The notes under the pieces: model-generated
The model's database searches: none
What the model was told of the DNA's origin: nothing
Seen by the model: the letters and a program-made list of their open reading frames with translations, nothing else
From: Mycobacteriales bacterium
Lineage (GTDB): Bacteria; Actinomycetota; Actinomycetes; JAFAQI01
Assembly: GCA_035550655.1 (NCBI GenBank)
Contig: DASZOU010000037.1
Span: 19,159 to 83,158 of the forward strand
Reading direction: 5' to 3'
DNA: 64,000 bases
In this document: in pieces, positions 1 to 64,000 of the stretch
How positions within the stretch are numbered: position 1 is the first letter of the stretch
Layout: the number at the start of each line of letters is the position of its first letter
Translations under genes and position numbers: made by a program

Positions 1-277
1 GGCGGGCTTCCTCGACGAGGAGACCCCGCTCGCCGAGGTGTCCCCGCAGCAGCAGGAGGCGCTCGACGCCGAGGTACGGCGCCTGGTCGACACCGCGGTG
101 GCATCCGCCACCGACGTGCTCCGCAAGCATCGCGCCGGGTTCGACACCCTCGTCCAGGAGCTGCTCGACCACGAGACCCTCGATGGCGAGACGCTGGCAA
201 CGGCGTTGGCCCGGATCACCACCCCGTCGCCGAGGTCGAAGGCAGCTCCCCGGAAGCGCGTCGCACGATCGGGTTAG
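1..277 (+). CDS. ftsH: FtsH zinc metalloprotease, C-terminal fragment (5' end outside window)
   Basis: The frame reads ...EALDAEVRRLVDTAVASATDVLRKHRAGFDTLVQELLDHETLDGETL, the conserved FtsH C-terminal helical region. The ORF is open to the window start. Confidence 0.7.
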   Translation, partial: AGFLDEETPLAEVSPQQQEALDAEVRRLVDTAVASATDVLRKHRAGFDTLVQELLDHETLDGETLATALARITTPSPRSKAAPRKRVARSG

Positions 278-365
278 CTGTGAGCAACGTCGCAGTGTGC
301 GTTTTGCAGGCTCAGGCGGGCAGGGGTCTGTAGACCCCCGAACGACCATTCGCGAAGGAGCCTTC

Positions 366-866
366 GTGAGCACTGCAATTTCAGGACTCGCCAGCAGCGT
401 CGCCGATCGCGTCAAAGGCGCTGCGAAGCACGTGGCCGGCACCCTGTTGGGCGACGAGGACCTCAAGCGCGAGGGCGAGTTGCACCAGGACCGGGCGGCG
501 GCCGCAGCGGAGGCAACCGAGCTGGAAGCCGCCGCGCAGCGCGAACAGCAGAAGGCAGCGGTGACGCAGCGGCGCCAGGAAGTGGAGACCGAGCGCCAAC
601 GCCTCGACACCGAGGCACGTGCAGAGGCGCGAGAGCAGAAGATTCGCGCCGAGCAGGCCGCCGAGCAGCGCGCTGCGGAGGCCGAAGGCCAGCGGCGGGC
701 CGCGGCCGCCGAAGAGCAGGCCGAAGCCCAGCGGCGGACTTTGGAGCAGCAGGAGAGGCAAGCGGCGAACGAGCGCGCACGGGCCGAGGCAACCGCAGCG
801 CAGCTCGAAGCGAAGGCCACCGCCGCCGAACGGGACGCCGAGCGCGTCGACCCCGACCAGCACTAG
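366..866 (+). CDS. CsbD-family stress-response protein with long Ala/Glu/Gln-rich coiled-coil tail
   Basis: GTG start preceded by a GAAGGAG RBS. The N-terminus GAAKHVAGTLLGDEDLKREGELHQDRAA matches the CsbD motif. The C-terminal 120 aa are low-complexity AEQR repeats. Confidence 0.6.
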   Translation: MSTAISGLASSVADRVKGAAKHVAGTLLGDEDLKREGELHQDRAAAAAEATELEAAAQREQQKAAVTQRRQEVETERQRLDTEARAEAREQKIRAEQAAEQRAAEAEGQRRAAAAEEQAEAQRRTLEQQERQAANERARAEATAAQLEAKATAAERDAERVDPDQH

Positions 867-892
867 ACACCGACCAGGAGGCATCCCTGTGA

Positions 893-1512
893 TGGGCGCA
901 ATCCGAACGATTCCCCGAGCCACGGTGAACGGCTACCTGCGAACGCTACGGCTCCCGCTGTCGACCGCGGAGCGCATCGCGAGGCAGCGGGACAACGACA
1001 GCTGGGCGCCGGCGCTGGCGTTCGAAACACTTGAAGCCAAGGTGGAGGGCATCGCCGGCTACCTCCTCCGCGACGACGAGCTGCTCGCCACCGCCCGAGA
1101 GCGGGAGGAGAAGGTCGCCAACCTCAAAGCAGCCCGCACCCTCGATGAGGCTGCGGATGTCGAACGCGGCAACGCCCGCGACCAGCAGCGCCGGCGGGAG
1201 GCGCAGATCGCACAGGCGCGCGGCCGCACCACACGAGTCGCGGCCGAGCGCAAGCGCAAGGCGAAGGCCGAGGCGGAGCGCAAGAAGCGAGCGGCCAATC
1301 AGACGGCGTCGCGGAAGGCCGCTGCGGTCCAGGCTCAGGAGACTGCACAGCAGAAGGCCATCGATCGCCGTGAGCGGGCCACCAAGAGCGAGGCACTGCG
1401 CGCGGAGGCGGAGGCTCTGGACCTCACCGACAAGGCGCTACAGGCGCGCGAGAAGGCAGACCTGATCGACAAGACCCTCGAAGGCAACAAAGCGGCCCGC
1501 AGGACCGGCTAG
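893..1512 (+). CDS. hypothetical protein with charged (E/K/R/A/Q) coiled-coil C-terminal half
   Basis: ATG follows a CCAGGAGG RBS in the listed ORF 619..1512. The N-terminal 60 aa are globular-looking and the remainder is highly charged helix-former residues. No family recognised. Confidence 0.5.
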
Positions 1513-3554
1513 GGCCTGCGGAGCTCGACGTTGAGAGCCGACGGCGCGCTCGCCCCGTAGTTGAGGGAGTACACCCCGCCGATGAGATCTGGGAGCTGAC
1601 CGGGCAGCGGCGTCAGGTGCGGCGTGTCCGAGGTGGACAGCGTGAGTCGAAGCCGATCGCCCTTGGCGATGGTCGCGAGCGTGGGGAAGATCTCGATGTC
1701 GTACCTGGTCACCCGGCCGGGGACCACGTGCTTCGCCGCGGCCAGCGTGTACGAGTGGTACGGCAGGAGCAAGACACCGTGCGACGTCCAGCTCCGGCCG
1801 CGGTCCACGGCGCGCAACGACCCGAGCAACGCTCCCTCGGTCAGCGGGTAGGACGACCCGCTGGGCGTGACGTCGTCGACAGTTGCGACCCACTGCGTGT
1901 TCGTGGTGGTGGCGCTCGCGTAAACCGTGGCGGAGATGGGACCGGCGATCGCCTCGGCGGAGCGGAACGGTGCCGAGGTGAAGCTGACCTGACCAGGTCC
2001 GAGCTTTGACGCCGTGTCGTCGTCGGCACACGGAGCCATGAGACCCGCCATGTGACTCGGGATGGAGACCCCGCCCATCGACCACTGGTCGATCGGGCGA
2101 CCGCACGGGCTCCCAGCCGGCAGCCACGCGAGGGTGGTGTGCCCGGACCCAGCTGGCTTGGTGCGCAGCGCCTGCCCCGGCGCAAGGTAGAAGCGGGTCG
2201 GTCGGGTATGGCTGAACGGGTAGGTCGTCGTCTCGTCGAAGCGTCCGGTGCCGAGGTCGTAGTAGTGCAGCGGCGTCGGCGTGTTCGCCATGCCGGTGTG
2301 CTCGCCCTTGAGCCACGTGTCGAACCATTCGAGCTCGAGATAGTCGACGTCTACCGCCGACCCGTTGAGGTGCTCCCACGGGCCGTCGATCAGCTGGTAG
2401 CGACCGGTGACCTGCTGTCCGGGGCGCATCGGCGCGGTGACGCCGCGGCCGGCCCACGCGTTCTGCAGCTCGGCGTAGTTGATCGGTTCGCCGTGCTGGA
2501 AGATGTCGAACTCACCGCCGACGAGGAACGCCGGGATGTGGTTGGCGACGATCCGCCGCAGCACCGACTGTGGGGAGCGCTGCTTCCAGTAGTGCTCGTC
2601 GTACGCCGCGGGTGCGCCGGTCAGGGTGGCGGCGGTAAAGGCCGCGTGGTAGCTCGCCAAGCCGTTGATGTGGTCGGTCTCGATCGTCTCGAGCTGGTCG
2701 ATCAGCTTCTGATCGGTGAGGGTGTCGGTGACCGGTCCTTCCGTGTTCAGCGCACCGGTCAGCCCGAGATAAGCGGTGCTGAACTCCGCGTCGAGCAGGC
2801 CGCCCATGAACGACGTGTCGCGGTACGGGTCGTTCGCCGTCACCATCGGGAAGATCGCCTTGAGCGGCGAGTGCTTCCCGACCGCGCCGGCGAGCAGAGC
2901 CTGGTCGATGCCGAGGTAGGACGGTCCGTACGTGCCGACCCGGCCGTTGGAGTGCTTCAGATGCGCTGCCCAGCGCAGGACCTTGATCGCATCCTTCTGC
3001 TGGATCGGGTCGAACAGGCCCCACGAGCCGCCGGAGTCACCGGTCCCCCGCACGTCCTCGACGATGTCGATGTAGCCCCGTTGCACGAGGTAGTTGTTGG
3101 CCCCGCCCGTCGCGCTGCCGCCGCTCGAGGTCTGCGCGGTGCCGGGACCGCTCGAGCCGCCGCTGCCCTTGCCGTACGGCGTCATCGTCATGATCACCGG
3201 AAACGGTCCCTTGGCGGGTCTGCCGTGAGTCGTCGGGTAGATCTCGTTGACCCGGATCGTCGTGCCGCCGGCGCCCTTGACGGCGATGTCGTTGTGCGAC
3301 GCGGTCCCGTAGGTCGCCCGCTCCGGCTGCCAGTGACTGCCCGGAGAGGTGCTCGCGTTGACCACGCTTGCCGGCAGCTCCGGGCTGAGTCCCACCAGGC
3401 TGGGTGGCGCGTCGAGCACCTTCGGCCCGGACACCTGCGCGGCACGAGCCGCGCCTGGCCCGGCGGCCAGGAGCGCTGCGCAGAGGCCGGCGACGGTGAT
3501 CAGGTATGTGTTGGCACGACGCGCCGACCGGTCCGTCACAGTCGCCATGATCAC
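1509..3554 (-). CDS. CocE/NonD family hydrolase (S15 X-Pro dipeptidyl-peptidase/acyl-esterase fold), secreted
   Basis: 681-aa ORF with an N-terminal signal-like hydrophobic stretch. The central region resembles the S15 catalytic serine region. It is paralogous to the ORF at 47397..49736 (shared YGxxYxxPxGP, SYxGI and C-terminal beta-sandwich blocks). Confidence 0.75.
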   Translation of the reverse strand: MIMATVTDRSARRANTYLITVAGLCAALLAAGPGAARAAQVSGPKVLDAPPSLVGLSPELPASVVNASTSPGSHWQPERATYGTASHNDIAVKGAGGTTIRVNEIYPTTHGRPAKGPFPVIMTMTPYGKGSGGSSGPGTAQTSSGGSATGGANNYLVQRGYIDIVEDVRGTGDSGGSWGLFDPIQQKDAIKVLRWAAHLKHSNGRVGTYGPSYLGIDQALLAGAVGKHSPLKAIFPMVTANDPYRDTSFMGGLLDAEFSTAYLGLTGALNTEGPVTDTLTDQKLIDQLETIETDHINGLASYHAAFTAATLTGAPAAYDEHYWKQRSPQSVLRRIVANHIPAFLVGGEFDIFQHGEPINYAELQNAWAGRGVTAPMRPGQQVTGRYQLIDGPWEHLNGSAVDVDYLELEWFDTWLKGEHTGMANTPTPLHYYDLGTGRFDETTTYPFSHTRPTRFYLAPGQALRTKPAGSGHTTLAWLPAGSPCGRPIDQWSMGGVSIPSHMAGLMAPCADDDTASKLGPGQVSFTSAPFRSAEAIAGPISATVYASATTTNTQWVATVDDVTPSGSSYPLTEGALLGSLRAVDRGRSWTSHGVLLLPYHSYTLAAAKHVVPGRVTRYDIEIFPTLATIAKGDRLRLTLSTSDTPHLTPLPGQLPDLIGGVYSLNYGASAPSALNVELRRP

Positions 3555-3591
3555 GGTTGTTGCCGGCCGCCGGTCGGGCGGGCGGGCTCGA

Positions 3592-4344
3592 TCAGACGTG
3601 CGCCTTGACCAGGCGCCGCTGTCCGGCCGCGTCCAGCACCGTGAACCGGACCGATCCCTTGGTGCCTTGAACGCGCCGGGTCACGACGATCCGCACCTTG
3701 TTGCGGCCGCCCTTGAAGTGCTTCGAACCCGGTTTGCCGAGGTTCCACTTGCAGTGACGAAGCTTCACGTTGCTAAGACCGGTGATCCGGCTGCCGCGCG
3801 CGAACATCATGATCACCACCCGGGTCGGGTGACGTTCTGTCGCCGTCTCGTGGCGGAAGCCCACCGTCGGGGTGTGAGCCGTCGCTGACGGGCTCGGCGT
3901 CGGAGTGGCGGTCGCTGTCGGATGGGTCGCCGTAGGAGTGGGTGTGGGGGTGCTGGTCACGGTCGACGTGGGGCTGGGCGAGACCGTCTGCGAAGGGCTG
4001 GGTGAGGCACTCGGCGACGACGTCGAGCAGAGCCCGGGCAACGGGATCGGGAGGGGGCACGAGTCCGACGATGTCGACGTCGCCGTAGCGGTCGCCGTTG
4101 CCGTCGCCGTCGCCGTCGCGGTCGTAGTGGCGGTGGTGCTCGCCGTCGGCGACGAGGAGTCGCAGACGCCGGGCAGCGGGAGCGGGACAGGGCAGGCCGC
4201 TGCCGGTGCGGCGGCGGGAGCCGAGGCCGGGCCTGCGGGAGCCGCCTGTGCCGCGACGATCCCGACGCCGGTGATCCCTGTGGCCGCGGCCGCGACGGCG
4301 AGGAGGGCCACGCGGTATCGCGCGGTCGGTGTCAGTTCGCGCAT
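3592..4344 (-). CDS. secreted Thr/Ala/Pro/Ser-rich protein with small basic C-terminal domain
   Basis: 250-aa ORF with a signal peptide (MRELTPTARYRVALLAVAAAATG) and a long TATATATAT / SPSPT low-complexity linker encoded by a GCCGTC-type hexamer repeat. C-terminal 90 aa are basic and globular-looking. No family recognised. Confidence 0.55.
   Translation of the reverse strand: MRELTPTARYRVALLAVAAAATGITGVGIVAAQAAPAGPASAPAAAPAAACPVPLPLPGVCDSSSPTASTTATTTATATATATATATATSTSSDSCPLPIPLPGLCSTSSPSASPSPSQTVSPSPTSTVTSTPTPTPTATHPTATATPTPSPSATAHTPTVGFRHETATERHPTRVVIMMFARGSRITGLSNVKLRHCKWNLGKPGSKHFKGGRNKVRIVVTRRVQGTKGSVRFTVLDAAGQRRLVKAHV
4075..4140. repeat. imperfect GCCGTC/GTCGCC hexanucleotide tandem repeat inside the coding sequence
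   Basis: About 9 to 10 units encode the (TA)n/(AT)n tract of the Thr/Ala-rich secreted protein at 3592..4344. The repeat is frame-preserving. Confidence 0.6.
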
Positions 4345-4412
4345 GTCGGCCTCAGCTGCTCGAGGGACTGGTCCCTAGACATTCGACGCGGCCGCGGCCC
4401 CTCCTGCCGCCG

Positions 4413-7214
4413 TTAGTGCTTGAACGTGTAGTCCCACACGCCGCGGCCGTAGGCCCCGAGCACGAGGTGCTTTCCGTCGAGCGAGAGCGCCATGCTCCGG
4501 AAGGTCACCTCGGGAAGCCCGGTGCCGAACCGCCTCCAGTGCTTGCTTCCCGCCTTGGCGGTGAACACGCCCACGTCCGTCGCGGCGTACAGCTGACCCG
4601 ACCGCAGGATCAGCCGGTGCACATCGGCCCGCGGCAGGTTGCCGGACAGGTCGTGGAAGGTGTTGCCGCCGTCATGGCTTACCAGCACCTTCGCCGAGCC
4701 GACCGCCTTGTCGCTGGTGCCCATGACGATCATCTGGCGCATCCCGACGTAGATCGTCCTCGGGTCCTTCGGGTCGACCGCGATCTCACCGACCTGCTGA
4801 TGCGGCAGGCCCTTCGAGGCGGCCATATGCCAGCACTTCGGGCTGGCGACAGCGTTCGCGCACCCCGGCTTCACGTTGGTGGCGATCTTCGTGATCACCT
4901 TCTTGGGCGTCGCGGCGGTGCCGGTGGCCAGCGAGGGCCGGCACACCGAGCAGAACGCGACGTACGACGTCTTGCCCTGCGTGTACACGGCGGTCGAGTC
5001 CCACGTGCCGTTCGGTGCCTTGCCCGGCGTGAAGACGGTCTTCCAGGTGGAGCTGAGCAGCTCCTCCTCCGTCGGGTCGTAGGTGTTGCTCGCCATGCCG
5101 AACGTCGTCTCGTCGACGTTGCCCGCCGCCGCGATCAGGTGGTTCGGGTTGGTCCGGTCCACCCACCACGGCGAGAGGAAGGTCGCCCCCGTCGCGTTGT
5201 CCTCCGGAGTCACGTTGATCGTGTGTTTGAAGTCGTCGGTGGTGCCGAGAATCGTCTGGCCGTCGATGCCGCAGTAGTACGAGTGCGCGTTCGCGCCCGG
5301 GAAGACGTAGACGCCGTCACCGCCGCACACCTGGTACGCCGTGCCGTTCGGCATCACGTGCGCGACGCCGTTGTCCTGGAGGGCCAGCAGGTAGGACCCG
5401 TCCTGCAGCCGCGTCACGTCCCACGGCAGGACGGTTGCCGGCGCGTTCAGCGATTGCCACGACGAGTTGTCGAAGCCCTGGTAGGCGACACCCGTCGTGT
5501 CGCTGACACTGTGGCTGTTCTGCGCCCACCAGCCGCCGTCGTTGCCGCTGTAGAAGCGCTCGCCATGCGCCGTGACGGCGATCGCAGCGCTGTGCTGGTC
5601 GGGGTGAGTTGTTCCCTTGCCGTACTCGGGGACGACCGACGGGCACGCGATGCCATTGCTGTTGGGGATCGTGTTGAAGTAGGTGAGGAAGCCGCACACG
5701 TTCGCGTACTTCTCGACCGCCGTGAAGGTGGTCGCGAGCGGCACGTTGGTGTTGGTCGGGCCGTGGTACTCGCCGGTGAAGGCCTCCTCCAGCCCGATGT
5801 AGACCCGGTTCGGGTCCTTGCCGTCCGCGAGGACCCAGTTGTTGTACGACGCCTGCACGCCTTCGGCATAGCTGAGCGGGTACCCCACGAGCCCGGTCGC
5901 GGCGCCGAGCGCCGTCGTCAGGGTCTGGGAGTTCGCCTGCAGCTGCCAAGTCTTGCCGTCGTCATTGGAGCGGTAGAGCCCGTTGAGCTCGGTGTTGCCG
6001 TCGACCACGACAGGAAGCACCGGGTTGTCGATCGTCAGGTGATCACCAGCCGCCCGGCCGGCGTCCTGCACGAGCGCCCAGAGGACGTTCTTCCCCGCGC
6101 CCTGGACCGGGCTGTAGGCCAGGCTGATCCGGCCGAGCGGGTCGCTGGAGGCCAACGGCTGGGTGAGCTGGCTGTTGCTCGCCATGTAGCTGAAGGTGCG
6201 GCCGTAGTTCTCCGACCGGTACAGCCCGTTGCGGGGTGCCAGCACCTTGCCGCCGTACGTCTTCTTGCCGAAGGCATAGCCGACGTCCGCGGTGATCTCC
6301 CGCGGGTTGGACGGGTTGATCGCGATCGACGCGAGCCAGTTGCCCAGCCCGTACTTGGCGTGGTCGGGCAGCGCTACCCGGTGGAAGCTGCGACCGTGGT
6401 CGGTCGAGCGCCACAGGCCGTACGTCGTCCCGACGAGGACGTCGCCGTTGCTGGGGTCGACGGCCACTGCGTTGGTGCCGTAACCGTGGACGTTGGCCTT
6501 GGGTCGCGTCCAGGTCTTGCCGCCGTTGCGCGAGACGTAGACGCCGGTCCCCGCCGCGTCATCGGAGAGCGTGAAGATCGAGACGCCGGTACCGAGGTAG
6601 AGCAGCTTCGGGTTGTGCGGATCGACAGCGATCGCGCCGACTGCCTCCCGAGCGATCTTGCCCTCGGTGATGTTGTGCACCGTCTCGCCGCCGTTGGTCG
6701 TCTTGTAGAGCCCGCCGATCGTGCCGAGGTACACGGTGTTGCCGGAACGGTCGTTGGGGTCTACGACCATCGCGGTGCCGATCCCGCCGACCTTGCCGAG
6801 CAGCTCCGCGCCGCTACCGGTGCCGAGGATGTCCTTGACCCCGTGGAACGGCCCCTTGTTCTGCCAGGCGCCTCCCGTCGAGCCGAGGCTCGCGGCCTGG
6901 TGGGTGAGGTGCAGGAAACGCTCGTCGGTGTTGCCCTGGTACAGCACGTTCCCGATCGGGCTCATCGCCTCGCCGGCATCAGGGTCGCCGCCGCCATCCG
7001 CGTCGGCGTCGCCGCCCGCATCGGCGTCGCCGCCCGCGTCCTGGTCGCCGAGGGTCTGCTTCGGATACAGCCGATGCGCCCAGAACTGCGAGCTCGGGAT
7101 CCCGATTGCAGGAGCGTGCGCTTCGTGGTCACCGACCGACCTTGCGATCAGGGTGCCGCTGCCGGCCAGGATTACGGCCACCGACGCGGCGGCCAGGAGG
7201 CGCAGACGACTCAT
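4413..7214 (-). CDS. secreted BNR/Asp-box repeat beta-propeller protein (sialidase / GH74-like glycoside hydrolase family)
   Basis: 933-aa ORF with a signal peptide. It carries multiple Asp-box motifs S-x-D-x-G-x-T-(W/F): SRNGGKTW, STDHGRSF, SENYGRTF, SNDDGKTW, SHDGGNTF. An acidic DAGGDA repeat follows the signal peptide. Confidence 0.7.
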   Translation of the reverse strand: MSRLRLLAAASVAVILAGSGTLIARSVGDHEAHAPAIGIPSSQFWAHRLYPKQTLGDQDAGGDADAGGDADADGGGDPDAGEAMSPIGNVLYQGNTDERFLHLTHQAASLGSTGGAWQNKGPFHGVKDILGTGSGAELLGKVGGIGTAMVVDPNDRSGNTVYLGTIGGLYKTTNGGETVHNITEGKIAREAVGAIAVDPHNPKLLYLGTGVSIFTLSDDAAGTGVYVSRNGGKTWTRPKANVHGYGTNAVAVDPSNGDVLVGTTYGLWRSTDHGRSFHRVALPDHAKYGLGNWLASIAINPSNPREITADVGYAFGKKTYGGKVLAPRNGLYRSENYGRTFSYMASNSQLTQPLASSDPLGRISLAYSPVQGAGKNVLWALVQDAGRAAGDHLTIDNPVLPVVVDGNTELNGLYRSNDDGKTWQLQANSQTLTTALGAATGLVGYPLSYAEGVQASYNNWVLADGKDPNRVYIGLEEAFTGEYHGPTNTNVPLATTFTAVEKYANVCGFLTYFNTIPNSNGIACPSVVPEYGKGTTHPDQHSAAIAVTAHGERFYSGNDGGWWAQNSHSVSDTTGVAYQGFDNSSWQSLNAPATVLPWDVTRLQDGSYLLALQDNGVAHVMPNGTAYQVCGGDGVYVFPGANAHSYYCGIDGQTILGTTDDFKHTINVTPEDNATGATFLSPWWVDRTNPNHLIAAAGNVDETTFGMASNTYDPTEEELLSSTWKTVFTPGKAPNGTWDSTAVYTQGKTSYVAFCSVCRPSLATGTAATPKKVITKIATNVKPGCANAVASPKCWHMAASKGLPHQQVGEIAVDPKDPRTIYVGMRQMIVMGTSDKAVGSAKVLVSHDGGNTFHDLSGNLPRADVHRLILRSGQLYAATDVGVFTAKAGSKHWRRFGTGLPEVTFRSMALSLDGKHLVLGAYGRGVWDYTFKH

Positions 7215-7256
7215 CAGACAACTCCTCGCAAGTTCCTCGGCGATGACTCGCCCAGG

Positions 7257-8267
7257 CTATTCGCGTTTTCCTGCTCTCGGTCCCTCCCCCTCCCCACGCC
7301 GCCAGCCGTAGCGCGCCGCACGATCCGCGAGCGGGCCGGGATCGACCTCCCACCACGGCCGGCCCTCGGCCGGCTCCTCCTCGGCAGGGGTCAGCGCACG
7401 GCGGCGCGCGTCGGCGACGTCGAGAACGGCATCGACCTCGCGCGCATGCCGGGCGTCCTCACGGATCCAGGCCACGAACAAGATCGCGACGACCGGAACA
7501 GCGACGACCTCCGCCACCGTCAGCATGAGCCCGCCGCCGATGACCTGGTCCCAGCTCCGCGACGGGCCCCAGCTCCGCGCCACCGAGCCGTAGTAGCCGC
7601 CGGCCACGAGAGAGCTGCTCGTCATCACGGCGATTCCGGGGATCGCGTCTAGCAGGCCGTCGATGCCGGCAAACGCCATCCGCACCGGTTGGGTGCACCA
7701 GATCGGCAGGATCTCCACACCCAGCAGCGGCAACGCGAACAGGCAGCCGGTCACCACCAGCTGCAGCTCCAGGAGCCGCATCACCGCATCGTGTCGCTCA
7801 GCGGTCCCGATGTAGCCGGTGAAGAAGACGAGGAACTGCGTGGCGACCGCCAGCACGGGGGCCACGGCGGGGAACGTCAGCAGCCGCACTGGCCAGGTCC
7901 GCAGCGCGCCCTGCCACCGAGCGGCACCGGCCGGTGACAGCACTGTGCTGACCAGTCCGACCGGGTCGCCGAGCCCGAGCCCGACCGGGACGATCGTGAG
8001 CAGGACGGTGACGCGCAGCGCCATCGGCCACAACAGCACCCGCGAGTACACCGCGAGCGAGGACATCGTGGCGATCACCACGACGCCGAGACCCAGCAGC
8101 GCGAAAGCGACGACCCGGGCGTTGGACCACTCGCCGCCGTGACGGCGCACCCGCCGAACCCCGGCAAGGTACGCCGCCAGCATGACCGCACACGTCGCGG
8201 CGACCCAAGGGTCGAAGCTCCACGTGCCGAAGAAGCGACCCACCGTGAGCGGCGCGAGCGCGGTCAT
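7257..8267 (-). CDS. cytochrome c oxidase assembly factor CtaG-like polytopic membrane protein
   Basis: Start trimmed to ATG (MTALAPLTVGRFFG...) inside the listed ORF 7257..8444. It has seven predicted TM helices, and its overall pattern resembles the Caa3-CtaG family. The upstream extension is Arg/Pro-rich non-coding-like. Confidence 0.55.
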   Translation of the reverse strand: MTALAPLTVGRFFGTWSFDPWVAATCAVMLAAYLAGVRRVRRHGGEWSNARVVAFALLGLGVVVIATMSSLAVYSRVLLWPMALRVTVLLTIVPVGLGLGDPVGLVSTVLSPAGAARWQGALRTWPVRLLTFPAVAPVLAVATQFLVFFTGYIGTAERHDAVMRLLELQLVVTGCLFALPLLGVEILPIWCTQPVRMAFAGIDGLLDAIPGIAVMTSSSLVAGGYYGSVARSWGPSRSWDQVIGGGLMLTVAEVVAVPVVAILFVAWIREDARHAREVDAVLDVADARRRALTPAEEEPAEGRPWWEVDPGPLADRAARYGWRRGEGEGPRAGKRE

Positions 8268-8305
8268 GGGTAGTACTGTCCCGCGAAGGATCGAAGGGGG
8301 AAGCC

Positions 8306-8902
8306 ATGACTCAGTCCCAACCGCCCGCGGGTTGGTATCCGGACCCGCAGGACGCGACCCAGCAGCGGTACTGGGACGGCGCCGCCTGGACCGGTCACAC
8401 CGCAGCGGCGGGAACGAGCGCCGCGGCGCCCGAGGGCGCAGCAACGTCGGGTGCGCCGATCCCAGCCGCCGGCGCGCCCGCGTGGACGATGCAGCCGACC
8501 GGCGACGTGACCGGCGGCAAGAAGTCCTGGTTCAAGCGCCCGCTGATCATCATCCCGGTCGCGATCGTCCTTGCGCTGATCGTCGTGGGAGTCGTGGTCG
8601 CCCTCGTCAACGGCACCGACCACTCCAAGGAGCTTGCCGACCGGATCAAGTCCGACGGCCAGTCGCAGCTGCAGTCCGCCTTCAGCCAGCAGCTGCCCGG
8701 CTCGACCGTGAAGGTCACCGACGTCAAGTGCGTCGAGAAGAGCAACACGCAGGAGTACACCTGCCTGATCCACATGAACGTGACGTACCAGGGTCAGACC
8801 AAGTCCTTCATCCAGAACGCAGATGGCTCGTGCGACAAGAAGGTCAACGCCCACTGCCTCTGGCACACCACCGACAACCCGCAGCTGACCGCGTCCCAGT
8901 AG
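8306..8902 (+). CDS. DUF2510 domain membrane protein
   Basis: The N-terminal GWYPDPQDATQQRYWDGAAWTGH matches the DUF2510 signature, followed by one TM helix and an extracytoplasmic domain. It is divergent from the ctaG-like gene. Confidence 0.65.
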   Translation: MTQSQPPAGWYPDPQDATQQRYWDGAAWTGHTAAAGTSAAAPEGAATSGAPIPAAGAPAWTMQPTGDVTGGKKSWFKRPLIIIPVAIVLALIVVGVVVALVNGTDHSKELADRIKSDGQSQLQSAFSQQLPGSTVKVTDVKCVEKSNTQEYTCLIHMNVTYQGQTKSFIQNADGSCDKKVNAHCLWHTTDNPQLTASQ

Positions 8903-8914
8903 CACCCGGTCGGC

Positions 8915-9604
8915 TCAACGACCGTTGACGGAGAAGTGCTGGTAGTCCGGGGACGAGCTCCATCGGCCGCCCCAGCCCCAGCCGACCGCGTCGAACGCCC
9001 GCACGACCGGACCGTTGGCGAAGACCATGCCCCGGCGATGCTTGGAGCGGTCGGCGTACCTCGCCCCTGACGGGGGGTAGACCCGGCCGTTGAGGGTGTA
9101 GGGGTTCTCGCGCGGATCGATGTCGACCGCCTCGCCGTAGGCGTGTTCCGACCAGGTCTTCGGCCCGTTCGCGACGGCGTAGCGGCAGTTGAAGGCAGAG
9201 GTGTTGTCGTGCGCCATCGACTTGTTGTCGTTGCCGCCGTACGCCGAGATCGGCTCGACCCGGCGGAGCGGGAAGTGCGCGTGCCGAATCCTCCGGAACG
9301 CGACCCGCACCGGATGCACTGCCGCGGCGTTGATGATCAGGACGCCGGTGTGCCGCTGCCGGTCGAAGCCCCAGAACCGCACCCGCAGCGCACGCAGATC
9401 GCGGGGCGGCACCGGGCAGCCGGGGCGCCAGCTCTTCCCGAGCTGCTTCGCCGTGACCCGTGCAACCCCGTGGGAGTCGAACTGGAAGCCGCTCGCCGCG
9501 GCGACGGGTGCGTGCCACGCGGGTGCCGCGGACGCAAGCGGGGCCGAGCACGAGCTCATGGCAGCGAGCACGATCGCCACTACCGCGGTTAGCGCGCTCG
9601 CCAT
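8915..9604 (-). CDS. M15 family metallopeptidase (VanY / D-Ala-D-Ala carboxypeptidase-like), secreted
   Basis: Signal peptide. SEHAYGEAVDID matches the Zn-binding SxHxxGxAxD motif of M15 peptidases. Confidence 0.65.
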   Translation of the reverse strand: MASALTAVVAIVLAAMSSCSAPLASAAPAWHAPVAAASGFQFDSHGVARVTAKQLGKSWRPGCPVPPRDLRALRVRFWGFDRQRHTGVLIINAAAVHPVRVAFRRIRHAHFPLRRVEPISAYGGNDNKSMAHDNTSAFNCRYAVANGPKTWSEHAYGEAVDIDPRENPYTLNGRVYPPSGARYADRSKHRRGMVFANGPVVRAFDAVGWGWGGRWSSSPDYQHFSVNGR

Positions 9605-9624
9605 GAGGCCAGACTAGAAGGGCG

Positions 9625-10326
9625 ATGAGAATCCGGCCGCTCCTGTTCTTCTCTCTCGCCGCCGTCCTCGGCGCGGGCGCCGTCCCGGCTGCAACCGCGA
9701 CCACGCGACACCCAGCGATCGGCGCGCTCCCCACCCGCCTCAAGGGCGTGCATGACGCCACCCAAGTGATTTCGGTCGTTGCCAACGGATACGGCACGAC
9801 GACCGCCACCGTCCGAGCCTTCGCGAAGCGGGGCGGGACATGGCATGAGGTCTTCGGGCCCGCCTCGGCGTGGATCGGCTCCGCCGGCTTCGCTCCCCCT
9901 GGCGCCAAGCGCGAAGGGGATGCACGGACCCCGAGCGGGTCCTACACGTTCTCCTTCTTCTTCGGCGTGGACCGGAATCCGGGCGTGCACTTCCGGTGGC
10001 GGCACGCGAACTCCTTCGACTACTGGGACGACGACCCGGCTAGCCCGCGGTACAACGAGTGGGTCAACGCCCGCCGCCACTCTGCGGGCCGCTCCCCCGA
10101 GCCACTGCACGTCGTCCCGTCGTACCGGGATGTTGCCGCGATCAACTACAACGCCGAGCGCACTCCCGGCCGAGGCAGCGCGATCTTCCTGCACGTCACG
10201 CACCACAGCGCGACCACCGGCTGCATTGCCCTGCCGCGCGCGGACGTCGTCCGGCTGCTCCGCTGGCTGCGGCCGGCAGCCCACCCGCGGATCATCATGG
10301 GGACCGCCGCTACCGTGACCCGGTGA
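9625..10326 (+). CDS. L,D-transpeptidase (YkuD/ErfK family)
   Basis: Signal peptide. The catalytic block HSATTGCIALPRADVVRLLRWL has the conserved His and Cys of the L,D-transpeptidase domain. Confidence 0.75.
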   Translation: MRIRPLLFFSLAAVLGAGAVPAATATTRHPAIGALPTRLKGVHDATQVISVVANGYGTTTATVRAFAKRGGTWHEVFGPASAWIGSAGFAPPGAKREGDARTPSGSYTFSFFFGVDRNPGVHFRWRHANSFDYWDDDPASPRYNEWVNARRHSAGRSPEPLHVVPSYRDVAAINYNAERTPGRGSAIFLHVTHHSATTGCIALPRADVVRLLRWLRPAAHPRIIMGTAATVTR

Positions 10327-10340
10327 CTTCGCGGGACACA

Positions 10341-11489
10341 GTGACAGGGCCGCTTCGCGGCGTGAAGGTGATCGAGCTCGCCGGCATCGGCCCCGGACCG
10401 TACGCCTGCATGCTGCTGGCGGACCTCGGTGCCGAGGTACTGCGGCTGGAGCGGCCGCGCGGAACGATCTCGGGGGTGATCGGCGGGTACGACGTGCTCG
10501 CTCGTGGCCGGCGCTCCGTCGCGATCGACTTGAAGGCGCCAGGCGCTCGCGAGCTCGTGCTCGATCTCGCACAGGAAGCCGACGTCATCGTCGAGGCGTT
10601 TCGCCCAGGTGTCGCAGAGCGCCTGGGGATCGGGCCCGACGACTGCCTGGGCGCGAACCCGAAGGTCGTCTATGCGCGGATGACCGGCTGGGGCCAGGAA
10701 GGCCCGCTCGCTGACCGCGTCGGCCACGACATCAACTACGCGTCGATCACCGGCGCGATCGCGGCGGTCGGCGAGAAGGACCGCAAGCCCGTGCCGCCGC
10801 TGAACCTCGTGGCCGACTTCGGCGGCGGTTCGATGTTCTGCGTCATGGGCATCCTCGCCGCGCTGATCGAACGGCAGTCCAGCGGCAAGGGTCAGGTCAT
10901 CGACGTCGCGATGGTGGACGGCGTCACCAGCCTGCTGTCGATGGCGCACGGCCAGCGCGGCGCGGGCATGATGCCGGACGCGCGGGGCAGCAGCCTGCTC
11001 GACGGTGGCGCGCCGTACTACGACACCTATCGCTGCTCCGACGGCGAGTACATGTCGGTGGGCGCGATCGAGCCGCAGTTCTACGAGGCGCTGAAGCAGA
11101 CCCTCGAGCTGCCGGATCTGCCGGCGCAGTCAGACCACGCGAGCTGGCCGAAGATCCGGGAGATGCTCGCCGAGAAGTTCGCGACCAAGACCCGCGACGA
11201 GTGGGCCGCGATCTTCGACGAGGTCGACGCCTGCGTCGCGCCGGTGCTGTGGCTCTCCGAAGCTCAGCACCACCCGCATCTGGTCGCGCGCGGCACGCTG
11301 GTCGACGTCGGCGGAGTCGTCCAGCCGGCCCCCGCCCCGCGCTTCTCGCGCACCCCCGGGCAGATCGGTGCGCCGCCGAAGGCGCCGGGGTCGGACACCG
11401 TGGCAGCGCTCACGGACTGGGGCATCGACGAGACCCGGATCGAGAAGCTCCAAGCCGACAACGCGGTGGTCCAGGTCGAGTCCAGCTAG
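10341..11489 (+). CDS. CaiB/BaiF family III CoA-transferase (alpha-methylacyl-CoA racemase-like)
   Basis: Start trimmed to an in-frame GTG just after the upstream stop. The N-terminus LRGVKVIELAGIGPGPYACMLLADLGAEV and the central VAD...GG blocks are typical of the CoA-transferase III/Mcr family. Confidence 0.75.
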   Translation: MTGPLRGVKVIELAGIGPGPYACMLLADLGAEVLRLERPRGTISGVIGGYDVLARGRRSVAIDLKAPGARELVLDLAQEADVIVEAFRPGVAERLGIGPDDCLGANPKVVYARMTGWGQEGPLADRVGHDINYASITGAIAAVGEKDRKPVPPLNLVADFGGGSMFCVMGILAALIERQSSGKGQVIDVAMVDGVTSLLSMAHGQRGAGMMPDARGSSLLDGGAPYYDTYRCSDGEYMSVGAIEPQFYEALKQTLELPDLPAQSDHASWPKIREMLAEKFATKTRDEWAAIFDEVDACVAPVLWLSEAQHHPHLVARGTLVDVGGVVQPAPAPRFSRTPGQIGAPPKAPGSDTVAALTDWGIDETRIEKLQADNAVVQVESS

Positions 11490-12592
11490 GTCCGCCAGAT
11501 CAGGACGAGCGCTCGATCGTCGGTCGCGTCCGGCGAGGCGTCCTCCAGCAGCCGGCGCGCTCCGCCGTCGAAGCCACGCGGAATGAGCCGCTCCGCGGCA
11601 CCCAGCAGCCGGTCGATGCCGACCTCGAGATCGCGCCCGGGCACTTCGACCAGCCCGTCGGTGTAGAGCAGCAGCGCGTCGTACGGTCCCAGCTGGCCGT
11701 CGATGGAGCCGAACTCGCCCTCACTGAGCAAGCCGAGAACCGTTCCGCTCGGCTCCACCACCTGCCACACGCCGGCGCCGCCCGAATAGTGAACGGCAGG
11801 CAGATGGCCGGCGTTGGTGATCCGGTACCGGCCGGTGCCGAGCTCCATCCTGAGGTGCAGCGCGGTGGCGAAGCCCTCGTCCCAGTCCTGGCGCAGGAGG
11901 TACTCGTTCGCCGACGCCAGGAAGCGCTCTGGCGAGACGGCACCGAGCAGGCCACCGAGCGCCCCCGACAGGGTGAGGGCGCGGGTGCCGGCGTCGAGTC
12001 CCTTGCCGGACACGTCGACGAGGACGAGCTCGAGGGTCCGCCCGCCGTCGGTCACCGCCGACAGCAGGAAGTCGCCGCCGAAGCTCGCACCACCGGCTGA
12101 CTGCTGCTCGACCTCGGCGTGCCAGCCGGGCGGCAACGCCGGAAGATCGCTCTGCAGCCGCAGCCGGTCCCTCAGCTCGAGCAGCATCGCCTCGCCGCGG
12201 CCGGCTGACAGTCCGAGCCGCTGCCGGTCGGCCGACTGCTTGACGGCGATCGCCGCGACCACGGCAAGCACGAAGTAGGCGCCCGGGCGAATCGTGCCGT
12301 CCCCGACGCCGAGGTTCTCGGCGATGACGACCGCGAACGCCGCCACGATCACCGCACCCAACGGCACCGGCTCGAGCAGGAACCCGCCGAGGATTACCGG
12401 CACGACGACGGTCAGTGCCGGGAACGCGTCCGCACCGAAATCCGCAGTGAGCACCAACACGAGGCCGGTCAACGCGACGACACCCAGCAGGGCGACCCAA
12501 CGACCGCGAACCGACTCGGGCGGCCCGAGCACGCCGAGCCTTCGCCGGGCGCGCTCCGCGACGCTCACGCCGCCGCCGGCCGGCTGCCCCAT
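11486..12592 (-). CDS. PP2C-family Ser/Thr phosphatase (SpoIIE/RsbU-like) with N-terminal membrane domain
   Basis: 368-aa ORF with two or three N-terminal TM helices. The C-terminal region has GGDF...D...DVSGKG...TDGLVE metal-binding blocks of PPM phosphatases. Confidence 0.7.
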   Translation of the reverse strand: MGQPAGGGVSVAERARRRLGVLGPPESVRGRWVALLGVVALTGLVLVLTADFGADAFPALTVVVPVILGGFLLEPVPLGAVIVAAFAVVIAENLGVGDGTIRPGAYFVLAVVAAIAVKQSADRQRLGLSAGRGEAMLLELRDRLRLQSDLPALPPGWHAEVEQQSAGGASFGGDFLLSAVTDGGRTLELVLVDVSGKGLDAGTRALTLSGALGGLLGAVSPERFLASANEYLLRQDWDEGFATALHLRMELGTGRYRITNAGHLPAVHYSGGAGVWQVVEPSGTVLGLLSEGEFGSIDGQLGPYDALLLYTDGLVEVPGRDLEVGIDRLLGAAERLIPRGFDGGARRLLEDASPDATDDRALVLIWRT

Positions 12593-12621
12593 AACTCCGC
12601 GACCCTAGTCGGCGCTCCTGA

Positions 12622-13101
12622 TCATTGGGAGTCCTCACGGCGTGGCGGCAGCACGCGGGTCTGTTCGTACGCCGTGATCAGCTCGATCCGCCGCACGTGG
12701 CGCTCAGCATCGCTGAACGGCGTGGCGATGAAAGCCTCCGCGAAGCCCACCGCGACGTCCTCGTCGTACATCCGCGCACCCAGGCTCAGCACGTTCGCGT
12801 TGTTGTGCTCCCGACCGAGCTTCGCGGTCTCCTCGCTGAAGGCCAGCGCGCAACGCACCCCGGGCACCTTGTTCGCCGCGATCGCCTCGCCGTTTCCGGA
12901 GCCGCCGATGACGATGCCGAGACTGCCGGGATCAGCGACCACGTTCGTACCCACGAGCAAGCAGTACGGCGGGTAGTCGTCGGAGTCTCGAAGCTCGAAC
13001 GGCCCGCAGTCGACTGCCTCGTGCCCGAGCTCGGCGAGCCGATCGATGAGGCGAGCCTTCAACGTCCAACCGGCGTGGTCGGACCCGATGTAGACGCGCA
13101 T
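12622..13101 (-). CDS. rpiB: ribose-5-phosphate isomerase B
   Basis: 159-aa ORF beginning MRVYIGSDHAGWTLKARLIDRLAELGHEAVDCGP, with the RpiB/LacAB fold and catalytic Cys region. Confidence 0.85.
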   Translation of the reverse strand: MRVYIGSDHAGWTLKARLIDRLAELGHEAVDCGPFELRDSDDYPPYCLLVGTNVVADPGSLGIVIGGSGNGEAIAANKVPGVRCALAFSEETAKLGREHNNANVLSLGARMYDEDVAVGFAEAFIATPFSDAERHVRRIELITAYEQTRVLPPRREDSQ

Positions 13102-14514
<1,413 letters not shown>

Positions 14515-14619
14515 GTCCCCGCCCGCCTCCCATGAGCTGTGCCGGCAGCGCCGGCGCCGATTCGATTCGCTGAGCGTATGCCGCGGGCGTGCGTAAACAC
14601 AGCCGGGTACCGTCGCGAG

Positions 14620-15246
14620 GTGCCCGTGCAAGCCGTCGTCTTCGACCTCGGCGGCGTGCTCGCCGAGTTCTCCGGCGTCGCGACGATGCGCGAGCTTGCG
14701 GGCATCGACTCCGACGACGCTCTCTGGCAGCGCTGGCTCGAGTGCGAGTGGGTCCGCCGCTTCGAGCGCGGCCACTGTTCGGCTGCCGAGTTCGCCGACG
14801 GCATGGTCGCCGACTGGCGACTGCCGATGACCGGTGCCGAGTTCCTCGCTGCCTTCGGTGACTGGGTTCAGCACCCGTACGACGGTGCCGAGGAGCTCGT
14901 CAAGGAGACCGCAGCCATCGCGACCGTGGCGATGCTGTCGAACATGAACGCCGTCCACTGGGAGCTCGCGGTGAGCGACTGGCCGCTCGTCTCCCACTTC
15001 GAGCACGTGTTCACGTCGTTCCAGCTCGGGCTGATCAAGCCGGACGCCGAGATCTTCACCCATGTCGTCGGCGTACTCGGCCTGGCGCCGCAGGAGGTGC
15101 TGTTCCTCGACGACAACCAGATCAACGTCGACGGCGCTCGGGCGGCCGGGCTTCGCGCGGAGCGGGTGCGAGGCGTGGCGGAGGCGCGCGCGGCCGTGGA
15201 CCGAACGCTCAGTCGAAGCTCGGGCGCTGGTCCCGGGTCCGCTTGA
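14620..15246 (+). CDS. HAD-superfamily hydrolase
   Basis: Start trimmed to GTG ([14 protein letters not shown]). Motif I DxG and the distal FLDDN motif are present. Confidence 0.6.
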
Positions 15247-15811
15247 TCTCGTAGAAGCCCGGCGTCTGCGCGACGAGCAGCACCCCGTCCCACAACCGGC
15301 CGGCGGCCTCATCCCGCGGCGCGGGCGTGACGACCGGTCCGAAGAAGGCCGTTCCGCCGACCCGGATGATCGGCGTGCCGACGTCCTGGCCGACGAGCGA
15401 CATCCCCTCGTCGTGCGACGCGCGTACCGCATCGTCGTAAGACGGGTCGTCCATCGCATCGACGAGCTCGGCCGGCAGGCCGGCCTCGGCGACCGCCGCA
15501 GCGATTGTCGGGCGATCCTTCGGCAGCTTCTCCGGGTGGAACCGCCTCCCGAGCGCCGTGTAGAGCGGGCCCACAGCGTCGGGGCCGAGTGACTGCTCGG
15601 CCGCAACGCACACGCGCATCGGTCCCCAGCCGAGGGCAATCCGCTCGATGTAGTCCGCCGGGAGGTCGCGGCCCTCATTGAGGATCGCCAGGCTCATCGG
15701 CCGCCAGCGCACCCTGACGTCACGGACCTGCTCCACCTCGAGCATCCAGCGCGAGGTCAGCCACGCCCACGGGCACAGCGTGTCGAACCAGAAATCTGCG
15801 ATCGTTGCCAT
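15209..15811 (-). CDS. DsbA-like thioredoxin-fold oxidoreductase (Rv2466c-like)
   Basis: Start trimmed to [18 protein letters not shown], which contains a CPWA thioredoxin-type active site typical of the DsbA-like/2-hydroxychromene-2-carboxylate isomerase family. Its 3' end overlaps the convergent HAD gene. Confidence 0.6.
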
Positions 15812-15872
15812 TGCAAGAACCCTATCCACGGCGCCGGATCCAGGACGCCGGCGCCGTGGCAGACTCGGCGCC

Positions 15873-18434
15873 GTGACCGCCGAGAACCTGACCCTCGTCG
15901 AAGCGGAGGAGCGGCGGCGGTTGCTCGACGTCGCGCTCTACGACGTCCAGCTCGACCTCACGACCGCGCTGTCCGAGCCGCGCCGGTTCCGCTCGACCAC
16001 ATCCGTGACGTTCAGCTGCATCGAGCCAGGCGCAACCGCCCACCTGGACATCACTGCGGACCTCGTCGAGTCCGCGACGCTCAACGGAACCCCGATCGAC
16101 GTCGAGCGGGCATTCAACGGGCAGCGGCTCATGCTGCCTCCGCTGGCGGCGGCCAACGAGCTCACCGTGGTGGCCCAGTGCGTCTACTCGCGCAGCGGCG
16201 AGGGACTGCACCGCTTCGTCGACCCCGTCGACGGCGAGGTCTACCTCTACACGCAGTTCGAGACCTTCGACGCGCACCGCATGTTCGCGTGCTTCGACCA
16301 GCCCGACCTGAAGGCCGTCTTCCGGATCATGGCCGACGCCCCCGATCACTGGCGGGTGCTGTCCAACATGCCGTCAAGCGTCGAAGGCGGCCGGCACATG
16401 TTCGAGCCGACCCCTCGGCAGTCGACGTACATCACTGCCCTCGTGGCCGGACCGTACGAAGGGACCACCGCTACGCATGACGGGATCGATCTCGGCGTGT
16501 ACTGCCGACGGTCGCTGCTCGAGCATCTCGACGCCGGGGACATCCTCGAGGTGACCCGGCAGGGCTTCGACGCCTTCCACGCGCTGTTCGAGACGCGCTA
16601 CGCCTGGCCGAAGTACGACCAGGTGTTCGTGCCCGAGTTCAACATGGGCGCGATGGAGAACGCGGGCTGCGTGACCTTCACCGAGGACTACATCTTCCGG
16701 TCACGCACCACGGACTACTCCTACGAGCGCCGGGCCGTCACCGTCCTGCACGAGATGGCGCACATGTGGTTCGGCGACCTCGTGACGATGAAGTGGTGGG
16801 ACGACCTCTGGCTCAACGAGTCCTTCGCCGAGTTCGTCTCGACCCACGTCACGGCGGGACACACCCGCTGGCCCGACGTCTGGACCTCGTTCTGCAACGC
16901 CGAGAAGACCTGGGCCTACCGGCAGGACCAGCTCGCGACCACACACCCGATCGCCGCGGACATCCCCGACATCGAGGCGGTCACCACCAACTTCGACGGA
17001 ATCACCTACGCCAAGGGCGCCTCGGTGCTGAAGCTGCTCGCCCACTGGGTCGGCGAGGACGCGTTCTTCTCGGCCACGCGCAGCTACTTCGCCAAGCACG
17101 CCCACTCGAACACGACCATGCAGGACCTGCTCGACGCACTCGAGGCGGCGAGCGGCCGCGATCTGTCGGCGTGGACCCAGCAGTGGATCCAGACGGCGGG
17201 CGTCAACACGTTGCGCGCCGAGTTCGAAACCGACGCGGAGGACTGCTTCACCTCGTTCGCTGTTCGCCAGACTGCGCCCGCCGAGCACCCGACCTTGCGG
17301 ATGCACCGACTGCGGATCGGCCTGTACGACGAGGGAGCCGACGGGCTGCGCCGGCAACGCCAGCTGGAGATCGACGTCGCCGGCGAGCGCACCGAGGTGC
17401 CTGACCTCATCGGCGTGGAGCGGCCCGACCTCGTACTGCTCAATGACGACGACCTGACGTACGCCAAGATCCGGCTCGACGACCGGTCGTGGCACACGCT
17501 CGTCACGTCGATCGGCCGGCTCACCGATCCGCTGGCTCGCACGCTGTGCTGGACCGCAGCCTGGGACATGACCCGCGATGCCGAGGTGAGCGCGGGCGAC
17601 TACCTCGACCTGGTCATCGCCGGCGTCGGCCAGGAGACCGAGGTCGGGACCGTCCAGACCTTGCTGCGGCTCGCCGCGCAGGCGATCGACCCGTACGGCG
17701 ATCCCGCTCGCAGCACGGAGCGCCGCACCCGGCTTGCGGCACGTGCCTTCGAGCTGCTCGACGCGAACCCGCCGGGCAGCGACCTGCAGCTCGCCTTCAC
17801 CCGGGCCGCGGCCGCCAACGCGACATCACCGGACCAGCTCGACCGGGTCGCGGCGCTGCTCGAGGGCAAGGAGCAGGTCGACGGGCTGGTGGTCGACACC
17901 GAGCTGCGCTGGCTGTTGCTGCACCGCCTGGTGGCCACCGGCCGTGCCGATGACGCCCGCATCGACGCCGAGCTCGCCCGCGACGACACCTCGGCCGGTC
18001 GCTGCCACGCGTTGACGCTGCGCGCGGCGCGGCCGAGCGCCGCCGCGAAAGCCGAGGCATGGCGGCAGGTCGTCGAGCACGAGGAGCTTCCCAACGCCGA
18101 GCAGGAAGCAACGATCGCCGGGTTCGTGAGCTACGAGCAGCGCGACCTGCTCGAGCCGTACGTCGACGCCTACTTCGGCGCGATCGGCGAGCTTTACCGG
18201 ACCCGCTCGGCCGAGATGGCCCAGCAGCTGATCGCCGGGCTGTACCCGTACTGGGCCACCGACGTCTCCACCATCGAGCACACCGAGGCGTATCTCGCCG
18301 CCGAGGAGCCCGGCGCCGCCCTGCGCCGCATGCTCCTGGAGGGACGCGACGCTCTGGCCCGCGCGCTGCGCTCGCGCGAGCGCGACATGGCCGCCGCCAC
18401 CCGCCCCCTCTTGGATGCGCCGAGCTCAACGTAA
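15873..18434 (+). CDS. pepN: aminopeptidase N (M1 family)
   Basis: Start trimmed to in-frame GTG (MTAENLTLVEAEERRRLLD). It has the gluzincin motif HEMAHMWFGDLVTMKWWDDLWLNESFAEF (HExxH plus E) and a GAMEN-type block (MGAMENAG). The stop codon is immediately followed by the repeat element. Confidence 0.9.
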   Translation: MTAENLTLVEAEERRRLLDVALYDVQLDLTTALSEPRRFRSTTSVTFSCIEPGATAHLDITADLVESATLNGTPIDVERAFNGQRLMLPPLAAANELTVVAQCVYSRSGEGLHRFVDPVDGEVYLYTQFETFDAHRMFACFDQPDLKAVFRIMADAPDHWRVLSNMPSSVEGGRHMFEPTPRQSTYITALVAGPYEGTTATHDGIDLGVYCRRSLLEHLDAGDILEVTRQGFDAFHALFETRYAWPKYDQVFVPEFNMGAMENAGCVTFTEDYIFRSRTTDYSYERRAVTVLHEMAHMWFGDLVTMKWWDDLWLNESFAEFVSTHVTAGHTRWPDVWTSFCNAEKTWAYRQDQLATTHPIAADIPDIEAVTTNFDGITYAKGASVLKLLAHWVGEDAFFSATRSYFAKHAHSNTTMQDLLDALEAASGRDLSAWTQQWIQTAGVNTLRAEFETDAEDCFTSFAVRQTAPAEHPTLRMHRLRIGLYDEGADGLRRQRQLEIDVAGERTEVPDLIGVERPDLVLLNDDDLTYAKIRLDDRSWHTLVTSIGRLTDPLARTLCWTAAWDMTRDAEVSAGDYLDLVIAGVGQETEVGTVQTLLRLAAQAIDPYGDPARSTERRTRLAARAFELLDANPPGSDLQLAFTRAAAANATSPDQLDRVAALLEGKEQVDGLVVDTELRWLLLHRLVATGRADDARIDAELARDDTSAGRCHALTLRAARPSAAAKAEAWRQVVEHEELPNAEQEATIAGFVSYEQRDLLEPYVDAYFGAIGELYRTRSAEMAQQLIAGLYPYWATDVSTIEHTEAYLAAEEPGAALRRMLLEGRDALARALRSRERDMAAATRPLLDAPSST

Positions 18435-18531
18435 GAGGCTGATCGCATGTGACATTGGTGTCGCGAATCGCGACGTCTATGTGACATGCGCGTCGTGATT
18501 CACCGCCCCTATGTGACATGCGGGCGAGGCG
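18435..18531. repeat. structured intergenic repeat, copy 1
   Basis: Three copies of the ATGTGACAT near-palindrome sit at 18447, 18479 and 18511 (32-bp period). The perfect palindrome GTCGCGAATCGCGAC lies between copies 1 and 2. Copy 1 is homologous, in reverse complement, to 34995..35095. Confidence 0.8.
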
Positions 18532-19557
18532 TCACAGCGGCGGAGGCCAGGCGGAGCCGTCGCTCTCGTCGGAGCCGATGACGGCGGCTACTCGCTGCAC
18601 CAGGCGCGGCGCGAGCAGCACCAGACCCAGCTCCCGGTCGTGAAGCAGCGAGGCGTCGCTGAGGTTCTCCGAGCCGACAAAGGCCATGCCGCCCGGCCGG
18701 CCGGCATCCACCGCGATCAGCTTCGCGTGCAGGTAGAGCGGCCGCTCGCCGTACATCACCCGGATCCGCGCCCCGACCCGGGTCAACGCCGCGAAGGCGG
18801 GCCGCCACTTGTCGGAGTAGGTCATCGCGACGCTGACCTGCACTCCCCGGCGGGCGGCGGCGAGGAGGGCGGACACCACCGCCGGGCTGGTGAGCTCCTC
18901 GCTCTCCAGCGCGACCGAGGAGCGCGCGCGGCCGATCATCGCGAGGACGTCCGCCCACGACTGGCCCGGGCTCCACACCAGGTCGTCCGCGGGCGGGACG
19001 GCGCCCTGACCGCGCAGGTCGGCCGTGAAGACCGACTCGATCGCCGCGACGTCGACGCGATCGACGTCGACGACCGCGGCATCCCGGCTGGTCGCGTAGT
19101 AGCGCGCGGTGAGGTTGAGCGACATGATCACGGCGGTGCGGCCGTCGATGACGAATGCCTTCTCGTGGGTCGCGAAGTAGCGCGGGGACGACCACGCGAC
19201 GTGCGCCCCGCGCCGTGAGAGGTAGTCGTACGCCGGCTGGTTGCGCACGCGCTCGAGCCGGCGGTCGAGGATGACCCGAACCCGCACGCCACGTCCGGCG
19301 TCGCTCGCGAGGATCTGCTCCGCGGTCGGGTCGTCGAGCTCGTACATCGTCAGGTCCAGCGAGCGGCGAGGCGAGGACAGCAGGGCGTAGATCGGCGCCA
19401 TGCCGTCGTCGGGCTCCACGATCAGCCGGTCGCCGCTCGCTGCCGGCGGTGCGACCGACGGCAGCGCGGCTGCCGGACGCCCGGTTCGACCGAGCGAGTG
19501 CCAACCCAACGCCGCGAGAACAGCCAAGGCAGCGACGACGAAGCGGGGCGATCTCAC
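18532..19557 (-). CDS. phospholipase D-like domain protein (two HKD motifs), secreted
   Basis: Start trimmed to GTG giving a signal peptide (MRSPRFVVAALAVLAALGW). The listed upstream extension would overlap the AI-2E gene. HKD motifs HEKAFVIDG and HAKLIAVD are present. Confidence 0.7.
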   Translation of the reverse strand: MRSPRFVVAALAVLAALGWHSLGRTGRPAAALPSVAPPAASGDRLIVEPDDGMAPIYALLSSPRRSLDLTMYELDDPTAEQILASDAGRGVRVRVILDRRLERVRNQPAYDYLSRRGAHVAWSSPRYFATHEKAFVIDGRTAVIMSLNLTARYYATSRDAAVVDVDRVDVAAIESVFTADLRGQGAVPPADDLVWSPGQSWADVLAMIGRARSSVALESEELTSPAVVSALLAAARRGVQVSVAMTYSDKWRPAFAALTRVGARIRVMYGERPLYLHAKLIAVDAGRPGGMAFVGSENLSDASLLHDRELGLVLLAPRLVQRVAAVIGSDESDGSAWPPPL

Positions 19558-19600
19558 CGCGCCAAGGTCCGCGGCGGCTCCGACACGGCCGCCGGGGCGG

Positions 19601-20845
19601 TCAGCGGGCTGTGGACGTGCGCGGCCGTGCCGCGCCCGGTGCCTTCTTGGCGGCCTTCTTGGCGGCGCCGGCCGGCTTCGCGGCAGCGCGCTTGCGCGGT
19701 GCGGCCTTCTTTGCCGGTGGCGGCGGGTCGCCGCCGAGGCTCTCGATTGCCGGTGCCCCGGTCTCGGGTGGCAGCTGCCCGCCGGAGGCGAGGGACTTGA
19801 CGACGGCGTAGCAGACGGCCACCACCGGCACGGCAAGGACAGCGCCGTAGATGCCTTCGAGCACACCGCCGCCGGCGATCGAAACGGCGACGGCGAGCGG
19901 GTGCAGCTCGACGTAGCGGCCGACGAGGAACGGCTGGAAGACGTGCGCCTCGATCTGGTTGTCGATGACGAGGATCCCGATCAGTACGACGCCGAGCACC
20001 CAGCCCTGGGTCACGAAGGTGACGGCGACGGCGAGGCCACCGAAGAGGAAGGCCCCGATGATCGGCAGGAAGCTGCCCATGAAGACGAGCAGGGCGAGTG
20101 GCGCCACCAGCGGGACGCCCATCGCCGAGAGCGCGATCGCAACGACGACGCCGTGGAAGACCGCGATGATGAACGTCCCGTGGACGAAGCCACCGAGCCG
20201 CTGCCACGCCTGCTGTCCCGCGTCGTGAACGCGATGGCGGCTACTGGCCGGGAACAGGCCGGCGAACCAGTCCCAGATGTTGTGGCCGTCATACAGCATG
20301 AAGAAGGTCATGAAGAACCACAGGACCACCCCGGCCAGCGTCTCCGCGACAGTCGCGATGCCGGACAGCGCCCCTGACGCCACCGCGTTCCGGTGGGCGT
20401 TCAGGTAGTCCGTGATCGTCTTTTCGAGACTGGCGGTCGACGACGACTTCACGTGCAGGTCGACGGTCAGGAAGTGCCGGAACTTGGTCACGGCCGCCTG
20501 GATCTGGCTGACGAGATCGGGGTACTGGCTGACCGCTCGGTCGACGACGAAGATCGCGATGCCGCCGAACACCACCGCGGCGAGGAGCACGGTGAGCCAG
20601 GTCGCCAGCGCTCTCGGCAGGCCGCGCCGGACGAACCACATCACGATCGGATAGCCCAGCGAGGTCGCGAACAGCGCCGCGAAGAACGGCAGGACGACGA
20701 AGTAGATCCGGTCCATGAACCGGATCAGTACGACGACCCCGGCAATGACGATGAGGGTCCGCCACACCCATCCGGCGGCGTCGCGCAACAGCGGCGGCAC
20801 CGGCATCGGCGAGCGGCTGCCCGCGTCGACCGGCCCGGTGCTCAC
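19601..20845 (-). CDS. AI-2E family transporter (PerM/TqsA-like) with Lys/Ala-rich C-terminal tail
   Basis: 414-aa ORF with eight predicted TM helices and the conserved AI-2E topology. The C-terminal 45 aa are a KKAAPRKRAAAKPAGAAKKAAKK histone-like tail. Confidence 0.75.
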   Translation of the reverse strand: MSTGPVDAGSRSPMPVPPLLRDAAGWVWRTLIVIAGVVVLIRFMDRIYFVVLPFFAALFATSLGYPIVMWFVRRGLPRALATWLTVLLAAVVFGGIAIFVVDRAVSQYPDLVSQIQAAVTKFRHFLTVDLHVKSSSTASLEKTITDYLNAHRNAVASGALSGIATVAETLAGVVLWFFMTFFMLYDGHNIWDWFAGLFPASSRHRVHDAGQQAWQRLGGFVHGTFIIAVFHGVVVAIALSAMGVPLVAPLALLVFMGSFLPIIGAFLFGGLAVAVTFVTQGWVLGVVLIGILVIDNQIEAHVFQPFLVGRYVELHPLAVAVSIAGGGVLEGIYGAVLAVPVVAVCYAVVKSLASGGQLPPETGAPAIESLGGDPPPPAKKAAPRKRAAAKPAGAAKKAAKKAPGAARPRTSTAR

Positions 20846-20900
20846 GGCGTCACTTTGACATCGGCCGCGCGCGATTCGGTGGACCCGCGCCGAAGCGCGG

Positions 20901-21290
20901 CTAGCGAACGACGATCGGGTGCCCCGCGGCTTCGGCGAGCATCCGCACCCCGGTCACGATGCCTCCGGCGAGGTCGCCGCCGGCGAAGGACGTCGTCATC
21001 GACAGCGCCGCGAGGGCGCAGGCGCGATCGGACAGGCGGCGCGCCGCCGCATCGCCGGTCACGATCTCCAGCAGCCGGTCACCGGGCGACACGACGATGA
21101 GCACCGTGTCGCTCGCCTGCGCGCCGAAGCTCGCGTGCTTCGCCTCGGCCGCATCACGAATGTCTCCTTCGACGTTGCCCACGAAGACGGAGAACCGCAG
21201 GCCGGTCTCGCTGTTCGCCAGCTCGATGACCCGTTCGATGTCGTTCTGCTGCTCGTTGGTGAAGGCTTCACCACTCGGCACTTGCGCCAC
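20901..21290 (-). CDS. DUF5130-like conserved actinobacterial protein
   Basis: Conserved block FTNEQQNDIERVIELANSETGLRFSVFVGN. The start is uncertain (GTG at 21290 or 21281 chosen to avoid overlap with the upstream gene). Confidence 0.45.
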   Translation of the reverse strand: MAQVPSGEAFTNEQQNDIERVIELANSETGLRFSVFVGNVEGDIRDAAEAKHASFGAQASDTVLIVVSPGDRLLEIVTGDAAARRLSDRACALAALSMTTSFAGGDLAGGIVTGVRMLAEAAGHPIVVR

Positions 21291-21630
21291 CCCGTGCACT
21301 GTCCTTGGCGGCCGCGGCGCCGGCTGTCTCATCCGCCGGAGCACCGATCCACTTGGCCTCGCGGTCCCACGGCTTCCCGGGGCGGTAGCGCGGCCGGCTC
21401 AGGGTCGACGGCAGCACCGACAACGCCGCGATCACGAGAAACGCCCCGACCGGGATCACGACGTAGTACAGGATCGTGAGGCCGGCGCCCAGCGATGGGC
21501 CTGGGCGAGCTCCGTCGTCGCGGTGCAGGGCAAGCGCGGGTGCGGCTGCGGTCAGGACGGGCAGGGCCGCAGCGATGGCGATCGTGGCGAGCCGGGCGGC
21601 AGCCCGCCGGCCAGGTTGGCGGTTCCTCAC
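21268..21630 (-). CDS. small membrane protein (hypothetical)
   Basis: 120-aa ORF with a signal/TM helix and a second TM helix (LTILYYVVIPVGAFLVIAALSVL). No family recognised. Confidence 0.4.
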   Translation of the reverse strand: MRNRQPGRRAAARLATIAIAAALPVLTAAAPALALHRDDGARPGPSLGAGLTILYYVVIPVGAFLVIAALSVLPSTLSRPRYRPGKPWDREAKWIGAPADETAGAAAAKDSARGGASAEW

Positions 21631-21658
21631 GACGTGAAACTTATCCGACCGGCTCCCG

Positions 21659-23071
21659 CTACCAGCACGACGGTCGGCGCTGCGCCCAGGGCGCGGCCGC
21701 CTCGAGCTGCGCCGACAACGACAGCAGCGTCACCTCGTCGTACGGCCGGCCGATCAGCTGCACCCCGATCGGCAGCCCGTCGGCGGTCCAGTGCAGTGGC
21801 ACCGAGACGGCTGGCTGCCCCGACATGTTGTACGGCGCCGTGAACGGGGTGAACCGCTTCTGCGCGTCGAAGTCCGCTGCCGGGTCGTCATCGTCGCGCA
21901 AGCCACCCACCAGCGCCGGAGGTTGGGCAAGCGTCGGCGTGAGGATCGCGTCGTACCGCGCGGACGCGGTCAGCTCGGTCCGCGCGGCGCGGCGCAGCGT
22001 GGCCAGCGCCGCGTAGACCTGCTGCCCTGAAGCCGTGCGGCCGCGATCCCGGATCCATCGCGTCAACGGGCGCGTCTTCGGCTCGTCGTCCGAGCTGATC
22101 GGAAGGTTGAGGAACTCGGCTGACCACACCGTCTCGAAGGCAGGCACCAGATCGGCCGTGAAGGTGGGTGAGTAGTCGAACACGTAATGACCGAGATCGG
22201 ACAGCAGCTCGCTCGCCGCTTCGTACGCCGCCATGCATTCCGGGTGCACCGGCGCGTCGGCGATCACCGGCGTCGCGAACCGCCCGATGTTCATCCGGCC
22301 CGGCGAGGCGTCACAGGACGAAAGGAAGCTCTGCGGCGGGGGTGGCGCCCACTGCCAGTCGCCGGGCGCCGGCCCGGCCATCGCATCGAGCAGCGCCGCG
22401 GCGTCGCGGACGGTTCGGGCGAGCGGCCCGTTCACGGCGAGCCCGCTGATCTCCGGCGAGACCGGTGCGTTGGAGACGCGGCCACGCGACGGCTTGATGC
22501 CGAACAGCCCGCAGACGCTGGCGGGGATCCGGATCGACCCGCCACCGTCACTGCCCTGCGCCGCCGGCACGAGCCCCGCGGCAACGGCTGCGGCCGCTCC
22601 CCCGCTCGAGCCACCGGCCGACCGCGCGAGGTCCCACGGCGTGCGGGCGGGTGGCGCGACGTCGGGCTCCGTGTAGCAGGGAAGCCCGAACTCCGGCGTG
22701 TTCGTCTTGCCGAGGCTGATCAGGCCGGCCGCCTTCAGCTTCGCCGTGACGGCGTCGTCGATGCCGAGGTCAGCCGCCGGCCAGGCGGACGTCCCGAATG
22801 TGGTCGGGACGCCTGCGACCAGGTTGAGGTCCTTGATGGCGGTCGGCACGCCGTACAGCTCCGGCAGGCCAGAACCGTCGCCGACCTGGTCGGCTGCCGC
22901 CTTCGCCGCGTCGAGCGCAAGGTCGGCTGTGACCGTCACGAAGGCCCCGACACGGTCGCTGAGCCGGTCGATCCGGGCCAGGTAGTGCTCCACCAGCTCG
23001 ACCGGTGACACCGACTTGTCGCGCACCGCGGCGGCCTGCTCGAGCAGCGTCAGGTCGTGCAGCTCGCCCAC
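21659..23071 (-). CDS. amidase (amidase-signature family)
   Basis: Start trimmed to GTG (VGELHDLTLLEQAAAVRD), about 8 nt after the upstream stop. AS-family blocks GGSSGG and GSDGGGSIRIPA are present. Confidence 0.8.
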   Translation of the reverse strand: MGELHDLTLLEQAAAVRDKSVSPVELVEHYLARIDRLSDRVGAFVTVTADLALDAAKAAADQVGDGSGLPELYGVPTAIKDLNLVAGVPTTFGTSAWPAADLGIDDAVTAKLKAAGLISLGKTNTPEFGLPCYTEPDVAPPARTPWDLARSAGGSSGGAAAAVAAGLVPAAQGSDGGGSIRIPASVCGLFGIKPSRGRVSNAPVSPEISGLAVNGPLARTVRDAAALLDAMAGPAPGDWQWAPPPPQSFLSSCDASPGRMNIGRFATPVIADAPVHPECMAAYEAASELLSDLGHYVFDYSPTFTADLVPAFETVWSAEFLNLPISSDDEPKTRPLTRWIRDRGRTASGQQVYAALATLRRAARTELTASARYDAILTPTLAQPPALVGGLRDDDDPAADFDAQKRFTPFTAPYNMSGQPAVSVPLHWTADGLPIGVQLIGRPYDEVTLLSLSAQLEAAAPWAQRRPSCW

Positions 23072-23078
23072 GTCGGGC

Positions 23079-23711
23079 TCACCCGCCGGTACCAGGCGCC
23101 ACGGGCAGGACGACTGACCGGCCCGCCTCGGTGGTGCACACCTGCGCGGACTCGGCAAGCTGGACGGAGCGCTTCTCACCCGGTGGATACACCCGCAAGA
23201 AGGCTGCGCTCGCCACCTTGCAGTCTGCGGCGCTGAAGTTGCCCGGCTCCGGGATCTGCAGCTGAGCGTTCGCTGCACTTCCAGGAGCGAGAGTGACAAT
23301 CGCCTTTTCGCCGCCGCGCTCGTCGGCAGGCTGGCCGAGCTGATGCCCGCCCGAGTCGAGAAAGGAGACACCCGGATAGCCGAACAGCGTGCACGGCCGG
23401 GAGCTGTCGTTGGTGAAGACGATCGGGATGATCGTCGAACCGGCGGCGCCCTGACCTTGCCCGACGGTGACCTTCAGCGCGCCGATGCCGCAGCCGTGTG
23501 ACGCCTGGACCGTGCTCGAGAACGAGGGCGTCGGTGTCGGCGACTCGCTCGGCGACGGCGAGGCGGACGCGGAAGCGGATGTGGTCGGGCTCGCCGTGGT
23601 GGGCGGCGATGTCGCCGCGGTGTTGTCACCGCCGCCGGAGGAGCCGTTGCTGCACCCGGCCGCGGCCAAGGCCGCGACGGCGAGCGAGGCGAGGCGAACG
23701 CGTGCCGTCAT
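23079..23711 (-). CDS. DUF4232-like lipoprotein
   Basis: Lipobox LAAAGCS followed by a Ser/Thr/Pro linker. The C-terminal domain has two Cys residues, consistent with the DUF4232 pattern. Confidence 0.55.
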   Translation of the reverse strand: MTARVRLASLAVAALAAAGCSNGSSGGGDNTAATSPPTTASPTTSASASASPSPSESPTPTPSFSSTVQASHGCGIGALKVTVGQGQGAAGSTIIPIVFTNDSSRPCTLFGYPGVSFLDSGGHQLGQPADERGGEKAIVTLAPGSAANAQLQIPEPGNFSAADCKVASAAFLRVYPPGEKRSVQLAESAQVCTTEAGRSVVLPVAPGTGG

Positions 23712-23735
23712 GACACGGACCCTAGTGCCGCGCGA

Positions 23736-24260
23736 TCAAGCGCTTGCAGCCTCGGCCTCGTCGGCCGTCTCCTCACCGAGATACGGCCGCCACTGCGGCG
23801 CCATCCGGCCGGTGCCGAGGACCCGCCAGGCGACGCCGGTCGGCGCGACCGGCTGGCGTGGCATCCGCCAACCGAGCTCCGAGATCGCCCGATCGGCCTT
23901 GGCATGGTTGCACCGCCGGCAACACGACACGACGTTCTCCCAGACGTGTCCGCCGCCGCGGCTGCGGGGAATGACGTGGTCGATGCTCGTGGCCGGCGCG
24001 AGGCAGTAGACGCAGCGCCCACCGTCGCGGGCGAAGACGGCCCGGCGCGTCAGCGGTACCGCACCGCGGTACGGCACCCGCACGAACCGGCCGAGCCGGA
24101 CCACGAGCGGGACCCGCAACGAGATGCGCTCGCTGTGCAGCTCGTCCTCGGCGGACTCGACCGCGACGGCCTTGCCGGTGAGGACCAGGACGACGGCTCG
24201 GCGCTGCGTCACGACGCACAGCGGCTCGTACGTCGCGTTGAGCACGAGTGCGTGAGCCAC
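23736..24260 (-). CDS. HNH endonuclease
   Basis: [21 protein letters not shown]...CCRRCNHAK matches the HNH motif with a C4 zinc finger. Small (174 aa) stand-alone gene. Confidence 0.75.
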
Positions 24261-24325
24261 TGCCGCCTCCTCGGTTGTCGTCAGCGTACCCAGCGACCGG
24301 CGTGCTCGCGCCGTACTTTGGAGGC

Positions 24326-24742
24326 ATGGAACGGCCAGGCCCCCAACCGATCTCGATCGAGGGCATCGATTCAGCGGCGACCTTCTACGACGCGGTCGGC
24401 GGCCACGAGACGTTCGAGCGGTTGGTCAGCGGCTTCTACGCGCGCGTCGCGAACGACCCCGTCCTCGTTGCGATCTATCCCGATCACGACTGGGCGGGCG
24501 CAGCTGAGCGGCTGATGTTGTTCCTCGAGCAGTACTGGGGCGGGCCGCGCACCTACTCCGAGACCCGCGGGCATCCGCGGCTGCGAGCCCGCCACGCGGA
24601 GTTCCGGATCGATGTCGAGGCTCGCGACCACTGGCTGACCCACATGCGTGCAGCGCTCGACGACCTGTCGCTGCCGAAGGAAGCCGACGAGACCCTGTGG
24701 TCCTACCTGACCCTCGGTGCCGACATCCTCGTCAACTCGTAG
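24326..24742 (+). CDS. glbO: group II truncated haemoglobin
   Basis: Start trimmed to [41 protein letters not shown] and the proximal His region are typical of trHbO. Confidence 0.8.
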
Positions 24743-25577
24743 CGGCGGTCGGCTTCGACGCGATCAGCACGAGCCCGAAGTGTTTCAGGGCGAGATTGAC
24801 CGGGGTGAAGTAGAACGGGCACTGCCCGGGCTTGACCTGCCCTCCCGACAGGATCCCGACCGCGTACGCCTCGCCGTCCTCGACCGTGTAGACCGGCGAG
24901 CCCGAGTCACCCTTTCGTGAGGTGCACGGGCCGCCGCTGTCGGACTTGGCCTGCCACTCGTTCCCGATCGCGACGTGGGAGCCGCTGGACTTGAAGTTCA
25001 CGGTGTGCGGCCCGAAACCGACGATGGTGAAGCCGCAGTGCTCGCCGGTGGCGGCACCGGAGTAGCAAACCGGCATGTCCTGCGCCGGGGCCTTGACCCC
25101 GACGACCGGAATCGCGGAGCGCGAGGTCTTGCCACCGACGAACACCAACGGCCGGGCGCTTCGGCGCGCAACGAGGGCGACGAACGCGCTGTCCCCGTCG
25201 GGGCCGAGGACGAACCTGTGGCCGCTGACCTTGCCGAGCAGGTCACCCGGGGCGGTGCCGTCGTTGGGCAGGCTCTTGGTCTGGTGGACGAGGTACGCCG
25301 GGCCACCGGCGATCGTCGCCACGCAGTGTCCCGCGGTGAGCGCCCCGTCCTTGCCGGTCCGCACTGACCGCACCGAGAAGGCCAGCGTGCATCCGTTGCC
25401 GTTGTTCTCGGACCCGTGGCTGCTCCAGACGAACACGCTGGCGCCCGCGATCGCCTGATCGCTGCTCCGGCTCTGCCGGCTCGCTGCCGTCGCTGCATGC
25501 GATCCGGCGCTCGCGGCCGCAGTCACGGGCAGCGCCACGACCACCGCAACCATTGCGGCGAGGACTCGACCTCTCAC
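24732..25577 (-). CDS. S1 family (chymotrypsin/streptogrisin-like) secreted serine peptidase
   Basis: Start trimmed to a GTG overlapping the tam stop (GTGA), or an ATG 21 nt downstream, giving a signal peptide. Catalytic TAGHC (His) and GDSGSP (Ser) blocks are present. Confidence 0.7.
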
Positions 25578-26400
25578 GCGGCGTCCCTCGCCTGCCCGAC
25601 CGCGAACGTCCGGCGGAACGGGAAGACCGTCGTACCGTCCGGGCCGGCCGGGTACGCCGTGCGCAGGCCTGCCGCGCACGCCGCCAGGAACTCCGCCGTG
25701 GCGTCCGGATCGTCGGCCAGCGCCGTGAGCACCGGACGCAGCGCGGTGCCCTTGACCCACTCCAGCACGGGGTCGGCTCCTGTCAGCCGGTGGAGGTAGG
25801 TGGTCTGCCACACGTCCGGCAGGAGACCCGCCGCGGTCATCGCCTCGAGATAGGCCTCCGGGGACTCGACCGCGGCTTGCCGGTCGGCGTCGTCGCCAAG
25901 CCGATCACGCCAACGCGGGGACTCACGCAGCTCACGGATCACCGTGTGCGACGGAGAATCGAAGTTGGCCGGAACCTGGAAGGCGAACACCCCGTGCGGC
26001 GCCAGCCAGCCCGCGATCGTCCTGATCAGGTCGACATGGCCGGGCACCCACTGCAGGACCGCGTTCGCCACCACCACATCCGGCGCCGCGTCGCGCTCGG
26101 AGCTGGGCAGCCAGGACCGCAAATCGGCGCACACGTACGTCAAACGAGCGAAAGTGGCCCCGGATTCGGCTTCGGCAATCATCTGCGCGGAGCTGTCCAC
26201 CCCGACGACATCGGCATCCGGCCAGCGTCGGGCGAGCGTCTGCGTGAGAGTTCCCGGCCCGCAGCCCAGATCGACCACGTACGCCGGCTCGCTGGCCGGA
26301 ACCCTGGCGAGCAGGTCGAAGAACGGCCGCGAGCGCTCGTCGGCGTACCTCAGGTACTGGCCCGGGTCCCAGCCCGGGGCGGGCGCGGTCGCCGAAGCCA

Positions 26401-26401
<1 letters not shown>
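25574..26401 (-). CDS. tam: trans-aconitate 2-methyltransferase
   Basis: 275-aa ORF with SAM-binding VVDLGCGPG and Tam-specific C-terminal blocks. Its start overlaps the ettA stop (TAGTG). Confidence 0.8.
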
Positions 26402-28077
<1,676 letters not shown>

Positions 28078-28129
28078 GTCCACCTCCCCACTCCCACCGA
28101 AAAGCGGAGCCGGCGCAGCCGGCACTGAC

Positions 28130-28636
28130 GTGTCTAGGCTACGGATCGTGAGCGCACGATCGCGCCTGAGCAGCGCCTTCGACGGCCTTGGTGCCCACAC
28201 CGGCATCGCGACAGCGCTTGTCGTCTTCGCCCTGCTCGGGTTCTTGCTCATCATCCAGTCCAAGCAGGACACGTTGCTCTGGACCGGCCGCCACGCCGTG
28301 GGCTCGGAGACGAACGGCCTAGTCAGCTTCGCTGTCCACGGCCAGCGCTACACGTTCGTCCCCAACCCGAACACCAGCGACAACCGCTCTCGCGTCGACG
28401 TCTACTACGACAAGGCCGATCCGTTCACCGCTCGCCTGGACTCCACCTGGAGCCGGGCGCTGGACGCCGCGTTCGTCGGCTTCCCGCTGCTGCTTGCCGG
28501 CGGCGTGCTGGGGCTCGGCGCGTGGCGGCGGGCCCGCCGTCGTACGGTGCCGGCCCGCGCCGACGACGCCTTCGGCACGGGCCTCGACCCTGACTTCGTC
28601 CGCCGACAGCTCGACCAGCTCAGGCGGCCGCGGTAG
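28130..28636 (+). CDS. hypothetical membrane protein
   Basis: 168-aa ORF with two TM helices flanking a beta-rich middle segment. No family recognised; the start is uncertain. Confidence 0.4.
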   Translation: MSRLRIVSARSRLSSAFDGLGAHTGIATALVVFALLGFLLIIQSKQDTLLWTGRHAVGSETNGLVSFAVHGQRYTFVPNPNTSDNRSRVDVYYDKADPFTARLDSTWSRALDAAFVGFPLLLAGGVLGLGAWRRARRRTVPARADDAFGTGLDPDFVRRQLDQLRRPR

Positions 28637-29051
28637 CGGGTTCCGCCGCCTCGGCCGGCTCCGGCACGTCGACGGCCGCCTCGACGTCCTGGCGCTGAGG
28701 ACGCCGGAGATCGACCGCCCAGCGGTTGAGATCGGGCCCGACCGCGACAGCCTCGATCTCGTGGACGCGCTGCTTCGCACCGTTGGTGTCGTCGTACTCG
28801 CGAAAGAGCAGCTTGCCGAGCACGACGACGCTGTCGCCCTTGCGGAGGCTTGCCAGGACGTTGGCGGCAAGTCCGCGCCAGCAGGACACGCCGATGTACA
28901 TGGGATCCCCGTCCTTGAACCCGCCGCTCTCCCGATCGAAGCGGCGGGGGTTCGAGGCGACCCGGAGCCGGACCAGAGTGGCGCCGTTGGCGGTGGTCCG
29001 AGGATCGGGGTCGGCAGTCAGGTTCCCCTGCACCGTGATGTACGTCTCCAT
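28620..29051 (-). CDS. ssb: single-stranded DNA-binding protein
   Basis: Start trimmed to METYITVQGNLTADPDPRTTANGATLVRLRVASNPRRFD (OB fold). The acidic C-terminal tail is weakly conserved, suggesting a secondary SSB. Confidence 0.75.
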   Translation of the reverse strand: METYITVQGNLTADPDPRTTANGATLVRLRVASNPRRFDRESGGFKDGDPMYIGVSCWRGLAANVLASLRKGDSVVVLGKLLFREYDDTNGAKQRVHEIEAVAVGPDLNRWAVDLRRPQRQDVEAAVDVPEPAEAAEPATAAA

Positions 29052-29195
29052 CGGCTTCCCTTCTCGTAGGCCGGCACCCGCCGGTCGCATCACCGTGCGG
29101 ATGCCCGCCGACGGCGCCGCCCGAGGCGACATCACCCTGTGCACGAGGCGCCCCGCCGCGGCGCCTGTGCAAGCCGATGTGGCAGCGTTCAGCGC

Positions 29196-29960
29196 ATGCC
29201 AGATCTGGACTTCGAGGGGCGCGCGGCGATCGTCACCGGCGGCACCCGCGGTATCGGCTTAGGCATCGCGGCCGAGCTGGTCGAGCGCGGCGCCTCGGTG
29301 TGCATCACGGCGCGCAAGCCCGACGAGCTCGAGGCGGCGATCGCCCAGCTCGACCCCGATGGCGCCGGGCGCGCGATCGCCGCTCGGGGCAGCGCCGACG
29401 ACGCGGCGCACCAGCAGGCCGCCGTCGACGCGACGATGGCCGCCTTCGGGCGGATCGACTACGTGGTCAACAACGCGGCCGTCAACCCGGTCTTCGGGCC
29501 GATGGTCGACTACGACCTCGCCGCCGTACGCAAGATCTTCGAGGTCAACGTCGTCGCGGGCCTCGCCTGGACCCAGCTCGCCTGGCGTGCCTGGCTGAAG
29601 GACAACGGCGGCGCGATCCTCAATGTCGCGTCCATCGGTGGCCTGCGGGCGGGGCCGTTCCTCGGCGCCTACAACGCGAGCAAGGCAGCGCTGATCCACA
29701 TGACGCGCCAGCTCGCGCAGGAGCTGAGCCCGGGAGTCCGCGTGAACGGCATCGCCCCGGCGGTGGTCAAGACGCAGTTCGCTCGAGCTCTCTATGAGAA
29801 GGACGAGGCGGCGGCCGCGGCGCGCTACCCGCTGCAGCGCCTCGGTACACCCACGGACACCGCGAAGCTCGCGGCCTTCCTGCTGTCCGACGACGCCTCC
29901 TGGATAACCGGGCAGACAGTGGCGATCGACGGCGGCATCATGACCGCCGGAGGTGTGTAG
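29196..29960 (+). CDS. SDR family oxidoreductase
   Basis: Start trimmed to MPDLDFEGRAAIVTGGTRGIGLGIA (TGxxxGxG). The catalytic YxxxK (YNASKAA) is present. Confidence 0.8.
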   Translation: MPDLDFEGRAAIVTGGTRGIGLGIAAELVERGASVCITARKPDELEAAIAQLDPDGAGRAIAARGSADDAAHQQAAVDATMAAFGRIDYVVNNAAVNPVFGPMVDYDLAAVRKIFEVNVVAGLAWTQLAWRAWLKDNGGAILNVASIGGLRAGPFLGAYNASKAALIHMTRQLAQELSPGVRVNGIAPAVVKTQFARALYEKDEAAAAARYPLQRLGTPTDTAKLAAFLLSDDASWITGQTVAIDGGIMTAGGV

Positions 29961-30692
29961 ATGAGCGACCGGGTTGCCCTCGTCACCGGCTCGACGTCGG
30001 GGATCGGGAAGGCCGTTGTCGAGCGCTTCGTCCGCGACGGCCTGCAGGTCGTGGTCAACTCGGCGAAGTCGATCGATGCCGGCCAGGCGATGGTGGCTGA
30101 GCTCGGGGCGGATCGCACACACTACGTGCAGGGCGACATCGCCGAGGCTGCCGACGCGCAACGGATCGTCGACGAGACGATCGCGAAGTTCGGCCGGCTC
30201 GACGTACTCGTCAACAACGCGGGGACGACCCAGCGGATCCCGCACGACGACTTCGCCACCGCGTCACCGGACGTCTTCCGGCGGCTGTACGACGTCAACG
30301 TCGTCGGGACCTGGCAGACAACGGTCGCGGCGATCCCTCACCTTAAGGAGTCGGGCGCCGGCTGCATCGTGAACGTCACCTCGCTCGCCGGCGTCCGCCC
30401 GACGGGATCCTCCATCCCCTATGCAGTCAGCAAGGCGGCGATGAACCACCTGACGCTGCTGCTCGCCAACACGCTCGCGCCGACGGTTCGCGTCAACGCC
30501 GTAGCGCCGGGGCTGGTCGACACTCCGTGGACGGCGGAGTGGACCGACCTGCACGAGGCGATCAAGTTCATGGCGCCGATGGGCCGGGCCGCGCAGCCGG
30601 ACGACATCGCCGAAGTGGTCGCGACGCTGACCGACTCGACGTACGTCACGGGCCAGGTCTGGGTGATCGACGGCGGCCTCGCCCTCCGTTGA
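29961..30692 (+). CDS. SDR family oxidoreductase
   Basis: MSDRVALVTGSTSGIGKAV and YAVSKAA motifs. It is tandem to the previous SDR. Confidence 0.85.
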   Translation: MSDRVALVTGSTSGIGKAVVERFVRDGLQVVVNSAKSIDAGQAMVAELGADRTHYVQGDIAEAADAQRIVDETIAKFGRLDVLVNNAGTTQRIPHDDFATASPDVFRRLYDVNVVGTWQTTVAAIPHLKESGAGCIVNVTSLAGVRPTGSSIPYAVSKAAMNHLTLLLANTLAPTVRVNAVAPGLVDTPWTAEWTDLHEAIKFMAPMGRAAQPDDIAEVVATLTDSTYVTGQVWVIDGGLALR

Positions 30693-30729
30693 CGGGCTGG
30701 AGCGGCACCTCTCGAGCGTTGGTGCGTGC

Positions 30730-30802
30730 CAAGCAATGTGGCATTGCCCCAGTGATTTCCTCGAAATCTGAGGGAACTGGTCATGCAATGCCACATTGCT
30801 TG
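30730..30802. promoter_or_regulatory. AT-rich nested palindrome: 18-bp perfect inverted repeat around an inner hairpin; candidate bidirectional terminator or operator pair
   Basis: CAAGCAATGTGGCATTGC at 30730..30747 is the exact reverse complement of 30785..30802. Each arm is itself palindromic (GCAATG-NNN-CATTGC). The spacer contains the palindrome GATTTCCTCGAAATC and flanking CCAGT/ACTGG. The site lies between the convergent SDR and phosphotransferase genes. Confidence 0.6.
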
Positions 30803-30820
30803 CGCGATCGGTAGCGCCCG

Positions 30821-31914
30821 TTACAGGCCGTTGGTGAGGGCGGCGTTGCCGGCGTTGACCAGCGGCGCGATTCGCACCGCCATCTCGACGAACCCGTCGC
30901 CGATCATCGCGCCGGCGAGCCCGCGCGCCGCCACACCAGCGATGATCGCTGCGAGCTTGAAGCACGCGAACGCGACGTACCACGGCATCTCGCTGAGGTC
31001 ACGACCGCTGCTCTTCGCGTAGCGGTCGAGCAGCTCGCGCCGAGTCGGGAACCCCGGCAGCGTCGTGACCGTCGGCAGCACGCCCGCCGTCAGCTCGCTG
31101 GTCTCGTCGCCGGCGTCCTGCCAGTAGATGTAGAACATGCCGAGGTCGGCGAGCGGGTCGCCGAGGGTCGACAGCTCCCAGTCGAGGACCGCAGCGATCC
31201 GGCCCGGCGTGGTCGGGTCGAGCATCACGTTGTCCATGCGGTAGTCGCCGTGCACGATCGGGCCTGTCGGGGCCGCCGGAACCCTTGCCGTCAGCCGCTC
31301 GGCGAGCCGGTCGAGGTCGCTGCCATCTCCTTGGAGCGCGTCACGCGTCGCCTGCCACTGCGTCGTCCAGCGCCGGATCTGGCGCTCGAGATAGCCGTCG
31401 GGCTTTCCGTAGTCACCGAGACCGACCTCTGCCGGCTCCACCGCGTGGAGGTCGGCCATGACATCGATCAACCCGTGCGCGATCGCCAGCCGTTCCTCGG
31501 GTGACTCCGCGTAGCCGTCCGGCAGCGTGTCCCGGACGATGTGGCCGACGACGCGTTCCATCACGTAGAACGGCGCACCGATCACGTCCTCGTCGGTGCA
31601 CATGGCGAGCGTGGGTGGAACCGGCACCGGCGTCGGCCCGAGCGCCGTCATCACGCGGTGCTCACGCCCCATGTCGTGCGCGGTCGGCAGCCGGTTCGAC
31701 AGCGGCGGGCGCCGCAGCACCGCCTCGCCGGCTGCGGAGGTGACACCGAAGGTCAGGTTCGACTTGCCCCCGGAGATGAGCTCGAGCCGGCAGTCACGCC
31801 AGCCGTCGTCACCGAGCTGCTCGGCCAGGTAGCGCCCGACCGCCTCGCGCGGAACGGCCTGCTCGGTCAGGGTGGCAAGATCCGCTTCTGTCACGGGACG
31901 GTACGTTACCGACA
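30821..31914 (-). CDS. phosphotransferase family protein (APH/choline-kinase-like fold)
   Basis: The start is ATG at 31914 or GTG at 31894. [10 protein letters not shown] matches the Brenner motif HGDxxxxN, and the DWE block is also present. Confidence 0.7.
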
Positions 31915-33182
31915 TCCACGCCGACTCACTTCTCGCGCACGACGCCGCGCACGTGTGGCATCCGTACGCCGCGATGCCGGCGAGCCCCGCGCCGTACCTG
32001 GTCGACAGCGCGAGCGGGGTACGCATCCGGCTGCGCGACGGCACCGAGCTGATCGACGGCATGGCGAGCTGGTGGGCTGCGATCCACGGCTACCGGCACC
32101 CGGTCCTCGATGCCGCCGCACATGCCCAGCTCGACCGGATGTCGCACGTGATGTTCGGCGGGCTCACCCACGAGCCCGCGATCAAGCTCTCCGAGGAGCT
32201 CCTCGCGATCGTCCCGGCGCCACTGCGCCGCGTCTTCTTCGCCGACTCGGGATCGGTCGCCGTCGAGGTGGCGATCAAGATGGCATTGCAGTACTGGCAG
32301 GCCTGCGACCGCCCCGCGCGCAACCGGCTGCTCACGATCCGCGGCGGCTACCACGGGGACACGTTCATGGCGATGTCCGTGTGCGACCCGGTCGGCGGCA
32401 TGCATCACCTGTTCACCGGTGCGCTGACCGAGCAGGTGTTCGCGCCGATGCCGCCCGTCGAGGCGGGCGACGAGCAGTGGCGATCGCAGACCGCCGACCT
32501 CGTCGAGCGGCACAGCGACTCGCTCGCCGCCGTCATCGTCGAGCCGGTGGTGCAGGGCGCCGGCGGGATGCGCTTCTACAGCCCTGCGTACGTCGATCAC
32601 CTGCGCGCACTGTGTGACCGGCACGGCTTGTTGCTGATCCTCGACGAGATCGCCACCGGCTTCGGTCGGACCGGCACGATGTTCGCGGCCGAGCACTCCG
32701 CGACCTCCCCCGACATCATGTGCGTCGGCAAGGCGCTCACCGGCGGCTACCTCTCGATGGCAGCCACCTTGTGCACCGATGCCGTCGCCGACGCGATCAG
32801 CTCGGGTCCGGGCGGTGCCTTCATGCACGGCCCGACGTTCATGGCCAACCCGCTCGCAGCGGCGATCGCCGCGGCAAGCCTCGAGCTGCTGCACACCAAC
32901 GACTGGAAGGCGCAGGTCGGGCGCGCCGAGACCGCGCTGAAGGACGGGCTGGCACCGGCGCTGGAGCTCGACGGGGTTGCCGACGTCCGGGTTTGCGGCG
33001 CGATCGGGGTGATCGAGCTGGCCGATGCGGTGGACGTCGACCGCGTGACGAGGCGGGCGATGAGCGAGGGCGTGTGGCTCCGGCCGTTCCGTAACCTCAT
33101 CTACGCCATGCCGCCCTACATCTGCACCGAGGACGACCTCGCCACGATCTGCCGCGCAATGGTCGCCGCCGCCGCAGCATGA
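31872..33182 (+). CDS. bioA: adenosylmethionine-8-amino-7-oxononanoate aminotransferase
   Basis: [17 protein letters not shown] and the PLP-lysine block [11 protein letters not shown] are present. It is followed by bioF and bioD. Its start overlaps the divergent phosphotransferase start. Confidence 0.85.
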
Positions 33183-34312
33183 GCCGCGCGTACGACGAGT
33201 GGCTCGCAGCAGTTGCGCGCCACCGGCAGGCGGAGGGCCTGTCCCGACATCTCACCCATCGGCGCAGCGGTGACCACCTCATCGACGTCGCGAGCAACGA
33301 CTACCTCGGGCTCGCGACCGACCCGCGGGTGCTGACGGCAGCCCAGGAAGCACTCACGGCCTGGGGTGCCGGCTCGACCGGATCCCGGCTGGTGACAGGA
33401 AGCACCGCGCTGCACGAGGAGCTCGAGACCGCGCTGACGTCGTTCGCCGGCGGTGAGGCGGCACTCGTCTTCTCGTCCGGCTACACCGCCAACCTCGGAT
33501 TGATCACCGCCCTCGGCGGATCGGACACGCTGATCGTCTCCGATGCGCACAACCACGCGTCGATCATCGATGCCTGCCGGTTGTCGCGGTCGCGCGTGGT
33601 CGTCAACCCGCATCGCGACCTCGCCGCCGTCGACGTGGCGCTCGCCACGCGTAGCGAGCAACGGGCGCTTGTCGTGGTGGACGCCGTGTTCAGCACCGAC
33701 GGCACAACCGCTGATTTGACCGCGTTGCATGACGTCTGCCGGCGGCGCGATGCGGTGCTGGTCATCGACGAGGCGCACTCGGTGGGGGTGCTCGGGCCGG
33801 GCGGTCGAGGCATCGCGCACGCCGCAGGCATCGCTGACGCACCGGACGTCATCCGCACGGTGACGCTGTCCAAGGCGCTCGGCAGCCAGGGCGGTGCCGT
33901 GCTCGGGTCGGCCGCCGTGATCGACCACCTCATCAACACCGCGCGGACCTTCATCTTCGACACCGGGCTGGCTCCGGCATGCGTTGCAGCTGCGCATACC
34001 GCGATCACCGTGGTTGCCGCTGAGCCGGATCTCGTGTCGAGAGTCGGTCACTGCCGGGATGAGATCGCGACGGCCCTCGATGTCCCGACCCCCGCCGGCG
34101 CAGTGGTCTCGCTGGTGCTCGGCAACCCGGCGCTGACCGTCACGGTCGCTGACGCTTGCCGTGACGCCGGTGTCGTCGTCGGCTGCTTCCGGCCGCCTTC
34201 GGTTCCGCCCGACGGAAGCCGGCTTCGGCTCACCGCGCGGGCGAGCCTCACCGATGTGGAGGTCAAGGAGGCCACATCGGTCGTCCTCGAGGCGATCGAG
34301 CGGCTGCGGTGA
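33179..34312 (+). CDS. bioF: 8-amino-7-oxononanoate synthase
   Basis: [18 protein letters not shown] and [11 protein letters not shown] (PLP lysine) are present. It has a 4-nt overlap with the bioA stop. Confidence 0.85.
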
Positions 34313-35010
34313 AGCGCCTCGTCGTCACCGGGACCGGAACGGAGATCGGCAAGACGATCGTCACCGCCGCCCTCGCGGCTCTTGCGCGAGCAGCTGGGCA
34401 GCGAGTGGCGGTCGTCAAGGCCGCGCAGACCGGGATCGAGCCCGGCGACGAGAGCGACACCGACGTCGTCACCCGACTGTCCGGGGTCGACGACGTGCAC
34501 GAGCTGGTGAGGTATCCGGCCCCGCTTGCACCGGCGAGTGCGGCCCGTCTGGTCGGCATCCCAGCGACGCCGGTGGCCGAGCTGGCTCGCCGTACGGCGG
34601 CGATCACCGGCCGCGACCTGGTCCTGATCGAAGGCGCGGGTGGTTTGCTCGTCCGGTTCGACGCGGACGGCGCGACGATGGCAGACCTCGCGGCGGACCT
34701 CGGCGCCGAGGTGCTGGTCGTCGCTCCCGCCGGCCTCGGGACCCTCAACTCGACGGCGCTCACCTGCCGGGAGCTGCGGCGGCGCTCCCTCACGTGCGCG
34801 GGAGTCGTCGTCGGCTCCTGGCCCGCAGCTCCCGACCTGGCATCGCGTACGAACCTCGACGACCTGCCGTCGTACGCCGAAGCGCCACTGCTCGGCGTGC
34901 TACCCGCGGGCCTCGGGACCGTCGACCGGCGGACCTTTCTCGAAGCTGCCCGCGCCGGGCTCGCCCCCGAGCTGGGCGGCGGGTGGCACCGCCCCGCGAC
35001 ACCTATGTGA
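34309..35010 (+). CDS. bioD: dethiobiotin synthetase
   Basis: GTG start overlapping the bioF stop. P-loop VTGTGTEIGKT and IEGAGG are present. The TGA stop lies inside the first ATGTGACAT repeat unit. Confidence 0.85.
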   Translation: MKRLVVTGTGTEIGKTIVTAALAALARAAGQRVAVVKAAQTGIEPGDESDTDVVTRLSGVDDVHELVRYPAPLAPASAARLVGIPATPVAELARRTAAITGRDLVLIEGAGGLLVRFDADGATMADLAADLGAEVLVVAPAGLGTLNSTALTCRELRRRSLTCAGVVVGSWPAAPDLASRTNLDDLPSYAEAPLLGVLPAGLGTVDRRTFLEAARAGLAPELGGGWHRPATPM

Positions 35011-35095
35011 CATACGGGTCGTGAATCGCGACACCTGTGTGACATACGGGCGGCTTTTCACAACACCTATGTGACATGCGATCAGCCTCTTGCGT
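34995..35095. repeat. structured intergenic repeat, copy 2 (inverted relative to copy 1)
   Basis: ATGTGACAT-type units sit at 35005, 35037 (GTGTGACAT) and 35068, with a 31-32 bp period. GTCGTGAATCGCGAC lies between units. The end GCGATCAGCCTC is the reverse complement of the GAGGCTGATCGC end of copy 1 and contains the stop codon of the convergent thioesterase gene. Confidence 0.8.
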
Positions 35096-35606
35096 CGTTC
35101 GGCGGAGCGCCCGGCTCGTCCGGCGCCTGGTAACGACCAGCCCGCCCCTCCGCCGGCAGTACCACCTGCGTGCATCGGCTGGTGGCCAGCACCTCCCCCG
35201 GGATCTCGCCTCGGTAGAGCTCCGCGGCACAGAACACCACCCGCCGGGTACGGCGCACCACCCAGCCTTTCGCCGACAGCGTGCCGACTTCCGCCGACCG
35301 GAGGAACTCGACCCGCAGGTCCGCGGTGAGGAACGCCTGGTCACGATCGAGCACGGTCCAGCAGGCGCCCCCCATCGCGGCATCGAGCAGTGCGGTCACG
35401 AGTCCGCCCTGCACGATCGGCCCACCCGCGGTGCGGAAGCAGTAGTCAGGCGTCGCGTCCCAAGCGATCGTCGTACCGCCCGGTTCCCACGCGAGGCGTC
35501 GATAGCCGAGCGTCGCCCACAGGTGCGGCGGCGTCGCCCTCGCGTGGTCCCACTGGTCGGCATCGGCGAAGCGCTCGCCGGGTGCGATGCGTGGTGGCTC
35601 GCTCAC
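35082..35606 (-). CDS. PaaI/hotdog-fold thioesterase
   Basis: 174-aa ORF. GGLVTALLDAAMGGA and the downstream hotdog core suggest the 4HBT/PaaI family. Confidence 0.65.
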   Translation of the reverse strand: MSEPPRIAPGERFADADQWDHARATPPHLWATLGYRRLAWEPGGTTIAWDATPDYCFRTAGGPIVQGGLVTALLDAAMGGACWTVLDRDQAFLTADLRVEFLRSAEVGTLSAKGWVVRRTRRVVFCAAELYRGEIPGEVLATSRCTQVVLPAEGRAGRYQAPDEPGAPPNDARG

Positions 35607-36916
35607 CCAGTCGGGATCCCGCTCGCCGGTGCAGTCGCCTCGGCGGTCGTGTACGGCGTGATCGGCCCGGTGCCGTCATCCGTCACGAGCGGCTGACCCT
35701 GCAGGTGGACGGCCAGCCCCTGGATCACGCCCATCTGCACACCCGTCATGCCCGAGTGGTCGCTCGACGAGTACGCGTACGGCGTGAGGTTCGGGCCGCT
35801 GAAGTTGTTCGCCTCGACGGCGGCAACCAGGCTCTCCCGGGTCAGGTTCTGCCCGGCTGCCGCGAGGGCCTCGGTGAAGGTGTACGCCGACGCCATGCCG
35901 TACAGCACGTTGCCGTCGAACGGCAGCTTCGGGATGTACTTGTCGTGGATCTGCTTGAACAGCTTGATCCAGCTGTTGGAGGGCTCCGCCGGGGACGGCA
36001 GGTAGCCGTCGGTGATGATGCCCTGGATCAGGTCCTTGCCGGGCGCCTTCCCCTTCGAGAAGTTCGAGATCAGGCCGGACAGCGTGATCGGGTCGGAGCC
36101 GACGCTGCTGACCACGAGCTGCGGGCTGAAGCCCAGCTGCAGCGACGTGAGCTTGAGCAACGCGGTGAAGGCGGGAACCGTGAACGACACGAGCACCTGG
36201 ACGCCGGCCTTCTGCAGCTTCTGCACCAGCGGGGTGATCTTGATGTTGGTGGGGTCGTACTGCTCGATATCCGCGATTCCGCTTGCCGGGATCTCGTCCT
36301 CGAACCCCTTGATGCCGTTCTGGCCGAAGTCATCGCCCTGCGCGAAGATGCCGATCTTCTTCCCGGGGAAGTTCTTCTTCACGTAGTCGCCGAGGATCTT
36401 GCCCTCGCGCGTGTAGTCCGGGAGCCATCCGAAGGTCTCGGGGTTCTGGCTCGGGTTGTTCCAGCACAGGCAGCCCGAGGCAACGAACAGGTCGGGGACC
36501 TTCTGCTGGTTGATGAAGTTGACCGCCGCCTCGTGCGTCGGAGTACCGAGGCCTTCGAAGATCGCGAAGACGTGCTTCTGCAGGACGAGCTGCTTCACGT
36601 CGGTGCTGGTCTTCGTCGGGTCGTAGGCGTCGTCGAGGTACTTGAACGTGATCTTGCGGCCGTTGATGCCGCCGTGGGCGTTGACCCACTGGAAGTAGGC
36701 GTTCGATGCCGGTGCGATCTCGGAGTAGCCGGGCGCCGCGATACCGGTCAGCGGCTGGTGGCTGCCGATCAGGATCGAGGTGGCGGTGACGCCGGGGGTC
36801 GAGCTCGTCCCGCCGTTGCCGTTGCCTCCGCTGCTGCTGCTGCTTCCTCCGCAAGCCGCAGCCGCGAGCGCGACGACCGCACCCATTGCAAACAGCCGCA
36901 CAGACGCCTTTGTCAT
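35603..36916 (-). CDS. branched-chain amino acid ABC transporter substrate-binding lipoprotein
   Basis: Lipobox LAAAACGG with a Ser/Gly linker. Type-I periplasmic binding fold (LivK/LivJ-like). It heads the livMHFG operon on the minus strand. Confidence 0.8.
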   Translation of the reverse strand: MTKASVRLFAMGAVVALAAAACGGSSSSSGGNGNGGTSSTPGVTATSILIGSHQPLTGIAAPGYSEIAPASNAYFQWVNAHGGINGRKITFKYLDDAYDPTKTSTDVKQLVLQKHVFAIFEGLGTPTHEAAVNFINQQKVPDLFVASGCLCWNNPSQNPETFGWLPDYTREGKILGDYVKKNFPGKKIGIFAQGDDFGQNGIKGFEDEIPASGIADIEQYDPTNIKITPLVQKLQKAGVQVLVSFTVPAFTALLKLTSLQLGFSPQLVVSSVGSDPITLSGLISNFSKGKAPGKDLIQGIITDGYLPSPAEPSNSWIKLFKQIHDKYIPKLPFDGNVLYGMASAYTFTEALAAAGQNLTRESLVAAVEANNFSGPNLTPYAYSSSDHSGMTGVQMGVIQGLAVHLQGQPLVTDDGTGPITPYTTAEATAPASGIPTG

Positions 36917-36949
36917 GTGTCCTCCGATCGACGCAAACCTGGCGGGAAC

Positions 36950-38014
36950 CTAGTCCTGATCCGGTTCACCTGCATAGTTACCGGCGGGTTTCGTTCTCAA
37001 GGTGTTACGAGCGCGCCCGGCGAGCCGGCGCAGCCCGCCCTGGATGCCGAGCGGGAACAGCAGCATGCCGACGATCAGGCCGAGGCCGTACAGCGCGTAC
37101 GGCAGGTTGCTGACCACCTTGTCCGACAGCGACACATGGTTGGCGAGGTCCTGCGACCAGGTGGGCAGCAGGATCACCACGATCGAGCCGTAGACGGCGC
37201 CACTGAGCGTTCCGAGCCCGCCGAACACCGCGGCGGCGAGCAACCCCAGGGAAAGGGTCAGCGGGAAGCTGTCCGGCTCGATGTTGCCGGCTACGTCCGC
37301 CAGCAGGCCGCCGGCGAGACCGGCACACGCGGCACTCACGACGAAGGCGAGGATCTGGATTCGCGCGACCGACATGCCCGCGAGCGATGCGGCGATCTCG
37401 TCGTCGCGGACCGCGCGGAACGCGCGACCGACACGGCTCGCCGAGAGGTTGGCGAGCAGGAACAGCGTGATGACGGCGGCGATGCAGCAGACCCATGCCT
37501 GCCAACGGATGTAGTCGATGCCGTTCGGGCCGAGCGGCGCGTCAACCGAGAAGCCGGCGTGCCCGCCCAGCGGGCCTTGCAGGCGCGAGTACTTCGGCAG
37601 CGTCGGCAGCCCGATCGCGAGTGCGAGGGTGATGCCCGCGAGGTACGGGCCGCGCAACCGCGCCGCCGCGACGCCGACCAGCGCACCCGCGAGGGCTGCG
37701 ACGACGATGGCCGCAAGCAGGATCAGCACGAACTCGCCGTTGTTCGCGCTCGGGTGGTGCTTCAACAGCAGGGCGACGGTGTAGGCGCCGACGAACATGA
37801 AGGCGCCGTTGCCGAGCGAGATCTGCCCGGACAGACCGGTGAGCACGGTGAGTCCCGCGACCGCGCAGACCTCGGTGGCGATCTGGGCGAGCTGGTTGTT
37901 GCGGTACTGCGAGAGCCCGCCCGTCACCGCCAGCAGCAGCCCGAGCCCGGCCACCGCCGGGATACCGTGCCGCAGCAACATGGGCGCACGCCGCCACCCG
38001 CTGACAATCCTCAA
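36950..38014 (-). CDS. livM: branched-chain amino acid ABC transporter permease
   Basis: 354-aa polytopic membrane protein with LTGLSGQISLGNGAFMFVGAY (LivM signature). Confidence 0.8.
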   Translation of the reverse strand: MRIVSGWRRAPMLLRHGIPAVAGLGLLLAVTGGLSQYRNNQLAQIATEVCAVAGLTVLTGLSGQISLGNGAFMFVGAYTVALLLKHHPSANNGEFVLILLAAIVVAALAGALVGVAAARLRGPYLAGITLALAIGLPTLPKYSRLQGPLGGHAGFSVDAPLGPNGIDYIRWQAWVCCIAAVITLFLLANLSASRVGRAFRAVRDDEIAASLAGMSVARIQILAFVVSAACAGLAGGLLADVAGNIEPDSFPLTLSLGLLAAAVFGGLGTLSGAVYGSIVVILLPTWSQDLANHVSLSDKVVSNLPYALYGLGLIVGMLLFPLGIQGGLRRLAGRARNTLRTKPAGNYAGEPDQD

Positions 38015-38895
38015 ACTCTTCGCACCGCCGTCCGGCTGAACAGACCGTTCGGACGGATCATCAGGACGACGAGCAGCAGCACGAACACGTAGAAGAAGTC
38101 GATGTCGTTGCTGACGTAGTTGTCGAGGATCTGCTGGATCACTCCGACGAGCACGCCGCCGGTCACCGCCCCGATCGGAGAGTCCAGTCCACCGACCACG
38201 GCCGCCGTGAAGCCGAAGATGAGCAGCCCGTCAAAGGCGTACGGATTCATGTAGTCCGGCTGGGTTCCGGCGATCAGCACACCGGCGAGAGCACCGACCA
38301 TCGCCGCAAGCCCCCACCCCAGCGTGAGCATCCGCCCGACCCTCACGCCGAGCAGCCGGGCGACTTCCGGGTTGAACGCGCTCGCTCGCATCCGCAGCCC
38401 GAGCGGCGAACGCTGGAAGAGCAGGTAGAGCCCGATCAGAACGACGAACACCGCGACGACGATGAACAGGTAGTCCGCGGAGAACAGGATCACCTGATGC
38501 CCCGCGTGGTAGTAGGTCAGCGAGAACTCCGGCGCGAACGAGCTGACCCCGTTGCCCCAGATCATCCCCGCGACGGACTCGAACACCAGCAGCAAGCCGA
38601 GAGTGACGATGACCGCGTTGAGCGGCGGACCGTTCTCGACCGGGCGAACCAGCAGCCGTTCCACGACGGCACCGATCACGAGGCCGGCGAGCAGCGCCAC
38701 CACGAGGCCGAGCCAGTAGTTCACGCCGTGGCGCTGGACCAGGTCCCACGCGATGAACGTCGTGAACATCAACATCCCGCCCTGCGCGAAGTTCACGATT
38801 CGCGTCGACCGCCAGATCAACACCAGCGCGAGCGCGACGGCGGCGTACAAGGTTCCGTTGGCGATCCCGTAGATAACGAGGTTCAGGAAGGTCAT
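38011..38895 (-). CDS. livH: branched-chain amino acid ABC transporter permease
   Basis: Start trimmed to MTFLNLVIYGIANGTLYAAVALALVLIWR (LivH N-terminal motif). 4-nt overlap with livM. Confidence 0.8.
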   Translation of the reverse strand: MTFLNLVIYGIANGTLYAAVALALVLIWRSTRIVNFAQGGMLMFTTFIAWDLVQRHGVNYWLGLVVALLAGLVIGAVVERLLVRPVENGPPLNAVIVTLGLLLVFESVAGMIWGNGVSSFAPEFSLTYYHAGHQVILFSADYLFIVVAVFVVLIGLYLLFQRSPLGLRMRASAFNPEVARLLGVRVGRMLTLGWGLAAMVGALAGVLIAGTQPDYMNPYAFDGLLIFGFTAAVVGGLDSPIGAVTGGVLVGVIQQILDNYVSNDIDFFYVFVLLLVVLMIRPNGLFSRTAVRRV

Positions 38896-38899
38896 CGGC

Positions 38900-39619
38900 T
38901 CAGAACCCCAGGTAGGCGTGTCGGAGCTTCTCGTCGCCGGCGAGGTCGGCCGCGGCGCCCGAGGCGACAACCCGGCCGAGGTTGAGGATCACCGCGGTGT
39001 CGGCGACCGACAACGCGCTGCGGGCGTTCTGCTCGACCAGTACGACGGTCAGCCCCTCCTCGGCGCTGAGCCGGCGAAGCGTCGCCATGATCTGCGCGGT
39101 GATCCGGGGGGCCAACCCGAGCGAGGGCTCGTCGAGCAGGAGCAGCGTCGGCCGGCTCATCAGCGCGCGGCCGATAGCGAGCATCTGGCGTTCCCCGCCG
39201 GACAGCGTGTCCGCGACCTTGTCGCGCCGCTCGGCCAGCGGCGGGAACATCGCATACACCGAGTCGAGGCCCTTCCCCGTGACCTGGCGACGGTCCGCCC
39301 GCCACAACGCGCCGAGCCGCAGGTTCTCCTCGACCGTGAGCTCCGTGATCACCCCCCGGCCCTCCGGCACATGCGCGATGCCGAACGTCACGATCTGCTC
39401 GACCGCAGCCGCGACCAGGTCGTGACCCGCGAAGCGGATCGAGCCCGAAGCCGGTCGCACCAGGCCGTTGATCGTGCGCAGCAGCGTGGTCTTTCCGGCG
39501 CCGTTCGCGCCCAGGATGGCGGTGATCTCCCCCTCGGGGACGGTCAGGCTCACGCCGGACAGCGCCCGCACCGCGCCGTACATCGTGACGACCTCGTCGA
39601 CGGTGAGTCCGTCAGACAT
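38900..39619 (-). CDS. livF: branched-chain amino acid ABC transporter ATP-binding protein
   Basis: Walker A GANGAGKTT, signature LSGGERQM and Walker B LLLDEP are present. The C-terminus YLGF is typical of LivF. Confidence 0.85.
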   Translation of the reverse strand: MSDGLTVDEVVTMYGAVRALSGVSLTVPEGEITAILGANGAGKTTLLRTINGLVRPASGSIRFAGHDLVAAAVEQIVTFGIAHVPEGRGVITELTVEENLRLGALWRADRRQVTGKGLDSVYAMFPPLAERRDKVADTLSGGERQMLAIGRALMSRPTLLLLDEPSLGLAPRITAQIMATLRRLSAEEGLTVVLVEQNARSALSVADTAVILNLGRVVASGAAADLAGDEKLRHAYLGF

Positions 39620-40373
39620 CGATCTGCTCGCCCAGGTACGCCTCGAGCACCTTCGGGTCGTCGCGGACCTGGTCCGGCGTGCCCGTGGCGATGCAGCGAC
39701 CGAAGTCCAGCACCACGATCCGGTCGCAGACGCTCATCACCAGGTCCATGTGGTGCTCGACGAGCAGTACGGCGGTGCGCTGCTTGAGATCACGAACGAG
39801 TGCTGCGAGCTCCTCCATCTCGTCAGCTGCCAGCCCTGACGCGGGCTCGTCGAGCAGCAGCAGCGCCGGATCCGCCACGAGAGCTCGCGCGAGCGCGATC
39901 CGCTTCTGCACGCCGTACGGCAGCTGAGCTGGGAGCGAGCCGGCCGCGCCCGCCACTCCGAGCTGGTCGAGGGCGGCCATGGCGCGCTCTCTCAACCGGC
40001 GTTCCTCGCGATCGCTGCGGGGCAGCGCGAGCAAGCCGGACCCGAGCCACGACCGGGAGTGGTGGTCGGCGCCGACGAGAACGTTCTCGACGGCGGTCAG
40101 GTGTGGGAACAGCCCCAACCCTTGCAGCGTCCGGGAGATGCCGAGTCCGGCGAGCTGATGCGGCCGGATCCGGCGCAGTGGCTGACCCTTCCATCGCAGC
40201 TCGCCCTGGAGCGGCCGGACGAACCCACAGATGACGTTGAAGAGCGTGGTCTTCCCGGCGCCGTTGGGCCCGATCACCCCGACGACCTCGCCGTCGTCCA
40301 CCGTGGCGGAAACGTCGGCGAGAGCAGTCAGCCCCCCGAACCGCACCGTGACGCGCTCGACGTCGAGCAGCAT
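39612..40373 (-). CDS. livG: branched-chain amino acid ABC transporter ATP-binding protein
   Basis: Walker A GPNGAGKTT and signature LPYGVQKRIA are present. The C-terminus EAYLG is typical of LivG. Confidence 0.85.
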   Translation of the reverse strand: MLLDVERVTVRFGGLTALADVSATVDDGEVVGVIGPNGAGKTTLFNVICGFVRPLQGELRWKGQPLRRIRPHQLAGLGISRTLQGLGLFPHLTAVENVLVGADHHSRSWLGSGLLALPRSDREERRLRERAMAALDQLGVAGAAGSLPAQLPYGVQKRIALARALVADPALLLLDEPASGLAADEMEELAALVRDLKQRTAVLLVEHHMDLVMSVCDRIVVLDFGRCIATGTPDQVRDDPKVLEAYLGEQIDV

Positions 40374-40393
40374 CCCGTCTCGCCTCCCTGGCT

Positions 40394-41917
40394 CTAGGCC
40401 GGCACGTAGACCGTAGTCGCCTCAGCGCGTCCCCGCAGCGTCACTTCGTCGGCAGATCTCCACCCGTCTGGTCCGGCCGCCGCCACGAGCGATGCGGAGG
40501 CGGCCACGCGCCCGGGCAGCGACTTGGCGAGCTCACCCAGCCGGGCGGCCTCGTTCACCGGGTTGCCGATGACCGTGTACTCGTAGCGGCTCGTCCCGCC
40601 CACATTCCCTGCGACTGCCTCACCCGCCGCGACTCCAACACCGAAGTCGATCTCCGGGATCTCGGCAGTGACCCGCTCCGCGAGGGTCCGGGCCGCGGCG
40701 AGCGCACGAGCTTCCCGATCCGGCAGCGGCGCAGGGGCGCCGAAGATGGCGAGCGCCGCGTCTCCGGCGAACTTGTTGATGGAGCCGCCCTCGGCTTCGA
40801 CAACCTCGATCACCACGCCGAAGAACCGGTTGAGCAGATCGACGACGGCGTGGGCCGGCATCTCGGCCGCGATCCGGGTCGACCCGACGATGTCGATGTA
40901 GACCACGGCCACGTCGCGAAGCTCGCCGCCGAGCTGGATGCCGTGCTCGAGCGCGCGGCGGGCGACGTCGGCACCGACATGGCGGCCGAACAGGTCCCGC
41001 AGCTGTTCCCGCTCCCGCAGGCCCGCCGCCATCCGGTTGAACCCAGCCTGCAGCAAGCCGATGTCCGTTCCGTCGTACACCGGCACCGACACGTCGAGCT
41101 CTCCCCGCTCGATCCGCGCGAGCGCGCGGCGCACGGAGATGATCGGGTCCGCCGTCGCGCGCGTGACGAACACCGTGGTGATGAAGCCGGCGAACAGGCA
41201 GTTCGCCCCGAGTACGGCGGTTGCGAGCGCGAGGTCGTGCCGGCTGCCGACGCGATCGACCAGGCTGGCGACCCCCAGCAGAACGACACCCAACACCGGG
41301 GCCCCGGTGCCCGCCACCCAGGTCATGATCGAACGGACGGCCACAGACTGCGCGATCTTCTGCGGATGCTCCGAGGCGGACAGCGCCCGGCCGGCAGCCT
41401 CACGCAGCAGCAGCTCGGCGAAGCGGAACGCGACGGCGCTCGTGATGACACCCGACAGCCCGACGATTGCCGTGATCCGCAGCCCGGCATCGGTGGAGCG
41501 GGTGAAGGTCAGCGCCCCGAACAACACCGTGCCGCCCAGCCACAGCACGCCCACGCCCCGGGCGAGGGTCCGCGGGCCGCGCAGCACGGTGAGCTGCTCG
41601 TCGGCGGTGGGCGGCCGTTCGGACGGCAACCAGTCGCCGAGGCTGGACAGCTTGCGAACCCCCATGACGACGCCGACCGCGATGGCAACCACGAGATACG
41701 CCGAGGCCGCGATGATGTCGGTACCGAGCTGGCTGGCATCGGCCAGCGCCTTCGGCTCAGGGACGACGTACACCGCGACGAGGAACGTCGCGACCGCGCC
41801 GATGATGTTCGTGAGGACGAGCACCGTCACCAGGCCGACCAGCGCGCGCAGCAGCACCGCCGCACCGGATCCCCACCATCGGCGCCGGACCGCGATCCGC
41901 TCGGTGTGCCCCCTCAT
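40394..41917 (-). CDS. membrane-anchored class III adenylate/guanylate cyclase with HAMP linker
   Basis: 507-aa ORF with an N-terminal 6-TM domain, a HAMP-like segment and a CHD domain (VVYIDIVGST...KFAGDAALAIFGAP...GEAVAGNVG). Confidence 0.8.
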   Translation of the reverse strand: MRGHTERIAVRRRWWGSGAAVLLRALVGLVTVLVLTNIIGAVATFLVAVYVVPEPKALADASQLGTDIIAASAYLVVAIAVGVVMGVRKLSSLGDWLPSERPPTADEQLTVLRGPRTLARGVGVLWLGGTVLFGALTFTRSTDAGLRITAIVGLSGVITSAVAFRFAELLLREAAGRALSASEHPQKIAQSVAVRSIMTWVAGTGAPVLGVVLLGVASLVDRVGSRHDLALATAVLGANCLFAGFITTVFVTRATADPIISVRRALARIERGELDVSVPVYDGTDIGLLQAGFNRMAAGLREREQLRDLFGRHVGADVARRALEHGIQLGGELRDVAVVYIDIVGSTRIAAEMPAHAVVDLLNRFFGVVIEVVEAEGGSINKFAGDAALAIFGAPAPLPDREARALAAARTLAERVTAEIPEIDFGVGVAAGEAVAGNVGGTSRYEYTVIGNPVNEAARLGELAKSLPGRVAASASLVAAAGPDGWRSADEVTLRGRAEATTVYVPA

Positions 41918-41921
41918 AACG

Positions 41922-41994
41922 CGCGCCCGGCAGGGATCGAACCTGCGACCAACTGCTTAGAAGGCAGTCGCTCTATCCGCTGAGCTACGGGCGC
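41922..41994 (-). tRNA. tRNA-Arg (anticodon TCT)
   Basis: The reverse complement folds as a cloverleaf: acceptor GCGCCCG/CGGGCGC, D arm GCTC...GAGC, anticodon stem ACTGC/GCAGT with loop CTTCTAA, T arm GCAGG-TTCGATC-CCTGC, discriminator G. No CCA is encoded. Confidence 0.85.
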
Positions 41995-42034
41995 CCTGGT
42001 AGGAAAAAGCGTAGGGGGTGAGAACCTTGTCGGC

Positions 42035-42691
42035 ATGACGACTGGCTCGCGAGCAGGCGACGCGCTGGTCTGGATCGACTGCGAGATGACCGGACTCGAT
42101 CCCACGACCCACGTGCTCGTGGAGATTGCCGTCGTCATCACCGACGCCGAGCTCAACGTGCTCGACGACGGCATCGACATCGTGATCGGGGCGCGACCCG
42201 AGCAGCTCGTGGCGATGGATCCGATCGTTCACGAGATGCACGCCGCGTCCGGCCTGCTCGACGAGATCCGCCATTCGGTCATGACCGTCGAACACGCCGA
42301 GGAGCAGGTCCTCGAGTACGTGAGGCGCTTCGTGCCGGAACGCCGCAAGGCACCGCTGTGTGGCAACACGATCGCCACCGACCGCAGCTTCATCGCCCGC
42401 TACATGCCGGATCTCGACGACCACCTCCACTACCGGATGATCGACGTGTCGTCGATCAAGGAGCTGGCGCGCCGCTGGTATCCGCGGGCCTACTACAACG
42501 CTCCGGAGAAGAACGGCGGCCACCGCGCGCTTGCGGACATCCGAGAAAGCATCAATGAGCTCCGCTACTACCGGGCGACGGTGATGGTTCCGGCACCGGG
42601 TCCCGACACCGAGCAGGCACGAGCCGCGGTCAAGGCGCTCGGCCTCGAGGTCCCCTCCGCCGCCGGCGAGGCGGCCGCCAGCTCCGACTAG
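42035..42691 (+). CDS. orn: oligoribonuclease
   Basis: LVWIDCEMTGLDPTTHVLVEIAVVITD is the DEDDh exonuclease motif I, and the remaining Exo motifs are present. It is followed by tRNA-His, as in many actinobacteria. Confidence 0.9.
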   Translation: MTTGSRAGDALVWIDCEMTGLDPTTHVLVEIAVVITDAELNVLDDGIDIVIGARPEQLVAMDPIVHEMHAASGLLDEIRHSVMTVEHAEEQVLEYVRRFVPERRKAPLCGNTIATDRSFIARYMPDLDDHLHYRMIDVSSIKELARRWYPRAYYNAPEKNGGHRALADIRESINELRYYRATVMVPAPGPDTEQARAAVKALGLEVPSAAGEAAASSD

Positions 42692-42708
42692 ACTGCTTCG
42701 CGCACCAT

Positions 42709-42785
42709 GGTGGGTGTAGCTCAGCTGGTAGAGCACCGGGTTGTGGTCCCGGGTGTCGCGGGTTCAAGTCCCGTCACTCACCCCA
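42709..42785 (+). tRNA. tRNA-His (anticodon GTG) with encoded G-1 and 3' CCA
   Basis: G-1 pairs with C73. Acceptor GTGGGTG/CACTCAC, anticodon stem CCGGG/CCCGG with loop TTGTGGT, T arm GCGGG-TTCAAGT-CCCGT. CCA is encoded. Confidence 0.9.
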
Positions 42786-42811
42786 TAGATGTCCCCTTTC
42801 GCGAACGGGGG

Positions 42812-43756
42812 CTAGGAGCCGCTGGAGTTGGCCCCGTTGCCGTCGATCGCGACAAGGGTTTCGGGATCGATCGGGGCGCGTCGCAACAGCTCGCGCCAGC
42901 GGGTGGCGTCGTACGTCGCCGCCGGCGTCTCGGCCAGGAAGTGCTTCACCACCGAGACGAACCGATCCGGTTCGTCGTGATGCGGGAAGTGCCCAGAGCG
43001 CGCAAACACCTCCAGCCGGCTGCCGGGCAAGGCGCGATGCGCGGTGCGCGCGTGCTCGACCGGGATGATCCGGTCGCGCTCGCCCCACACAATCAGCGTC
43101 GGCAAACCGGCCGCGAGGTAGCAGCGATCCAGCATCGTCACCACCTGCCCCCGCGCATCCACGCCGGCACGCAGCGTCCGAAGAAACGCGCTACGCGACC
43201 GCGCTGAGGACAAGCCGTCGAAGCGTTGCACCACATAGTCGGTGTCCGGCCCGAGTCCGACGAACGGCATGTGCCGGACGAACGGCGTGGCCCGGCGGAT
43301 CAGGCGGCGCATCGGCGCTGACGTCACCAGTGGCATCACGATCTCGGCGCCCGGCGCGGCGGCCGCTCGCAGCAGCGGATGCACCGCCCGTCCCACCCCG
43401 CCGCTGCCGACGAGTACCAGCCGGTCACAGCGTTCCGGGAACTGGTAGGCGAACTGCATCGCGATCCCGCCACCGAGCGAGTGCCCGAGGACGGTGACCC
43501 GCTCGACTCCCAGCACCGACAGCAGATCGCGCATCCCGCAGGCGTACGCGCTGATCGCGTAGTCCGCCCGCGGCCGGTCCGACTCGCCGTGTCCGAGCAG
43601 ATCCGGTGCGATGACCGTGTACCGGCGGGCGAGCGGCTCGATGACGTCAGCCCAGGTCTCCGAGCTGTCACCGATGCCGTGAAGCAGGAGCAGTGGCGGA
43701 CCGGAGCCACCCATACGGAACGCGCGTCGATGACCGTGGATCACCCGATGCTGCAT
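42812..43756 (-). CDS. alpha/beta-fold hydrolase
   Basis: Start trimmed to MQHRVIHGHRRAFRMGGSGPPLLLLHGIG (HG oxyanion motif). The nucleophile elbow GHSLGG is present. Confidence 0.7.
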   Translation of the reverse strand: MQHRVIHGHRRAFRMGGSGPPLLLLHGIGDSSETWADVIEPLARRYTVIAPDLLGHGESDRPRADYAISAYACGMRDLLSVLGVERVTVLGHSLGGGIAMQFAYQFPERCDRLVLVGSGGVGRAVHPLLRAAAAPGAEIVMPLVTSAPMRRLIRRATPFVRHMPFVGLGPDTDYVVQRFDGLSSARSRSAFLRTLRAGVDARGQVVTMLDRCYLAAGLPTLIVWGERDRIIPVEHARTAHRALPGSRLEVFARSGHFPHHDEPDRFVSVVKHFLAETPAATYDATRWRELLRRAPIDPETLVAIDGNGANSSGS

Positions 43757-43861
43757 CTGCACCCGGTCGACTGCTGCGAGCACTCGGCACACCTCTCCCG
43801 CCCCACCTGGCATCAAACCCGGCGTACGACGAGCGCACCCTCTCGCTGTCTCGGCCGTGAG

Positions 43862-44758
43862 TCATCGGTGTGACGACGGTGTATCGGACGGCATTGACCA
43901 GTTCGCTGTCGACGGCGGGCTCGTCTCGAAGCTTTCGATCGCGCCGTAGCGTCCTCGCCGCCCCGCGGCCGGTAGGAGCTCCGCCACTCGCTGCACGCCG
44001 ACAGCGACGAAGTACGCCGGAACTAGCAGGGCAACGGCGACGATGCCGTCGAGCCAGTAATGGTTGCCCGTCACGACGACGACGAAGGACGTCACCACGG
44101 CGTGGAGAACGGCCAGCCACCGCCATCGGCTCGGGCTGCACTTGACGACCGCGATCGAGATCAGGACCGCCCAGCCGACATGGATCGATGGCATCGCGGC
44201 GTACTGGTCGGCGATGTGGGCGGCGAATCCGTTGTAGGGCGTCGGGCCTACGGCCTGGCCGGTATCCACCAAGCCAGGCACGCCGATGAGGCGAGGTGGC
44301 GCGACCTGCACCATCTGGATGAGCAGCGACATCGCCGTGAAGGCAACGATCGTGTTGCGCACGATCGGATACCGGTCGCGATGTCGTAGCCACAGCCACA
44401 GGAGGAAGACGACCATCGTGGTGAAGTGAGCCGACTCGTAGAAGTAGTTGGCCCACCTCACGAGCTCACGATGGTGAAGGATCAGTCGCTGGACGCTCAC
44501 CTCGCTTGGAAGGTGCAGCCAGCGCTCGGCGTTCCACAGATCGCGGCCGCGGGCCAGACCACCGGAGGTGTGTCCTCGCGCCAAGCCGTTTGCCACCTGC
44601 CAGAGCGCGTAGAGACCACAGATGATTGCGATCTCCAGCGCCGCAGCCGCGACGAACCGTGCCCACCTGCCGGAGAACCGGCTCGCCGCGACGGCGACGG
44701 GGAGCATCGCCCCAGCGAGAACCGTCGCACTGTGGACGTTGAGGATCAGCCACGACAC
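43862..44758 (-). CDS. PAP2-superfamily membrane protein (AUR1/IPC-synthase-like)
   Basis: Six TM helices. PSIHVGWAV and the C-terminal HYWLDGI resemble the PAP2 C2/C3 phosphatase motifs. Confidence 0.5.
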   Translation of the reverse strand: MSWLILNVHSATVLAGAMLPVAVAASRFSGRWARFVAAAALEIAIICGLYALWQVANGLARGHTSGGLARGRDLWNAERWLHLPSEVSVQRLILHHRELVRWANYFYESAHFTTMVVFLLWLWLRHRDRYPIVRNTIVAFTAMSLLIQMVQVAPPRLIGVPGLVDTGQAVGPTPYNGFAAHIADQYAAMPSIHVGWAVLISIAVVKCSPSRWRWLAVLHAVVTSFVVVVTGNHYWLDGIVAVALLVPAYFVAVGVQRVAELLPAAGRRGRYGAIESFETSPPSTANWSMPSDTPSSHR

Positions 44759-44767
44759 TTTCGAAAC

Positions 44768-47341
44768 CTACGAATCGCCCCTGAACCACGCCCGCACGTG
44801 TTCGGCGAGCTCCGCCCTCACCGGCGCCCCGGACAGCACGACATCCACCATCGTCGTCGAGGTGTGCGTGTGACCCCTCGCAACGACGTGCCTGACCGCG
44901 ACGCCCGCCGCTTCCAGGGCCTGGGCGTACGCGATCCCCTCATCACGCAGCGGGTCGAAGTCGGCCGTCACGATGACCGCCGGCGGCAGCCCCCGAAGGT
45001 CGCCGCGCAACGGGGCGGCTACCGCCCACGTCCGGTCAGCCGGGTCGGCGTACTGATCCCAGAACCAGCCCATGACCGCAGTAGTGAGGAGGTCGACCGC
45101 GGCGTTCTCGACGTACGACGAGCGGGTCAGGTCGCTGTCGGTCACGGGACTGATCAGCACTTGGCCGATCAGCGCCGGTCCGCCCGCGTCGCGCGCCTTC
45201 TGACACGCGACGGCGGCGATGTTGCCGCCGGCACTCCATCCCGCGACAAGCACCTGGCCGGGGATCCCGCCGAGATCGCTCGCGTGCGCAGCCACCCACT
45301 CGACGGCCGCGAACGCATCATCGGCCGCTGCCGGGAAGCGGTCCTCCGGCGCGTGCCGATAGTTCACCGACACGACAACCGCCCCGGTCCGATCACAGAG
45401 GTCACGGCAGAGCGGGTCGTCGGAGTCGAGATCGCCCAACACCCAGCCGCCGCCGTGGAAGTACACGAGGACGGGATGCGGGCCCGGTAGACCTGGTCGG
45501 TAGAGCCGATAAGGCAGCGGACCCGTGGCCCCGCGCAGGGTGCCGTCGACGACCTCACCGACCTCCGGTCCGGGCAGCCGCGTGGCCTGGAGCACGGTCA
45601 TCAACCCGCGGGCATCTGCGGCGGACAGCGTCTCGAGGCCCGGCAGGCCGGAGGCCTCAAGGATGTTCAGCACGATCGCAACGTCGGGCTGGACCCGTCG
45701 GACCACGCCTTCGTTGCACTCCGTGCCTCGCGGTCCGCTCAGCTTGAACCCGAGGTACCGGCGGGCGGTGACCTCGTCACAGGCCGCGCGGTATGCCTCG
45801 ACACCGCCGACATACGGATACAGCAGTCTCGGCTTGCCGGGGACGTTCGCGCCGACGTACCAGGAGTTCGCGAGATCGGTGAGGGTCAACGCGGCGCAGT
45901 CCGCGACGTGCTGGTTCCAACCCGCCTCCGCGGGCGCCGTCGCCTCGATGGTCTCGTAGCCCTCCTCACGGAGCCAGGCGAGACAGTCCGCCACCCATTC
46001 GACGTGCTGCTCGATCGACACCGCCATGTTCGAGAGCACGGATGGGCTGCCAGGACCCGTGATGGTGAAGAAGTTGGGGAAGCCGCTCGTCGTCAGGCCG
46101 AGGTAGGTCGAGGGACCATCGGCCCACTTCTGCCGCAACGTGACGCCGTCGCGCCCGGTGATGTCGACGCTGACGAGCGGTCCGGTCATGGCGTCGAACC
46201 CCGTCGCATAGACGATCGCGTCGAACTCGAGCGACTCCGCCGAGGTGTCGATCCCGGTCTCGGTAACCGACACGATCGGCGTATCACGGACGTCGATCAG
46301 GCGCACATGAGGCAGGTTGAAGGTCTCGTAGTAGCCGGTGTCGAGGCATGGTCGCTTGGTGCCGAACGGGTAGTCCTTCGGGCATAGCGCCGCCGCGACT
46401 GCGGGATCCGTCACCCGCTCGCGGATCTTCTCCCGGAGCAGCTCGGAGACGACGTTGTTGGCAGCCAGCCGCGCACCCTGGTCGTTGAAGACGCCGAGGA
46501 TTGCGAACAGCTCGCCCTCGGCGTACCGCTGCTCGAACCGCTCCCGCTGCTGTTGCGGCGTCATGAGCGACGCGTAGTGCTCCTCGTACTCGCCTGGGAT
46601 GCCGCCCGGAGACCATCTCGCGGCATCGCGGTACGCCGCCCGATCCTTCTCGAGCTGCGCCAGCCGCTCCGCCGAGGCTGGACCGTTGCGAGCAGGTATG
46701 GAGTACGCCGCGGTCCGCTGGAAGACGGTGAGCGACTCGGCGTGCTCGGCGATCAGCGGGATCGCCTGGACCGCGGATGAGCCGGTGCCGATCACCGCCA
46801 CCCGCTTGCCCGTGAAGTCAACCGGCTCGTGGGGCCACTTGCCGGTGAAGTAGACCTCGCGGGTGAAACGGTCGACGCCCTCGATGTCCGGGGTCTTCGG
46901 CAGCGAGAGGCAGCCACTGGCCATCACGTAGAACCGGCACGCCACGTCGTGGCCCGCGCTCGTCCGCAGCCGCCACAGCTTCGCCGCGCCGTCCCAAGCC
47001 GCGCTGTCAACCCGCGTGCCGAACTCGATGCTGCGGCGCAGGTCGTACCGATCCGCGACGAATCCCAGGTAGTCGAGGATCTCGGGCTGCGTGGCGTACT
47101 TCTCCGACCAGGACCATGCCTGCTCGAGCTCCTCGTCGAAGCTGTAGGTGTAGTCCGTGGTCGGGATGTCGCACCGTGCCCCCGGATAGCGGTTCCAGTA
47201 CCAGGTCCCGCCGACGTCGTCGGCCTGGTCGTAACACCTGACGTCGAAGCCGAGGCCGCGCAGCTTGTGGATCAGGTAGAGGCCGGCGAACCCCGCACCC
47301 ACGACAACGACATCGCGCTCGGCGGAGCGACTTTTCGTCAC
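44768..47341 (-). CDS. fusion protein: type I Baeyer-Villiger (flavin) monooxygenase with C-terminal alpha/beta-hydrolase (HSL-family esterase) domain
   Basis: Start trimmed to GTG after a GAGAGGGTGG RBS ([21 protein letters not shown]). The BVMO part has the FAD Rossmann fold, the [17 protein letters not shown] fingerprint and a second Rossmann fold ([10 protein letters not shown]). The C-terminal 300 aa have [13 protein letters not shown] (HGGG oxyanion motif) and GWSAGGN (GxSxG nucleophile) of hormone-sensitive-lipase-type esterases. Confidence 0.75.
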
Positions 47342-47396
47342 GAGGGCCACCCTCTCACCGAAACCGGCACCCTGGGCAGGAGCCGATCGGGCCAGC

Positions 47397-49736
47397 GTGG
47401 AAGATCTCTCGGTGAAGAAAATCGCCGCCATCGCCCTGCTTCTCACGGGTCTTGCCACACCACTGCAGATCGCCAGCGCCAGTCCCCACGCGCAGGCGAG
47501 GCCAAGCGCGCACGGCGGCGCCCGCCAGGCCTACGCGACCGGCCTCCGGCCGGGAGCGGCGACGGCACTCGTGAACGCCGCCGGTCACACGGTGGCGACC
47601 CAGCCCGCCGACTCGCTCGGCGGCGTCGTCTTCCGTGACGTCAAGCCCGGCAGCGGCTACCTGGTCAAGGAACAGAGCGGGCCGGCGTCCCGCCCCGTGA
47701 CCGTGCACACGGCGGCAGCCAAGCCGTGGGACCCGAAGGTCTACGACCAGACGATCCCCGACCACGGCTACGGCTACCTCACGACCCGTGACGGCACCAA
47801 GCTCGCCTATTACGTCCACCCGCCCACGAGCCCAGCCGGGCTCGGCCTGCCGGACGTCACGCTGCCGCCGGGGGTCCCTGACTACGCCCCGCCGTACCCG
47901 ACGCTGATCGAGTACGCCGGCTACGGCTACGCCAACCCGGCCGGCCCGGAGAGTGGCATCGCGATTCTCGCCAACGCCATGGGCTTCGCCGTGGTGGACG
48001 TGAACATGCGCGGCACCGGGTGCTCGGGCGGCTCGTTCAACTTCTTCGAGCGGATGCAGTCCCTCGACGGCTACGACGTCATCGAGACGGTCGCCCGCCA
48101 GCCCTGGGTGAAGGGCCACAAGGTCGGGATGGAGGGCATCTCCTACGGCGGCATCAGCCAGCTGTTCACGGCGCAGACCGATCCCCCGCACCTGGCCGCG
48201 ATCGCGCCGCTGTCCGTGATCGACGCCACCGCCACCACGCTCGAGCCCGGCGGCATCCTCAACGACGGCTTCGCGGTCGCGTGGGCCAACGAGCGCCAGC
48301 ACGATGCGCTGCCGGCCAGCCCGAAGGGTGGGCAGCCCTGGGCCTACAAGCGGATCCAGCAGGGCGACAAGACCTGCAAGGCCGACCAGGTCCTGCACGG
48401 CGAGGCGCAGAACCTGCCCGCGACCATCGCCGCGAACACGCACTACCACCCGGCGTACGCCGACACCCTCGACCCGATCACGTTCGTTCACAAGATCCAC
48501 GTGCCGGTCTTCATGGCCTGCCAGTTCGAGGACGAGCAGACCGGTGGGCACTGCATGGACCTCGCCCAGCACTTCACCGGCACGAAGCAGAAGTGGTTCA
48601 CCTTCACCAACGGCGTGCACGTCGACTCGCTCGACCCGTACACCTTCAACCGCTGGTACGACTTCCTCGAGCTGTACGTCGCCAAGCAGGCGCCGCTGAT
48701 CAACTCTGCGGTCATCAAGGCTGTCTCGCCGGTCGTCTACCAGGAGGCTGCGGGAGTGCCGACGACGGATCTGATCACGCTTCCGGTCGATCCGATCCAG
48801 CTCGACCCGACGTACGACGCCGCGCTGGCCGACTTCAAGCAGATCCCGTCGATCCGAGTGCTGTTCGACAACGGCGCCGGCACCGACCCGGCCGGCCAGT
48901 ACGTCCCCGGCAACCCCTACCCGGGGTTCGAGAAGTCGTTCTCGCGCTATCCGATCCCGGGGACGGTCGCGCAGCGGTGGTTCCTCGGACCCAAGGGCAC
49001 GCTGTCAGCCCACCGGACCGGCCGCGGTACCGACAGGTACACCGCGAACCCGCATGCCTTGCCGATGAACGACTTCATCGGCAGCACGGGTGGCGGCGGC
49101 CTGTGGGGCAACGCCTCGCAGTGGCACTGGAACTGGAAGCAGAACCCGGCCGGCACTGCCGTGTCCTACGTGACGCCGCCCCTCAAGTCCGACGCCACAG
49201 TCATCGGCGCCGGCGCGATCCACCTGTGGGTGAAGTCGTCCACGCCGGACGTGGACCTGCAGGCGACGGTCAGCGAGATCACACCTGACGGCAACGAGGT
49301 CTTCGTCCAGAACGGCTGGATGCGGGCCAGCGAGCGCAAGCTCGAGACCCGCAAGCACACGATCTTCGCTCAGCCGAGCACCTTGCTCGCCCCGGTGCCG
49401 AGCTTCCGCCCGCAGGACTCGCGCCCGATGCCCAAGGGCAAGTTCGTCAAGGTCGTGATCCCGCTGTACTACGAGGGCCACGTCTACCGCGCGGGCAGCC
49501 GGATCCGGATCACCATTGCCGGGCCGAACGGCACGCAGCCGATCTGGTCCTTCCAGCACCCGCGGCCGCAACACGGCACCAGCAAGGTGTCGGTCGCCTT
49601 CTCCAAGGCGCGGCCGTCGGCGCTCTACCTGCCCGTCATCCCGGGAGTGTCGGTCCCGACGGGGGTGCCGGCCTGCGGCAGCCTGCGGAACGAGCCGTGC
49701 CGGCCCTACGCGAAGACGGCGAACCAGAAGGGCTGA
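47397..49736 (+). CDS. CocE/NonD family hydrolase (S15 X-Pro dipeptidyl-peptidase/acyl-esterase fold), secreted
   Basis: 779-aa ORF with a signal peptide. [19 protein letters not shown]...GCSGGSF...GISYGG (nucleophile GxSYG) and a C-terminal beta-sandwich. It is a paralogue of 1509..3554. The start could be the second GTG at 47412. Confidence 0.8.
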
Positions 49737-49742
49737 CGGGGG

Positions 49743-50789
49743 TCACACCAGCCGGCGGCGCACCCAGTAGACAGCGAGGCCGAGCAGGGCGACCGCGAGC
49801 CCGACGAAGATCGCCGACTCGAGCCATTGGAACGCCCAGAACCGTGACGCCGGCTGGTACGACACCACCTCGTGGTAGCTCAGCCCGACGTTGTGCACGC
49901 AGCTGCGAACCGCCGCAAGCACCTGCGGCGGAGGGGGTCCGCTCTTTCGGATTCCGCTTGCGGGCGGCTTGATCGACATGATCGCTGAGCACGCCTGCCT
50001 GATGAAGGCAGACGTCGGCGGATGACCCGATGAATCCGCGAGCGTCGTTCCCAGCGTCCATGCGTGGCCGATGTCAGGGCTGTGTGGCACCAGCTTCTGC
50101 ACCCCATTGGATGTCCGCATCAGGTCCACCGGTGTGCGCGGCGTGAGGGCCACCGCCTTCGTAAGTGGCGTCAACAGGTGTTGGCGCACCACGAGCTGCA
50201 TGACCATCCTCACCGCGACGAATCCGCCTAGCGTCACGGCCATCGCCGCGAGCGTCCGGCGCAGCACTGCGCCCGCCGCCACACCCAGGGCATACGCGAA
50301 CAATGCGTAGGCGACCGGGACGATGCCGCGTTGGCTGAAGATCGCCGGATCGATGCGACTCGTGTCCGTGTGATCCAGCGGAATGGACCACCAGGTGAAA
50401 GCGAAGGTCAGCAGTCCCGCCGCGAGGGCGACAACGAGCGCGCCAACCCCGATGCGAGTGACAAGCCAGCGAGTGCGGCTGACACTCTGCGTCCAGGCCA
50501 GCCGGTAGGTGCCGCTCTCCAGCTCGCGACTGACCAGCGGTGCCCCGAGGAATACGCCGAGCACCAGCGGGACCGCGACCAACGCGGGCCCGATCAGCCG
50601 CACGTGGAGGTCGGCGCGGCTCAGCTCGGAGGAGTCGGCGCCACAGGACAAGCCGCTGCAGGACCGCAAGGCCGCATACAGATGGCTGAGGTGAGGACCC
50701 GTGACGCCGAGCAGCAATCCGGCGGCCAGCACCAACGCCGCCGATACTGCCGTCGACATCCGTATCTGCCGGAATGCCACCCAGGTCAT
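49743..50789 (-). CDS. ABC-2 type transporter permease
   Basis: 348-aa ORF with six TM helices. Its start is translationally coupled to the upstream ATPase (4-nt overlap). Confidence 0.65.
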   Translation of the reverse strand: MTWVAFRQIRMSTAVSAALVLAAGLLLGVTGPHLSHLYAALRSCSGLSCGADSSELSRADLHVRLIGPALVAVPLVLGVFLGAPLVSRELESGTYRLAWTQSVSRTRWLVTRIGVGALVVALAAGLLTFAFTWWSIPLDHTDTSRIDPAIFSQRGIVPVAYALFAYALGVAAGAVLRRTLAAMAVTLGGFVAVRMVMQLVVRQHLLTPLTKAVALTPRTPVDLMRTSNGVQKLVPHSPDIGHAWTLGTTLADSSGHPPTSAFIRQACSAIMSIKPPASGIRKSGPPPPQVLAAVRSCVHNVGLSYHEVVSYQPASRFWAFQWLESAIFVGLAVALLGLAVYWVRRRLV

Positions 50790-51649
50790 CGCGCCACCCC
50801 CAGGACGGGGCGAAGCGGCGGATTCGCCTCCGGACCGCCGCCCATGTAGGCGAGCACCACGTCTTCGAGACTGAGCTCGTCGACCCGCCAGGCCGGATCA
50901 TGGATCGTGGCCTCCGTCCGCACGATCGCGGTGGTCTGCTTCTCCGTGTGGCTCGACCAGATGACCTGCAGGTCGGCCGGCAGCGTCGTGAGGTCCCGAC
51001 GCACCCCGCTGATCCGCCGGTGCGTGGCCAGCAAAGCGTCGACGTCGTCGGCCAGCTGTACTCGCGCGGCTGAAAGCAACACAAGAAAGTCACACACCCG
51101 CTCGAGGTCTGCGACCAGGTGCGACGACAGCACAACGCTGGTTCCGTGCTCGGCGACGTACGCCGTCAAGGTCGCGAGGAAGTCGCGCCGGGCGAGCGGA
51201 TCGAGTGCGGCGACCGGTTCGTCGAGCAGCAGCAGGTCGGGCCGCTTCGCCAGCGCAAGGGTCAGCGCGAGCTGCGCGCGCTGACCGCCGGACAGCTTGC
51301 CGGCCCGTTGTTTGGGATCGAGGCTCAGGGCTTCGACTCGTTCGGCCGCGAACGCCTGGTCCCATGAGGGATTGAGATGCGCGCCGAACTGCAAGTGGTC
51401 CGCTACCGACAGCGCCGCATAGACGGGAGCGTCCTGCGCCAAGAAGCCGCACTGGCCGTCCACCTCGACGCTGCCTTCAGTCGGCTCCAGCAGGCGCACG
51501 GCGAGGTGAAGCAGCGTGCTCTTGCCCGCGCCGTTCGGCCCGACCAGGCCGGCGATCCGCCCCTCAGGGACCTCGAGGTTGCAGTCGCGCAGCGCCCACT
51601 TGCGGCCGTAGCGCTTACCGAGGCCGGCGGCCGTCAGGATGCTCGTCAT
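50786..51649 (-). CDS. ABC transporter ATP-binding protein
   Basis: Walker A GPNGAGKST, signature LSGGQRAQLAL and Walker B LLLDEP are present. Confidence 0.85.
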   Translation of the reverse strand: MTSILTAAGLGKRYGRKWALRDCNLEVPEGRIAGLVGPNGAGKSTLLHLAVRLLEPTEGSVEVDGQCGFLAQDAPVYAALSVADHLQFGAHLNPSWDQAFAAERVEALSLDPKQRAGKLSGGQRAQLALTLALAKRPDLLLLDEPVAALDPLARRDFLATLTAYVAEHGTSVVLSSHLVADLERVCDFLVLLSAARVQLADDVDALLATHRRISGVRRDLTTLPADLQVIWSSHTEKQTTAIVRTEATIHDPAWRVDELSLEDVVLAYMGGGPEANPPLRPVLGVAR

Positions 51650-52062
51650 GCGATCTCCCGCGCCGATGCGAGGCGAAAGGTGTCGCGAAACAGCGCCTCG
51701 ATGCTCTCGTCATCGAGGCCGGCGGCTCGCGCCTTCACGAGCCAGCGCTCCAGCTCCCTTCGCAACGGCAGCTGCGCGGCGAGCGGCGCGTCGGACAGCG
51801 TCGCCGTAACGAAGGTGCCGACACCAGGACGGCCGGCGACGAGGCCGGCGTGCTCGAGCTCGCGATAGGCCTTGAGCACCGTGTTGGGGTTGATCGCCAG
51901 GGTCCCGACCACGTCCTTGACCGTGGGCAGCTGGTCGCCGGGCTCGAGTAGCCCTAGCCGCAGCGCGTGCCGGACCTGCTGGACGATCTGCAGGTAGGGC
52001 GAGACGCCCGACCGGCTGTCCAGATGGAACTCGATCACGGGCTTCCTCGCATCGGCAAACAC
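51646..52062 (-). CDS. GntR family (YtrA subfamily) transcriptional regulator
   Basis: GTG start. The wHTH block LPTVKDVVGTLAINPNTVLKAYRELEHAGLV is the GntR signature. It is short (138 aa), has a YtrA-like C-terminus, and is followed by the ABC ATPase and permease. Confidence 0.8.
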   Translation of the reverse strand: MFADARKPVIEFHLDSRSGVSPYLQIVQQVRHALRLGLLEPGDQLPTVKDVVGTLAINPNTVLKAYRELEHAGLVAGRPGVGTFVTATLSDAPLAAQLPLRRELERWLVKARAAGLDDESIEALFRDTFRLASAREIA

Positions 52063-52090
52063 CTATTCATCTAGTTGCCTAGATGAATAG
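52063..52090. promoter_or_regulatory. perfect 12-bp inverted repeat operator candidate (CTATTCATCTAG-ttgc-CTAGATGAATAG)
   Basis: The AT-rich palindrome sits in the 42-bp divergent gap between the GntR start codon (52062) and the MmcQ/YjbR-like start (52105). This is the typical position for a YtrA autoregulatory operator. Confidence 0.6.
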
Positions 52091-52104
52091 CACCACCGGT
52101 CCGC

Positions 52105-52515
52105 TTGCTGGTCAAGTACGTTCTCCACGTGGTGAGCCTCGACCGCGCCGCCGAGATCGCCCTCGGGCTGCCCGGCGCGGAGGAGGTCGACCGCCGGGGT
52201 CAGCGCACCTGGCGGCTCGGTGAGAAGACATTTGCCTGGGAGCGCACGTTCTCCAAGGCGGACATCCGCCGGTACGGCGAGGAGCCGGTGCCCGCCGACC
52301 CGATCCTCGCGGTCCGGGTGGCGGACGAGGCCGAGAAGACCGCGGTCCTTGCCGAAGACCGACCGGGGTTCTTCACCATTCCGCACTTCGACGGCTTCAA
52401 CGCCGTCCTGATCGAGCTCGGGCGGGCGAAGGTGGCGGACGTCCGCGAGGCGCTGGTCGACGCCTGGCTCGTCTATGCCCCGCCTGCGGTTGCGGAGCGT
52501 TACCTCAAGAGCTGA
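52105..52515 (+). CDS. MmcQ/YjbR family DNA-binding protein
   Basis: 136-aa ORF. The overall pattern (LGLPGAEE...TFAW...GFFTIPHFDG) resembles the YjbR/MmcQ family. Confidence 0.5.
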   Translation: MLVKYVLHVVSLDRAAEIALGLPGAEEVDRRGQRTWRLGEKTFAWERTFSKADIRRYGEEPVPADPILAVRVADEAEKTAVLAEDRPGFFTIPHFDGFNAVLIELGRAKVADVREALVDAWLVYAPPAVAERYLKS

Positions 52516-53746
52516 AGAGCGCTCGTGCGTACCAGTCCGCGGCATCCTGCACGCCGGGCAGCGCAAAGAAGTAACCGCCACCGACGGGAGACACGTAGTC
52601 GATCATCGGCTCGCCGACGAGACGCTTCTGCACCGCTTCGAACTGCGTGCGCAGGTTGCGCTGGAAGCAGTTGAAGATCAGCCCCATGTCGAGGTTGCCG
52701 TTGAGGTCGACGCCGCGGTCGTAGTTGTAGCCGCGTCGCAGGATGCGCGAGTACTCCGACTCCGTCGTCCTCGGGTTGGCAAGCCGGATATGAGCGTCGA
52801 GCGGGATGACAAGGCCATTCGGATCGTCGCGGTAGTTGGGGACGTCGTCCTCCTGGTACCCGTCCAGCGGCGCGCCCGAGTCGCGCTTGCGGCCGATCAT
52901 GCCTTCCTGCTCCGCGAGCGAGACGCGGTCCCAGAACTCGATGAACATCTTGATGATTCGGCAGACGTGATAGCTCCCGCCCGCCGCCCAATCCGGCTCG
53001 GTCCCGTCGCGTTGAGCCCAGAGCAGCGCCCTCGACACGAGGTTGTTGCTGACATTCGGGTTCGCGATCCCGTCTTTGAATCCGAGGTGGTTGCGCGGCG
53101 TGCCCGAAGGCCGCGGCGGCGAGATGAAGCCATCGATTCGCCATCGCAGCTGCATGCCGCCGCGGGTGTGCTTGGCGATGTCGCGCAAGGCGTGGATGGC
53201 AACGTCGGGACTTCCTGCGCAGATCTGCAGAAGCAGGTCCCCGCCAGTCTGTGCGGGGTCGAGATTGTCGTTGGGGAAGGCGCGCATCGGCGAGAGATGC
53301 ACCGGCTTGCGCCCATGAAGCCCGTATCGATCGTCGAACAACGACGATCCGACGCTTGCGGTGATGGTGAGCCCGTCTGCCGGAACCTCCGGACCGACCG
53401 TGCCGCTGTCTGAGGGCGGAGCGCTCTTCCCGAGAGCATGTGGCTTCCCGCCGGCCGTGAGGAAGCGCGCGCGATGGGTCAGCGTCTTGAGCAGCTCCAC
53501 CAGGCCGCCACGGTGATCTGCGGTGACATCAAAGGCCGCGTAGCAGGCAGCGGGCGGCGCCGGCGTCACGATGCCCGCCTGGTGGGCTCCGTGGAACGGC
53601 ACCGCGGCAAGCTTCGCCGCCGGCCCACCGTTGGGATTGCGCGCCGGCGGGCCGTCCTTCTGCAGCCCGGGACGGGGGACGGGGAGAGCCGCGCCGAGCG
53701 CAGCCAGCCCGGAGCCGGTGAGGAAGTTGCGACGGTCGAGGTTCAT
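52505..53746 (-). CDS. efeB: Tat-secreted Dyp-type haem peroxidase / deferrochelatase
   Basis: The Tat signal MNLDRRNFLTGSGLAAL is present, with a DyP fold with conserved distal Asp/Arg region and GxxDG-type block (GFKDGIANP). The ATGA start overlaps the efeO stop. Confidence 0.8.
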   Translation of the reverse strand: MNLDRRNFLTGSGLAALGAALPVPRPGLQKDGPPARNPNGGPAAKLAAVPFHGAHQAGIVTPAPPAACYAAFDVTADHRGGLVELLKTLTHRARFLTAGGKPHALGKSAPPSDSGTVGPEVPADGLTITASVGSSLFDDRYGLHGRKPVHLSPMRAFPNDNLDPAQTGGDLLLQICAGSPDVAIHALRDIAKHTRGGMQLRWRIDGFISPPRPSGTPRNHLGFKDGIANPNVSNNLVSRALLWAQRDGTEPDWAAGGSYHVCRIIKMFIEFWDRVSLAEQEGMIGRKRDSGAPLDGYQEDDVPNYRDDPNGLVIPLDAHIRLANPRTTESEYSRILRRGYNYDRGVDLNGNLDMGLIFNCFQRNLRTQFEAVQKRLVGEPMIDYVSPVGGGYFFALPGVQDAADWYARALFSS

Positions 53747-54642
53747 CAGGTGTTTCCTACCTGCAGGAGGTCGGGAATCGGTGCCAGCCGCTCGTCGGCT
53801 TGGCCCGCAGCGGCATCGATCGCTTCGCGCTTGCGGCGCGGGAGAGACTTGATCGCTGTCCAGTGGCCGTGGTGATGTGCGGTGCGTGCCACATTGACGA
53901 GCCGGGACAAGTCGTGGCGGGCTTTCCCGACGAGGTGAGGTCGCCGCTGTTTGATCAGCGGCGCGAGCAACGTGAGCACCTTATGGGTGGCCTGAACATC
54001 GGCGGTGACAGACGCGAGGGCGGTACCGCTGCCGTACTCGTCGTTGCCACTGAGAGTGTCCCGCACCGCGTCCTCGATGATCTCGTGGCTGCGCAGCACG
54101 AAGTTGCTCGCACCGTCGACGTCGGTCGGGATCGCCTTGGCCAGCGACACGTGAGTAAGGGTCGTCACCGCCCCCGCGAGCTTCCTCGCGTCGTTGCGCG
54201 CCGCGGCGAGGCGCCCGTGCCACAGGTCCCGCTCGACGCAATGAAAGCCGGTGAACTTCGGGTCGCGCACTCCCCCCGAATGGCCCGCGGCGGTGCCGTC
54301 GATTCGTTGCCCGAGATCGCCGAACACGCCGTACGCGCTGTTGTCCTGGCCGATGCGCAGCCAGATCAGCCGGGCGTCGAGCCACGTTCGCTTCGCACCC
54401 GCGCGATCTCCGGCTGCGAGCCGGCGCTGCAAGGTGTGAACTGCGGGCACCAAGGCCTCGATCCTGCCGTGCACGTAGTGGCGGTACTTGCGCAGGGCCG
54501 GGGCGAGGTCGCTCGGCTGCAACGGCTGGGCAGTGCTGCTGTGGGCCGACGCCGACCGCAACGCCCATTCGCCTGCCTGAGGAGGAGCTGCGGTCGCGCC
54601 AACCGCGAGCAGCGCGGCAAGTGCCAGAGCTGGAGTTCGCAC
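53746..54642 (-). CDS. efeO: EfeO-like imelysin (M75) iron-uptake component
   Basis: Signal peptide. A HxxE-containing imelysin-like helical domain is suggested (VHGRIEAL...; GFHCVERDLWH). It sits upstream of and is coupled to efeB. No efeU is in the window. Confidence 0.6.
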   Translation of the reverse strand: MRTPALALAALLAVGATAAPPQAGEWALRSASAHSSTAQPLQPSDLAPALRKYRHYVHGRIEALVPAVHTLQRRLAAGDRAGAKRTWLDARLIWLRIGQDNSAYGVFGDLGQRIDGTAAGHSGGVRDPKFTGFHCVERDLWHGRLAAARNDARKLAGAVTTLTHVSLAKAIPTDVDGASNFVLRSHEIIEDAVRDTLSGNDEYGSGTALASVTADVQATHKVLTLLAPLIKQRRPHLVGKARHDLSRLVNVARTAHHHGHWTAIKSLPRRKREAIDAAAGQADERLAPIPDLLQVGNT

Positions 54643-54768
54643 CGGGGGATAGTAAGGGTATCCTTACTAGCGCCGCAACCGAGGTGCAGGAAGTTCTCGA
54701 CCGGTGGCGAAACTGAACTCAGACTATGACACCAGCGTCATGGTCTGCGCACCTCCGGAGGCTCCTGC

Positions 54769-56172
54769 ATGCGACGCAGCAAGCTCGCCATCACGTCCTT
54801 CACCGGCCTTGCCGGTGTGCTGCTGTCGATCGCCGGAGCCGGTGCCGCGTACGCCGTGAGCGGCGGCGGCTACGGCTCACCGCAGCAGGACTGCCCGTGG
54901 GATGCCAGTGAGTGGAACACGCCGCAGTACATGACCTACGCGGGCTGCCACAACACCCAGCTGACGCTGGAGAGCGGCGGCATGACGGACGGCGTGCCCA
55001 ACAACCGTTACAACAACTCGCCGCGCCACGGCGAGCACGGCGCCGCCAACACCAGCTGGGTGCAGTTCGGGATCAACCAGTCCCCCAACGACGAGAACTC
55101 CAAGGGCACCGGGACGCTCTACTCGCTCGGCTACCCGGGGCAGAGCTCCGCGACGCACGCGGGGTGCCTCTCGGTCAACACCGACGGCACCAACGGCGGC
55201 CCCGTCCCACAGGGCAAGAAGCCCGAGTCGGTGAGCAAGGCCGCAAACCAGAGCAAGTACGGGTGCGGCAACAACAAGAAGGGGGCGGGCTTCGCCCTCA
55301 ACTGGGACTACTACAAGGTGTACTGCCCGCTGGCCGCAGCGCTGCCGTCGTTCCCCTACAAGTGCCAAAGCATCCCGGGCGGGGACGTCGGCAACAACAG
55401 CCTGACGCCGGACACCGGCACGGACCAGAACCTCACCAAGATCCTCACCCAGGGCTTCATCCTCTACTACGGGATGGACGACAACAGCGACAACGGCGAG
55501 CACGACGGCGAAGGGCCCCGCAGCTCGCCGCAGACGCAGGGCTCCGAAGTCGGGCCGTCCGACGGCGGTGCGGTCATGCTCGCCTTCACGCCGTACCGGC
55601 TGGCGCAGTCCGGCACCCTGAGCCAGCCCGAGGGTCTGCTCAACGCGGGCACCGGATTCTGCGCCGACGGCATCTGCGCCGGTGCGACCACCGAGAAGCA
55701 GATGATCTACCAGGGTTGCGACGCCAACACCGGCAACGCGAAGTCACGAGACCGCTGCCCGGCCGGCCGCAAGAACTCTCAGCGCGACTCCTTCGACTAC
55801 TCCGGTAAGCAGTGGGACCCGTACAACTGCAACAGCGGTGGCGAGCAGGACCAGCCGAGCAACAAGCCCCAGCCGGATGCTCCGAAGAACTGCGACACCG
55901 CGCAAAACAACGCCTCGCCCAGTGGATCGAGCAACACCAAGGGCGGGATGGACTACTGGCGGCGCCACGAAGCGCACACGGTCAGCAACGAGCCGGGCTT
56001 CCAGTTCTTCGAGGATCCGGACGCCATGGGGTCGCCGGCCCTGCCGATCTACCCGCTGCCGGCGATCTACGCCGGCACCTGCGGGGTCGCCCTTGGCGGC
56101 GGCGCGGTCGCCATGCCCGACTCGCCGATCACGAACAAGGCACACCAGCTGCGGATCAGCACCGGCTGCTGA
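54769..56172 (+). CDS. secreted Cys-rich Gly/Asn/Asp/Ser-rich protein of unknown function
   Basis: 467-aa ORF with a signal peptide (MRRSKLAITSFTGLAGVLLSIAGAGAAYA). About 20 Cys are spread over the length. No catalytic motif recognised. It is the first gene of a three-gene plus-strand cluster. Confidence 0.6.
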   Translation: MRRSKLAITSFTGLAGVLLSIAGAGAAYAVSGGGYGSPQQDCPWDASEWNTPQYMTYAGCHNTQLTLESGGMTDGVPNNRYNNSPRHGEHGAANTSWVQFGINQSPNDENSKGTGTLYSLGYPGQSSATHAGCLSVNTDGTNGGPVPQGKKPESVSKAANQSKYGCGNNKKGAGFALNWDYYKVYCPLAAALPSFPYKCQSIPGGDVGNNSLTPDTGTDQNLTKILTQGFILYYGMDDNSDNGEHDGEGPRSSPQTQGSEVGPSDGGAVMLAFTPYRLAQSGTLSQPEGLLNAGTGFCADGICAGATTEKQMIYQGCDANTGNAKSRDRCPAGRKNSQRDSFDYSGKQWDPYNCNSGGEQDQPSNKPQPDAPKNCDTAQNNASPSGSSNTKGGMDYWRRHEAHTVSNEPGFQFFEDPDAMGSPALPIYPLPAIYAGTCGVALGGGAVAMPDSPITNKAHQLRISTGC

Positions 56173-56176
56173 CCAG

Positions 56177-56701
56177 GTGGCCCTGACACGCCCGAGCCCT
56201 CGGGCGCTGGGCCTCGTGGGGCTGGTCGCAGCGCTTGCGTTCACGACCACGCTCGCGGGGCTCGAGTGGCGCCGCGCGGACCGCGACGCGTCTCATCTGC
56301 GCGCCCAGCTGCACCACAGCGCCCTCCGGCAGGCTGTCGCCGCACGTGCGGTCGGAGTTGCCACGAACCTCTTCACCTACGACTACCGCAACCTGGCGGC
56401 GACGCAGCGCTACCTGAGGTCTGCCGCCACCGGCGGGTTCGCCCAGCGCGAGGCGGCACACGACCCGGCCGTTCAGCAGCAGCTGAGGCAGGCGAAGGCG
56501 GTTGGGTCGGCGACGGTCAAGGAGGTGACGGTCTCCGACGTCTCCGCGATGCAGGCGACCGCGTTCGTCGTCGTGATGACGCACGTGAGCAGTACGACGT
56601 CAGGCAGCGCTGACGGGATTGCCTACCTGCATCTGCACCTGCGACTGGTTGGCGGGGTCTGGAAGGTCGACGACGTACAGAACCTCAGCGCGGCCAGCTG
56701 A
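56177..56701 (+). CDS. membrane-anchored protein resembling Mce-associated membrane proteins
   Basis: GTG start 5 nt after the upstream stop. It has an N-terminal TM helix (LGLVGLVAALAFTTTLAGL) and a C-terminal SnoaL-like-looking domain (YDYRNLAATQRYL...VKEVTVSDVS...VGGVWKVDDV). Confidence 0.45.
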   Translation: MALTRPSPRALGLVGLVAALAFTTTLAGLEWRRADRDASHLRAQLHHSALRQAVAARAVGVATNLFTYDYRNLAATQRYLRSAATGGFAQREAAHDPAVQQQLRQAKAVGSATVKEVTVSDVSAMQATAFVVVMTHVSSTTSGSADGIAYLHLHLRLVGGVWKVDDVQNLSAAS

Positions 56702-56736
56702 CAGGAGTACGTTGCGGGTGACGAGGGGTGGTCCCC

Positions 56737-57435
56737 ATGACCGTTCGACACCTGTTCGCGATCATCACCCTCACCACGACCGGACTGCTGGTCGACGCCG
56801 GAGCCGCGACGCCGGCCGGCGCGGCAGTGTCGTTCACCTGCGTCCCCTCCGATGCCAACACCTGCGTCGTGACGATCCCGTTGACCTCCGACATGAACGA
56901 GGCGGTGACCTCGACCATGCCGGACAACCAGCCGTGGTACCTGAACAACATCGACGGCAACGGAACCGTGCGGGCGCCGTACACGCTCACCGCCGATCAG
57001 TACGGCGGGAACTTCGACGGTCCGCCAGGTTCGACACAAGGCCATGTCTGGACCGAAACCCTCACGACCGGTGACAACGAACCATCTGGTGGCGACGCGG
57101 TACTCACGTTCCGGCACGTGAACAACACCACCGCCGTGCCGTACATATCGGTCGCCTACTCAGCACCTTCGACGGCCGTCCGCCATCAGGACGTGACGAT
57201 CTCCGGGAAGGCGAAGCCGCGGCCCGCAAAGGGGCACTTCGTGCTGCAGCGCAAGGGCGGCGGGAAATGGAAGACGATCGAGACCCTGACCTATCGCGCC
57301 AGGACCCATACCTGGCAGACGACCTTCGTATGGACGGCCGCGCGGCACTCGACCGTCACGCTCCGCCTCGAGGCGACAAAGGCGCCGGGCCTGCTCGCGA
57401 CGCCGACGCCGGCCTTCAAGATCCGGACGTCGTAG
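56737..57435 (+). CDS. secreted hypothetical protein
   Basis: ATG after a GAGGGGTGG RBS. It has a signal peptide and a beta-rich body with two Cys near the N-terminus (SFTCVPSDANTCVV). No family recognised. Confidence 0.5.
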   Translation: MTVRHLFAIITLTTTGLLVDAGAATPAGAAVSFTCVPSDANTCVVTIPLTSDMNEAVTSTMPDNQPWYLNNIDGNGTVRAPYTLTADQYGGNFDGPPGSTQGHVWTETLTTGDNEPSGGDAVLTFRHVNNTTAVPYISVAYSAPSTAVRHQDVTISGKAKPRPAKGHFVLQRKGGGKWKTIETLTYRARTHTWQTTFVWTAARHSTVTLRLEATKAPGLLATPTPAFKIRTS

Positions 57436-57442
57436 CCCAGCG

Positions 57443-58570
57443 TCAGCCGTCGAGCTGGCTGGCGAAGCGCTCCGCGACCTCGAGGTAGCCGGCGACCATC
57501 TCCTCGACGATCTCGCGGGCCGGCTTGACCCGGTCCATGAGCCCGACGCCCTGACCGACAAAGTACGTCGCGAGCTGCTCCGCGCCGCTCCCCGCGGTCC
57601 GCGCGTCCCGGGCGATGCGCACCTGTGCGTTGGCGACGAGCATGCTCTGCAGGGGCATCGGGAGCGGCGGTGGCGCTGCCTCCGCCTCCCACTCGTCGGT
57701 CCAGGGAGTCCGCAGCATGCGGGCCGGCTTCCCCGTCAGTGAGCGGGACCGCACCGTGTCGCTGGACGTCGCGGTGAGGAACTTCTGCTTCACCACCGGG
57801 TCGGTCTCGGCCTCGGCCGTGGTCAGCCAGACCGAGCCGCACCACACGCCTTGGGCGCCGAGCGCCATCGCCGCCGCCACCTGCTCCCCCGTGACGATCC
57901 CGCCCGCGGCAAGCACCGGCGTCGGCGCCACCGCCCGAACCACCTCAGGCACCAGCACCATCGTCGAGACCTGGCCGGTGTGGCCGCCGGCCTCGGTCCC
58001 CTGCGCCACGATGACGTCGACCCCCGCGTTGACCTGACGCTGAGCGTGCGACTTCGCGCCGACAAGCGCCGCAACGACGATGTCGCGAGCGTGCGCGCGG
58101 TCGATCAGCTCGGGCGTCGGCGGCCCGAGTGCGCTCGCGAGCAACCGGATGTCATGGGCAAGGGCGACATCGAGCAGCGTCGAGTTGGCCTCCGGCGACA
58201 CGCTCATCACGCCGCGTCTGCCGGTACCCGCGCCTTCTGGGATCTCCGGCACGCCGTGGCGCGACAGGATGTCGTTGACGAATGCGACACGGTCGGCCGG
58301 AATGAGGTCGGCGGCCGCACCCGCGTCGGCGGCGGCGGGCGCGGTCGGGACGAAGTTCACCGGCAGCAGCAGGTCGACGCCGTACGACTTGCCACCGACC
58401 TGCTCGTCGATCCAGGCGAGGTCGGTCTGCAACCCCTCAGGGCTATGAGCGACGGCTCCCAGTACGCCGATCCCGCCTGCGTTCGTGACTGCCGCGACGA
58501 CGTCGCGGCAGTGGCTGAACGCGAAGATCGGGAACTCGATACCGAGCCGGTCACACAGGGGCGTACGCAT
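57443..58570 (-). CDS. nitronate monooxygenase (NMO / 2-nitropropane dioxygenase family)
   Basis: The N-terminus MRTPLCDRLGIEFPIFAFSHCRDVVAAVTNAGGIGVLG is the canonical NMO FMN-binding block. The GTEAGGH catalytic block is present. Confidence 0.8.
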   Translation of the reverse strand: MRTPLCDRLGIEFPIFAFSHCRDVVAAVTNAGGIGVLGAVAHSPEGLQTDLAWIDEQVGGKSYGVDLLLPVNFVPTAPAAADAGAAADLIPADRVAFVNDILSRHGVPEIPEGAGTGRRGVMSVSPEANSTLLDVALAHDIRLLASALGPPTPELIDRAHARDIVVAALVGAKSHAQRQVNAGVDVIVAQGTEAGGHTGQVSTMVLVPEVVRAVAPTPVLAAGGIVTGEQVAAAMALGAQGVWCGSVWLTTAEAETDPVVKQKFLTATSSDTVRSRSLTGKPARMLRTPWTDEWEAEAAPPPLPMPLQSMLVANAQVRIARDARTAGSGAEQLATYFVGQGVGLMDRVKPAREIVEEMVAGYLEVAERFASQLDG

Positions 58571-58624
58571 GCCGCATTATTACGCGGCCCGGTATACCGC
58601 ACCGGCGCGCCGGACTGACCACCC

Positions 58625-60097
58625 TTGCCGCGCATGACCTGCGCTTTTAGGGTCCAGCGGGTGACGCACCGACGCGGGGGCCCGCCCCGCGGTACCGCAA
58701 CGCTCGCGATCACGGCCCTGATCGCGGCCGTTGGCGTCGCCCCCGCGTACGCCCACAGCGCCACCACGACCAGCTTCGTCTCCGGCAGCGCTGTCGCCAC
58801 ATCCCAGGCCTTCCAGATCGACCCCCGCGACGCCGGCCTGGCCGCGACCATCACGGTCGGCCGCTCAGTGGCGCAGTACCGAAACGAACTTGCTCAGGCG
58901 TCGAGCCAGGCGCTCGACCTCGGCCTGATCGGCAACTCCTTGACCGTGCAGTGCAGCTCCCTGCCCGCCCCGCTCACGCCGGGACAGCTCCCGAAGGCCA
59001 TCACCGCCGAGTCGAACGCGGGCGCGTCGGAGACGGACACGAACTCCGGCGGCGCCAGCAACGAGTTCGCGACGGCCGACGCCGGCAACGCGCACGTCAA
59101 AGCCACGCCGCAGCCCAACGAGAACGCGATCGCGTCCTTCGACACCGGGCTGGTCGACCTCCCTGGCGTGATCGCGCTGCATGGGCTGTCCAGCACCGCC
59201 CACGCGCACCTCTACCCGGGAAGCGCGCGTGAGTCCGACTCGACGGCTGACGTCGCCTCGCTGGATCTGGCCGGCGCGGTCAAGCTCGGGGGCCTGCACT
59301 GGCAGACGTCGGTGCGCACCGGGTCGAAGCCCGCGTCCTCCTCCACCTTCACCGTCTCGACCGTGAGCATCGGCGGCACCAAGCTGCCGACGGGATCGGC
59401 CGCGGCGCTGGCTTCGACGTTCAACGCGGTCAACAAGGTGCTGGCGCCGACCGGTCTGCACATCACCATTCCCGAGGTCAGCCACGACAACGGCGCCCTG
59501 GCTATGACGCCGATGTCGATCGGCATCGACCACTCGGCGCTCGGCAAGATGCTGCTGGTCCCCATCTTGAACCTCGTTCACACCGTCTTCGACCCCGTCG
59601 CGACGGCGGTCAACAAGGCCGCCTGCACGTTCGGAAGCCTGTACGGCGCGGTGAACCTGCTCATCGCCGGGCTCGACGGCGTCGGCCAGTTCGACCTCGA
59701 CATCGGCGGGACCACAGCGACCACGAACGACGCGACGTACGCCAACCCGTTCGGCAACGGCGGCAGCGACAACAACAACGGCGGCGGCTTGCTCCCGGGC
59801 GCGACGGCCACGTCCTCGCCGCCCTCGGGTGGCGGTGGCAACCTCGGTGCCGGGACGGCACTGCCAAGCGCATCCGGAGCTCCCGCTCCCGTCCCGAGCC
59901 CGCAAGTCGCGGGGGGCACAACTGACGTCGCGTCGATCTGTTCGACCACCAGTCCGGCTGGGCGCCCGTCATGCGGCCGCGGCGCCGGCCTCGCGGTCGG
60001 TCTCATCGCATTGGCAACTCTCGGCGGGGTAGCAGGGGTGGACTACTTCGTCGTCCGACGTCGACGACGACTGGCGAGGATGGCGATCGAAACTTGA
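58625..60097 (+). CDS. secreted protein with C-terminal membrane anchor, unknown function
   Basis: 490-aa ORF with a signal peptide ending AYA-HS and a Thr/Ser/Ala-rich beta-rich body. It has a C-terminal hydrophobic helix plus an RRRRR stop-transfer tail. It lies directly upstream of an ABC transporter on the same strand. Confidence 0.5.
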   Translation: MPRMTCAFRVQRVTHRRGGPPRGTATLAITALIAAVGVAPAYAHSATTTSFVSGSAVATSQAFQIDPRDAGLAATITVGRSVAQYRNELAQASSQALDLGLIGNSLTVQCSSLPAPLTPGQLPKAITAESNAGASETDTNSGGASNEFATADAGNAHVKATPQPNENAIASFDTGLVDLPGVIALHGLSSTAHAHLYPGSARESDSTADVASLDLAGAVKLGGLHWQTSVRTGSKPASSSTFTVSTVSIGGTKLPTGSAAALASTFNAVNKVLAPTGLHITIPEVSHDNGALAMTPMSIGIDHSALGKMLLVPILNLVHTVFDPVATAVNKAACTFGSLYGAVNLLIAGLDGVGQFDLDIGGTTATTNDATYANPFGNGGSDNNNGGGLLPGATATSSPPSGGGGNLGAGTALPSASGAPAPVPSPQVAGGTTDVASICSTTSPAGRPSCGRGAGLAVGLIALATLGGVAGVDYFVVRRRRRLARMAIET

Positions 60098-61755
60098 GCA
60101 ACGCCGGTCCAACTCCCCCAAGCGGACCCAACACCTACCCGTTCCTTCGCGGCTACGGCCCGCTCGCGTGCCTCTTGGTCGCGTTCGTGCTCATGGCGGC
60201 ATTCGTACCGACCGACGCGCCCCAGCGCGTCACGGTCACGACCGCCGGCCAGGGCAGCACCCCGACCGGCACCACTCCGCTCACCCCGGGTGGCGTGGCG
60301 ACGCCGGCGACGGTCACCGGCAAGAAGGGTGGCCCCGTCGTCGGAGGTTCGGTTCCCTCGACGTCGGCCACCGGCGCGCCGATCACACCGCCGACAGGGT
60401 GCAAGGGCCCCCAGGTCAAGGGCGATCCTTACTCGCCGCCGTGCATCGCGTTTTCCGGGAACAACGGTGGCGCGACGACTCGCGGCGTGACCAAGTCGAC
60501 CATCACGATCGCCTTCCGCGTCACCTCCGACCCGACCTTCCAGCAGACGCTGGCCAGGATCGGCGGCGCGCAGTTCGACGACACGCAGGCGGATACCGAC
60601 CGCACGATCCAGGGGCTCGCGGACTACTTCAACACCCACTTCCAGTTCTACGGCCGAAAGCTCGTCTTCAAGTTCTACAAAGGCCAGGGATCACAGAGCA
60701 ACGAGCTGCTCGGTGGCGGCCAGGCGGCGGCCGCCGCGGACGCGCTCAAGGTCGCGACCGGCATCAAGGCCTTCGGTGACATGAGCGCAGGCACTGAGCC
60801 GTACGCCGACTCCTTGTCGCGCGACAAAGTCATGAACTTCGGTGTGCCGTACATGTCGCAACGCTGGTTCGAGCAGCGCGCGCCGTACTCCTGGAGCATC
60901 GCGACCGACTGCACCGGTGTCAGCGACGCCGTTGCCGAGGTCGGTGTTCGGGAGCTCGCGGGCAAGAAGGCGATCTTCGCCGGATCCCAGTACGCCAACC
61001 AGACCCGCAAGTTCGCGACGATCGCGCCGGACAACCCGTGGTACCAGGAATGCGTCCAGAACGGCGCCAACATCTACAAGCGGGCGGGCTTGCCGGTGCC
61101 GTTGAACATTCCGTACCAGCTCAACCTCGCCACGCTGGCGAACCAAGCCGCGAGCATCATCTCGAAGCTCAAGGCGAACAACATCACCACCGTGGTCTGC
61201 GGCTGTGACCCGATCCTCCCCGTCTACCTGACGCAGCGAGCCGACGAGCAGAACTACTTCCCCGAGTGGGCCGTCGTCGGCGTCGCGCTCACCGACGAGG
61301 ACATCGTGGGTCAGCTGTTCGACCAGGCCGAGTGGGCACATGCGTTCGGCGTGACCTATCAGGGACCGACGCTGCCGTACGCCGCCAGCCTCGGCTACGC
61401 GGCGTACAAGACGGTTCGCAGCGACGAGCCGGCACAGTTCGTGAACCTGATCTACGCGCAGATGTACATGATCGCTCTCGGCATCGATCTGGCCGGCCCT
61501 GATCTCACCCCGGCGAACTTCGAAAAGGGGATGCGGTCCTACCCCACCAGCCAGACCAGCGAGTTCGGCACGTGGGGCTTCCCGCCCGGCCACTACTCAC
61601 CGACCCTCGACGGCGCGCAGATCTACTGGGACCCCAACGCGACATCCGTGTACAACAACAAGAAGGGCGCGTACATCTTCTCGAGCCGGCGCTACACGCT
61701 CTATGACTGGCCGCGCCGGAACTTCTCGCACCAGCCCTACAAGGGCAAGCAGTAG
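60094..61755 (+). CDS. ABC transporter substrate-binding protein (type-I periplasmic binding fold, Liv-like)
   Basis: The start is uncertain (TTG at 60094 overlapping the upstream stop, or an internal ATG). It has an N-terminal anchor helix LACLLVAFVLMAAFV, a Thr/Pro/Gly linker, and an approximately 430-aa binding domain. Confidence 0.6.
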   Translation: MSNAGPTPPSGPNTYPFLRGYGPLACLLVAFVLMAAFVPTDAPQRVTVTTAGQGSTPTGTTPLTPGGVATPATVTGKKGGPVVGGSVPSTSATGAPITPPTGCKGPQVKGDPYSPPCIAFSGNNGGATTRGVTKSTITIAFRVTSDPTFQQTLARIGGAQFDDTQADTDRTIQGLADYFNTHFQFYGRKLVFKFYKGQGSQSNELLGGGQAAAAADALKVATGIKAFGDMSAGTEPYADSLSRDKVMNFGVPYMSQRWFEQRAPYSWSIATDCTGVSDAVAEVGVRELAGKKAIFAGSQYANQTRKFATIAPDNPWYQECVQNGANIYKRAGLPVPLNIPYQLNLATLANQAASIISKLKANNITTVVCGCDPILPVYLTQRADEQNYFPEWAVVGVALTDEDIVGQLFDQAEWAHAFGVTYQGPTLPYAASLGYAAYKTVRSDEPAQFVNLIYAQMYMIALGIDLAGPDLTPANFEKGMRSYPTSQTSEFGTWGFPPGHYSPTLDGAQIYWDPNATSVYNNKKGAYIFSSRRYTLYDWPRRNFSHQPYKGKQ

Positions 61756-61760
61756 TCCGG

Positions 61761-64000
61761 GTGGTCGCCGTACCGGAGGTCGTCAACCGCCACCGGGCCG
61801 TCAGCAGCGGCGCGGCCGCGTTGCTGGCGATCGTCGCGGTCTGCGTGATCTCGCCGCACCGCGCACCGCTCGGCATCGTGATGCAGGGAGCGCTGTTCGG
61901 CTCGGTCATCGGCCTGCAAGCCCTGGGCCTCGTGCTGACCTACCGGTCCGACCGGATCATCAACTTCGCCTACGGCTCGATGGGCGGAGTCGGCGGCTCG
62001 ATCGCCGTGCTGCTCTACCTCGGCCAGCACTGGAGCTGGCCGGCTGCCGTGGCCGCCGGATTGGTGACCGGCGCGCTGCTCGGCGGGCTGACCGAGGTCT
62101 TGATCATCCGGCGCTTCGCCAATGCTTCGCGGCTGATCCTGACGGTGGCGACCATCGGGCTCGCGCAGGTGCTCGGTGGCATCCAGCTGAAGCTGCCGCA
62201 ATGGATCGGCGGACCGGCGCTGGTCGGAGGCTTCTCGACGGCGCTGTCCCATCACACGCTGAACGTCGGACCGGTGCTGTTCACCGGCAACGACCTGGTG
62301 ACCGTCCTCGCGGTGCCGTTGGTCATCGTGGCGCTCGGCTGGTACCTGTTGCGCACCGACTCGGGCATCGCAGTCCGGGCCATCGCCGACAACCGTGAAC
62401 GCGCCTTGCTGCTCGGCGTACCGGTGCATCGCATGGCGACGATCGTCTGGACCGTAGCCGGACTGCTCGCCACGATCTCGGTGATCCTGCCTGCTCCGTC
62501 GCAGGGGCTGACCATCGAAGCTGCCGCGGGCCCATCACTGTTGCTGCCGGCACTGGCCGCAGCGGTCCTTGCCTACAAGGAGTCGCTGCCGATCGCGGTC
62601 TTTGCCGGGATCGGCCTCGGCATCCTCAACCAGCTGGTCGCATGGAACTTCACGCAGGCGTCCGCGAACGACGTCGCGTTCCTGATCGTGATCCTGCTCG
62701 CGCTGCTCGTGCTGCCACGGCAGGGAGGCCGCCGCGAAGGCGCGGTCGAGACCTCGCTGTCGGTCGGTGGCACGGTGCGCGAGATCCCGGCGCAGCTGCG
62801 ACGACTGCCTGAGGTGATCGCCGCCCGGTACGTCGGCGGTGCCGTGGTGCTCGGCCTGCTGGTCTTCCTGCCCCTCGCCTTGAGCCCGTCCACGATCTTC
62901 ATCTTCAGCACCGCAGCGATCTACGCGATCGTCGCGGTGTCGGTGGTGCTCCTCACCGGCTGGTCCGGGCAGGTCAGTCTCGGCCAGTTCGCGTTCGTCG
63001 GGCTCGGCGGCGTCCTGGTCGGCAACCTGATGAACCGCTGGAACCTCGACTTCTTCGTCTGCCTCGTCGCAGCGGCGGCTGCAGGGGCGCTGCTCGCTGT
63101 GCTCGTCGGGCTACCCGCGCTGCGGATCCAGGGCCTCGATCTCGCCGTCACGACGTTGGCCCTCGCTGTCGCCGCCGACGCCTTCTTCTTCAACCCGACG
63201 AACTTCTCGTCGCTCATCCCCAACACGATCACCGCGCCGGTGCTGTGGAAGCGCTTCAACCTCGATCTGCAAACCGGGTCCGCGAGCACCGCCCAGCGTG
63301 GCTTCTTCCTGTTGTGTGTCGCGGTGCTGATCGCTGTCATCGCGATCGCCATCGGGCTCCGTCGCGCTCGGCCGGGACGGGTGATGATCGCGACCCGGGA
63401 CAACCAGCGCGCCGCCGCGGCGATGGCGGTTCCGACGACGCGCATCAAGCTGGTCAGCTTCATCGCGGCGGGGGCGATCGCGGGTCTTGCGGGCGGTTTG
63501 GACGCCATCCACCTGACGAGCATCGGCTACCACAGCTTCGACCCGACCGAGAGCCTCAAGGTCTTCTCGATGGTCATCATCGGCGGCGTCTCGACGATCA
63601 CGGGGGCGCTCCTCGGAGTCGCGCTGATCCAGATCGCGGTTCACTACTGGCCGCAGTACCAGCTGATCATCACCGGAAGCGCGCTGCTCTGGATCCTGCA
63701 AGTGCTGCCGGGCGGGCTCAGCTCGGTCGTGTTCGGGACTCGCGACCGGCTCCTCAAGCGCGTCGCCAGGCGCCGCGGGATCGACCTGACCGCCTCGGCA
63801 GACCACGCCGTCTCCGAGCCGGTGGTGGAGGCCGCGCCGGACGCGAAGCCGGAGGCGGCGGCTGACGCGCTCCTCGTGTGCAGCAACGTGCAGGTGAGCT
63901 ACGGCCCGATGCAGGTTCTCTTCGGCGTCGATCTGGATGTCGCCGACGGCGAGATCGTCGCTCTGCTCGGCACCAACGGCGCCGGCAAGTCCACGATGCT
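61761..64000 (+). CDS. fused branched-chain-type ABC permease (LivH-like plus LivM-like domains) continuing in frame into an ABC ATPase domain; 3' end outside window
   Basis: Frame 0 from GTG 61761 has no stop to the window end, which explains its absence from the ORF track. The LivH-like N-domain has ALGLVLTYRSDRIINFAYG. The LivM-like domain has LLTGWSGQVSLGQFAFVGLGG. At the 3' end an ABC ATPase N-terminus (VQVSYGPMQVLFGVDLDVADGEIVALLGTNGAGKST) is read in the same frame. Confidence 0.65.
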   Translation, partial: MVAVPEVVNRHRAVSSGAAALLAIVAVCVISPHRAPLGIVMQGALFGSVIGLQALGLVLTYRSDRIINFAYGSMGGVGGSIAVLLYLGQHWSWPAAVAAGLVTGALLGGLTEVLIIRRFANASRLILTVATIGLAQVLGGIQLKLPQWIGGPALVGGFSTALSHHTLNVGPVLFTGNDLVTVLAVPLVIVALGWYLLRTDSGIAVRAIADNRERALLLGVPVHRMATIVWTVAGLLATISVILPAPSQGLTIEAAAGPSLLLPALAAAVLAYKESLPIAVFAGIGLGILNQLVAWNFTQASANDVAFLIVILLALLVLPRQGGRREGAVETSLSVGGTVREIPAQLRRLPEVIAARYVGGAVVLGLLVFLPLALSPSTIFIFSTAAIYAIVAVSVVLLTGWSGQVSLGQFAFVGLGGVLVGNLMNRWNLDFFVCLVAAAAAGALLAVLVGLPALRIQGLDLAVTTLALAVAADAFFFNPTNFSSLIPNTITAPVLWKRFNLDLQTGSASTAQRGFFLLCVAVLIAVIAIAIGLRRARPGRVMIATRDNQRAAAAMAVPTTRIKLVSFIAAGAIAGLAGGLDAIHLTSIGYHSFDPTESLKVFSMVIIGGVSTITGALLGVALIQIAVHYWPQYQLIITGSALLWILQVLPGGLSSVVFGTRDRLLKRVARRRGIDLTASADHAVSEPVVEAAPDAKPEAAADALLVCSNVQVSYGPMQVLFGVDLDVADGEIVALLGTNGAGKSTM

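Follow-up and report, generated by a model that had tools for sequence, protein, structure and literature searches.

The two repeat features in the window analysed here (the whole stretch of DNA, 64,000 nt long) are best read as solo copies, each partly decayed, of a palindromic repeat that is dispersed and non-autonomous. The family to which they belong is dispersed and insertion-polymorphic in soil actinobacteria, and with a probability of roughly 0.6 we regard it as a REP-like non-autonomous repeat that is read as double-stranded DNA by a wHTH-nuclease and is then transcribed as a 3'-end hairpin. Literature searches on the 9-mers, Frankia/MITE/REP, RAYT with Actinobacteria and AbiEi with DUF559 returned no description of this family.

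At least 65 copies were found across about six related Mycobacteriales/Frankiaceae MAGs by a genome scan and profile searches. The scan yielded at least 110 loci, of which about 65 are high-GC arrays from a few related MAGs, and among the matches listed the profile searches and alignments gave 38 copies with all four units and 27 that are shorter. The original prediction of a structured, intergenic and REP-like repeat family is upheld, and its own refuting case, that only the two copies in the window exist, does not apply. The canonical element is about 117 nt long and is built from four 9-mers that hardly vary, together with three palindromic spacers that are GC-rich and 23 nt long. In each 31/32-bp module the 9-bp palindrome ATGT-S-ACAT precedes a spacer that forms a hairpin and is GC-rich except for its A/T-rich centre, and the module can also be written as a 31-nt palindrome (ACAT + spacer + ATGT). 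Short inverted termini, (G)ATCGC, delimit the arrays, the two ends reading G-n-TCGY-ATGTSACAT and ATGTSACAT-RCGA-n-C; element size ranges from about 85 to 150 bp and the number of units from two to five. The one polar feature of the element is its V spacer.

Conservation within the family is concentrated in the arms of the units (97.9%, versus 76% for the spacers), and the unit centres are G or C in 152 of 152 cases. Between units that would be partners in a hairpin, complementary centres are limited to 45 of 76 cases; the ATGGSCCAT family shows them in 54 of 91. A central G:C pair that is kept in either orientation, whatever its partner, fits a dyad-symmetric duplex site. Given this conservation, the G/C centres regardless of pairing and the wHTH-nuclease genes flanked by arrays (see below), the phased palindromes are, judging from sequence, very probably protein recognition sites. 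To this extent the array for a dimeric DNA-binding protein that had been proposed at the outset is retained, whereas a static regulator or nucleoid protein as its reader is disfavored by the distribution of copies described below.

Several other identities were considered for the repeat. The initial statement that it has no CRISPR structure stands, since the repeat is only 9 bp long, the "spacers" are themselves conserved palindromes and arrays contain two to five units. Readings of TGTGA/TCACA as CRP/GlxR-like sites or NrdR boxes were rejected because the half-site spacing is unsuitable and the arrays avoid promoter regions. Rfam 15 at the gathering threshold detected only two tRNAs in the whole window, and an E-value search with two full elements returned only sub-threshold, microRNA-like hairpin matches. 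A scan of viral contigs gave 14 matches, none of them high-GC (12 at 0.33-0.50 GC and two at 0.51 and 0.61), which were treated as unrelated to the family on the basis of GC.

Both copies in the window (Table 1) are truncated, three-unit relatives of the four-unit element. Copy 1 occupies all of the 97-bp gap between the stop codons of pepN (TAA, 18432-18434) and the PLD-like gene (TCA, 18532-18534) and lacks the outermost 9-mer at its V end. The three exactly 32-bp-spaced ATGTGACAT units and the 15-bp palindrome GTCGCGAATCGCGAC described for it were confirmed, the latter having 7-bp arms around a central A. Its V-spacer remnant holds the PLD-like stop codon and overlaps the final codons of that gene, whose product ends in WPPPL* in the window versus WPP*, WLP* or WPPS* in orthologues; the C-terminus of pepN is about nine residues longer than in orthologues. 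The GAGGC just before GATCGC is flanking sequence outside the element. The second copy described was likewise found, with one exact unit on each side of the variant GTGTGACAT. Its last unit is absent and the element runs into the 3' end of bioD. The arrays supply the stop codons of both bioD and the PLD-like gene. Five matches to ATGTGACAT occur in the window against 0.08 expected, a number never reached by shuffled sequences, and all six TGTSACA heptamers of the window fall within copies 1 and 2.

Table 1. Positions of the two repeat copies, their parts and the adjoining genes in the window
Feature	Position	Strand	Basis or remark
Copy 1, repeat element	18440..18538	-	nhmmer with family profile, 80.3 bits; profile positions 22-120 of 121
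Copy 1, terminal hexamer GATCGC (element end)	18441..18446		Family consensus ends G-n-TCGY and RCGA-n-C
Copy 1, 9-bp palindromic unit ATGTGACAT	18447..18455		Sequence match; family arms 97.9% conserved
Copy 1, 23-nt spacer including palindrome GTCGCGAATCGCGAC (18460-18474)	18456..18478		Family spacer consensus rGGTGTCGYGAWTCRCGACMCCt
Copy 1, 9-bp unit ATGTGACAT	18479..18487		Sequence match
Copy 1, 23-nt spacer GCGCGTCGTGATTCACCGCCCCT	18488..18510		Sequence
Copy 1, 9-bp unit ATGTGACAT	18511..18519		Sequence match
Copy 1, V-spacer-like remnant GCGGGCGAGGCGTCACAGCGGCG	18520..18542		Compared with end spacer GCGTGCGAGGTGTCACAGCACGC of locus L090
pepN, aminopeptidase N, 853 aa (source MAG annotation)	15873..18434	+	Pfam Peptidase_M1 and ERAP1_C; P0001 100% identical
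PLD-like gene, convergent to pepN	18532..19419	-	Pfam PLDc_2; orthologues abut pepN
Copy 2, repeat element	34994..35084	-	nhmmer with family profile, 82.7 bits; profile positions 2-92
Copy 2, 9-bp unit ATGTGACAT, containing bioD stop TGA (35008-35010)	35005..35013		Sequence match
Copy 2, variant 9-bp middle unit GTGTGACAT	35037..35045		Sequence
Copy 2, V spacer, reading AGGTGTTGTGAAAAGCCGCCCGT on the - strand	35046..35068	-	Matches family V consensus aGGTGTTGTGaCAC..CGCcCgc
Copy 2, 9-bp unit ATGTGACAT	35069..35077		Sequence match
Copy 2, terminal hexamer GCGATC	35078..35083		Sequence; overlaps thioesterase stop (TCA, 35082-35084)
bioD, dethiobiotin synthase-like	34309..35010	+	Pfam AAA_26
4HBT thioesterase, convergent to bioD	35082..35606	-	Pfam 4HBT; syntenic with locus L011

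Two details of the first description required revision. The 12-mer GAGGCTGATCGC, taken as the boundary of the element, is indeed present exactly at 18435-18446 (+) and 35078-35089 (-), but only (T)GATCGC is the element terminus. The longer match is partly an artefact, produced by the quasi-palindromic build of the element and by a gene end that is conserved: GAGGCTGA at copy 2 codes for Arg-Gly-stop, with which the thioesterase gene conservedly ends, and the orthologue at the syntenic locus L011 retains the ...ARG* end. Copy 2 had also been described as an inverted copy of about 70% identity. An inverted alignment exists (76% over 91 nt), but the direct alignment is as good (78% over 76 nt), the element being quasi-palindromic and its copies aligning about equally in either orientation; by the V spacer, copies 1 and 2 have the same orientation (canonical strand -). 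A composite transposon bounded by the two copies, which lie 16.5 kb apart, was rejected because both are truncated and of the same polarity, and because the interval holds ordinary metabolic genes and is in part syntenic with L011.

The orthologous pepN/PLD junction carries no element in four related genomes (L111, L112, L113 and L115), where the two genes abut, overlapping by 4 bp at one extreme and lying 20 bp apart at the other. Copy 1 is therefore an insertion, and the four relatives carry the family at other sites. Contigs often end at an element. Many copies are shared at orthologous sites between genomes of about 80% identity, from which it follows that movement is rare. No target-site duplication could be recognized, as no direct repeat extends beyond the termini, and the GATC at both ends is palindromic and may be either terminus or target. 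In a comparison of L047 with L049 the junction lies directly after TGATC, and no precise junction rule could be defined from the ends compared. The earlier remark that the feature matches no mobile element did not survive these observations, namely the empty junction in four relatives, the contig breaks and a pairing of gene and array that resembles REP/RAYT.

All 53 classifiable copies adjoin the 3' end of a gene: 27 are located between convergent genes, 26 between co-directional genes and none between divergent ones. In the same loci divergent gaps make up 17% of the gaps and 28% of the intergenic bases, which gives the absence from such gaps a probability of 6e-5 by gaps and 2e-8 by bases, and elements are enriched threefold in convergent gaps. 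This position supports the view that the repeat would form part of 3' transcript ends. Full copies fold as one long hairpin (z-scores -5.7 to -9.2). The sense RNA folds better in 18 of 25 co-directional contexts, with a mean difference of -4.2 kcal/mol (Wilcoxon p=0.013) versus -0.7 in coding controls, and mismatches on the sense strand comprise 136 G.T versus 86 A.C. This modest asymmetry could stem from transcription-associated mutation bias; the orientation of the element relative to transcription shows no bias (13 of 25). The transcribed 3'-UTR RNA first suggested for the feature thus agrees with the location and the strong hairpins, but not with the pattern of variation, since compensatory pairs were almost lacking when 38 full copies were analysed with RNAalifold, and Y/R variation is independent between the arms. 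With covariation near-absent, a classical structured RNA was rejected as the main explanation. A scan of 18300-18700 for intrinsic terminators found none, a T run after the hairpins being absent; the arrays may harbor tail-less terminators.

A gene of a 313-aa wHTH-nuclease family is flanked on both sides by arrays in 11 of 11 loci, which represent eight genomic sites (L022, L034, L116, L117-119, L120, L121/L122, L123, L124, L125, L227 and L233). Loci L116 and L034 belong to genomes with 14-15 solo-bearing loci each, and no other bracketed gene was seen within about 450 kb of element-bearing loci. The partner gene is located at different sites in different genomes, and the 9-mer varies with the protein clade, being either ATGTSACAT or ATGGSCCAT. 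Proteins P0155 and P0162, which are 67% identical to each other, both accompany ATGGSCCAT arrays and share 52-56% identity with the ATGTSACAT group. The two elements flanking the gene at the ptsI/MFS site are complete: each has four units and termini of its own, and their V ends point outward. The flanking pair has no uniform orientation; at L120 and L123 the arrays run in the same direction and share 93-97% identity, and elsewhere they are inverted or ambiguous. Integration into an array that already existed would explain this as well as a transposon with inverted ends would. A profile search with the partner family returned about 13,400 cluster representatives; many members are situated on contigs of 1-2 kb, which suggests assembly breaks at the repeats. 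The cognate wHTH-nuclease gene is absent from the 64,000-nt window.

The partner protein is predicted to combine an N-terminal AbiEi-type wHTH with a C-terminal Vsr/DUF559-like PD-(D/E)XK fold, as seen in an AF2 model with a pLDDT of 92, and this architecture places it with the AbiEi_4 and DUF559/MTES_1575 superfamilies. Its sequence had no significant match in Pfam, NCBIfam or PDB (a PDB chain at E=0.94 and a Pfam family at E=0.21 were the only matches, both at chance level), and the identification therefore derives from fold comparison and from relatives that match Pfam AbiEi_4, MTES_1575 and DUF559. The nuclease motif reads H-E-x-N (HExNG...H) where DUF559 has E-x-D, which makes catalysis by the protein uncertain. 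AbiEi proteins bind co-operatively to sets of inverted repeats (PMC7319586). Unlike the AbiEi antitoxins of S. agalactiae (AbiEi) and M. tuberculosis (Rv2827c), the partner has no DUF1814 toxin gene beside it at the loci examined and bears the additional Vsr-like nuclease domain, and its repeats are dispersed genome-wide rather than forming operators at one promoter. The homing endonuclease I-Bth0305I is a dimer that covers a pseudopalindromic target with a footprint of about 60 bp (PMC3239194). In contrast to such "EDxHD" endonucleases and Vsr/DUF559 enzymes, the partner gene lies outside any intron or intein and is flanked by repeat arrays, and its motif reads HExNG...H.

REP-type repeats and their RAYT proteins are textbook examples of domesticated or selfish DNA, essentially proteobacterial and tied to HUH transposases. 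The present family appears to be an actinobacterial analogue of REP/BIME elements, and its pairing with a gene resembles REP/RAYT with a different kind of enzyme. Like REP/BIME and REPIN sequences, the arrays are composed of short, imperfect, GC-rich palindromes which, lined up as arrays or doublets, form longer hairpins, and they occur in tens to hundreds of extragenic copies; the 31-nt module, with at least 65 intergenic copies, falls within the 20-40 bp of the repeated extragenic palindromes so named. REPs lie between convergent or co-directional genes, 3' of coding regions (PMC3733652), a preference that is reproduced here. As in a REPtron (REP + RAYT), a low-copy gene is bracketed by dispersed cognate repeats (11 of 11 loci), and different protein clades pair with different repeat families, as they do in RAYT systems. 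There are differences too. The GTAG or CGTC tag at one end of the palindrome that defines REPs (PMC3733652) is absent, ATGT/ACAT flanking each hairpin on both sides in the consensus, and an invariant 9-bp palindrome between hairpins with a strict 31/32-bp period sets the family apart. RAYT is an IS200/IS605-type HUH tyrosine transposase acting on single-stranded hairpins, whereas the partner is AbiEi-like wHTH plus Vsr/DUF559-like nuclease and the symmetry of the G/C centre suggests that the duplex is what is recognized. The host phylum, Actinomycetota, is without mention in the same source (PMC3733652).

Four other explanations were weighed against the one we favor. The arrays could primarily be an RNA element, selected as 3'-UTR hairpins that serve as bidirectional terminators or exonuclease barriers, with the 9-mers as contacts of the RNA with protein or with other RNA and the link to the nuclease incidental. 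Their exclusive location at gene 3' ends with threefold convergent enrichment, the strong hairpins and the favored sense-strand fold with its excess of G.U-type mismatches all speak for such a role, and REPs, which share the location bias, are thought to function as RNA (PMC3733652). We nevertheless consider it unlikely, given that the arms vary independently with almost no compensatory changes by RNAalifold, the primary sequence of the 9-mers is invariant with G/C centres irrespective of pairing, neither a U-tail terminator nor an Rfam family match was found, the pepN/PLD pair works without the element in four relatives, and the bracketing of a single gene family in 11 of 11 loci would go unexplained. 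Equally doubtful is the proposal that the arrays are landing pads for a selfish, homing-endonuclease-like wHTH-Vsr cassette that cleaves or enters solo arrays, the arrays themselves spreading otherwise. It would account for the 93-97% identical direct flanks at L120 and L123, which would result if a single array had been duplicated or had received the integrating gene, and for the gene's different sites in different genomes; it does not account for two complete elements with outward V ends at the ptsI/MFS site or for the arrival of solo arrays at new sites such as pepN/PLD, and covariation of the array core with the protein clade argues for a specific, lasting partnership.

A conventional MITE, that is, a deletion derivative of a DDE IS with terminal inverted repeats GATCGCATGTSACAT that is mobilized in trans, is quite improbable. 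The element does share with MITEs such as ERIC/IRU, Correia/NEMIS and RUP a length of about 100 nt (85-150 bp), short terminal inverted repeats, an overall hairpin, intergenic position, presence/absence polymorphism and presumed transcription with neighboring genes, and contigs break at its copies. However, a clear target-site duplication was not recognized, neither a parent DDE IS nor a transposase ORF with such ends turned up in about 1 Mb of loci, the wHTH-Vsr gene is the only gene bracketed by arrays, and the interior is a modular, phased array of two to five units instead of two ends plus filler. Least probable of all, and very much so, is a reading without mobility, in which a chromosomal regulator or nucleoid protein binds the arrays as static sites: palindromes phased on one helical face and extremely conserved 9-mers suit such sites, yet none of 53 arrays is located in a divergent, promoter-bearing gap, the insertion at pepN/PLD is lineage-specific, unit number varies, truncation is tolerated and some copies overlap stop codons.

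Under the favored reading of a REP-like repeat recognized as duplex DNA, the 9-mers would be bound by a cognate protein of about 313 aa encoded elsewhere in the genome, and the 31-32 bp period, about three helical turns, would align every site along a single helical face. By promoting breaks or recombination, the protein might then copy arrays, and the gene cassette, into new intergenic sites, where array copies would persist only downstream of genes. Inserted copies would be transcribed, and the long hairpin in the RNA may act as a 3'-end barrier or as a terminator between convergent genes. We further put forward, tentatively and as a possibility that falls short of our expectation, that arrays and partner make up a hitherto unrecognized kind of system, mobile or selfish, that is widespread among soil Actinomycetota of high GC content. 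A wHTH plus Vsr-like nuclease would here replace HUH, DDE or serine enzymes, read phased ATGN-S-NCAT sites every 31-32 bp and spread its own cassette along with hundreds of solo arrays, with protein clades and array "dialects" having co-evolved.

What emerges in these uncultured soil actinobacteria is a genome pattern like that of REP/RAYT, but one whose partner comes from another enzyme superfamily. It has three parts, namely palindromic arrays at gene 3' ends, insertion polymorphism and a low-copy gene bracketed by cognate repeats. In practice the arrays break MAG assemblies and can change gene ends. The pattern also suggests a testable function for a large family of "hypothetical" AbiEi_4/DUF559-like proteins without an assigned role, offers a compact putative recognition code, in which a 9-bp palindrome recurs with a constant 31/32-bp phase and which could be dissected in vitro, and may represent a new route of DNA mobilization or homing.

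Copies 1 and 2 belong to an actinobacterial REP-like repeat, of which both are solo and partly eroded representatives. The most plausible role of the phased, invariant 9-bp palindromes in this repeat is that of duplex recognition sites for a cognate wHTH-Vsr nuclease. The three 9-mers originally noted in copy 1 are confirmed at a spacing of exactly 32 bp, and together with those in copy 2 they give five matches to ATGTGACAT in the window, against 0.08 expected and none of the shuffles attaining five. The window (64 kb) has six TGTSACA heptamers in total, every one of them within the two copies. Copy 1 wholly occupies the 97-bp gap between the stop codons of pepN (Peptidase_M1, 100% identical to HWC36781.1 on an 87-kb contig) and a convergent PLD-like gene. 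The neighbours of copy 2 are bioD, with its stop codon within the first 9-mer, and a convergent 4HBT thioesterase gene, with its stop codon within the terminal GCGATCA. Copy 2 had been described as inverted; by internal polarity both copies are on the '-' strand and therefore not mutually inverted, and they align equally well in both orientations (78% direct, 76% inverted) because the element design is quasi-palindromic. The 12-mer GAGGCTGATCGC, proposed as a shared boundary, belongs to the element terminus only as (T)GATCGC; beside copy 2, GAGGCTGA encodes the conserved Arg-Gly-stop with which the thioesterase gene ends and is kept in L011, a syntenic Frankiaceae locus without copy 2.

Coordinates of repeat features in the window and related loci, with array counts per genome and the arrays flanking partner genes
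Feature	Location	Description
Copy 1	18440-18538	truncated; profile positions 22-120
Copy 2	34994-35084	truncated; profile positions 2-92
ATGTGACAT	18447, 18479, 18511, 35005, 35069	9-mer
GTGTGACAT	35037	middle unit of copy 2
GTCGCGAATCGCGAC	18460-18474	predicted 15-bp palindrome between units 1 and 2, confirmed; complementary 7-bp arms, central A
GAGGCTGATCGC	18435 (+), 35078 (-)	only two occurrences in window
Different hairpin	30725-30808	84 nt, perfect stem; arms contain AATGTGGCATTG / CAATGCCACATT; -66.8 kcal/mol, z = -4.6
bioA-bioF-bioD operon and copy 2	31872-35081	absent at L011 6602-6634
Element	L008 1830-1990	same site as L057 insert
Element	L092 4246-4538	same site as L057 insert
1.1-kb insert	L057 2753-3865	AbiEi-like protein (weak PF09407 match)
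Tandem repeat	L076 1-197	Candidatus Thioglobus MAG; low G+C, 32 bp, ATGTCACAT in six identical units
Arrays, Mycobacteriales bacterium SMAG_U6130		at least 15 loci among matches listed
Arrays, SMAG_U6196		at least 14 loci among matches listed
Arrays, SMAG_U6222		at least 13 loci among matches listed
Arrays, SMAG_U6086		at least 1 locus among matches listed
Arrays, Frankiaceae bacterium LS_ISSM_2_bin.122		at least 16 loci among matches listed
P0122 gene	L116	4+4 units
P0132 gene	L117-119	2+2 units, 31-bp period
P0138 gene	L120	3+3 units, different genomic site
P0155 gene	L121/L122	ATGGSCCAT arrays, 31-bp period, third site
P0162 gene	L123	ATGGSCCAT arrays, 32-bp period
P0194 gene	L124	GATGTSACAT arrays, 31-bp period
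P0238 gene	L125	38-nt palindrome within 65-nt repeats

Spaced 9-mer pairs form a dispersed family, and the earlier suggestion of a REP-like element survives. A scan for ATGTSACAT-N23-RTGTSACAT with one genome per species returned at least 110 loci; about 65 of the matches listed are 3-5-unit arrays that keep strictly to a 32-bp period and lie in 68-70% G+C DNA, and among these matches the arrays are confined to a handful of related MAGs, with two more on short, probably mis-binned contigs. Several contigs start or end within an element, as expected of a repeat that breaks assemblies. After copies had been oriented by their sole asymmetric feature, the consensus gave a canonical element of ~117 nt, G-n-TCGY / U / V / U / S / U / S / U / RCGA-n-C, in which the unit U is ATGT-S-ACAT, the palindromic spacer S, A/T-rich at its centre, is rGGTGTCGYGAWTCRCGACMCCt, and the variant spacer V is aGGTGTTGTGACAnnnCGCcCgc. 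Searching with the profile yielded 38 copies with the full four units, plus 27 that are shorter or longer. Full copies fold as a single long hairpin (z = -5.7 to -9.2).

Related hairpins, ATGTGACAT-N23-ATGTCACAT with lineage-specific stems, are found in Rhodococcus (L043/L101), Streptomyces (S. cylindrosporus, L104), Nocardioides (N. fonticola, L105), Pseudonocardiaceae, Acidimicrobiia and Thermoleophilia. The loci outside the focal clade also include L021, L001/L094 and L013/L033/L077; the hairpins are single, and their Actinomycetota hosts are both cultivated and uncultivated. The same 9-mer pair in these taxa points to a superfamily spread broadly across Actinomycetota. A second conserved motif ending in CCGGCCCGTTGCGYTGGCACGCTCGY adjoins many elements 20-50 bp outside the V end (L045, L052, L055, L056, L059, L085 and others), which suggests mosaic, BIME-like combinations of repeat types. 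The L076 tandem repeat lacks palindromic spacers and probably has no relation to the family.

Neighbouring genes were taken from a GC3-based gene call on the loci. For the 53 elements flanked by genes on both sides, the neighbours are convergent in 27 cases and co-directional in 26, and most elements are within 50 bp of a stop codon. None lies between divergent genes, although divergent gaps account for 17% of the gaps and 28% of the intergenic bases in the same loci (P = 6e-5 by gaps, 2e-8 by bases); convergent gaps are threefold enriched. REP sequences have the same location bias (PMC3733652).

The orthologous pepN/PLD pair was located in four relatives, L111 (U6222), L112 (U6130), L113 (DASZTL) and L115 (U6196), whose pepN is 85-87% identical to that of the window. 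The element is absent from this junction in all four, the two stops overlapping by 4 bp or lying 4 to 20 bp apart, and the family is present elsewhere in at least three of these genomes. Copy 1 thus represents an insertion of ~100 bp specific to one lineage. The pepN C-terminus in the window extends ~9 residues beyond its orthologues, and the PLD protein ends WPPPL*, with its stop within the element, where relatives have WPP*, WLP* or WPPS*. Many other copies occupy shared orthologous sites in genomes with flanks ~80% identical, and mean copy identity is 78% at orthologous sites, 72% at non-orthologous sites of different genomes and 76% within one genome. It follows that the family is old, with slow turnover. 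A target-site duplication was not definable, and in one filled/empty comparison (L047 versus L049) the junction lies directly 3' of TGATC.

Other sites also differ between genomes. The L011 site orthologous to the 84-nt hairpin, which in the window lies between convergent SDR and phosphotransferase genes, is occupied instead by an ATGTSACAT element with all four units, beside which the last codons of the SDR gene persist as a duplicated remnant. The otherwise syntenic L011 lacks the bioA-bioF-bioD operon, its thioesterase and phosphotransferase genes being adjacent (~30 bp apart), so the operon represents an indel, with the element at its right edge. At L057, a different inverted repeat, which contains CGCGAACTTGCA, flanks the insert that takes the place of the element present in L008 and L092.

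At L034, and at the orthologous site L022 on another contig, two elements tightly flank the gene of a 313-aa protein without a Pfam or NCBIfam match. All 199 of its homologues at E<=1e-5 come from this clade, many on 1-2 kb contigs, and those placeable in context are bracketed by arrays at 11 of 11 gene loci, representing eight genomic sites. Across ~450 kb of loci bearing the element, no other gene proved to be bracketed. Spacing follows a constant plan: ~30-110 bp separate the upstream array from the start codon (80-100 bp as a rule, 30 bp at L120), and the downstream array begins 4-25 bp past the stop. Flank orientation is mixed, being direct at L120 and L123 (93-97% identical) and elsewhere inverted with V ends outward, or ambiguous. 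Array and protein co-vary, as P0155 and P0162, both with ATGGSCCAT arrays, are mutual closest relatives among the nine proteins compared (67% identical) and share 52-56% identity with the ATGTSACAT group. A metagenome scan for ATGGSCCAT-N22/23-ATGGSCCAT returned at least 120 loci. Of those listed, 88 are high-GC, mostly two-unit hairpins with lineage-specific arms, and only L227 and L233 carry a family homologue, both bracketed. The large, diverse high-GC set on metagenome contigs L140-L259 has the form arm-ATGGSCCAT-N22-ATGGSCCAT-arm' (for example CAACAGCG...CGCTGTTG, GGTGGTCG...CGACCAC and GGATGA...TCATCC), and these hairpins appear to be many sub-families of one design.

The original prediction offered binding of a dimeric protein and a 3'-UTR RNA as alternatives, and the former survives. 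The eight arm positions of the 9-mer are 97.9% conserved against 76% for spacer columns, the search pattern having fixed just two units per element, and unit centres are G or C in 152 of 152. Between hairpin-partner units, the centres complement each other in 45 of 76 pairs (p=0.14), and in 54 of 91 in the related ATGGSCCAT elements; the centre is free of pairing constraint. A two-fold symmetric duplex site would predict a central G:C pair kept in either orientation; a single-stranded sequence motif would not. As for RNA, RNAalifold found almost no compensatory changes; opposite-arm C/T and G/A variation is statistically independent, and spacer departures from consensus comprise 307 transitions and 321 transversions.

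Across 25 co-directional contexts, where the sense strand is unambiguous, the sense RNA has the more stable fold of the two strands in 18 (mean difference -4.2 kcal/mol, Wilcoxon p=0.013), against -0.7 kcal/mol in coding controls, of which 53% favour the sense strand. Sense-strand palindrome mismatches are of the G.T type in 136 cases versus 86 of the A.C type, with a G.T excess in 18 elements versus 5. A role for the transcribed hairpin thereby gains moderate support, and transcription-linked mutation bias is an alternative source of the asymmetry. Element polarity is unrelated to transcription direction (13/25), no U tract was found at the hairpin, and Rfam gave no match.

The partner protein combines an AbiEi-like wHTH with a Vsr/DUF559-like nuclease fold, on which Foldseek with the predicted structure agrees. 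A profile search returned 13,443 cluster representatives at E<=1e-3, and 26 relatives at 32-49% identity include AbiEi_4 (11/26), MTES_1575 (8/26) and DUF559 (4/26) matches, MTES_1575 being a Vsr-type REase (PMC3710099). Invariant residues include E196, D229, H239-E240-x-N242, H247, Q257 and R259. AbiEi-type proteins bind co-operatively to sets of inverted repeats (PMC7319586), and the homodimeric I-Bth0305I has a pseudopalindromic core target of 14 bp and leaves a footprint of ~60 bp (PMC3239194). The partner protein would be expected to bind the 9-mers and may cut DNA.

As a gene-plus-flanking-array unit, the system resembles the 'REPtrons' of REP and RAYT, from which it differs in that the partner comes from another enzyme superfamily with other recognition logic. 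This parallel, like the four empty pepN/PLD sites, argues against the earlier remark that the repeat matches no recognised mobile element. The activity of the partner protein may disseminate both the arrays and the gene cassette, and the inserted hairpins may serve or disturb transcript 3' ends.

Follow-up and report, generated by a model that had tools for sequence, protein, structure and literature searches.

To our knowledge, repeats of the REP/REPIN type have been characterized almost entirely in Proteobacteria. The ends of IS200/IS605-family elements are subterminal hairpins that are recognized as single-stranded DNA, and no target duplication is generated. REPINs are inverted doublets of REP units that are held at a fixed distance, contain a less conserved spacer, can adopt a hairpin or "clover" fold and occur in ordered tandem clusters (PMC3116915). 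In the portions cited here, a survey of REPs carrying the GTAG/CGTC tag places them after the ends of coding regions, where the adjacent open reading frames are unidirectional or convergent, and makes no mention of actinobacterial taxa (PMC3733652). The palindromic "tuberculosis Rho-independent terminator" (TRIT) is reported to be restricted to Mycobacterium (Gardner et al. 2011, PMC3152330). Its roughly 150 copies are located near gene ends, at a position of about -8 relative to the stop codon.

A nested palindrome was analysed between two convergent genes encoding a short-chain dehydrogenase/reductase (SDR) and an APH-family phosphotransferase. It is contained in the window, which is the whole 64-kb stretch of DNA that was analysed. 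The element is probably one member of a lineage-specific family of REP doublets (REPIN-like) and not a purpose-built terminator or operator.

Anatomy of the element and its gene junction

The features of the locus and of two further repeat arrays in the window are listed in the table.

Table. Positions of the nested palindrome, the adjoining genes and two further repeat arrays in the window
Feature	Position	Strand	Remarks
SDR gene	29961..30692	+	Pfam adh_short_C2, E 3e-52; 3' end 37 nt from left arm
SDR-APH intergenic region	30693..30820	.	128 nt between stop codons; ~125 nt extra relative to L001 and L003
Left arm (putative REP unit), CAAGCAATGTGGCATTGC	30730..30747	+	6-3-6 palindrome GCAATG-TGG-CATTGC at 30733-30747
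37-nt spacer	30748..30784	.	Two alternative inner hairpins possible
GATTT in spacer	30754-30758		Semi-conserved GAWTY motif of the family, 11 nt after ATGTGGC
Right arm (putative REP unit)	30785..30802	-	Exact reverse complement of left arm
APH-family phosphotransferase gene	30821..31918	-	Pfam APH, E 4e-48; 3' end 18 nt from right arm
Three ATGTGACAT cores, 32-bp spacing	18435..18519	.	Between convergent aminopeptidase-like gene (ends 18434) and PLD-like gene
ATGTGACAT / TGTGACAT cores, period 32	34999..35089	.	Between convergent bioD (ends 35010) and 4HBT thioesterase gene (ends 35082)

A sequence-only reading of the window had described the element as an AT-rich nested palindrome, and most of this anatomy was confirmed. 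The arms form a perfect 18-bp inverted repeat, each arm is internally palindromic, and the spacer is composed of CCAGT, GATTTC-CTC-GAAATC and ACTGG. The GC content of the 73-nt element is 0.49, compared with 0.69 for the window. No other perfect inverted repeat of at least 18 bp within 120 bp is present in the window, and the arm 18-mer, when up to three mismatches are allowed, is found there at two places only, which are the two arms (expected, 0.01). The element codes for nothing at the SDR/APH locus. The APH gene probably starts at 31918; its longest open reading frame reaches 32062, and its homologues are 356-365 aa long.

Folding of the region 30715-30825 on both strands gave predicted energies of -59.9 kcal/mol (z -7.4) for the plus strand and -49.1 kcal/mol (z -5.7) for the minus strand. 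The perfect hairpin of about 75 nt that had been proposed was overstated, as perfect pairing is limited to the 18-bp outer stem and internal loops are present inside it. The minimum free energy fold favours an alternative 7-bp inner stem (UUCCUCG.../...UGAGGGAA) over the GATTTC/GAAATC stem.

The element is not conserved at the orthologous sites of the closest relatives. In L001 (94% identity in APH) and L003 (84%), alignment and gene tables place the two stop codons 3 bp apart, and the window copy is an insertion relative to these close relatives. Other relatives carry a 49-bp hairpin, a GGDEF gene (L002/L094) or a related doublet at the SDR/APH junction. In L093, the junction is occupied by a doublet with an ATGTSACAT core and the same 52-bp spacing, which is a member of a different subfamily; its cores align in register with those of the window element, and the spacers of the two are about as dissimilar as those of paralogues. 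L001 and L003 thus have an empty site, the window carries the element there and L093 a member of another subfamily, as expected of insertion or excision differences between genomes. The element makes up 73-77 nt of the ~125 extra nt between SDR and APH, whereas the remaining ~50 nt (30693-30729 and 30803-30820) are lineage-specific and not accounted for by it. An origin of these ~50 nt from the L002/L094 GGDEF gene, or from the flanks of other family copies, was considered and rejected, as blastn-short matched the arms only. A 13-nt similarity that flanks the window copy (CGTTGGTGCGTGC / CGTTGGTGAGGGC) does not extend and was judged to be a chance match, not a target duplication.

The sequence-only reading had suggested a strong bidirectional intrinsic terminator. 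Such a terminator, evolved in place to separate the SDR and APH transcripts, would fit the location between convergent stop codons (30690-30692 for SDR and 30821-30823 for APH) and the very stable hairpin predicted on both strands, and TRIT palindromes near gene ends have been read as terminators in Mycobacterium (PMC3152330). However, the bases that follow the stem, CGCGATCGG on the plus strand and GCACGCACC on the minus strand, contain no U-tract, which is reported as required by mycobacterial RNA polymerase in the cited portion of PMC3993855. The stem is 49% GC, and a terminator scan of 30300-31300 returned no terminator-like sites. A 3-bp gap between the genes suffices in close relatives, and canonical terminators exist in the lineage, since in a relative bioD is followed by a GC-rich hairpin that has a T-rich tail. 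The sequence also belongs to a dispersed repeat family, described below, and so did not evolve in place. An origin as a terminator is considered quite improbable on these grounds.

Distribution and geometry of the repeat family

The arm 18-mer is a multi-copy sequence. It was detected at 25 loci in four Frankiales/Mycobacteriales MAGs (15 in Frankiales JAICXJ, 7 in Mycobacteriales DASZTL, 2 in JAFAZI and 1 in DATAVE) and in 14 contigs of the soil metagenome Ga0164242. The remaining 19 matches to the 18-mer are singles in unrelated taxa, with about 17 estimated by chance. The loci of the exact 18-mer hold 2-7 sites each (at least 15 loci in JAICXJ, 7 in DASZTL and 14 contigs of Ga0164242). A profile from which the window was left out still recovered the window copy, with E 1e-16. 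The nested palindrome belongs to a dispersed, multi-copy family in uncultured soil actinobacteria. The source genome was viewed through its 64 kb, which hold one doublet of the exact subfamily and two probably related arrays. Searches for the element in plasmid, phage and viral-contig collections gave no match, and in a literature search the motif strings matched unrelated primers only.

The family shares several properties with REP/BIME sequences. The unit CAAGCAATGTGGCATTGC(TTG) is a short palindrome of 6-3-6 to 9-3-9, many dispersed extragenic copies are present in JAICXJ, DASZTL and Ga0164242, and the copies form regularly spaced clusters of alternating orientation. The neighbours of the repeats are housekeeping genes that represent 120 different Pfam families, none of which is recurrent. 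By a crude gene call, the 3' end of a gene faces the element in most loci. The tally of neighbour orientations (convergent/tandem/divergent, ~8/15/3-4) is indicative only, as it comes from a crude GC3-based gene caller by which the APH side of the window itself was mis-called. The alternative offered earlier, a pair of operator sites, does not agree with this distribution: a motif found beside dozens of unrelated housekeeping genes, mostly past their 3' ends, argues against a classical operator pair.

The spacing of the sites is strict. Among 58 distinct pairs of adjacent sites, 36 are separated by 51-52 bp and 19 by 30-32 bp, which together account for 55 of the 58. The sites are arranged as inverted doublets or as runs of 52-bp units in tandem that end in an inverted site (+-, ++-, ++++- and +++++-). 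All 19 inverted doublets (19/19) have a spacing of exactly 52 bp, with no indel despite heavy substitution, which points to a length constraint on the spacer. Divergence from the consensus is 7.8% in the non-ascertained arm versus 39% in the spacer, and the mean pairwise identity of the spacers is 51% versus 30% for shuffles. Across the family, 92.5% of the arm helix is paired compared with 56.6% of the spacer, and the intra-arm hairpins are 97.5% paired (17 copies). Inverted doublets that have a fixed spacing, can fold into hairpins and have arms more conserved than the spacer are the arrangement seen in REPINs.

The RNA reading offered earlier, as a small structured RNA gene or a cis-regulatory RNA, would account for the strong structure predicted at the window copy. 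It is extremely improbable in view of the family as a whole, in which the spacer lacks both conservation and a consistent structure: the spacers fold on average no better than shuffles (mean z -0.8), and the spacer helix shows no covariation beyond controls. Strand symmetry leaves no defined orientation for a gene, and no promoter-like site was found. A scan of the window with Rfam 15 at the gathering threshold detected two tRNAs only; the matches at the locus are sub-threshold and miRNA-precursor-like (13-18 bits, E 0.17 or worse).

The flanks of at least 15 copies contain no consistent target-site duplication and show only a G/C extension of the palindrome. The outer flank has the consensus (G/C)C-CAAG, and the inner flank is variable and is followed by GCGATT. 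A conventional MITE, which would derive from a DDE-type insertion sequence by internal deletion, have the 18-bp arms as its terminal inverted repeats and be moved by the transposase of the full-length element, would be small (73-77 nt, as here), flanked by perfect terminal inverted repeats, polymorphic in insertion and present in multiple copies. This interpretation is nevertheless very unlikely. The arms resemble terminal inverted repeats, but they are palindromes themselves and are also found as singlets or as units in direct tandem, and no consistent fixed-length duplication accompanies them. Neither a longer element with the same ends, or parent insertion sequence, nor a transposase was found in any fetched locus, and the plasmid, phage and viral collections held no parent element.

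The GAWTY sequence is a second semi-conserved motif and is located at a fixed centre distance of 16 bp. The spacings of 31, 52, 64 and 82 bp all fall close to a multiple of 10.4 bp. Arms and spacing of this kind could represent paired sites in duplex DNA for a dimeric host protein (nucleoid-associated, architectural or regulatory), bound on the same helical face and kept by host-level selection instead of transposition. The 6-3-6 palindrome of each arm is typical of dimer sites, the centre distances (52, 30-32, 64 and 82 bp) fit duplex binding as well as they fit transposition, the arms are about five times better conserved than the spacers in old-looking copies, the spacer has a fixed length without conserved sequence or structure, and GAWTY keeps its distance. 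Binding by host proteins is also compatible with a REP origin, since E. coli BIMEs are reported in the cited portion of PMC2817692 to be bound by several proteins. Against such sites as the primary explanation, most copies are located shortly after the 3' end of a gene, beside housekeeping genes with no relation to one another and not at promoters, and their presence at orthologous sites is polymorphic. Whole 52-bp units and half-units are amplified in tandem, a recurrent asymmetric variant (GCAATGTGGCATCAC) breaks the palindrome, and no candidate protein was found. Host-protein sites are thus regarded as a rather unlikely explanation.

The sequence-only reading had called the doublet unrelated to the ATGTSACAT repeats of the window, which is probably wrong, because the cores differ at one of nine bases. 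The layout ATGTGRC-N11-GAWTY is common to the doublet family and the ATGTSACAT repeats, and GCAATGTGACATTGC variants are intermixed with GCAATGTGGCATTGC in the same arrays of relatives. A profile HMM of the doublet family gave a marginal match to the ATGTGACAT arrays (18435..18519, E 0.33). From the shared layout and the doublet in L093, the ATGTGACAT arrays probably belong to the same superfamily as the doublet. The second array (34999..35089) was found by TRF with a period of 32 and 2.5 copies.

The outermost ~24 nt of the two ATGTGACAT arrays are inverted copies. A 16.6-kb transposon bounded by the arrays was considered and rejected, as the gene order across both boundaries is the synteny of the relatives (AI-2E transporter, PLD, SSB, ABC-F and others). 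Each array is simply located at a convergent gene junction.

Search for a mobilizing enzyme and possible mode of spread

In REPIN-RAYT systems, the cognate RAYT gene, which encodes a Y1 HUH transposase and is usually present in a single copy, is flanked by the REPs. A tblastn search with E. coli RayT against the window and 46 high-GC loci (a few hundred kb) gave no match below E 0.8. The best match (E 0.81) is in L030, in an open reading frame that is not RAYT-like and does not encode a Y1 protein. Pfam analysis of 103 + 10 + 5 open reading frames adjoining the repeats revealed no transposase among the families listed. The open reading frames in gene-poor gaps by repeat clusters (L017, L022-L024 and L035) encode a response regulator, Ham1, DUF4229 and a MerR-type HTH protein, and were rejected as transposase candidates. 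A 325-aa open reading frame bracketed by two doublets (L034/L052) matched nothing in Pfam, NCBIfam or PDB, had no paralogue at the other loci and was also rejected. Its C-terminus, when inspected by eye, appears to resemble Vsr/DUF559-type nucleases. A literature search for REPIN/RAYT in Actinobacteria returned nothing relevant. Membership in a RAYT system is putative, since no RAYT or other transposase was found in the DNA examined and the repeats have no GTAG/CGTC tag.

In the preferred reading as a REP doublet, two inverted 18-nt units, each a small hairpin or palindrome, would be kept at a distance of exactly 52 bp by a spacer of low conservation. The copies may spread, or may formerly have spread, as single-stranded hairpin DNA, with both REP hairpins recognized by an enzyme that acts in trans. 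By analogy with REPIN/RAYT and IS200/IS605, this enzyme would most likely be a Y1 HUH-type transposase. Spread in this manner would account for the conservation of the arms, for the fixed geometry and for the missing target duplications. Most copies appear old, judging from their strongly diverged spacers. Perfect arms in old copies are not expected from plain selfish transposition and would require host-level selection or conversion.

A more speculative possibility, which we regard as rather unlikely, is a RAYT-independent, REPIN-like system of actinobacteria. In such a system, near-invariant and helically phased palindromes (52 bp, ~5 turns; 31 bp, ~3 turns) with free-running spacers would be kept by host-level selection or conversion, either as paired sites for a dimeric protein or spread by an undescribed hairpin-specific enzyme. 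We know of no domesticated repeat/protein partnership of this kind described in the phylum, and the system, if real, would be a new one.

Under the REP-doublet reading, transcription from either side would passively supply a very stable hairpin without a U-tract. As a side effect, and not as the origin of the element, this hairpin could shield the SDR and APH mRNAs at their 3' ends or impede read-through between the convergent genes. Exaptation for secondary termination or 3'-end protection is possible, and, given the missing U-tract, a role as terminator or RNA stabilizer is possible only as a by-product. Of the earlier proposals, the anatomy and a possible effect on RNA 3' ends were retained, whereas none of the terminator, operator and structured RNA identities is the best explanation, and the dispersed repeat family had been missed.

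Significance and comparison with described systems

The presence of this family in uncultured Frankiales/Mycobacteriales would extend the REP/REPIN phenomenon to high-GC Gram-positive bacteria. The family is distinguished by its own unit sequence, a strict 52/31-bp geometry and the absence, so far, of any transposase associated with it. Caution is needed in annotating AT-richer "perfect hairpins" at convergent gene junctions of actinobacteria, as these may be inserted repeats rather than dedicated terminators or operators. The element could be used as a polymorphic marker at the strain level. If the arms are protein-binding sites under host selection, the family would offer a tractable case of selfish palindromes becoming host components.

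The hairpin ends and the absence of target duplication are shared with IS200/IS605 elements, whereas no TnpA/TnpB gene with these ends was seen, and the flanks give G/C only, with no conserved target tetranucleotide. The element resembles TRIT in being sequence-conserved and palindromic, and thus a bidirectional hairpin, in being repeated near gene ends, in occurring in the Mycobacteriales and in not looking like a classical terminator. It differs, in a comparison of position and description only, in that the stem begins 38 nt past the SDR stop and 19 nt past the APH stop and not around -8, and in being a doublet with a 37-nt spacer from another lineage.

Enterobacterial REP/BIME sequences, as described in the cited portions of Di Nocera et al. 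2013 (PMC3733652) and Nunvar et al. 2010 (PMC2817692), similarly have a palindromic unit of 20-40 bp, regular spacing and alternating orientation, lie downstream of genes between convergent or co-directional open reading frames, and have hypothesized roles in termination and mRNA stabilization. Instead of the GTAG or CGTC tag, the present family has (C)AAG outside the palindrome and GAWTY 11 nt inside; GTAG or ATAG is found in few copies only.

The REPINs of Pseudomonas fluorescens SBW25 and other RAYT-carrying Proteobacteria (Bertels & Rainey 2011, PMC3116915) differ in the distance between units, which is 71 or 110 bp there and 52 bp here. In the present family, the host is an actinobacterium, no RAYT was found in the DNA examined, the unit is shorter (a palindrome of 15-21 nt), the spacers are far more diverged than in a usual young REPIN population, and the spacings are near integral helical turns. 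Both groups consist of inverted doublets with a spacer less conserved than the REPs, a long hairpin or "clover" fold, extragenic location, tandem clusters and presence/absence differences between genomes.

The palindrome and its orthologous site

The palindrome at 30730-30802 is real and lies far beyond chance. Its two 18-bp arms enclose a 37-nt spacer in the 128-nt gap between the stop codons of a short-chain dehydrogenase (SDR) gene and an APH-family phosphotransferase gene, and they form the sole perfect inverted repeat of this arm length within 120 bp in the 64-kb window. Both arms contain GCAATG-TGG-CATTGC, and the spacer is composed of CCAGT, GATTTC-CTC-GAAATC and ACTGG. The 18-mer arm has no further site in the window with up to three mismatches (0.01 expected), and GCAATG-N3-CATTGC with up to two mismatches is confined to the element. 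The G+C content of the 73-nt element is 49%, compared with 69% for the window. The inverted repeat, palindromic arms, spacer layout, low local GC and convergent setting described in the sequence-only reading are thus confirmed. RNA folding of 111 nt around the element gave -59.9 kcal/mol (z -7.4) for the + strand and -49.1 kcal/mol (z -5.7) for the - strand. The predicted hairpin is therefore stable on both strands, but it is not the perfect 75-nt hairpin first described: perfect pairing is limited to the outer 18 bp, and the fold of lowest energy has a different inner stem of 7 bp.

Coordinates of the palindrome, its neighbours and related features
Feature	Sequence	Coordinates	Strand	Remarks
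SDR gene	window	29961-30692	+	left neighbour; stop codon borders gap
Left flank	window	30693-30729
Left arm	window	30730-30747		CAAGCAATGTGGCATTGC
Right arm	window	30785-30802		exact reverse complement of left arm
Right flank	window	30803-30820
APH gene	window	30821-31918	-	right neighbour; stop codon borders gap
Synteny break	window	31872-35606		versus L001, L003, L093, L094
ATGTGACAT array	window	18435-18519		cores 18447/18479/18511; between convergent aminopeptidase-like and PLD-like genes
ATGTGACAT array	window	34999-35089		cores 35005/(35037)/35069; at bioD/4HBT thioesterase convergent junction
tRNA gene	window	41922-41994	-
tRNA gene	window	42710-42782	+
Doublet	L093 (JGI 3300044679)	11099-11190		coordinates of the whole SDR/APH intergenic site; arms AACCGATGTCACATC... 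/ ...GATGTGACATTGGTT
Hairpin with T-rich tail	L094	6768-6873		3' of bioD; GGCCGGTCCGGGTTTCCGGGCCGGCCACTGTTCTTCTC; coordinates include the 17-bp tandem copies
Tandem expansion	L006	2600-2686		21-bp unit CACATTGCTTCGCAACCGGGT
Tandem expansion	L040	1-130		~28-bp unit including CTCAAGCAAT
Tandem expansion	L047	71-322		whole 52-bp units
Tandem expansion	L024	5313-5513		whole 52-bp units
Bracketed ORF region	L034 (L052 identical)	3973-5158
325-aa ORF	L034	4048-5025	-	unannotated

The APH protein has no identical database entry, and its best relatives are encoded by uncultured "Mycobacteriales bacterium" MAGs and soil metagenomes (94% to 75% identity). The two stop codons are 3 bp apart in loci L001 (94% APH identity) and L003 (84%), where the coding ends on either side of the junction can be aligned well to the window; the window's lineage therefore has about 125 extra bp, among them the palindrome. 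In L091 and L092 (84%) the stop-to-stop distance is 49 bp with a GC-rich hairpin inside, in L002 and L094 (87%) a GGDEF gene separates the stop codons, and in L093 (84%) the distance is 92 bp and contains another doublet. The palindrome is thus not conserved in the orthologous intergenic regions of this gene pair. The ATGTSACAT cores of the L093 doublet have a spacing of exactly 52 bp, and its predicted fold is a long hairpin like that of the window element. This doublet belongs to a different subfamily and represents either a second independent insertion or an ancient one with arms changed in concert. The SDR/APH junction is a hot spot.

About 50 nt of inserted intergenic DNA flank the doublet in the gap, with no match to family flanks, relatives' intergenic DNA or GGDEF-gene remnants. 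Subtraction of the 3-bp junction and the 73-nt element from 128 nt leaves 52 nt, the family unit length; no degenerate 52-nt unit is recognisable in this DNA. On the other side of APH, a 4HBT thioesterase gene abuts or overlaps it in L001, L003 and L093, and bioA-bioF-bioD adjoin it instead in the window and L094.

A strong bidirectional intrinsic terminator and a small structured RNA had also been suggested for the element. A dedicated bidirectional terminator is unlikely as its primary identity, because the stem is followed by no U-tract on either strand, a feature reported as necessary for mycobacterial RNA polymerase (PMC3993855), a canonical hairpin with a T-tract is present 3' of bioD in a relative, and close relatives have no spacer at this junction. 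No promoter-like or terminator-like site was found in 30300-31300. RNA 3'-end protection or damped convergent read-through would be a reasonable side effect at this site. The hairpin of L094 is GC-rich, and a 17-bp unit, AGTGCGCCCAGTCCTCT, is repeated in tandem about four times after it; this locus lacks a ATGTGACAT array 3' of bioD. The structured RNA found no support in Rfam, which contains no family for the element and returned generic miRNA-precursor hairpins (13-18 bits) at a permissive threshold. The tRNA genes are the window's only Rfam matches at the gathering threshold. The nearest actinobacterial analogue is TRIT, a conserved palindromic motif of Mycobacterium gene ends located at about -8 from stop codons and reported only in that genus (PMC3152330).

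A dispersed family of doublets

When 185,579 species-representative genomes (596 Gb) were scanned for exact matches to the 18-mer arm, 44 loci were identified. Four MAGs account for 25 of them, namely Frankiales LS_FP_2_bin.109 (15 loci), Mycobacteriales SMAG_U6075 (7), Frankiaceae CP_BM_RX_R9_1 (2) and Mycobacteriales SMAG_U5591 (1). The remaining 19 are single matches in unrelated taxa, where about 17 are estimated by chance under uniform base composition. Six of these share one conserved context in Candidatus Acidiferrales MAGs (L004, L015, L028, L038, L039 and L041), with the 18-mer once per genome and no second site nearby; these matches seem to mark a conserved single-copy region with no relation to the family. 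A metagenome scan added 14 contigs from sample Ga0164242, several of which duplicate SMAG_U6075 loci, and a few others. The 18-mer was absent from the viral contigs, plasmids and phages searched, and the motif strings appear in the searchable literature only as unrelated primers. A profile HMM built from relatives, with the window excluded, recovered the window copy on both strands (E 1e-16).

Sites mapped with the 15-nt core (up to two mismatches) cluster in groups of 2-7. Among 58 distinct adjacent pairs, the spacing is 51-52 bp in 36, 30-32 bp in 19 and different in three. Type I clusters, inverted doublets at exactly 52 bp, occur in the window, SMAG_U6075, Ga0164242 and SMAG_U5591. Type II clusters, found in LS_FP_2_bin.109, contain tandem 52-bp units followed by an inverted site 30-31 bp on (e.g., +++++- in L047). 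Tandem expansions seeded by repeat units are also present, including 4.1 perfect copies of a unit derived from half a REP (repetitive extragenic palindrome) in L006 and 4-5 repeats in L047 and L024.

Divergence was measured on 15 non-redundant type I copies using the arm not used for retrieval. The arm differs from its consensus by 7.8%, whereas the 37-nt spacer differs by 39%; pairs of spacers are on average 51% identical, compared with 30% for shuffles. No indel was found in 19 inverted doublets, against a rough, uncomputed neutral expectation of about one per copy, and spacer length therefore seems constrained despite heavy substitution. Within the spacer, only two stretches survive: GCGATT (positions 5-10) and another GATT/AATC around 26-32, direct or inverted. 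Spacers of the 15 copies fold on average no better than shuffles (mean z -0.8), the window copy being the most structured (z -3.1). Across 17 aligned copies, pairing reaches 92.5% in the inter-arm helix, 56.6% in the symmetric spacer helix (no excess over shuffles) and 97.5% in the intra-arm hairpins; the latter show three double-sided changes, mostly from the L093 subfamily, compared with 0/500 shuffles. Both arms of a doublet in L008 read GCGATG...CATCGC, with four coordinated changes. An asymmetric variant, ...CATCAC, recurs in the family, so palindromy is not absolute. All that the flanks share is a G/C extension of the stem; a consistent target duplication was not found in them.

The main rival explanation, which we consider improbable, is that a dimeric host protein binds the arms as a pair of sites. 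The copies look old, with spacers near saturation and arms still perfect. The spacings of 31, 52, 64 and 82 bp are close to multiples of 10.4 bp, a pattern that proteins bound to a single face of the DNA duplex would produce; with so few values, which are also interdependent, helical phasing is only suggestive. Age and spacing agree with maintenance by the host no less well than with selfish spread. This explanation is compatible with a REP origin, since published work reports binding of several host proteins to REP clusters (BIMEs; PMC2817692).

Relation to the ATGTSACAT arrays

The window also contains two ATGTGACAT arrays with a 32-bp period, which the sequence-only reading had judged unrelated to the palindrome. 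Their 9-nt core differs from ATGTGGCAT of the doublet by one base. The layout ATGTGRC-N11-GAWTY occurs without mismatch only at 18447, 18479, 30736 and 35005 in the window; with up to one mismatch it gives seven matches, all in the three repeat loci (0.8 expected, 0/100 shuffles), and it is present in 16 relatives' loci. Arrays of relatives intermix GCAATGTGACATTGC and GCGATGTGAC variants with GCAATGTGGCATTGC, and the L093 doublet combines ATGTSACAT cores with the 52-bp geometry. The HMM link is marginal (E 0.33). The arrays and the doublet family probably constitute one superfamily, contradicting the earlier judgement. A GAWTC motif lies exactly halfway between the array cores, e.g., inside the near-palindrome GTCGCGAATCGCGAC, and the outermost units, aagaggctgatcgcATGTGACAT and ATGTGACATgcgatcagcctctt, are inverted copies 16.6 kb apart.

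Genomic setting and likeness to REPINs

Matches of the 103 proteins from ORFs within 1.5 kb of clusters cover 120 different Pfam families with ordinary metabolic and housekeeping roles, the commonest being acyl-CoA dehydrogenase (4 members); no mobile-element family is among the matches listed. Crude gene calling based on GC3 places most clusters between a few and about 70 bp past a gene 3' end (about 8 convergent, 15 co-directional and 3-4 divergent); this placement is only indicative, since the method got the APH side of the window itself wrong. No REP-associated transposase (RAYT) was found when the window and 46 high-GC loci (a few hundred kb sampled) were searched by tblastn with E. coli RayT, and ORFs near clusters or in gene-poor gaps (a few hundred kb) gave no transposase in Pfam scans. 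In L034, two doublets tightly bracket a 325-aa ORF, at 6 bp and 64 bp, as REPINs (inverted REP doublets) bracket RAYT genes. Its product has no match in Pfam, NCBIfam or PDB; its C-terminal part resembles Vsr/DUF559-type nuclease motifs by eye only.

By analogy, the elements may move as single-stranded hairpins that a dimeric enzyme recognises in trans; such a mechanism would explain why the arms are conserved, the geometry is fixed and duplications are absent. Whole-genome data showing a RAYT-independent mechanism or a dedicated binding protein would raise the interest of the family.

REPINs are extragenic inverted REP pairs with a characteristic distance of 71 or 110 bp in Pseudomonas fluorescens, spacers less conserved than the REPs, a long hairpin or "clover" fold with each REP self-folded, and ordered tandem clusters (PMC3116915). 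REPs are reported to lie mainly 3' of genes, between convergent or co-directional ORFs (PMC3733652). Actinobacterial taxa go unmentioned in the survey in which the two described REP superfamilies, tagged GTAG and CGTC, were defined; the unit of the present family carries neither tag. Since the family properties match the published definition of REPINs and BIME-like clusters, 30730-30802 is read as a single member of a REPIN-like, lineage-specific family, inserted into the 3-bp SDR/APH gap. Each arm is a REP, which explains its palindromy, and the nested appearance comes from the inverted arrangement of the two REPs. The family is a dispersed palindromic repeat of the REP/REPIN-like kind; the kind is known, the family is new, and its host lineage is unusual.

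Follow-up and report, generated by a model that had tools for sequence, protein, structure and literature searches.

The window, by which we mean the whole analysed stretch of 64,000 nt, carries a minus-strand gene that joins in one ORF a homologue of type I Baeyer-Villiger monooxygenases (BVMOs) and an HSL-family esterase (EST), flanked downstream by a gene for a PAP2_3 membrane protein and on the other side by a divergent S15-peptidase gene (Table 1). The strand of the fusion gene was missing from the initial annotation. Translation of 47341..44768 revealed no internal stop codons, and the product was 100% identical to NCBI protein P0001, which is annotated from a Mycobacteriales metagenome-assembled genome (MAG). 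Pfam analysis identified Abhydrolase_3 (PF07859, E 4e-71; score 239.6 bits, gathering cut-off 25) and FMO-like/Pyr_redox_3 matches in the same protein; the claim that a single ORF encodes a BVMO and an esterase in frame was borne out, with both domains at full length, and all of the motifs quoted with that claim (GAGFAG, the 15 residues at aa 44–58, GTGSSA, HGGG, and GWSAG) were found in the protein.

A longer ORF with a start at 47458 is formally possible. It was set aside in favour of the GTG at 47341 because homologues are 848–918 aa long, an SD-like GAGAGGG lies upstream of this GTG, and an extension to 47458 would run into the S15-peptidase gene starting at 47397. A minus-strand ORF at 47355..48620, considered as an upstream gene, was rejected as spurious, being antisense to the S15-peptidase gene. 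A promoter and terminator scan yielded nothing informative.

Table 1. Positions of the fusion gene, its domains and functional residues, and the adjacent genes in the window (aa, residue numbers of the fusion protein; A1, alignment A1).
Feature	Coordinates	Strand	Basis or remark
Whole fusion gene	44768..47341	-	GTG start 47341, TAG stop 44770..44768, 857 aa + stop
Type I BVMO-homologous domain, aa 7–534	45740..47323	-	End-to-end alignment with STMO 4ap3 and PAMO 1w4x
FAD Rossmann motif GAGFAG, aa 15–20	47282..47299	-	G15, A16, G17, and G20 invariant in A1
Second BVMO motif (15 residues), aa 44–58	47168..47212	-	Last residue D58 equivalent to PAMO D66
Classical BVMO fingerprint site (12 residues), aa 159–170	46832..46867	-	Alignment
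R161 at the conserved fingerprint Gly	46859..46861	-	Codon CGC
F165 at the conserved fingerprint His	46847..46849	-	
NADPH Rossmann motif GTGSSA, aa 185–190	46772..46789	-	Conserved in A1
R330, equivalent of the catalytic Arg of PAMO (GTKR)	46352..46354	-	Alignment; invariant in A1
Domain junction (18 residues), aa 535–552	45686..45739	-	Homology edges
HSL-family (family IV, Abhydrolase_3) esterase with N-terminal cap helices	44771..45685	-	PF07859; structural homologues
HGGG oxyanion-hole motif, aa 629–632	45446..45457	-	Aligned with solved esterases
Nucleophile elbow GWSAG, aa 701–705	45227..45241	-	Aligns with GDSAG of Est8
Ser703, nucleophile	45233..45235	-	Within GWSAG
Asp796, triad acid, in DPLRDEG	44954..44956	-	Aligns with DPLKDEG of Est8; invariant in A1
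His826, triad base, in GHTHT	44864..44866	-	Aligns with GMIHG of Est8; invariant in A1
PAP2_3 membrane protein gene, downstream	43862..44758	-	PF14378, E 2.5e-42
S15-peptidase gene, divergent	47397..49736	+	

The PAP2_3 gene starts 9 nt past the stop codon of the fusion, and the two are probably co-transcribed in this genome. The PAP2-family gene that the initial annotation placed directly downstream is thus present (PF14378, 9-nt gap), but it is not a conserved neighbour: no homologues of PAP2, Abhydrolase_1, or S15 were found around the fusion at 80 related loci (L001–L080), and PAP2 was also missing in L081 and L082, the two closest syntenic relatives examined. On the basis of these 82 loci, a functional operon link between the fusion and PAP2 was rejected. 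All-against-all clustering of ORFs from 20 fused loci identified no conserved neighbour pointing to a substrate; an enoyl-CoA hydratase was present at five of these loci and an SDR at four.

The N-terminal domain aligned with STMO of Rhodococcus rhodochrous (4ap3) and PAMO of Thermobifida fusca (1w4x) with E values of about 1e-173, and its identity to PAMO was 51% over 527 aa. It shares with both enzymes the two GxGxx[G/A] Rossmann motifs (FAD and NADPH) expected of a type I BVMO, a GGxWxxxxYPGxxxD motif, and the Asp/Arg pair known as D66/R337 in PAMO, which aligned with D58/R330 here, both residues being invariant in alignment A1. The residues at aa 44–58 match the consensus [A/G]GxWxxxx[F/Y]P[G/M]xxxD (Riebel 2012; 'BVMO1'), as quoted in PMC6058054 and PMC9044951. 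What the initial annotation had called the fingerprint was this second motif; the classical FxGxxxHxxxW[P/D] (Fraaije 2002; 'BVMO2') lies at aa 159–170, where the protein deviates from it at two positions, with Arg in place of Gly and Phe in place of His. PAMO and STMO, each of ~545 aa, stand alone and have the canonical FxGxxxHxxxWP, whereas the protein described here combines the deviating 12-residue stretch with ~310 C-terminal esterase residues. Judged by its sequence, this half is homologous to BVMOs but has a non-canonical fingerprint, and we withhold from it the status of a proven BVMO.

The C-terminal domain matched the solved HSL-family esterases Est8 (4ypv, E 8e-68), E40 (4ob7), and EST2 (1evq) in full-length alignments, sharing with them the N-terminal cap, the HGGG motif, and the Ser/Asp/His triad. 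The oxyanion-hole motif HGG(G) occurs as FHGGGW at aa 628–633 and was present in 118 of the 120 best homologues, and the triad S703/D796/H826, with Ser in a GxSxG elbow, was invariant at all three positions in alignment A1. The esterase had been described as complete, with inspection of the catalytic Asp and His in an alignment named as the point to check, and both D796 and H826 were in place. The cap is likewise present: the alignment begins at residue 5 of EST2, 18–19 of E40, and 39–40 of Est8, and an AF2 model places helices at aa 552–563 and 574–586. The elbow reads GDSAG or GTSAG in Est8, E40, and EST2, whereas GWSAG is a trait specific to the main fused clade, and the present esterase, unlike these three, is not free-standing. 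The closest named subfamily was NCBIfam LipP1 (NF058653, equivalog), of which the protein is not a member by the NCBI criterion, its score of 325.1 bits falling below the cut-off of 350.

BVMO homology ended at aa 534 and homology to solved HSL esterases began at aa 544–552, so that the junction between the domains comprises about 10–17 aa. The linker of ~40 aa proposed in the initial annotation is in fact the esterase's own N-terminal cap, and the interval 45480..45600, where the junction had been placed, corresponds to aa 581–621 within the esterase (the actual position is given in Table 1). In the AF2 model, a beta hairpin at aa 532–543 precedes the cap helices, the junction contains no low-confidence stretch, and interdomain confidence is moderate (pTM 0.69). 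The distance between the aligned halves was 30–39 nt in 19 fused loci of the main clade and 63 nt in L018 and L019.

An ORF of this kind could arise artificially if a frameshift or the loss of a stop codon ran two adjacent genes together during sequencing or assembly; the window derives from a MAG, as the annotation of P0001 indicates, and separate adjacent BVMO and esterase genes occur in relatives (10 loci, in either order). We rejected this origin, the probability of which is close to nil, because the in-frame fusion is conserved across homologues. The best 120 homologues (67–85% identical, plus one identical record) were without exception full-length fusions of 848–918 aa containing both Pfam families, and the underlying assemblies are numerous and independent, with NCBI, JGI, ENA, and Logan as sources. 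In-frame BVMO-EST fusions were present in 21 species-level genomes from several phyla, isolates among them, including Mycobacterium, Bradyrhizobium, Paenibacillus, Mesobacillus, and Chromatiales; the gap lengths in these loci and the structured junction of the AF2 model also argue against an artefact. Both domains therefore occur in one uninterrupted ORF in independent genomes.

The initial annotation had presented the fusion as unusual compared with adjacent separate genes and had asked how widespread it is; with 120 of the 120 best homologues and 21 species-level genomes across several phyla sharing it, the architecture is common. Neighbour-joining trees of both domains distinguished at least three fusion lineages. 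Esterase-BVMO fusions in the reverse order were found at four loci (L026, L029, L031, and L033; representative P0123). There, too, a single ORF encodes both domains, and the BVMO part belongs to a related lineage (53–55% identity) in which the fingerprint His is replaced by V, I, or L. These fusions differ in their inverted order and in a GDSAG-type esterase that groups with esterases whose genes lie upstream of separate BVMO genes, and we therefore regard them as the product of an independent fusion event. The clade of BVMO-esterase fusions to which the gene in the window belongs is large and old, and the gene is an ordinary member of it.

The two deviations at the fingerprint site differ in their distribution. 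Arg at the Gly site was found in one of the 120 best homologues, namely this sequence alone, and was also unique relative to the 21 fused loci, against a Gly161 that is more than 90% conserved in alignment A1. It represents a single-nucleotide difference (GGC to CGC), which could weaken this copy or be a consensus error of the MAG. At the His site, by comparison, most of the fused clade has Phe, Tyr, Leu, or Trp: of the 21 BVMO-EST fused loci, 18 lack the His, as do all four reverse fusions. In the species-level set, His was present in 44 of 45 stand-alone loci versus 3 of 21 BVMO-EST and 0 of 4 EST-BVMO fusions. In a wider sample, His was kept in five more distant fused representatives and missing in 30 of 71 complete stand-alone representatives. 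Loss of His as a result of fusion was dropped as an explanation, since the species-level contrast vanished in the wider sample, and the replacement is treated as a clade trait. As His is absent both from fusions and from these 30 stand-alone proteins, the strict FxGxxxHxxxW[P/D] motif is a heuristic for mining and captures the homologous family incompletely.

These substitutions raise the question of whether the BVMO half is crippled here, the Gly-to-Arg change coming on top of the clade-wide His-to-Phe change, in which case the protein would be an esterase only or decaying. The uniqueness of R161 at a strongly conserved site is in keeping with this, and in the literature the fingerprint counts as an obligatory hallmark of type I BVMOs (PMC9044951). 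However, the domain is otherwise preserved: it has both Rossmann motifs, D58, and R330 and is free of stops. The fingerprint sits in an interdomain linker, outside the active site (PMC9044951), and the motif tolerates variation, since other complete BVMO homologue representatives have K, D, E, or M in place of the Gly and 30 of 71 are without the His. We consider a crippled BVMO half unlikely.

The gene product is a single-polypeptide fusion in which a PAMO/STMO-like type I BVMO (N-terminal, FAD/NADPH) and an HSL-family serine esterase (C-terminal) would probably act on consecutive steps from a ketone. With NADPH and O2, the BVMO domain would insert oxygen beside the ketone carbonyl to form an ester, which the fused esterase, using Ser703/Asp796/His826 and the HGGG oxyanion hole, would cleave into an alcohol and a short acid, e.g. 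acetate. A methyl or aryl-alkyl ketone would be the most likely substrate because the closest characterised enzymes are PAMO and STMO, which turn methyl ketones into acetate esters, and the scheme would fit subterminal alkane or ketone catabolism. The sequence data establish the ORF, the identity of its domains, and the conservation of the catalytic residues and of the fusion, which recurs in other arrangements; activity, substrate, step order, and any channelling are inferred. Functional coupling is supported in the Rosetta-stone sense because both enzyme types recur side by side, in either gene order, and also fused the other way round. The cascade from ketone through ester to alcohol and acid in one polypeptide, as proposed in the initial annotation, is plausible and is retained as a reading of this recurrence, the aligned catalytic residues, and the 21 in-frame fusions; the same pathway logic, from ketone via a BVMO ester to alcohol and acetate, is described in PMC11644497.

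The domains may instead not catalyse consecutive steps. Promiscuity is frequent among HSL esterases, and this one might act on unrelated esters or lactones, or act first and so release a masked substrate, with fusion serving only co-expression or stability. The lack of conserved neighbourhoods and of any substrate pointer among them is compatible with this arrangement as well. Nevertheless, unless the two enzymes share a pathway, it is difficult to see why the same BVMO lineage should repeatedly be paired with HSL esterases, as a neighbour in either order and in at least three separate fusion lineages, and the ester product of a BVMO is a natural substrate for an esterase (PMC6563810; PMC11644497). 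We consequently regard non-consecutive action as improbable and favour the two-step scheme.

Adjacent genes for the two enzyme classes in ketone catabolism are known from mekA/mekB of Pseudomonas veronii MEK700, acmA/acmB of Gordonia sp. TY-5, and mymA/lipR of M. tuberculosis. Pairs of the mekA/mekB type employ the same classes in sequence as separate polypeptides, whereas here they are covalently joined. Aalbers & Fraaije 2018 (PMC6563810), with reference to van Beilen et al. 2003, mention in one sentence natural BVMO-esterase fusions from genome analysis, with the same architecture and logic (the esterase hydrolyses the ester or lactone made by the BVMO); that review gives no sequence by which its fusions could be assigned to this clade or to another. 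A literature search for a biochemically characterised clade member or natural fusion returned this mention only. The architecture is both common and already remarked on in the 2018 review, and the protein is already in public databases, so that the gene adds little to genome annotation. Such modest value as it has lies in applications.

More tentatively, the main clade, defined by FxGxxx[F/Y]xxxWP and the GWSAG elbow, may be a distinct uncharacterised lineage skipped by fingerprint mining, in which the covalent link might give kinetic coupling through channelling or through protection of a labile or toxic ester; we hold this to be possible but doubtful. If true, the fusion would be a ready-made, self-contained ketone-to-alcohol catalyst. 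Because the main fused clade fails the classical fingerprint, strict motif-based surveys would miss it. Biocatalysis groups construct artificial BVMO fusions, and BVMO-esterase fusions are available from nature in large number, with either domain order and from at least three origins. A relative with the canonical Gly would be a better subject than the R161 variant, and characterising one member of the clade would reveal whether the two domains are kinetically coupled and which ketones they handle.

The fusion gene proved to be one continuous frame, as the initial annotation had proposed, and it lies on the minus strand; all of the motifs quoted in that annotation were found in their places. 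A longer version of the ORF reaching up to 47458 is formally possible; this start is disfavoured by an SD-like GAGAGGG 5' of the GTG at 47341, by homologue lengths of 848–918 aa, and by overlap with the S15 gene. A further minus-strand ORF (47355..48620, 421 aa) was rejected as an upstream gene, being spurious and antisense to the S15 gene. Other long spurious antisense ORFs lie opposite real genes in the window; such shadow ORFs are abundant because of its G+C content of 69%, for which they are typical.

Features of the fusion gene, its surroundings, and related loci (window coordinates unless a locus is named)
Feature	Position	Strand	Remarks
BVMO-esterase fusion ORF	47341 (GTG start) to 44770..44768 (TAG stop)	-	857 aa, uninterrupted
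Classical fingerprint site	46832..46867 (aa 159-170)	-	Gly to Arg and His to Phe vs consensus
Arg161 codon	46859..46861	-	Gly site of fingerprint; CGC, one nucleotide from GGC
Nucleophile elbow GWSAG	45227..45241	-	Second clade marker; Trp replaces the usual Asp/Thr of HSL esterases
Secreted S15-type peptidase/CocE-like hydrolase gene	47397..49736	+	Divergent from fusion gene
PAP2_3 membrane protein gene (PF14378)	Start 9 nt past fusion stop		Downstream
Abhydrolase_1 gene	42812..43816		After PAP2_3 gene
tRNA-His(GTG)	42710..42785	+	
Oligoribonuclease-like gene orn, RNase_T family	42035..42691		Between the two tRNAs
tRNA-Arg(TCT)	41921..41994	-	
Tat-signal DyP-type peroxidase gene	52505..53746	-	
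Imelysin/Peptidase_M75-like gene	53746..54642	-	Directly precedes DyP-type peroxidase gene
Enoyl-CoA hydratase-family genes	L001 7704..8621; L061 8492..8929; L083 10671..11621; L006 4333..5163; L008 11629..12519		Near fusion
Reverse-order fusions	L026, L029, L031, L033		Esterase N-terminal, BVMO C-terminal; representative P0123

Pfam analysis assigned the N-terminal part to FMO-like/Pyr_redox_3 and the C-terminal part to Abhydrolase_3 (PF07859; 239.6 bits, E 4e-71). The BVMO domain (aa 7–534) aligned end to end with steroid monooxygenase (STMO, 4ap3) and phenylacetone monooxygenase (PAMO, 1w4x), each at E ~1e-173, with 51% identity to PAMO across 527 aa; D58 and R330 match the Asp and Arg in the active site of PAMO. 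The esterase domain aligned with complete HSL-family esterases (Est8, 4ypv, E 8e-68; E40, 4ob7; EST2, 1evq), and its HGGG motif, Ser703 (GWSAG), Asp796 (DPLRDEG), and His826 (GHTHT) were in register with the solved structures. Across 40 aligned fused homologues none of these residues varied, the catalytic Asp and His included, in keeping with the earlier description of the esterase as complete.

BVMO homology stopped at aa 534 (residue 541 of the 542 in PAMO) and esterase homology started at aa 544–552 (residue 5 of EST2, 18–19 of E40, and 39–40 of Est8), which places a connector of ~10–17 residues at 45686..45739. The initial annotation had envisaged a ~40-aa linker and a junction at 45480..45600; the supposed linker belongs to the esterase as its N-terminal cap, and the proposed junction segment encodes aa 581–621, within the esterase. 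An AlphaFold2 model built from the 40-sequence alignment (mean pLDDT 78.1, pTM 0.69) contained a beta hairpin at 532–543 and cap helices at 552–563 and 574–586, with no low-confidence segment at the domain junction.

When 5.8 billion clustered proteins were searched, an identical NCBI record from a Mycobacteriales MAG was found, and all of the best 120 matches (848–918 aa) contained both Pfam families, the 119 non-identical ones showing 67–85% identity. These came from NCBI, JGI, ENA, and Logan assemblies and from Mycobacteriales, Acidimicrobiales, Streptosporangiaceae, and others. A species-level scan with one genome per species yielded more than 600 related stretches; in-frame BVMO-esterase fusions were present in 21 of the best 80 loci, the aligned halves being separated by 30–39 nt in the 19 loci of the main clade and by 63 nt in the two Bacillota loci. 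Hosts included Mycobacterium sp. TY814, M. intermedium, Bradyrhizobium agreste, B. japonicum, Paenibacillus, Mesobacillus persicus, Chromatiales, and Burkholderiaceae, and clustering at 50% added several fused representatives with 29–47% BVMO-domain identity. By these homology searches the architecture is widespread, and its recurrence in many independent assemblies and in the 21 species-level loci rules out an assembly artefact.

Other arrangements were found among the same 80 loci: adjacent separate genes with the BVMO first (5/80), adjacent separate genes with the esterase first (5/80), and an in-frame esterase-BVMO fusion in reverse order (4/80), the last in MAGs of Alphaproteobacteria, Hyphomonas, and Alteromonadaceae. 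In neighbour-joining trees built for each domain, the 19 fused loci and the window protein formed one clade and the two Bacillota fusions (L018, L019) fell in another. The reverse-order fusions formed a third; their esterase part clustered with esterases that have a separate BVMO gene downstream, and such gene pairs appear to be their origin. This pattern, in trees without support values, suggests that fusion took place independently at least three times. The recurrence of the pairing, as fusions in both orders and as adjacent genes, is good comparative evidence that BVMO and esterase serve the same pathway.

The motif initially labelled the fingerprint is present, but it is the second BVMO motif, [A/G]GxWxxxx[F/Y]P[G/M]xxxD, and not the classical FxGxxxHxxxW[P/D] (PMC6058054, PMC9044951). 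Structure-match alignment gave FAGNLYHTGNWP at the classical site in PAMO and FTGDIVHTARWP in STMO. Most members of the main fused clade have Phe (or Tyr, Leu, Trp) at the His position. In the species-level set the His was retained in 44 of 45 stand-alone loci, 8/10 adjacent pairs, 3/21 BVMO-esterase fusions, and 0/4 esterase-BVMO fusions. This close tracking failed in the wider representative set, where five distant fused representatives had the His, and 30 of the 71 cluster representatives that are complete stand-alone BVMO homologues had another residue at the site (among them Y, Q, R, F, and M; within P0126–P0270); the comparison thus shows His loss to be a lineage trait, not a rule of fusion. 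Mining pipelines strictly require the fingerprint and would therefore skip the main fused clade, and many BVMO homologues are probably missed in this way. GWSAG was found in 16/16 main-clade loci, and every other fused or adjacent esterase had GDSAG or GASAG.

Non-Gly residues at the fingerprint Gly site were also seen elsewhere in the wider set; Arg occurred in 1 of 120 homologues, the window protein itself, the remaining fused homologues that were inspected all having Gly. Arg161 is either a real lineage-specific substitution of a conserved linker Gly or a MAG consensus error. Its uniqueness might point to an impaired BVMO half in the window copy, which we consider improbable. The fingerprint is part of the linker that joins the FAD domain to the NADPH domain and lies outside the active site (PMC9044951).

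The PAP2 gene initially placed directly downstream is there, but its adjacency is not conserved. L081 and L082, the closest relatives on long contigs (fusion proteins 83–84% identical), are syntenic with the window and have no PAP2 gene adjoining the fusion. Both carry two additional same-orientation genes upstream of it (Peripla_BP_6 and Abhydrolase_1), the only extras in L082; L081 has two further genes downstream, both on the opposite strand, one of Abhydrolase_1 and one of Abhydrolase_3 type (418 aa). The fusion-gene segment is variable and hydrolase-rich among these otherwise syntenic genomes (window 42812..47396, L081 3666..10717, L082 3655..8565). Beyond the Abhydrolase_1 gene, the window continues with tRNA-His, orn, tRNA-Arg, adenylate cyclase, and a liv-type ABC transporter; several listed ORFs are mere translations across the two tRNAs. 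Farther away, the DyP-type peroxidase and imelysin-like genes (52505..54642) look like an EfeB/EfeO-type iron-uptake pair. No homologue of the PAP2, Abhydrolase_1, or S15 gene was found near any of the 80 related loci, and ORF clustering across 20 fused loci revealed no conserved partner gene. Enoyl-CoA hydratase occurred in 5/20 (immediately downstream of the fusion in L001 and L061), SDR in 4/20, and an acyl-CoA ligase gene in L083; this context hints only weakly, if at all, at lipid, fatty-acid, or ketone catabolism.

In the proposed mechanism, the NADPH/FAD-dependent BVMO domain would insert oxygen into a ketone to give an ester, which the Ser703/Asp796/His826 esterase would hydrolyse to alcohol and acid. 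Such a coupled two-step function is probable for the fusion clade; activity, substrate, and any channelling are predictions. PAMO and STMO convert methyl ketones to acetate esters, and since they are the nearest characterised BVMOs, methyl and aryl-alkyl ketones are the first-choice candidate substrates. The scheme agrees with the subterminal oxidation route (PMC11644497).

Natural BVMO-esterase fusions were already mentioned by Aalbers & Fraaije 2018 (PMC6563810), citing van Beilen et al. 2003; a literature search, with most subscription journals outside its coverage, found no biochemical study of one. The window protein is a further member of a known, abundant, database-annotated architecture, of little weight for genome biology and modest weight for biocatalysis.

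Follow-up and report, generated by a model that had tools for sequence, protein, structure and literature searches.

Do the three unnamed genes that lie divergent from efeO and efeB in this Mycobacteriales MAG form a single envelope system under iron control, or is the conserved unit a smaller one? The question arises from a preliminary description of the window (the whole 64-kb stretch of DNA that was analysed), in which the three genes were taken for a probable operon sharing a palindrome with the iron-uptake genes. Our comparison of related loci indicates that the conserved unit is a two-gene extracytoplasmic module, and not a three-gene iron-regulated system. The features discussed here are the following:

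52505-53746, minus strand: efeB, Dyp-type peroxidase/deferrochelatase, divergent from gene 1
53746-54642, minus strand: efeO-like gene, divergent from gene 1
54650-54669, no strand: AT-rich palindrome TAGTAAGG-GTAT-CCTTACTA, exact inverted repeat
54686-54713, plus strand: promoter-like block upstream of gene 1, conserved in the alignment; putative promoter function
54727-54740, plus strand: TGAC-N6-GTCA palindrome, conserved; probable operator
54757-54761, plus strand: ribosome-binding site GGAGG of gene 1
54769-56172, plus strand: gene 1 (HWC36819.1), 467 aa, predicted to be exported and disulfide-rich
56177-56701, plus strand: gene 2 (HWC36820.1), 174 aa, GTG start, predicted single-pass membrane protein
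56737-57435, plus strand: gene 3 (HWC36821.1), 232 aa, probable signal peptide

The coordinates and lengths of the three plus-strand ORFs were borne out, as were the gaps of 4 nt (gene 1/gene 2) and 35 nt (gene 2/gene 3) between them. At NCBI they are entered as hypothetical proteins of a Mycobacteriales MAG (VG650_18580/85/90). The codon-position GC of gene 1 (GC3 = 0.93) supports coding, and hydropathy analysis places one N-terminal hydrophobic segment in each of the three proteins. None has a Pfam or NCBIfam match, in agreement with the earlier statement that they belong to no named family, and none has a paralogue in the 64-kb window. A scan with the sigma-70 consensus returned no promoter-like site. 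The terminator scan found no plus-strand terminator-like site between genes 1-3; the sites that it did find are on the minus strand only, within coding sequence.

A conserved pair and its optional neighbours

Genes 1 and 2 are adjacent in 14 distinct loci, nine of them from the Mycobacteriales clade, including the window, and five from elsewhere. Within the clade, the pair is adjacent in 9 of 13 distinct loci (the window, L003, L004, L007, L008, L009, L011, L014 and L058). The five others belong to further Actinomycetota MAGs, mostly Acidimicrobiia, with gene 2 located downstream of gene 1 in L017 and L020 and upstream of it in L029, L031 and L039. Every gene 2 homologue with a readable locus tag or context adjoins a gene 1 homologue, and both gene orders occur. 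The reverse does not hold: 4 of the 13 close relatives, like most Acidimicrobiia loci, have no gene 2 beside gene 1, which suggests that gene 1 is able to work without it. Gene 2 also diverges much faster than its partner; between the window and L007, gene 1 is 92% identical and gene 2 only 55%.

Gene 3 is a facultative neighbour that stands outside the conserved module. Of the 13 related Mycobacteriales-clade loci, just 3 (the window, L004 and L010) have it beside gene 1, and more distant homologues are solitary, with neither gene 1 nor gene 2 (L005, L056 and L057). The earlier proposal of three genes forming one co-conserved system thus fails on both counts, the scarcity of gene 3 and the loci in which gene 1 has no gene 2 beside it. 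The gene 3 family is small (22 matches), with one conserved cysteine pair (C35, C43). It has no PDB match and no significant Pfam match; the sole Pfam signals repeated within the family, Agd3_C (4 members) and Big_3_5 (3 members), fall far below the cut-off and were set aside as too weak for use. Other genes that recur beside gene 1 (BipA, GGDEF, HhH-GPD, histidine kinase, response regulator, IMPDH and thioesterase) display no coherent theme.

Putative regulatory DNA and the iron-box question

Gene 1 is preceded by a conserved region of its own. The promoter-like block comprises GCAGGAAGTT (54686-54695), then an invariant CGAA within GGCGAAAC (54706-54713); GCAGGAA, a T two bases beyond it and CGAA are invariant in 12 of 12 Mycobacteriales-clade loci, with or without efeOB. 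Between this block and the GGAGG ribosome-binding site sits the TGAC-N6-GTCA palindrome, the wider form of which, CTATGAC..GTCATGG, spans 54724-54743. The upstream block including this palindrome is kept in 11 of 12 aligned loci, 8 of which are without efeOB, and L004 retains only its first part. In an alignment of 11 loci the half-sites TGAC and GTCA do not vary, and the flanking stem positions show no covariation. An RNA element upstream of gene 1 was considered and rejected, as there is no Rfam match and the TGAC-N6-GTCA stem lacks covariation, the latter because its core is invariant. These two observations lead us to read TGAC-N6-GTCA as a probable DNA operator rather than a hairpin, and the pattern of conservation makes 54686-54713 a candidate promoter.

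The second palindrome, TAGTAAGG-GTAT-CCTTACTA, is exact, as had been described. It is one of two AT-rich perfect inverted repeats in the 64-kb window (arms of 8 or more, spacer no longer than 6), about 0.1 being expected from shuffles. It lies 7 nt upstream of the efeO start codon and upstream of the conserved block of gene 1. efeOB and this palindrome occur together in 3 of the 13 loci (the window, L003=L015 and L007), and both are absent in the rest; the palindrome travels with efeOB, not with gene 1. It could possibly be an IdeR-type iron box. When compared with TWAGGTWAGSCTWACCTWA, which we take to be the 19-bp IdeR/DmdR iron-box consensus, the sites just upstream of efeO match at 14/19 positions in the window, 16/19 in L003 and 15/19 in L007, and a further 16/19 match lies upstream of bfd-bfr in L014. 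The 14/19 match is the best in 64 kb, yet about one such match is expected per shuffled window, and it is not significant alone.

The efeOB genes are likewise facultative neighbours: a minority of relatives carry them, inserted between a YjbR-like gene and gene 1. EfeB exceeds the TIGR01412 cut-off (436.5 against 428 bits); its Tat signal passes TIGR01409 (18.6 against 16.7) and is just below the cut-off of Pfam TAT_signal (21.3 against 22.7). The EfeO-like protein passes the Pfam Peptidase_M75 cut-off and remains far below that of NCBIfam EfeO (110 against 270 bits). The locus resembles EfeUOB systems with IdeR boxes in having EfeB and an EfeO-like M75 protein as divergent neighbours and a palindrome that in part fits the IdeR consensus. 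It differs from them in that efeOB is external to the conserved module, no efeU adjoins it (the flanks being the YjbR-like gene and gene 1), and the palindrome of the window, taken alone, matches an iron box no better than chance.

Genes 1-3 might nevertheless constitute one envelope or secretion system that the shared palindrome places under common control with efeOB, and that hence serves iron acquisition. Such a view can call on the tight gaps and uninterrupted plus strand between the genes, on a palindrome that is real and rarer than chance, and on IdeR-like matches that recur at orthologous sites and before bfd-bfr. However, gene 3 is a minority companion whose more distant homologues are solitary, efeOB and the palindrome always occur together and are lost together in the other loci, a 14/19 match is no more than chance would give, the palindrome is placed against efeO rather than gene 1, and gene 1 keeps its own block where efeOB is missing. 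The comparison does not support co-regulation with efeOB, and we regard an iron acquisition system of this kind as very unlikely.

Two predicted extracytoplasmic proteins

The first 29 residues of gene 1 form a signal peptide with predicted cleavage after AYA. Throughout the family alignment, the A-x-A site is kept and precedes a mature N-terminus VSGGGY; together with the hydrophobic N-terminus, this upholds the description of gene 1 as a signal-peptide protein. The protein contains 14 cysteines, and not about 20 as initially counted; 12 are invariant and 2 nearly invariant among 52 aligned homologues. Its composition (G 13.7%, S 9%, A 9%, P 7.5%, N 7.3%, D 5.8%) was presented as rich in Gly, Asn, Asp and Ser, which is correct for Gly, Ser and Asn, but Ala and Pro are equally prominent. 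The invariant motifs are CHN, HxGC..NTDGT, GCGNN, DDNxDNGEHDG, SDGG, CADG.C, DPD..SP, GTCG and a C-terminal Cys, and the invariant residues of the alignment include H61, H130, H245 and D237-D238-N239..E244-H245-D246-G247.

Gene 1 represents a genuinely undescribed family. Its homologues (306 at 90% clustering) are all unnamed and without Pfam assignment. The family amounts to 154 representatives among 1.84 billion proteins, and it is seen only in uncultured Actinomycetota from soil and peat and in a few other soil MAGs. Gene 1 has no match in Pfam or NCBIfam, nothing consistent emerged when 52 relatives were scanned to E <= 10, and a sequence profile search of the PDB gave 0 matches at E up to 10. 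The AlphaFold model is mostly beta (pLDDT 77.7, pTM 0.80); Foldseek found no match to it in the PDB (best E = 0.13, TM ~0.1) or in BFVD (best E = 0.13). The invariant acidic loop falls in a low-confidence part of the model (residues 242-264, pLDDT < 50), and for this reason the idea that it binds a metal is conjectural. Two candidate cofactors were rejected. The conserved NYDYY of gene 1 recalls the TPQ motif (N-Y-D/E-Y) of copper amine oxidases, but many members, among them the protein of the window, have W, F, V or I where the cofactor Tyr would be expected. A MauA-type tryptophan-derived quinone was dismissed as a family feature because the family has no invariant Trp.

Gene 2 is predicted to be a single-pass membrane protein with an extracytoplasmic VirB8/NTF2-like domain and a Mam/Omam-like topology. 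No Pfam or NCBIfam model matches it, and we found 23 homologues. The N-terminal anchor already reported corresponds to the single hydrophobic segment, a TM helix at about residues 11-29 by hydropathy, embedded in a long helix (8-66) of the AlphaFold model (pLDDT 93.5); helices 73-83 and 86-106 and a four-stranded sheet complete the fold. The best Foldseek matches are ARC6, IcmL-like, DotI and VirB8-type domains (E 8e-5 to 5e-3, target-normalised TM up to 0.70, identity 12-17%). In Mam and Omam proteins, an N-terminal TM segment within a long helix is followed by two short helices that form a turn and by a VirB8-related, beta-rich C-terminal domain (bioRxiv 10.1101/2025.03.26.645568). The model of gene 2 shares this layout with Mam1A-D and OmamA-E of Mycobacterium tuberculosis, and it has no extra VirB8 helix, as in Mam proteins. 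A profile of 27 gene 2 sequences aligns collinearly with OmamC/Rv1363c (PDB 9r33) over ~125 residues, with an E-value of 0.11 that is not significant. The resemblance to Mce-associated membrane proteins that was originally suggested is thus sustained by topology, structural matches and collinearity. So is the statement that no mce operon is nearby: we found no Mce gene in the 20 larger ORFs of the window that were scanned, in the flanks of the cluster, or among the genes of related loci that carry Pfam labels or were scanned.

The closest structural matches, namely VirB8, DotI, IcmL and TrwG of type IV secretion and the intermembrane-space domain of ARC6, are single-pass like gene 2, and their NTF2-like domain scaffolds envelope complexes. 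In contrast to VirB8 of type IV secretion, gene 2 has no type IV secretion genes nearby, and the identity is low. It differs from Mam and Omam proteins in its constant neighbour, gene 1, a protein without counterpart in Mce systems.

What the module may do

We tentatively favour, at somewhat less than even odds, a two-gene module in which gene 1 is held extracytoplasmically by gene 2, with its own regulation and with gene 3 and efeOB as optional additions. Gene 1 would be exported by the Sec pathway and cut after AYA. Outside the cell, its fold would be mostly beta and held together by seven disulfides, and the DDNxDNGEHDG loop, SDGG and the three invariant histidines would most likely provide a metal site (probably for Ca2+) or a ligand site. 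The 4-nt gap suggests that gene 2 is translationally coupled to gene 1, and its VirB8/Mam-like ectodomain would most likely bind gene 1 and retain it just outside the cytoplasmic membrane, much as envelope complexes are scaffolded by VirB8, DotI and Mam/Omam proteins. The pair would be transcribed from its own promoter-like block, with a regulator probably acting on TGAC-N6-GTCA. Gene 3 and efeOB, the latter with its iron-box-like palindrome, appear to be lineage-specific; in this genome they may be co-transcribed with the module or share intergenic DNA with it, and the module would not need them.

Other roles can be envisaged for either protein. Gene 2 could be an orphan Mam, comparable to OmamA-E of M. 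tuberculosis, that serves a Mce lipid transporter encoded elsewhere, its adjacency to gene 1 reflecting shared regulation only. Omam genes are by definition located away from mce operons (bioRxiv 10.1101/2025.03.26.645568), as is gene 2, which also has the appropriate topology and the collinear OmamC alignment. However, that similarity is not significant, no Mce gene is present among the window ORFs scanned, and the tiny gene 2 family always stands beside gene 1 where the context is readable, Acidimicrobiia and both gene orders included. This constant adjacency argues for a role specific to gene 1, and an orphan Mam seems to us improbable. Alternatively, gene 1 could be a free secreted protein that binds carbohydrates or degrades polysaccharides, a Ca2+-dependent, lectin- or glucanase-like beta-sandwich directed at environmental or cell-wall polymers, with gene 2 functionally unrelated or merely retaining it. 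The mostly beta secondary structure and a DxNxDN-type acidic loop that fits a Ca2+ site would agree with this, sub-threshold Foldseek matches recur in ConA-like folds (VIP36, galectin-8, PL7 alginate lyase, GH16 and phage proteins), and the relative P0286 carries a fused glycerophosphodiester phosphodiesterase domain. All these ConA-like matches nevertheless have E > 1, probability <= 0.02 and TM <= 0.1, none of the 52 members carries a Pfam carbohydrate-active domain, and glycan-utilisation genes are absent from the neighbourhoods. A free lectin or glucanase is, in our opinion, unlikely.

A different partner is indicated by the distant relatives. Gene 1 homologues of Acidimicrobiia pair with an exported PQQ-like beta-propeller instead of gene 2, and 22 loci outside Mycobacteriales have a PQQ/PQQ_2 propeller of 500-600 aa, with a signal peptide, directly beside the gene 1 homologue; the two genes usually share a strand and overlap or are separated by a near-zero gap. 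These propellers align full length, although weakly, with the PQQ alcohol dehydrogenases 7wmd, 4cvb and 9m2c. Gene 1 could be primarily the partner subunit of an exported quinoprotein-like eight-bladed propeller in an extracytoplasmic enzyme or redox complex, the propeller being encoded elsewhere or replaced in the lineage of the window, and gene 2 serving as a secondary anchor. P0269, in which a gene 1-like segment is fused to a PQQ propeller, would support this, but the fusion could be a gene-calling artefact. Moreover, the propellers fail the curated models TIGR03075 (84-93 bits, cut-off 480) and TIGR03074 (43-68 bits, cut-off 833), exceed the cut-off only for PQQ and PQQ_2, the generic repeat models of Pfam, and also match BamB and 'empty quinoprotein' models. 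No propeller homologue was detected in the 64-kb window (tblastn, E up to 1), and the 12 Mycobacteriales-clade loci that were clustered show none in the 5 kb to each side of gene 1. A literature search on PQQ or lanthanide enzymes in Acidimicrobiia returned nothing describing the gene 1 family. We consider it unlikely that gene 1 is primarily such a partner subunit.

A bolder version would make the gene 1 family a new fold and the dedicated extracytoplasmic partner of quinoprotein-like propellers in single-membrane Actinomycetota, as a metal/cofactor subunit or electron acceptor, re-wired to a Mam/VirB8-like anchor in the Mycobacteriales lineage; it is a long shot, drawn by analogy with amine and methanol dehydrogenase systems and their Cys-rich subunits or cupredoxins. 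Quinoprotein amine dehydrogenases combine a small disulfide-rich subunit with a beta-propeller subunit (MauA with MauB, QhpC with QhpB), and the Cys-rich gene 1 homologue of Acidimicrobiia is similarly co-operonic, and once fused, with an exported propeller. The likeness is one of analogy only: these proteins have no sequence or fold similarity to gene 1, which lacks an invariant Trp from which a quinone cofactor could arise, and the Acidimicrobiia propeller is of the eight-bladed PQQ type, while the window has none. The association nonetheless offers a concrete lead to the biochemistry of gene 1.

On present evidence, no iron-related or Mce-related label should be given to the cluster. With seven predicted conserved disulfides, invariant motifs and no fold match in the PDB or BFVD, gene 1 is a clean target for structural genomics, from hosts that are abundant, uncultured Actinomycetota of soil and peat. 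If the two-gene module in which gene 2 holds gene 1 outside the membrane is correct, a scaffold of the VirB8/Mam type would serve a partner that has no relation to type IV secretion or to Mce transport, and in Gram-positive envelopes this scaffold fold would have wider roles than hitherto described.

Three predicted exported proteins and their families

The cluster at 54769-57435 was recovered with the layout given in the preliminary description, including the gaps of 4 nt between gene 1 and gene 2 and of 35 nt between gene 2 and gene 3:

54769-56172, plus strand: gene 1, 467 aa, ATG start
56177-56701, plus strand: gene 2, 174 aa, GTG start
56737-57435, plus strand: gene 3, 232 aa, ATG start
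57443-58570, convergent to gene 3: nitronate-monooxygenase-family (NMO) gene, its stop 7 nt from that of gene 3

NCBI holds identical proteins from an 87 kb contig of a Mycobacteriales MAG, each named 'hypothetical protein' (HWC36819.1 to HWC36821.1; VG650_18580, 18585 and 18590). The third-position GC of gene 1 (0.93) is what genuine genes of this 68% GC genome usually show, and each of the three proteins has a single N-terminal hydrophobic segment.

Gene 1 belongs to a small family described by no library and without described relatives, in line with its reported position outside named families. It had no match in Pfam or NCBIfam, nor did individual scans of 52 relatives, with E up to 10, reveal any weak match that was consistent. 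A word-indexed search yielded 306 relatives, all unnamed and devoid of Pfam domains. Only 154 of 1.84 billion representatives matched the profile at E up to 1e-3, so the family is closed, with no visible superfamily. Among GTDB species genomes it occurs in MAGs only, the hosts being Mycobacteriales/Frankiaceae-like, Acidimicrobiales, Nitriliruptorales, and a few Dormibacterota and others. The protein contains 14 cysteines rather than the roughly 20 first estimated. In the family alignment (A1), 12 cysteines are invariant and two nearly so, implying seven disulfides. The same alignment also shows a conserved A-x-A cleavage site, after which the mature N-terminus, VSGGGY, is conserved as well; three histidines (H61, H130 and H245) never vary, nor does the cysteine that ends the protein. 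The predicted mature protein of gene 1 comprises residues 30-467. Invariant motifs are CHN, HxGC..NTDGT, GCGNN, DDNxDNGEHDG, SDGG, CADG.C, DPD..SP and GTCG. Short members (about 300 aa, 8-10 Cys) keep both ends and lack roughly residues 95-225. The AlphaFold2 model, built with the family alignment, is mostly beta (pLDDT 77.7, pTM 0.80), the invariant acidic loop falling within a stretch of low confidence. Foldseek found nothing significant for this model in the PDB (best E 0.13, TM about 0.1) or in BFVD, and the family profile had no match among PDB sequences at E up to 10. Two paralogues lie side by side in some Acidimicrobiales MAGs (homologous loci L033, 9749-13398, and L034, 7627-11353), and one MAG, SMAG_U14048, carries at least three gene 1 loci (L033, L034 and L038).

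Gene 2, for which 23 relatives were found, is a new and divergent member of a known structural class. Its AlphaFold model (pLDDT 93.5) consists of a long helix (8-66) containing the transmembrane segment, two short helices (73-83, then 86-106) and a sheet of four strands; the ectodomain covers about residues 35-174. Foldseek matched it (E 8e-5 to 5e-3, TM up to 0.70) to the intermembrane-space domain of ARC6, the IcmL-like protein 5cnl, DotI and the VirB8 homologues CagV, PrgL and TrwG. The same topology has been described for the Mce-associated (Mam/Omam) proteins of M. tuberculosis, which were related to VirB8 by Hynonen, Venkatesan and colleagues (bioRxiv 10.1101/2025.03.26.645568). The resemblance to Mam proteins proposed earlier therefore holds for the architecture; membership of the family is unproven, the gene 2 profile aligning with the crystallised OmamC/Rv1363c domain (9r33) end to end but weakly (E = 0.11). 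The link to an Mce transporter that defines Mam/Omam proteins was not seen here, as the window ORFs scanned included no Mce gene, which agrees with the earlier remark that no mce operon is nearby.

The gene 3 family (22 relatives found) conserves one cysteine pair. It had no match in the PDB and none of significance in Pfam, and a few members gave weak Ig-like (Big_3_5) signals.

Gene neighbourhoods in related genomes

Gene context was compared by tblastn and ORF clustering in 48 genome loci and in contigs fetched by exact protein look-up; 13 distinct loci, the window included, represent the Mycobacteriales clade. Gene 2 follows gene 1 in nine of these (window, L003, L004, L007, L008, L009, L011, L014 and L058). 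Outside the clade, a gene 2 homologue lies downstream of the gene 1 homologue in L017 and L020, and upstream of it, with a gap of 37-39 nt, in L029, L031 and L039. All gene 2 homologues with readable context adjoin a gene 1 homologue. Nothing else in these data speaks as strongly for a functional pair as this adjacency, kept even where the order of the two genes has changed. Gene 3 was present in only three of the 13 loci (window, L004 and L010), and its homologues of 43-53% identity are solitary among unrelated genes (L005, L056 and L057). In the loci compared, co-occurrence was seen for genes 1 and 2 and not for gene 3, which speaks against a co-conserved three-gene system. We consider it quite probable that the comparative core is a two-gene module, to which gene 3 and the divergent iron-uptake genes efeOB are optional additions.

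Gene 2 diverges much faster than gene 1: relative to L007, gene 1 is 92% and gene 2 55% identical. The identity ranks also clash, gene 1 being nearest to L007 and L008 (90%), and gene 2 sharing 53% identity with L008 as against 71% with L003 and L009. This points either to very rapid evolution of gene 2 or to exchange of the segment that lies downstream of gene 1.

An NMO-family gene lies close downstream of gene 1 in all 13 clade loci, although fragmented in L058. Among more distant gene 1 homologues another neighbour recurs. In 22 non-Mycobacteriales loci the homologue abuts a protein of 500-600 aa, mostly on the same strand and often with overlapping stop and start codons. These apparent two-gene operons occur in Acidimicrobiia and related MAGs; examples of a gene 1 homologue with an exported PQQ-like eight-bladed beta-propeller are:

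L001, 6069-9293
L025, 9599-13020
L041, 5839-8389: a short gene 1 homologue (5839-6744) and its propeller (6746-8389)
L043, L044, L045, L048, L050, L054 and others: further apparent operons

The propeller proteins bear a signal peptide and pass Pfam PQQ and PQQ_2. They align weakly over their full length with PQQ alcohol dehydrogenases and fall far under curated quinoprotein cut-offs, and BamB and 'empty quinoprotein' models match them too. Two database proteins carry a gene 1-like segment in fusion, P0269 with a PQQ-like propeller and P0286 with a GDPD phosphodiesterase domain. The window yielded no propeller homologue, and the 12 Mycobacteriales-clade loci that were clustered had none within 5 kb of gene 1 in either direction. 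The pattern suggests that proteins of the gene 1 family are partner subunits whose exported or membrane counterpart differs from lineage to lineage. An NMO-family gene 46-49% identical to that of the window also occurs 2-3 kb downstream of a short gene 1/propeller pair in L041, L044, L045 and L054 (for example L054, 6438-16770), among acyl-CoA dehydrogenase, SDR and P450 genes, so that the proximity of gene 1 and NMO genes recurs across classes.

Elsewhere in the window, a 490-aa protein (58625-60097) carries a signal or anchor at the N-terminus, a C-terminal transmembrane segment and, after it, a tail rich in Arg; it matched nothing in Pfam or NCBIfam. At 66-79% identity, it is conserved immediately before the genes for a large solute-binding protein and a fused permease/ATPase (59971-64000); the L003 orthologue of the binding protein matches Pfam Peripla_BP_6. 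The annotated ORFs of the 490-aa and binding proteins overlap by 127 nt, and the true start of the latter is therefore probably further downstream. Two S15 X-Pro dipeptidyl-peptidase family genes (1509-3554 and 47397-49736) and a 933-aa BNR/Sortilin-Vps10 repeat protein (4413-7214) appear unrelated to the cluster.

Upstream DNA and the iron-uptake genes

The palindrome TAGTAAGG-GTAT-CCTTACTA is exact at 54650-54669. Perfect AT-rich inverted repeats whose arms reach 8 bp or more number just two in the 64 kb, this one included, where shuffles predict about 0.1; it is thus not a chance feature. The palindrome, 7 nt away from the GTG start of efeO, scores 14/19 against the IdeR iron-box consensus TWAGGTWAGSCTWACCTWA; this is the top site in the 64 kb, with about one such expected by chance. 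Orthologous copies (2-3 mismatches) occur only in efeOB-carrying loci and are absent where efeOB is absent; they score 16/19 in L003 (7878-7901) and 15/19 in L007 (9877-9900). A 16/19 match also precedes the bacterioferritin pair bfd-bfr in L014 (1737-1755). A putative iron box serving efeOB is plausible but unproven.

Did this site also govern gene 1, as first proposed for an iron-regulated three-gene envelope system? EfeOB and the palindrome are found in three of the 13 clade loci (window, L003, which equals L015, and L007); in most others gene 1 is directly preceded by GntR/ABC-2 genes, usually with a YjbR-like gene. Another block upstream of gene 1 is conserved in 11 of the 12 aligned clade loci, whether efeOB is present or not:

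54686-54695: GCAGGAAnT
within 54706-54713: invariant CGAA
54727-54740: palindrome TGAC-N6-GTCA
54757-54761: ribosome-binding site GGAGG

The GGAA...CGAA spacing may bear a loose resemblance to that of ECF-type promoters. TGAC and GTCA are invariant, flanking positions show no covariation, and an Rfam scan of the region gave no match; we therefore read the block as a promoter plus a putative protein operator. In the exception, L004 (5975-6013), the first two elements (GCAGGAA and CGAA) are followed directly by the gene 1 ATG, without the palindrome and ribosome-binding site, which points to a leaderless transcript or an erroneous start call. Conservation of the block with or without efeOB indicates that gene 1 has its own predicted control region and that the iron-box-like site arrived with efeOB; the iron-regulated system is not borne out.

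The efeO-efeB unit (52505-54669 with the palindrome) has no adjacent efeU. In three of 13 related loci it separates the YjbR-like gene from gene 1, in the manner of an insertion. The second AT-rich palindrome, TTCATCTAG-TTGC-CTAGATGAA (52066-52087), lies between a minus-strand GntR gene (51646-52062), head of a GntR/ABC/ABC-2 operon, and the divergent plus-strand YjbR-like gene (52105-52515). It is probably a GntR operator; comparable palindromes (TATTTATCTAG...CTAGATAAATA) hold the same position in L009, L013 and L014.

A possible role for the gene pair

The reading we favour is that the gene 1 protein is exported by Sec and then folds oxidatively, with seven predicted disulfides, to display a conserved acidic and histidine-rich surface that may bind a metal, probably Ca2+, or another ligand. 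Gene 2, presumably coupled to gene 1 in translation, would use its own VirB8/Mam-like domain to tether or organise this protein on the outside of the membrane, presumably by contact. Gene models, family limits, the fold class of gene 2, the pattern of adjacency and the conserved elements upstream are observed; export, disulfides, metal binding, contact and operator function are inferred. For the whole picture, an exported disulfide-bonded protein with a membrane anchor, our confidence falls slightly short of even. To our knowledge, no VirB8/Mam-like anchor paired with a protein like gene 1 has been described. As the family is small, confined to uncultured bacteria and of unassigned function, gene 1 is less a surprise than a good structural-genomics target for the specialist.
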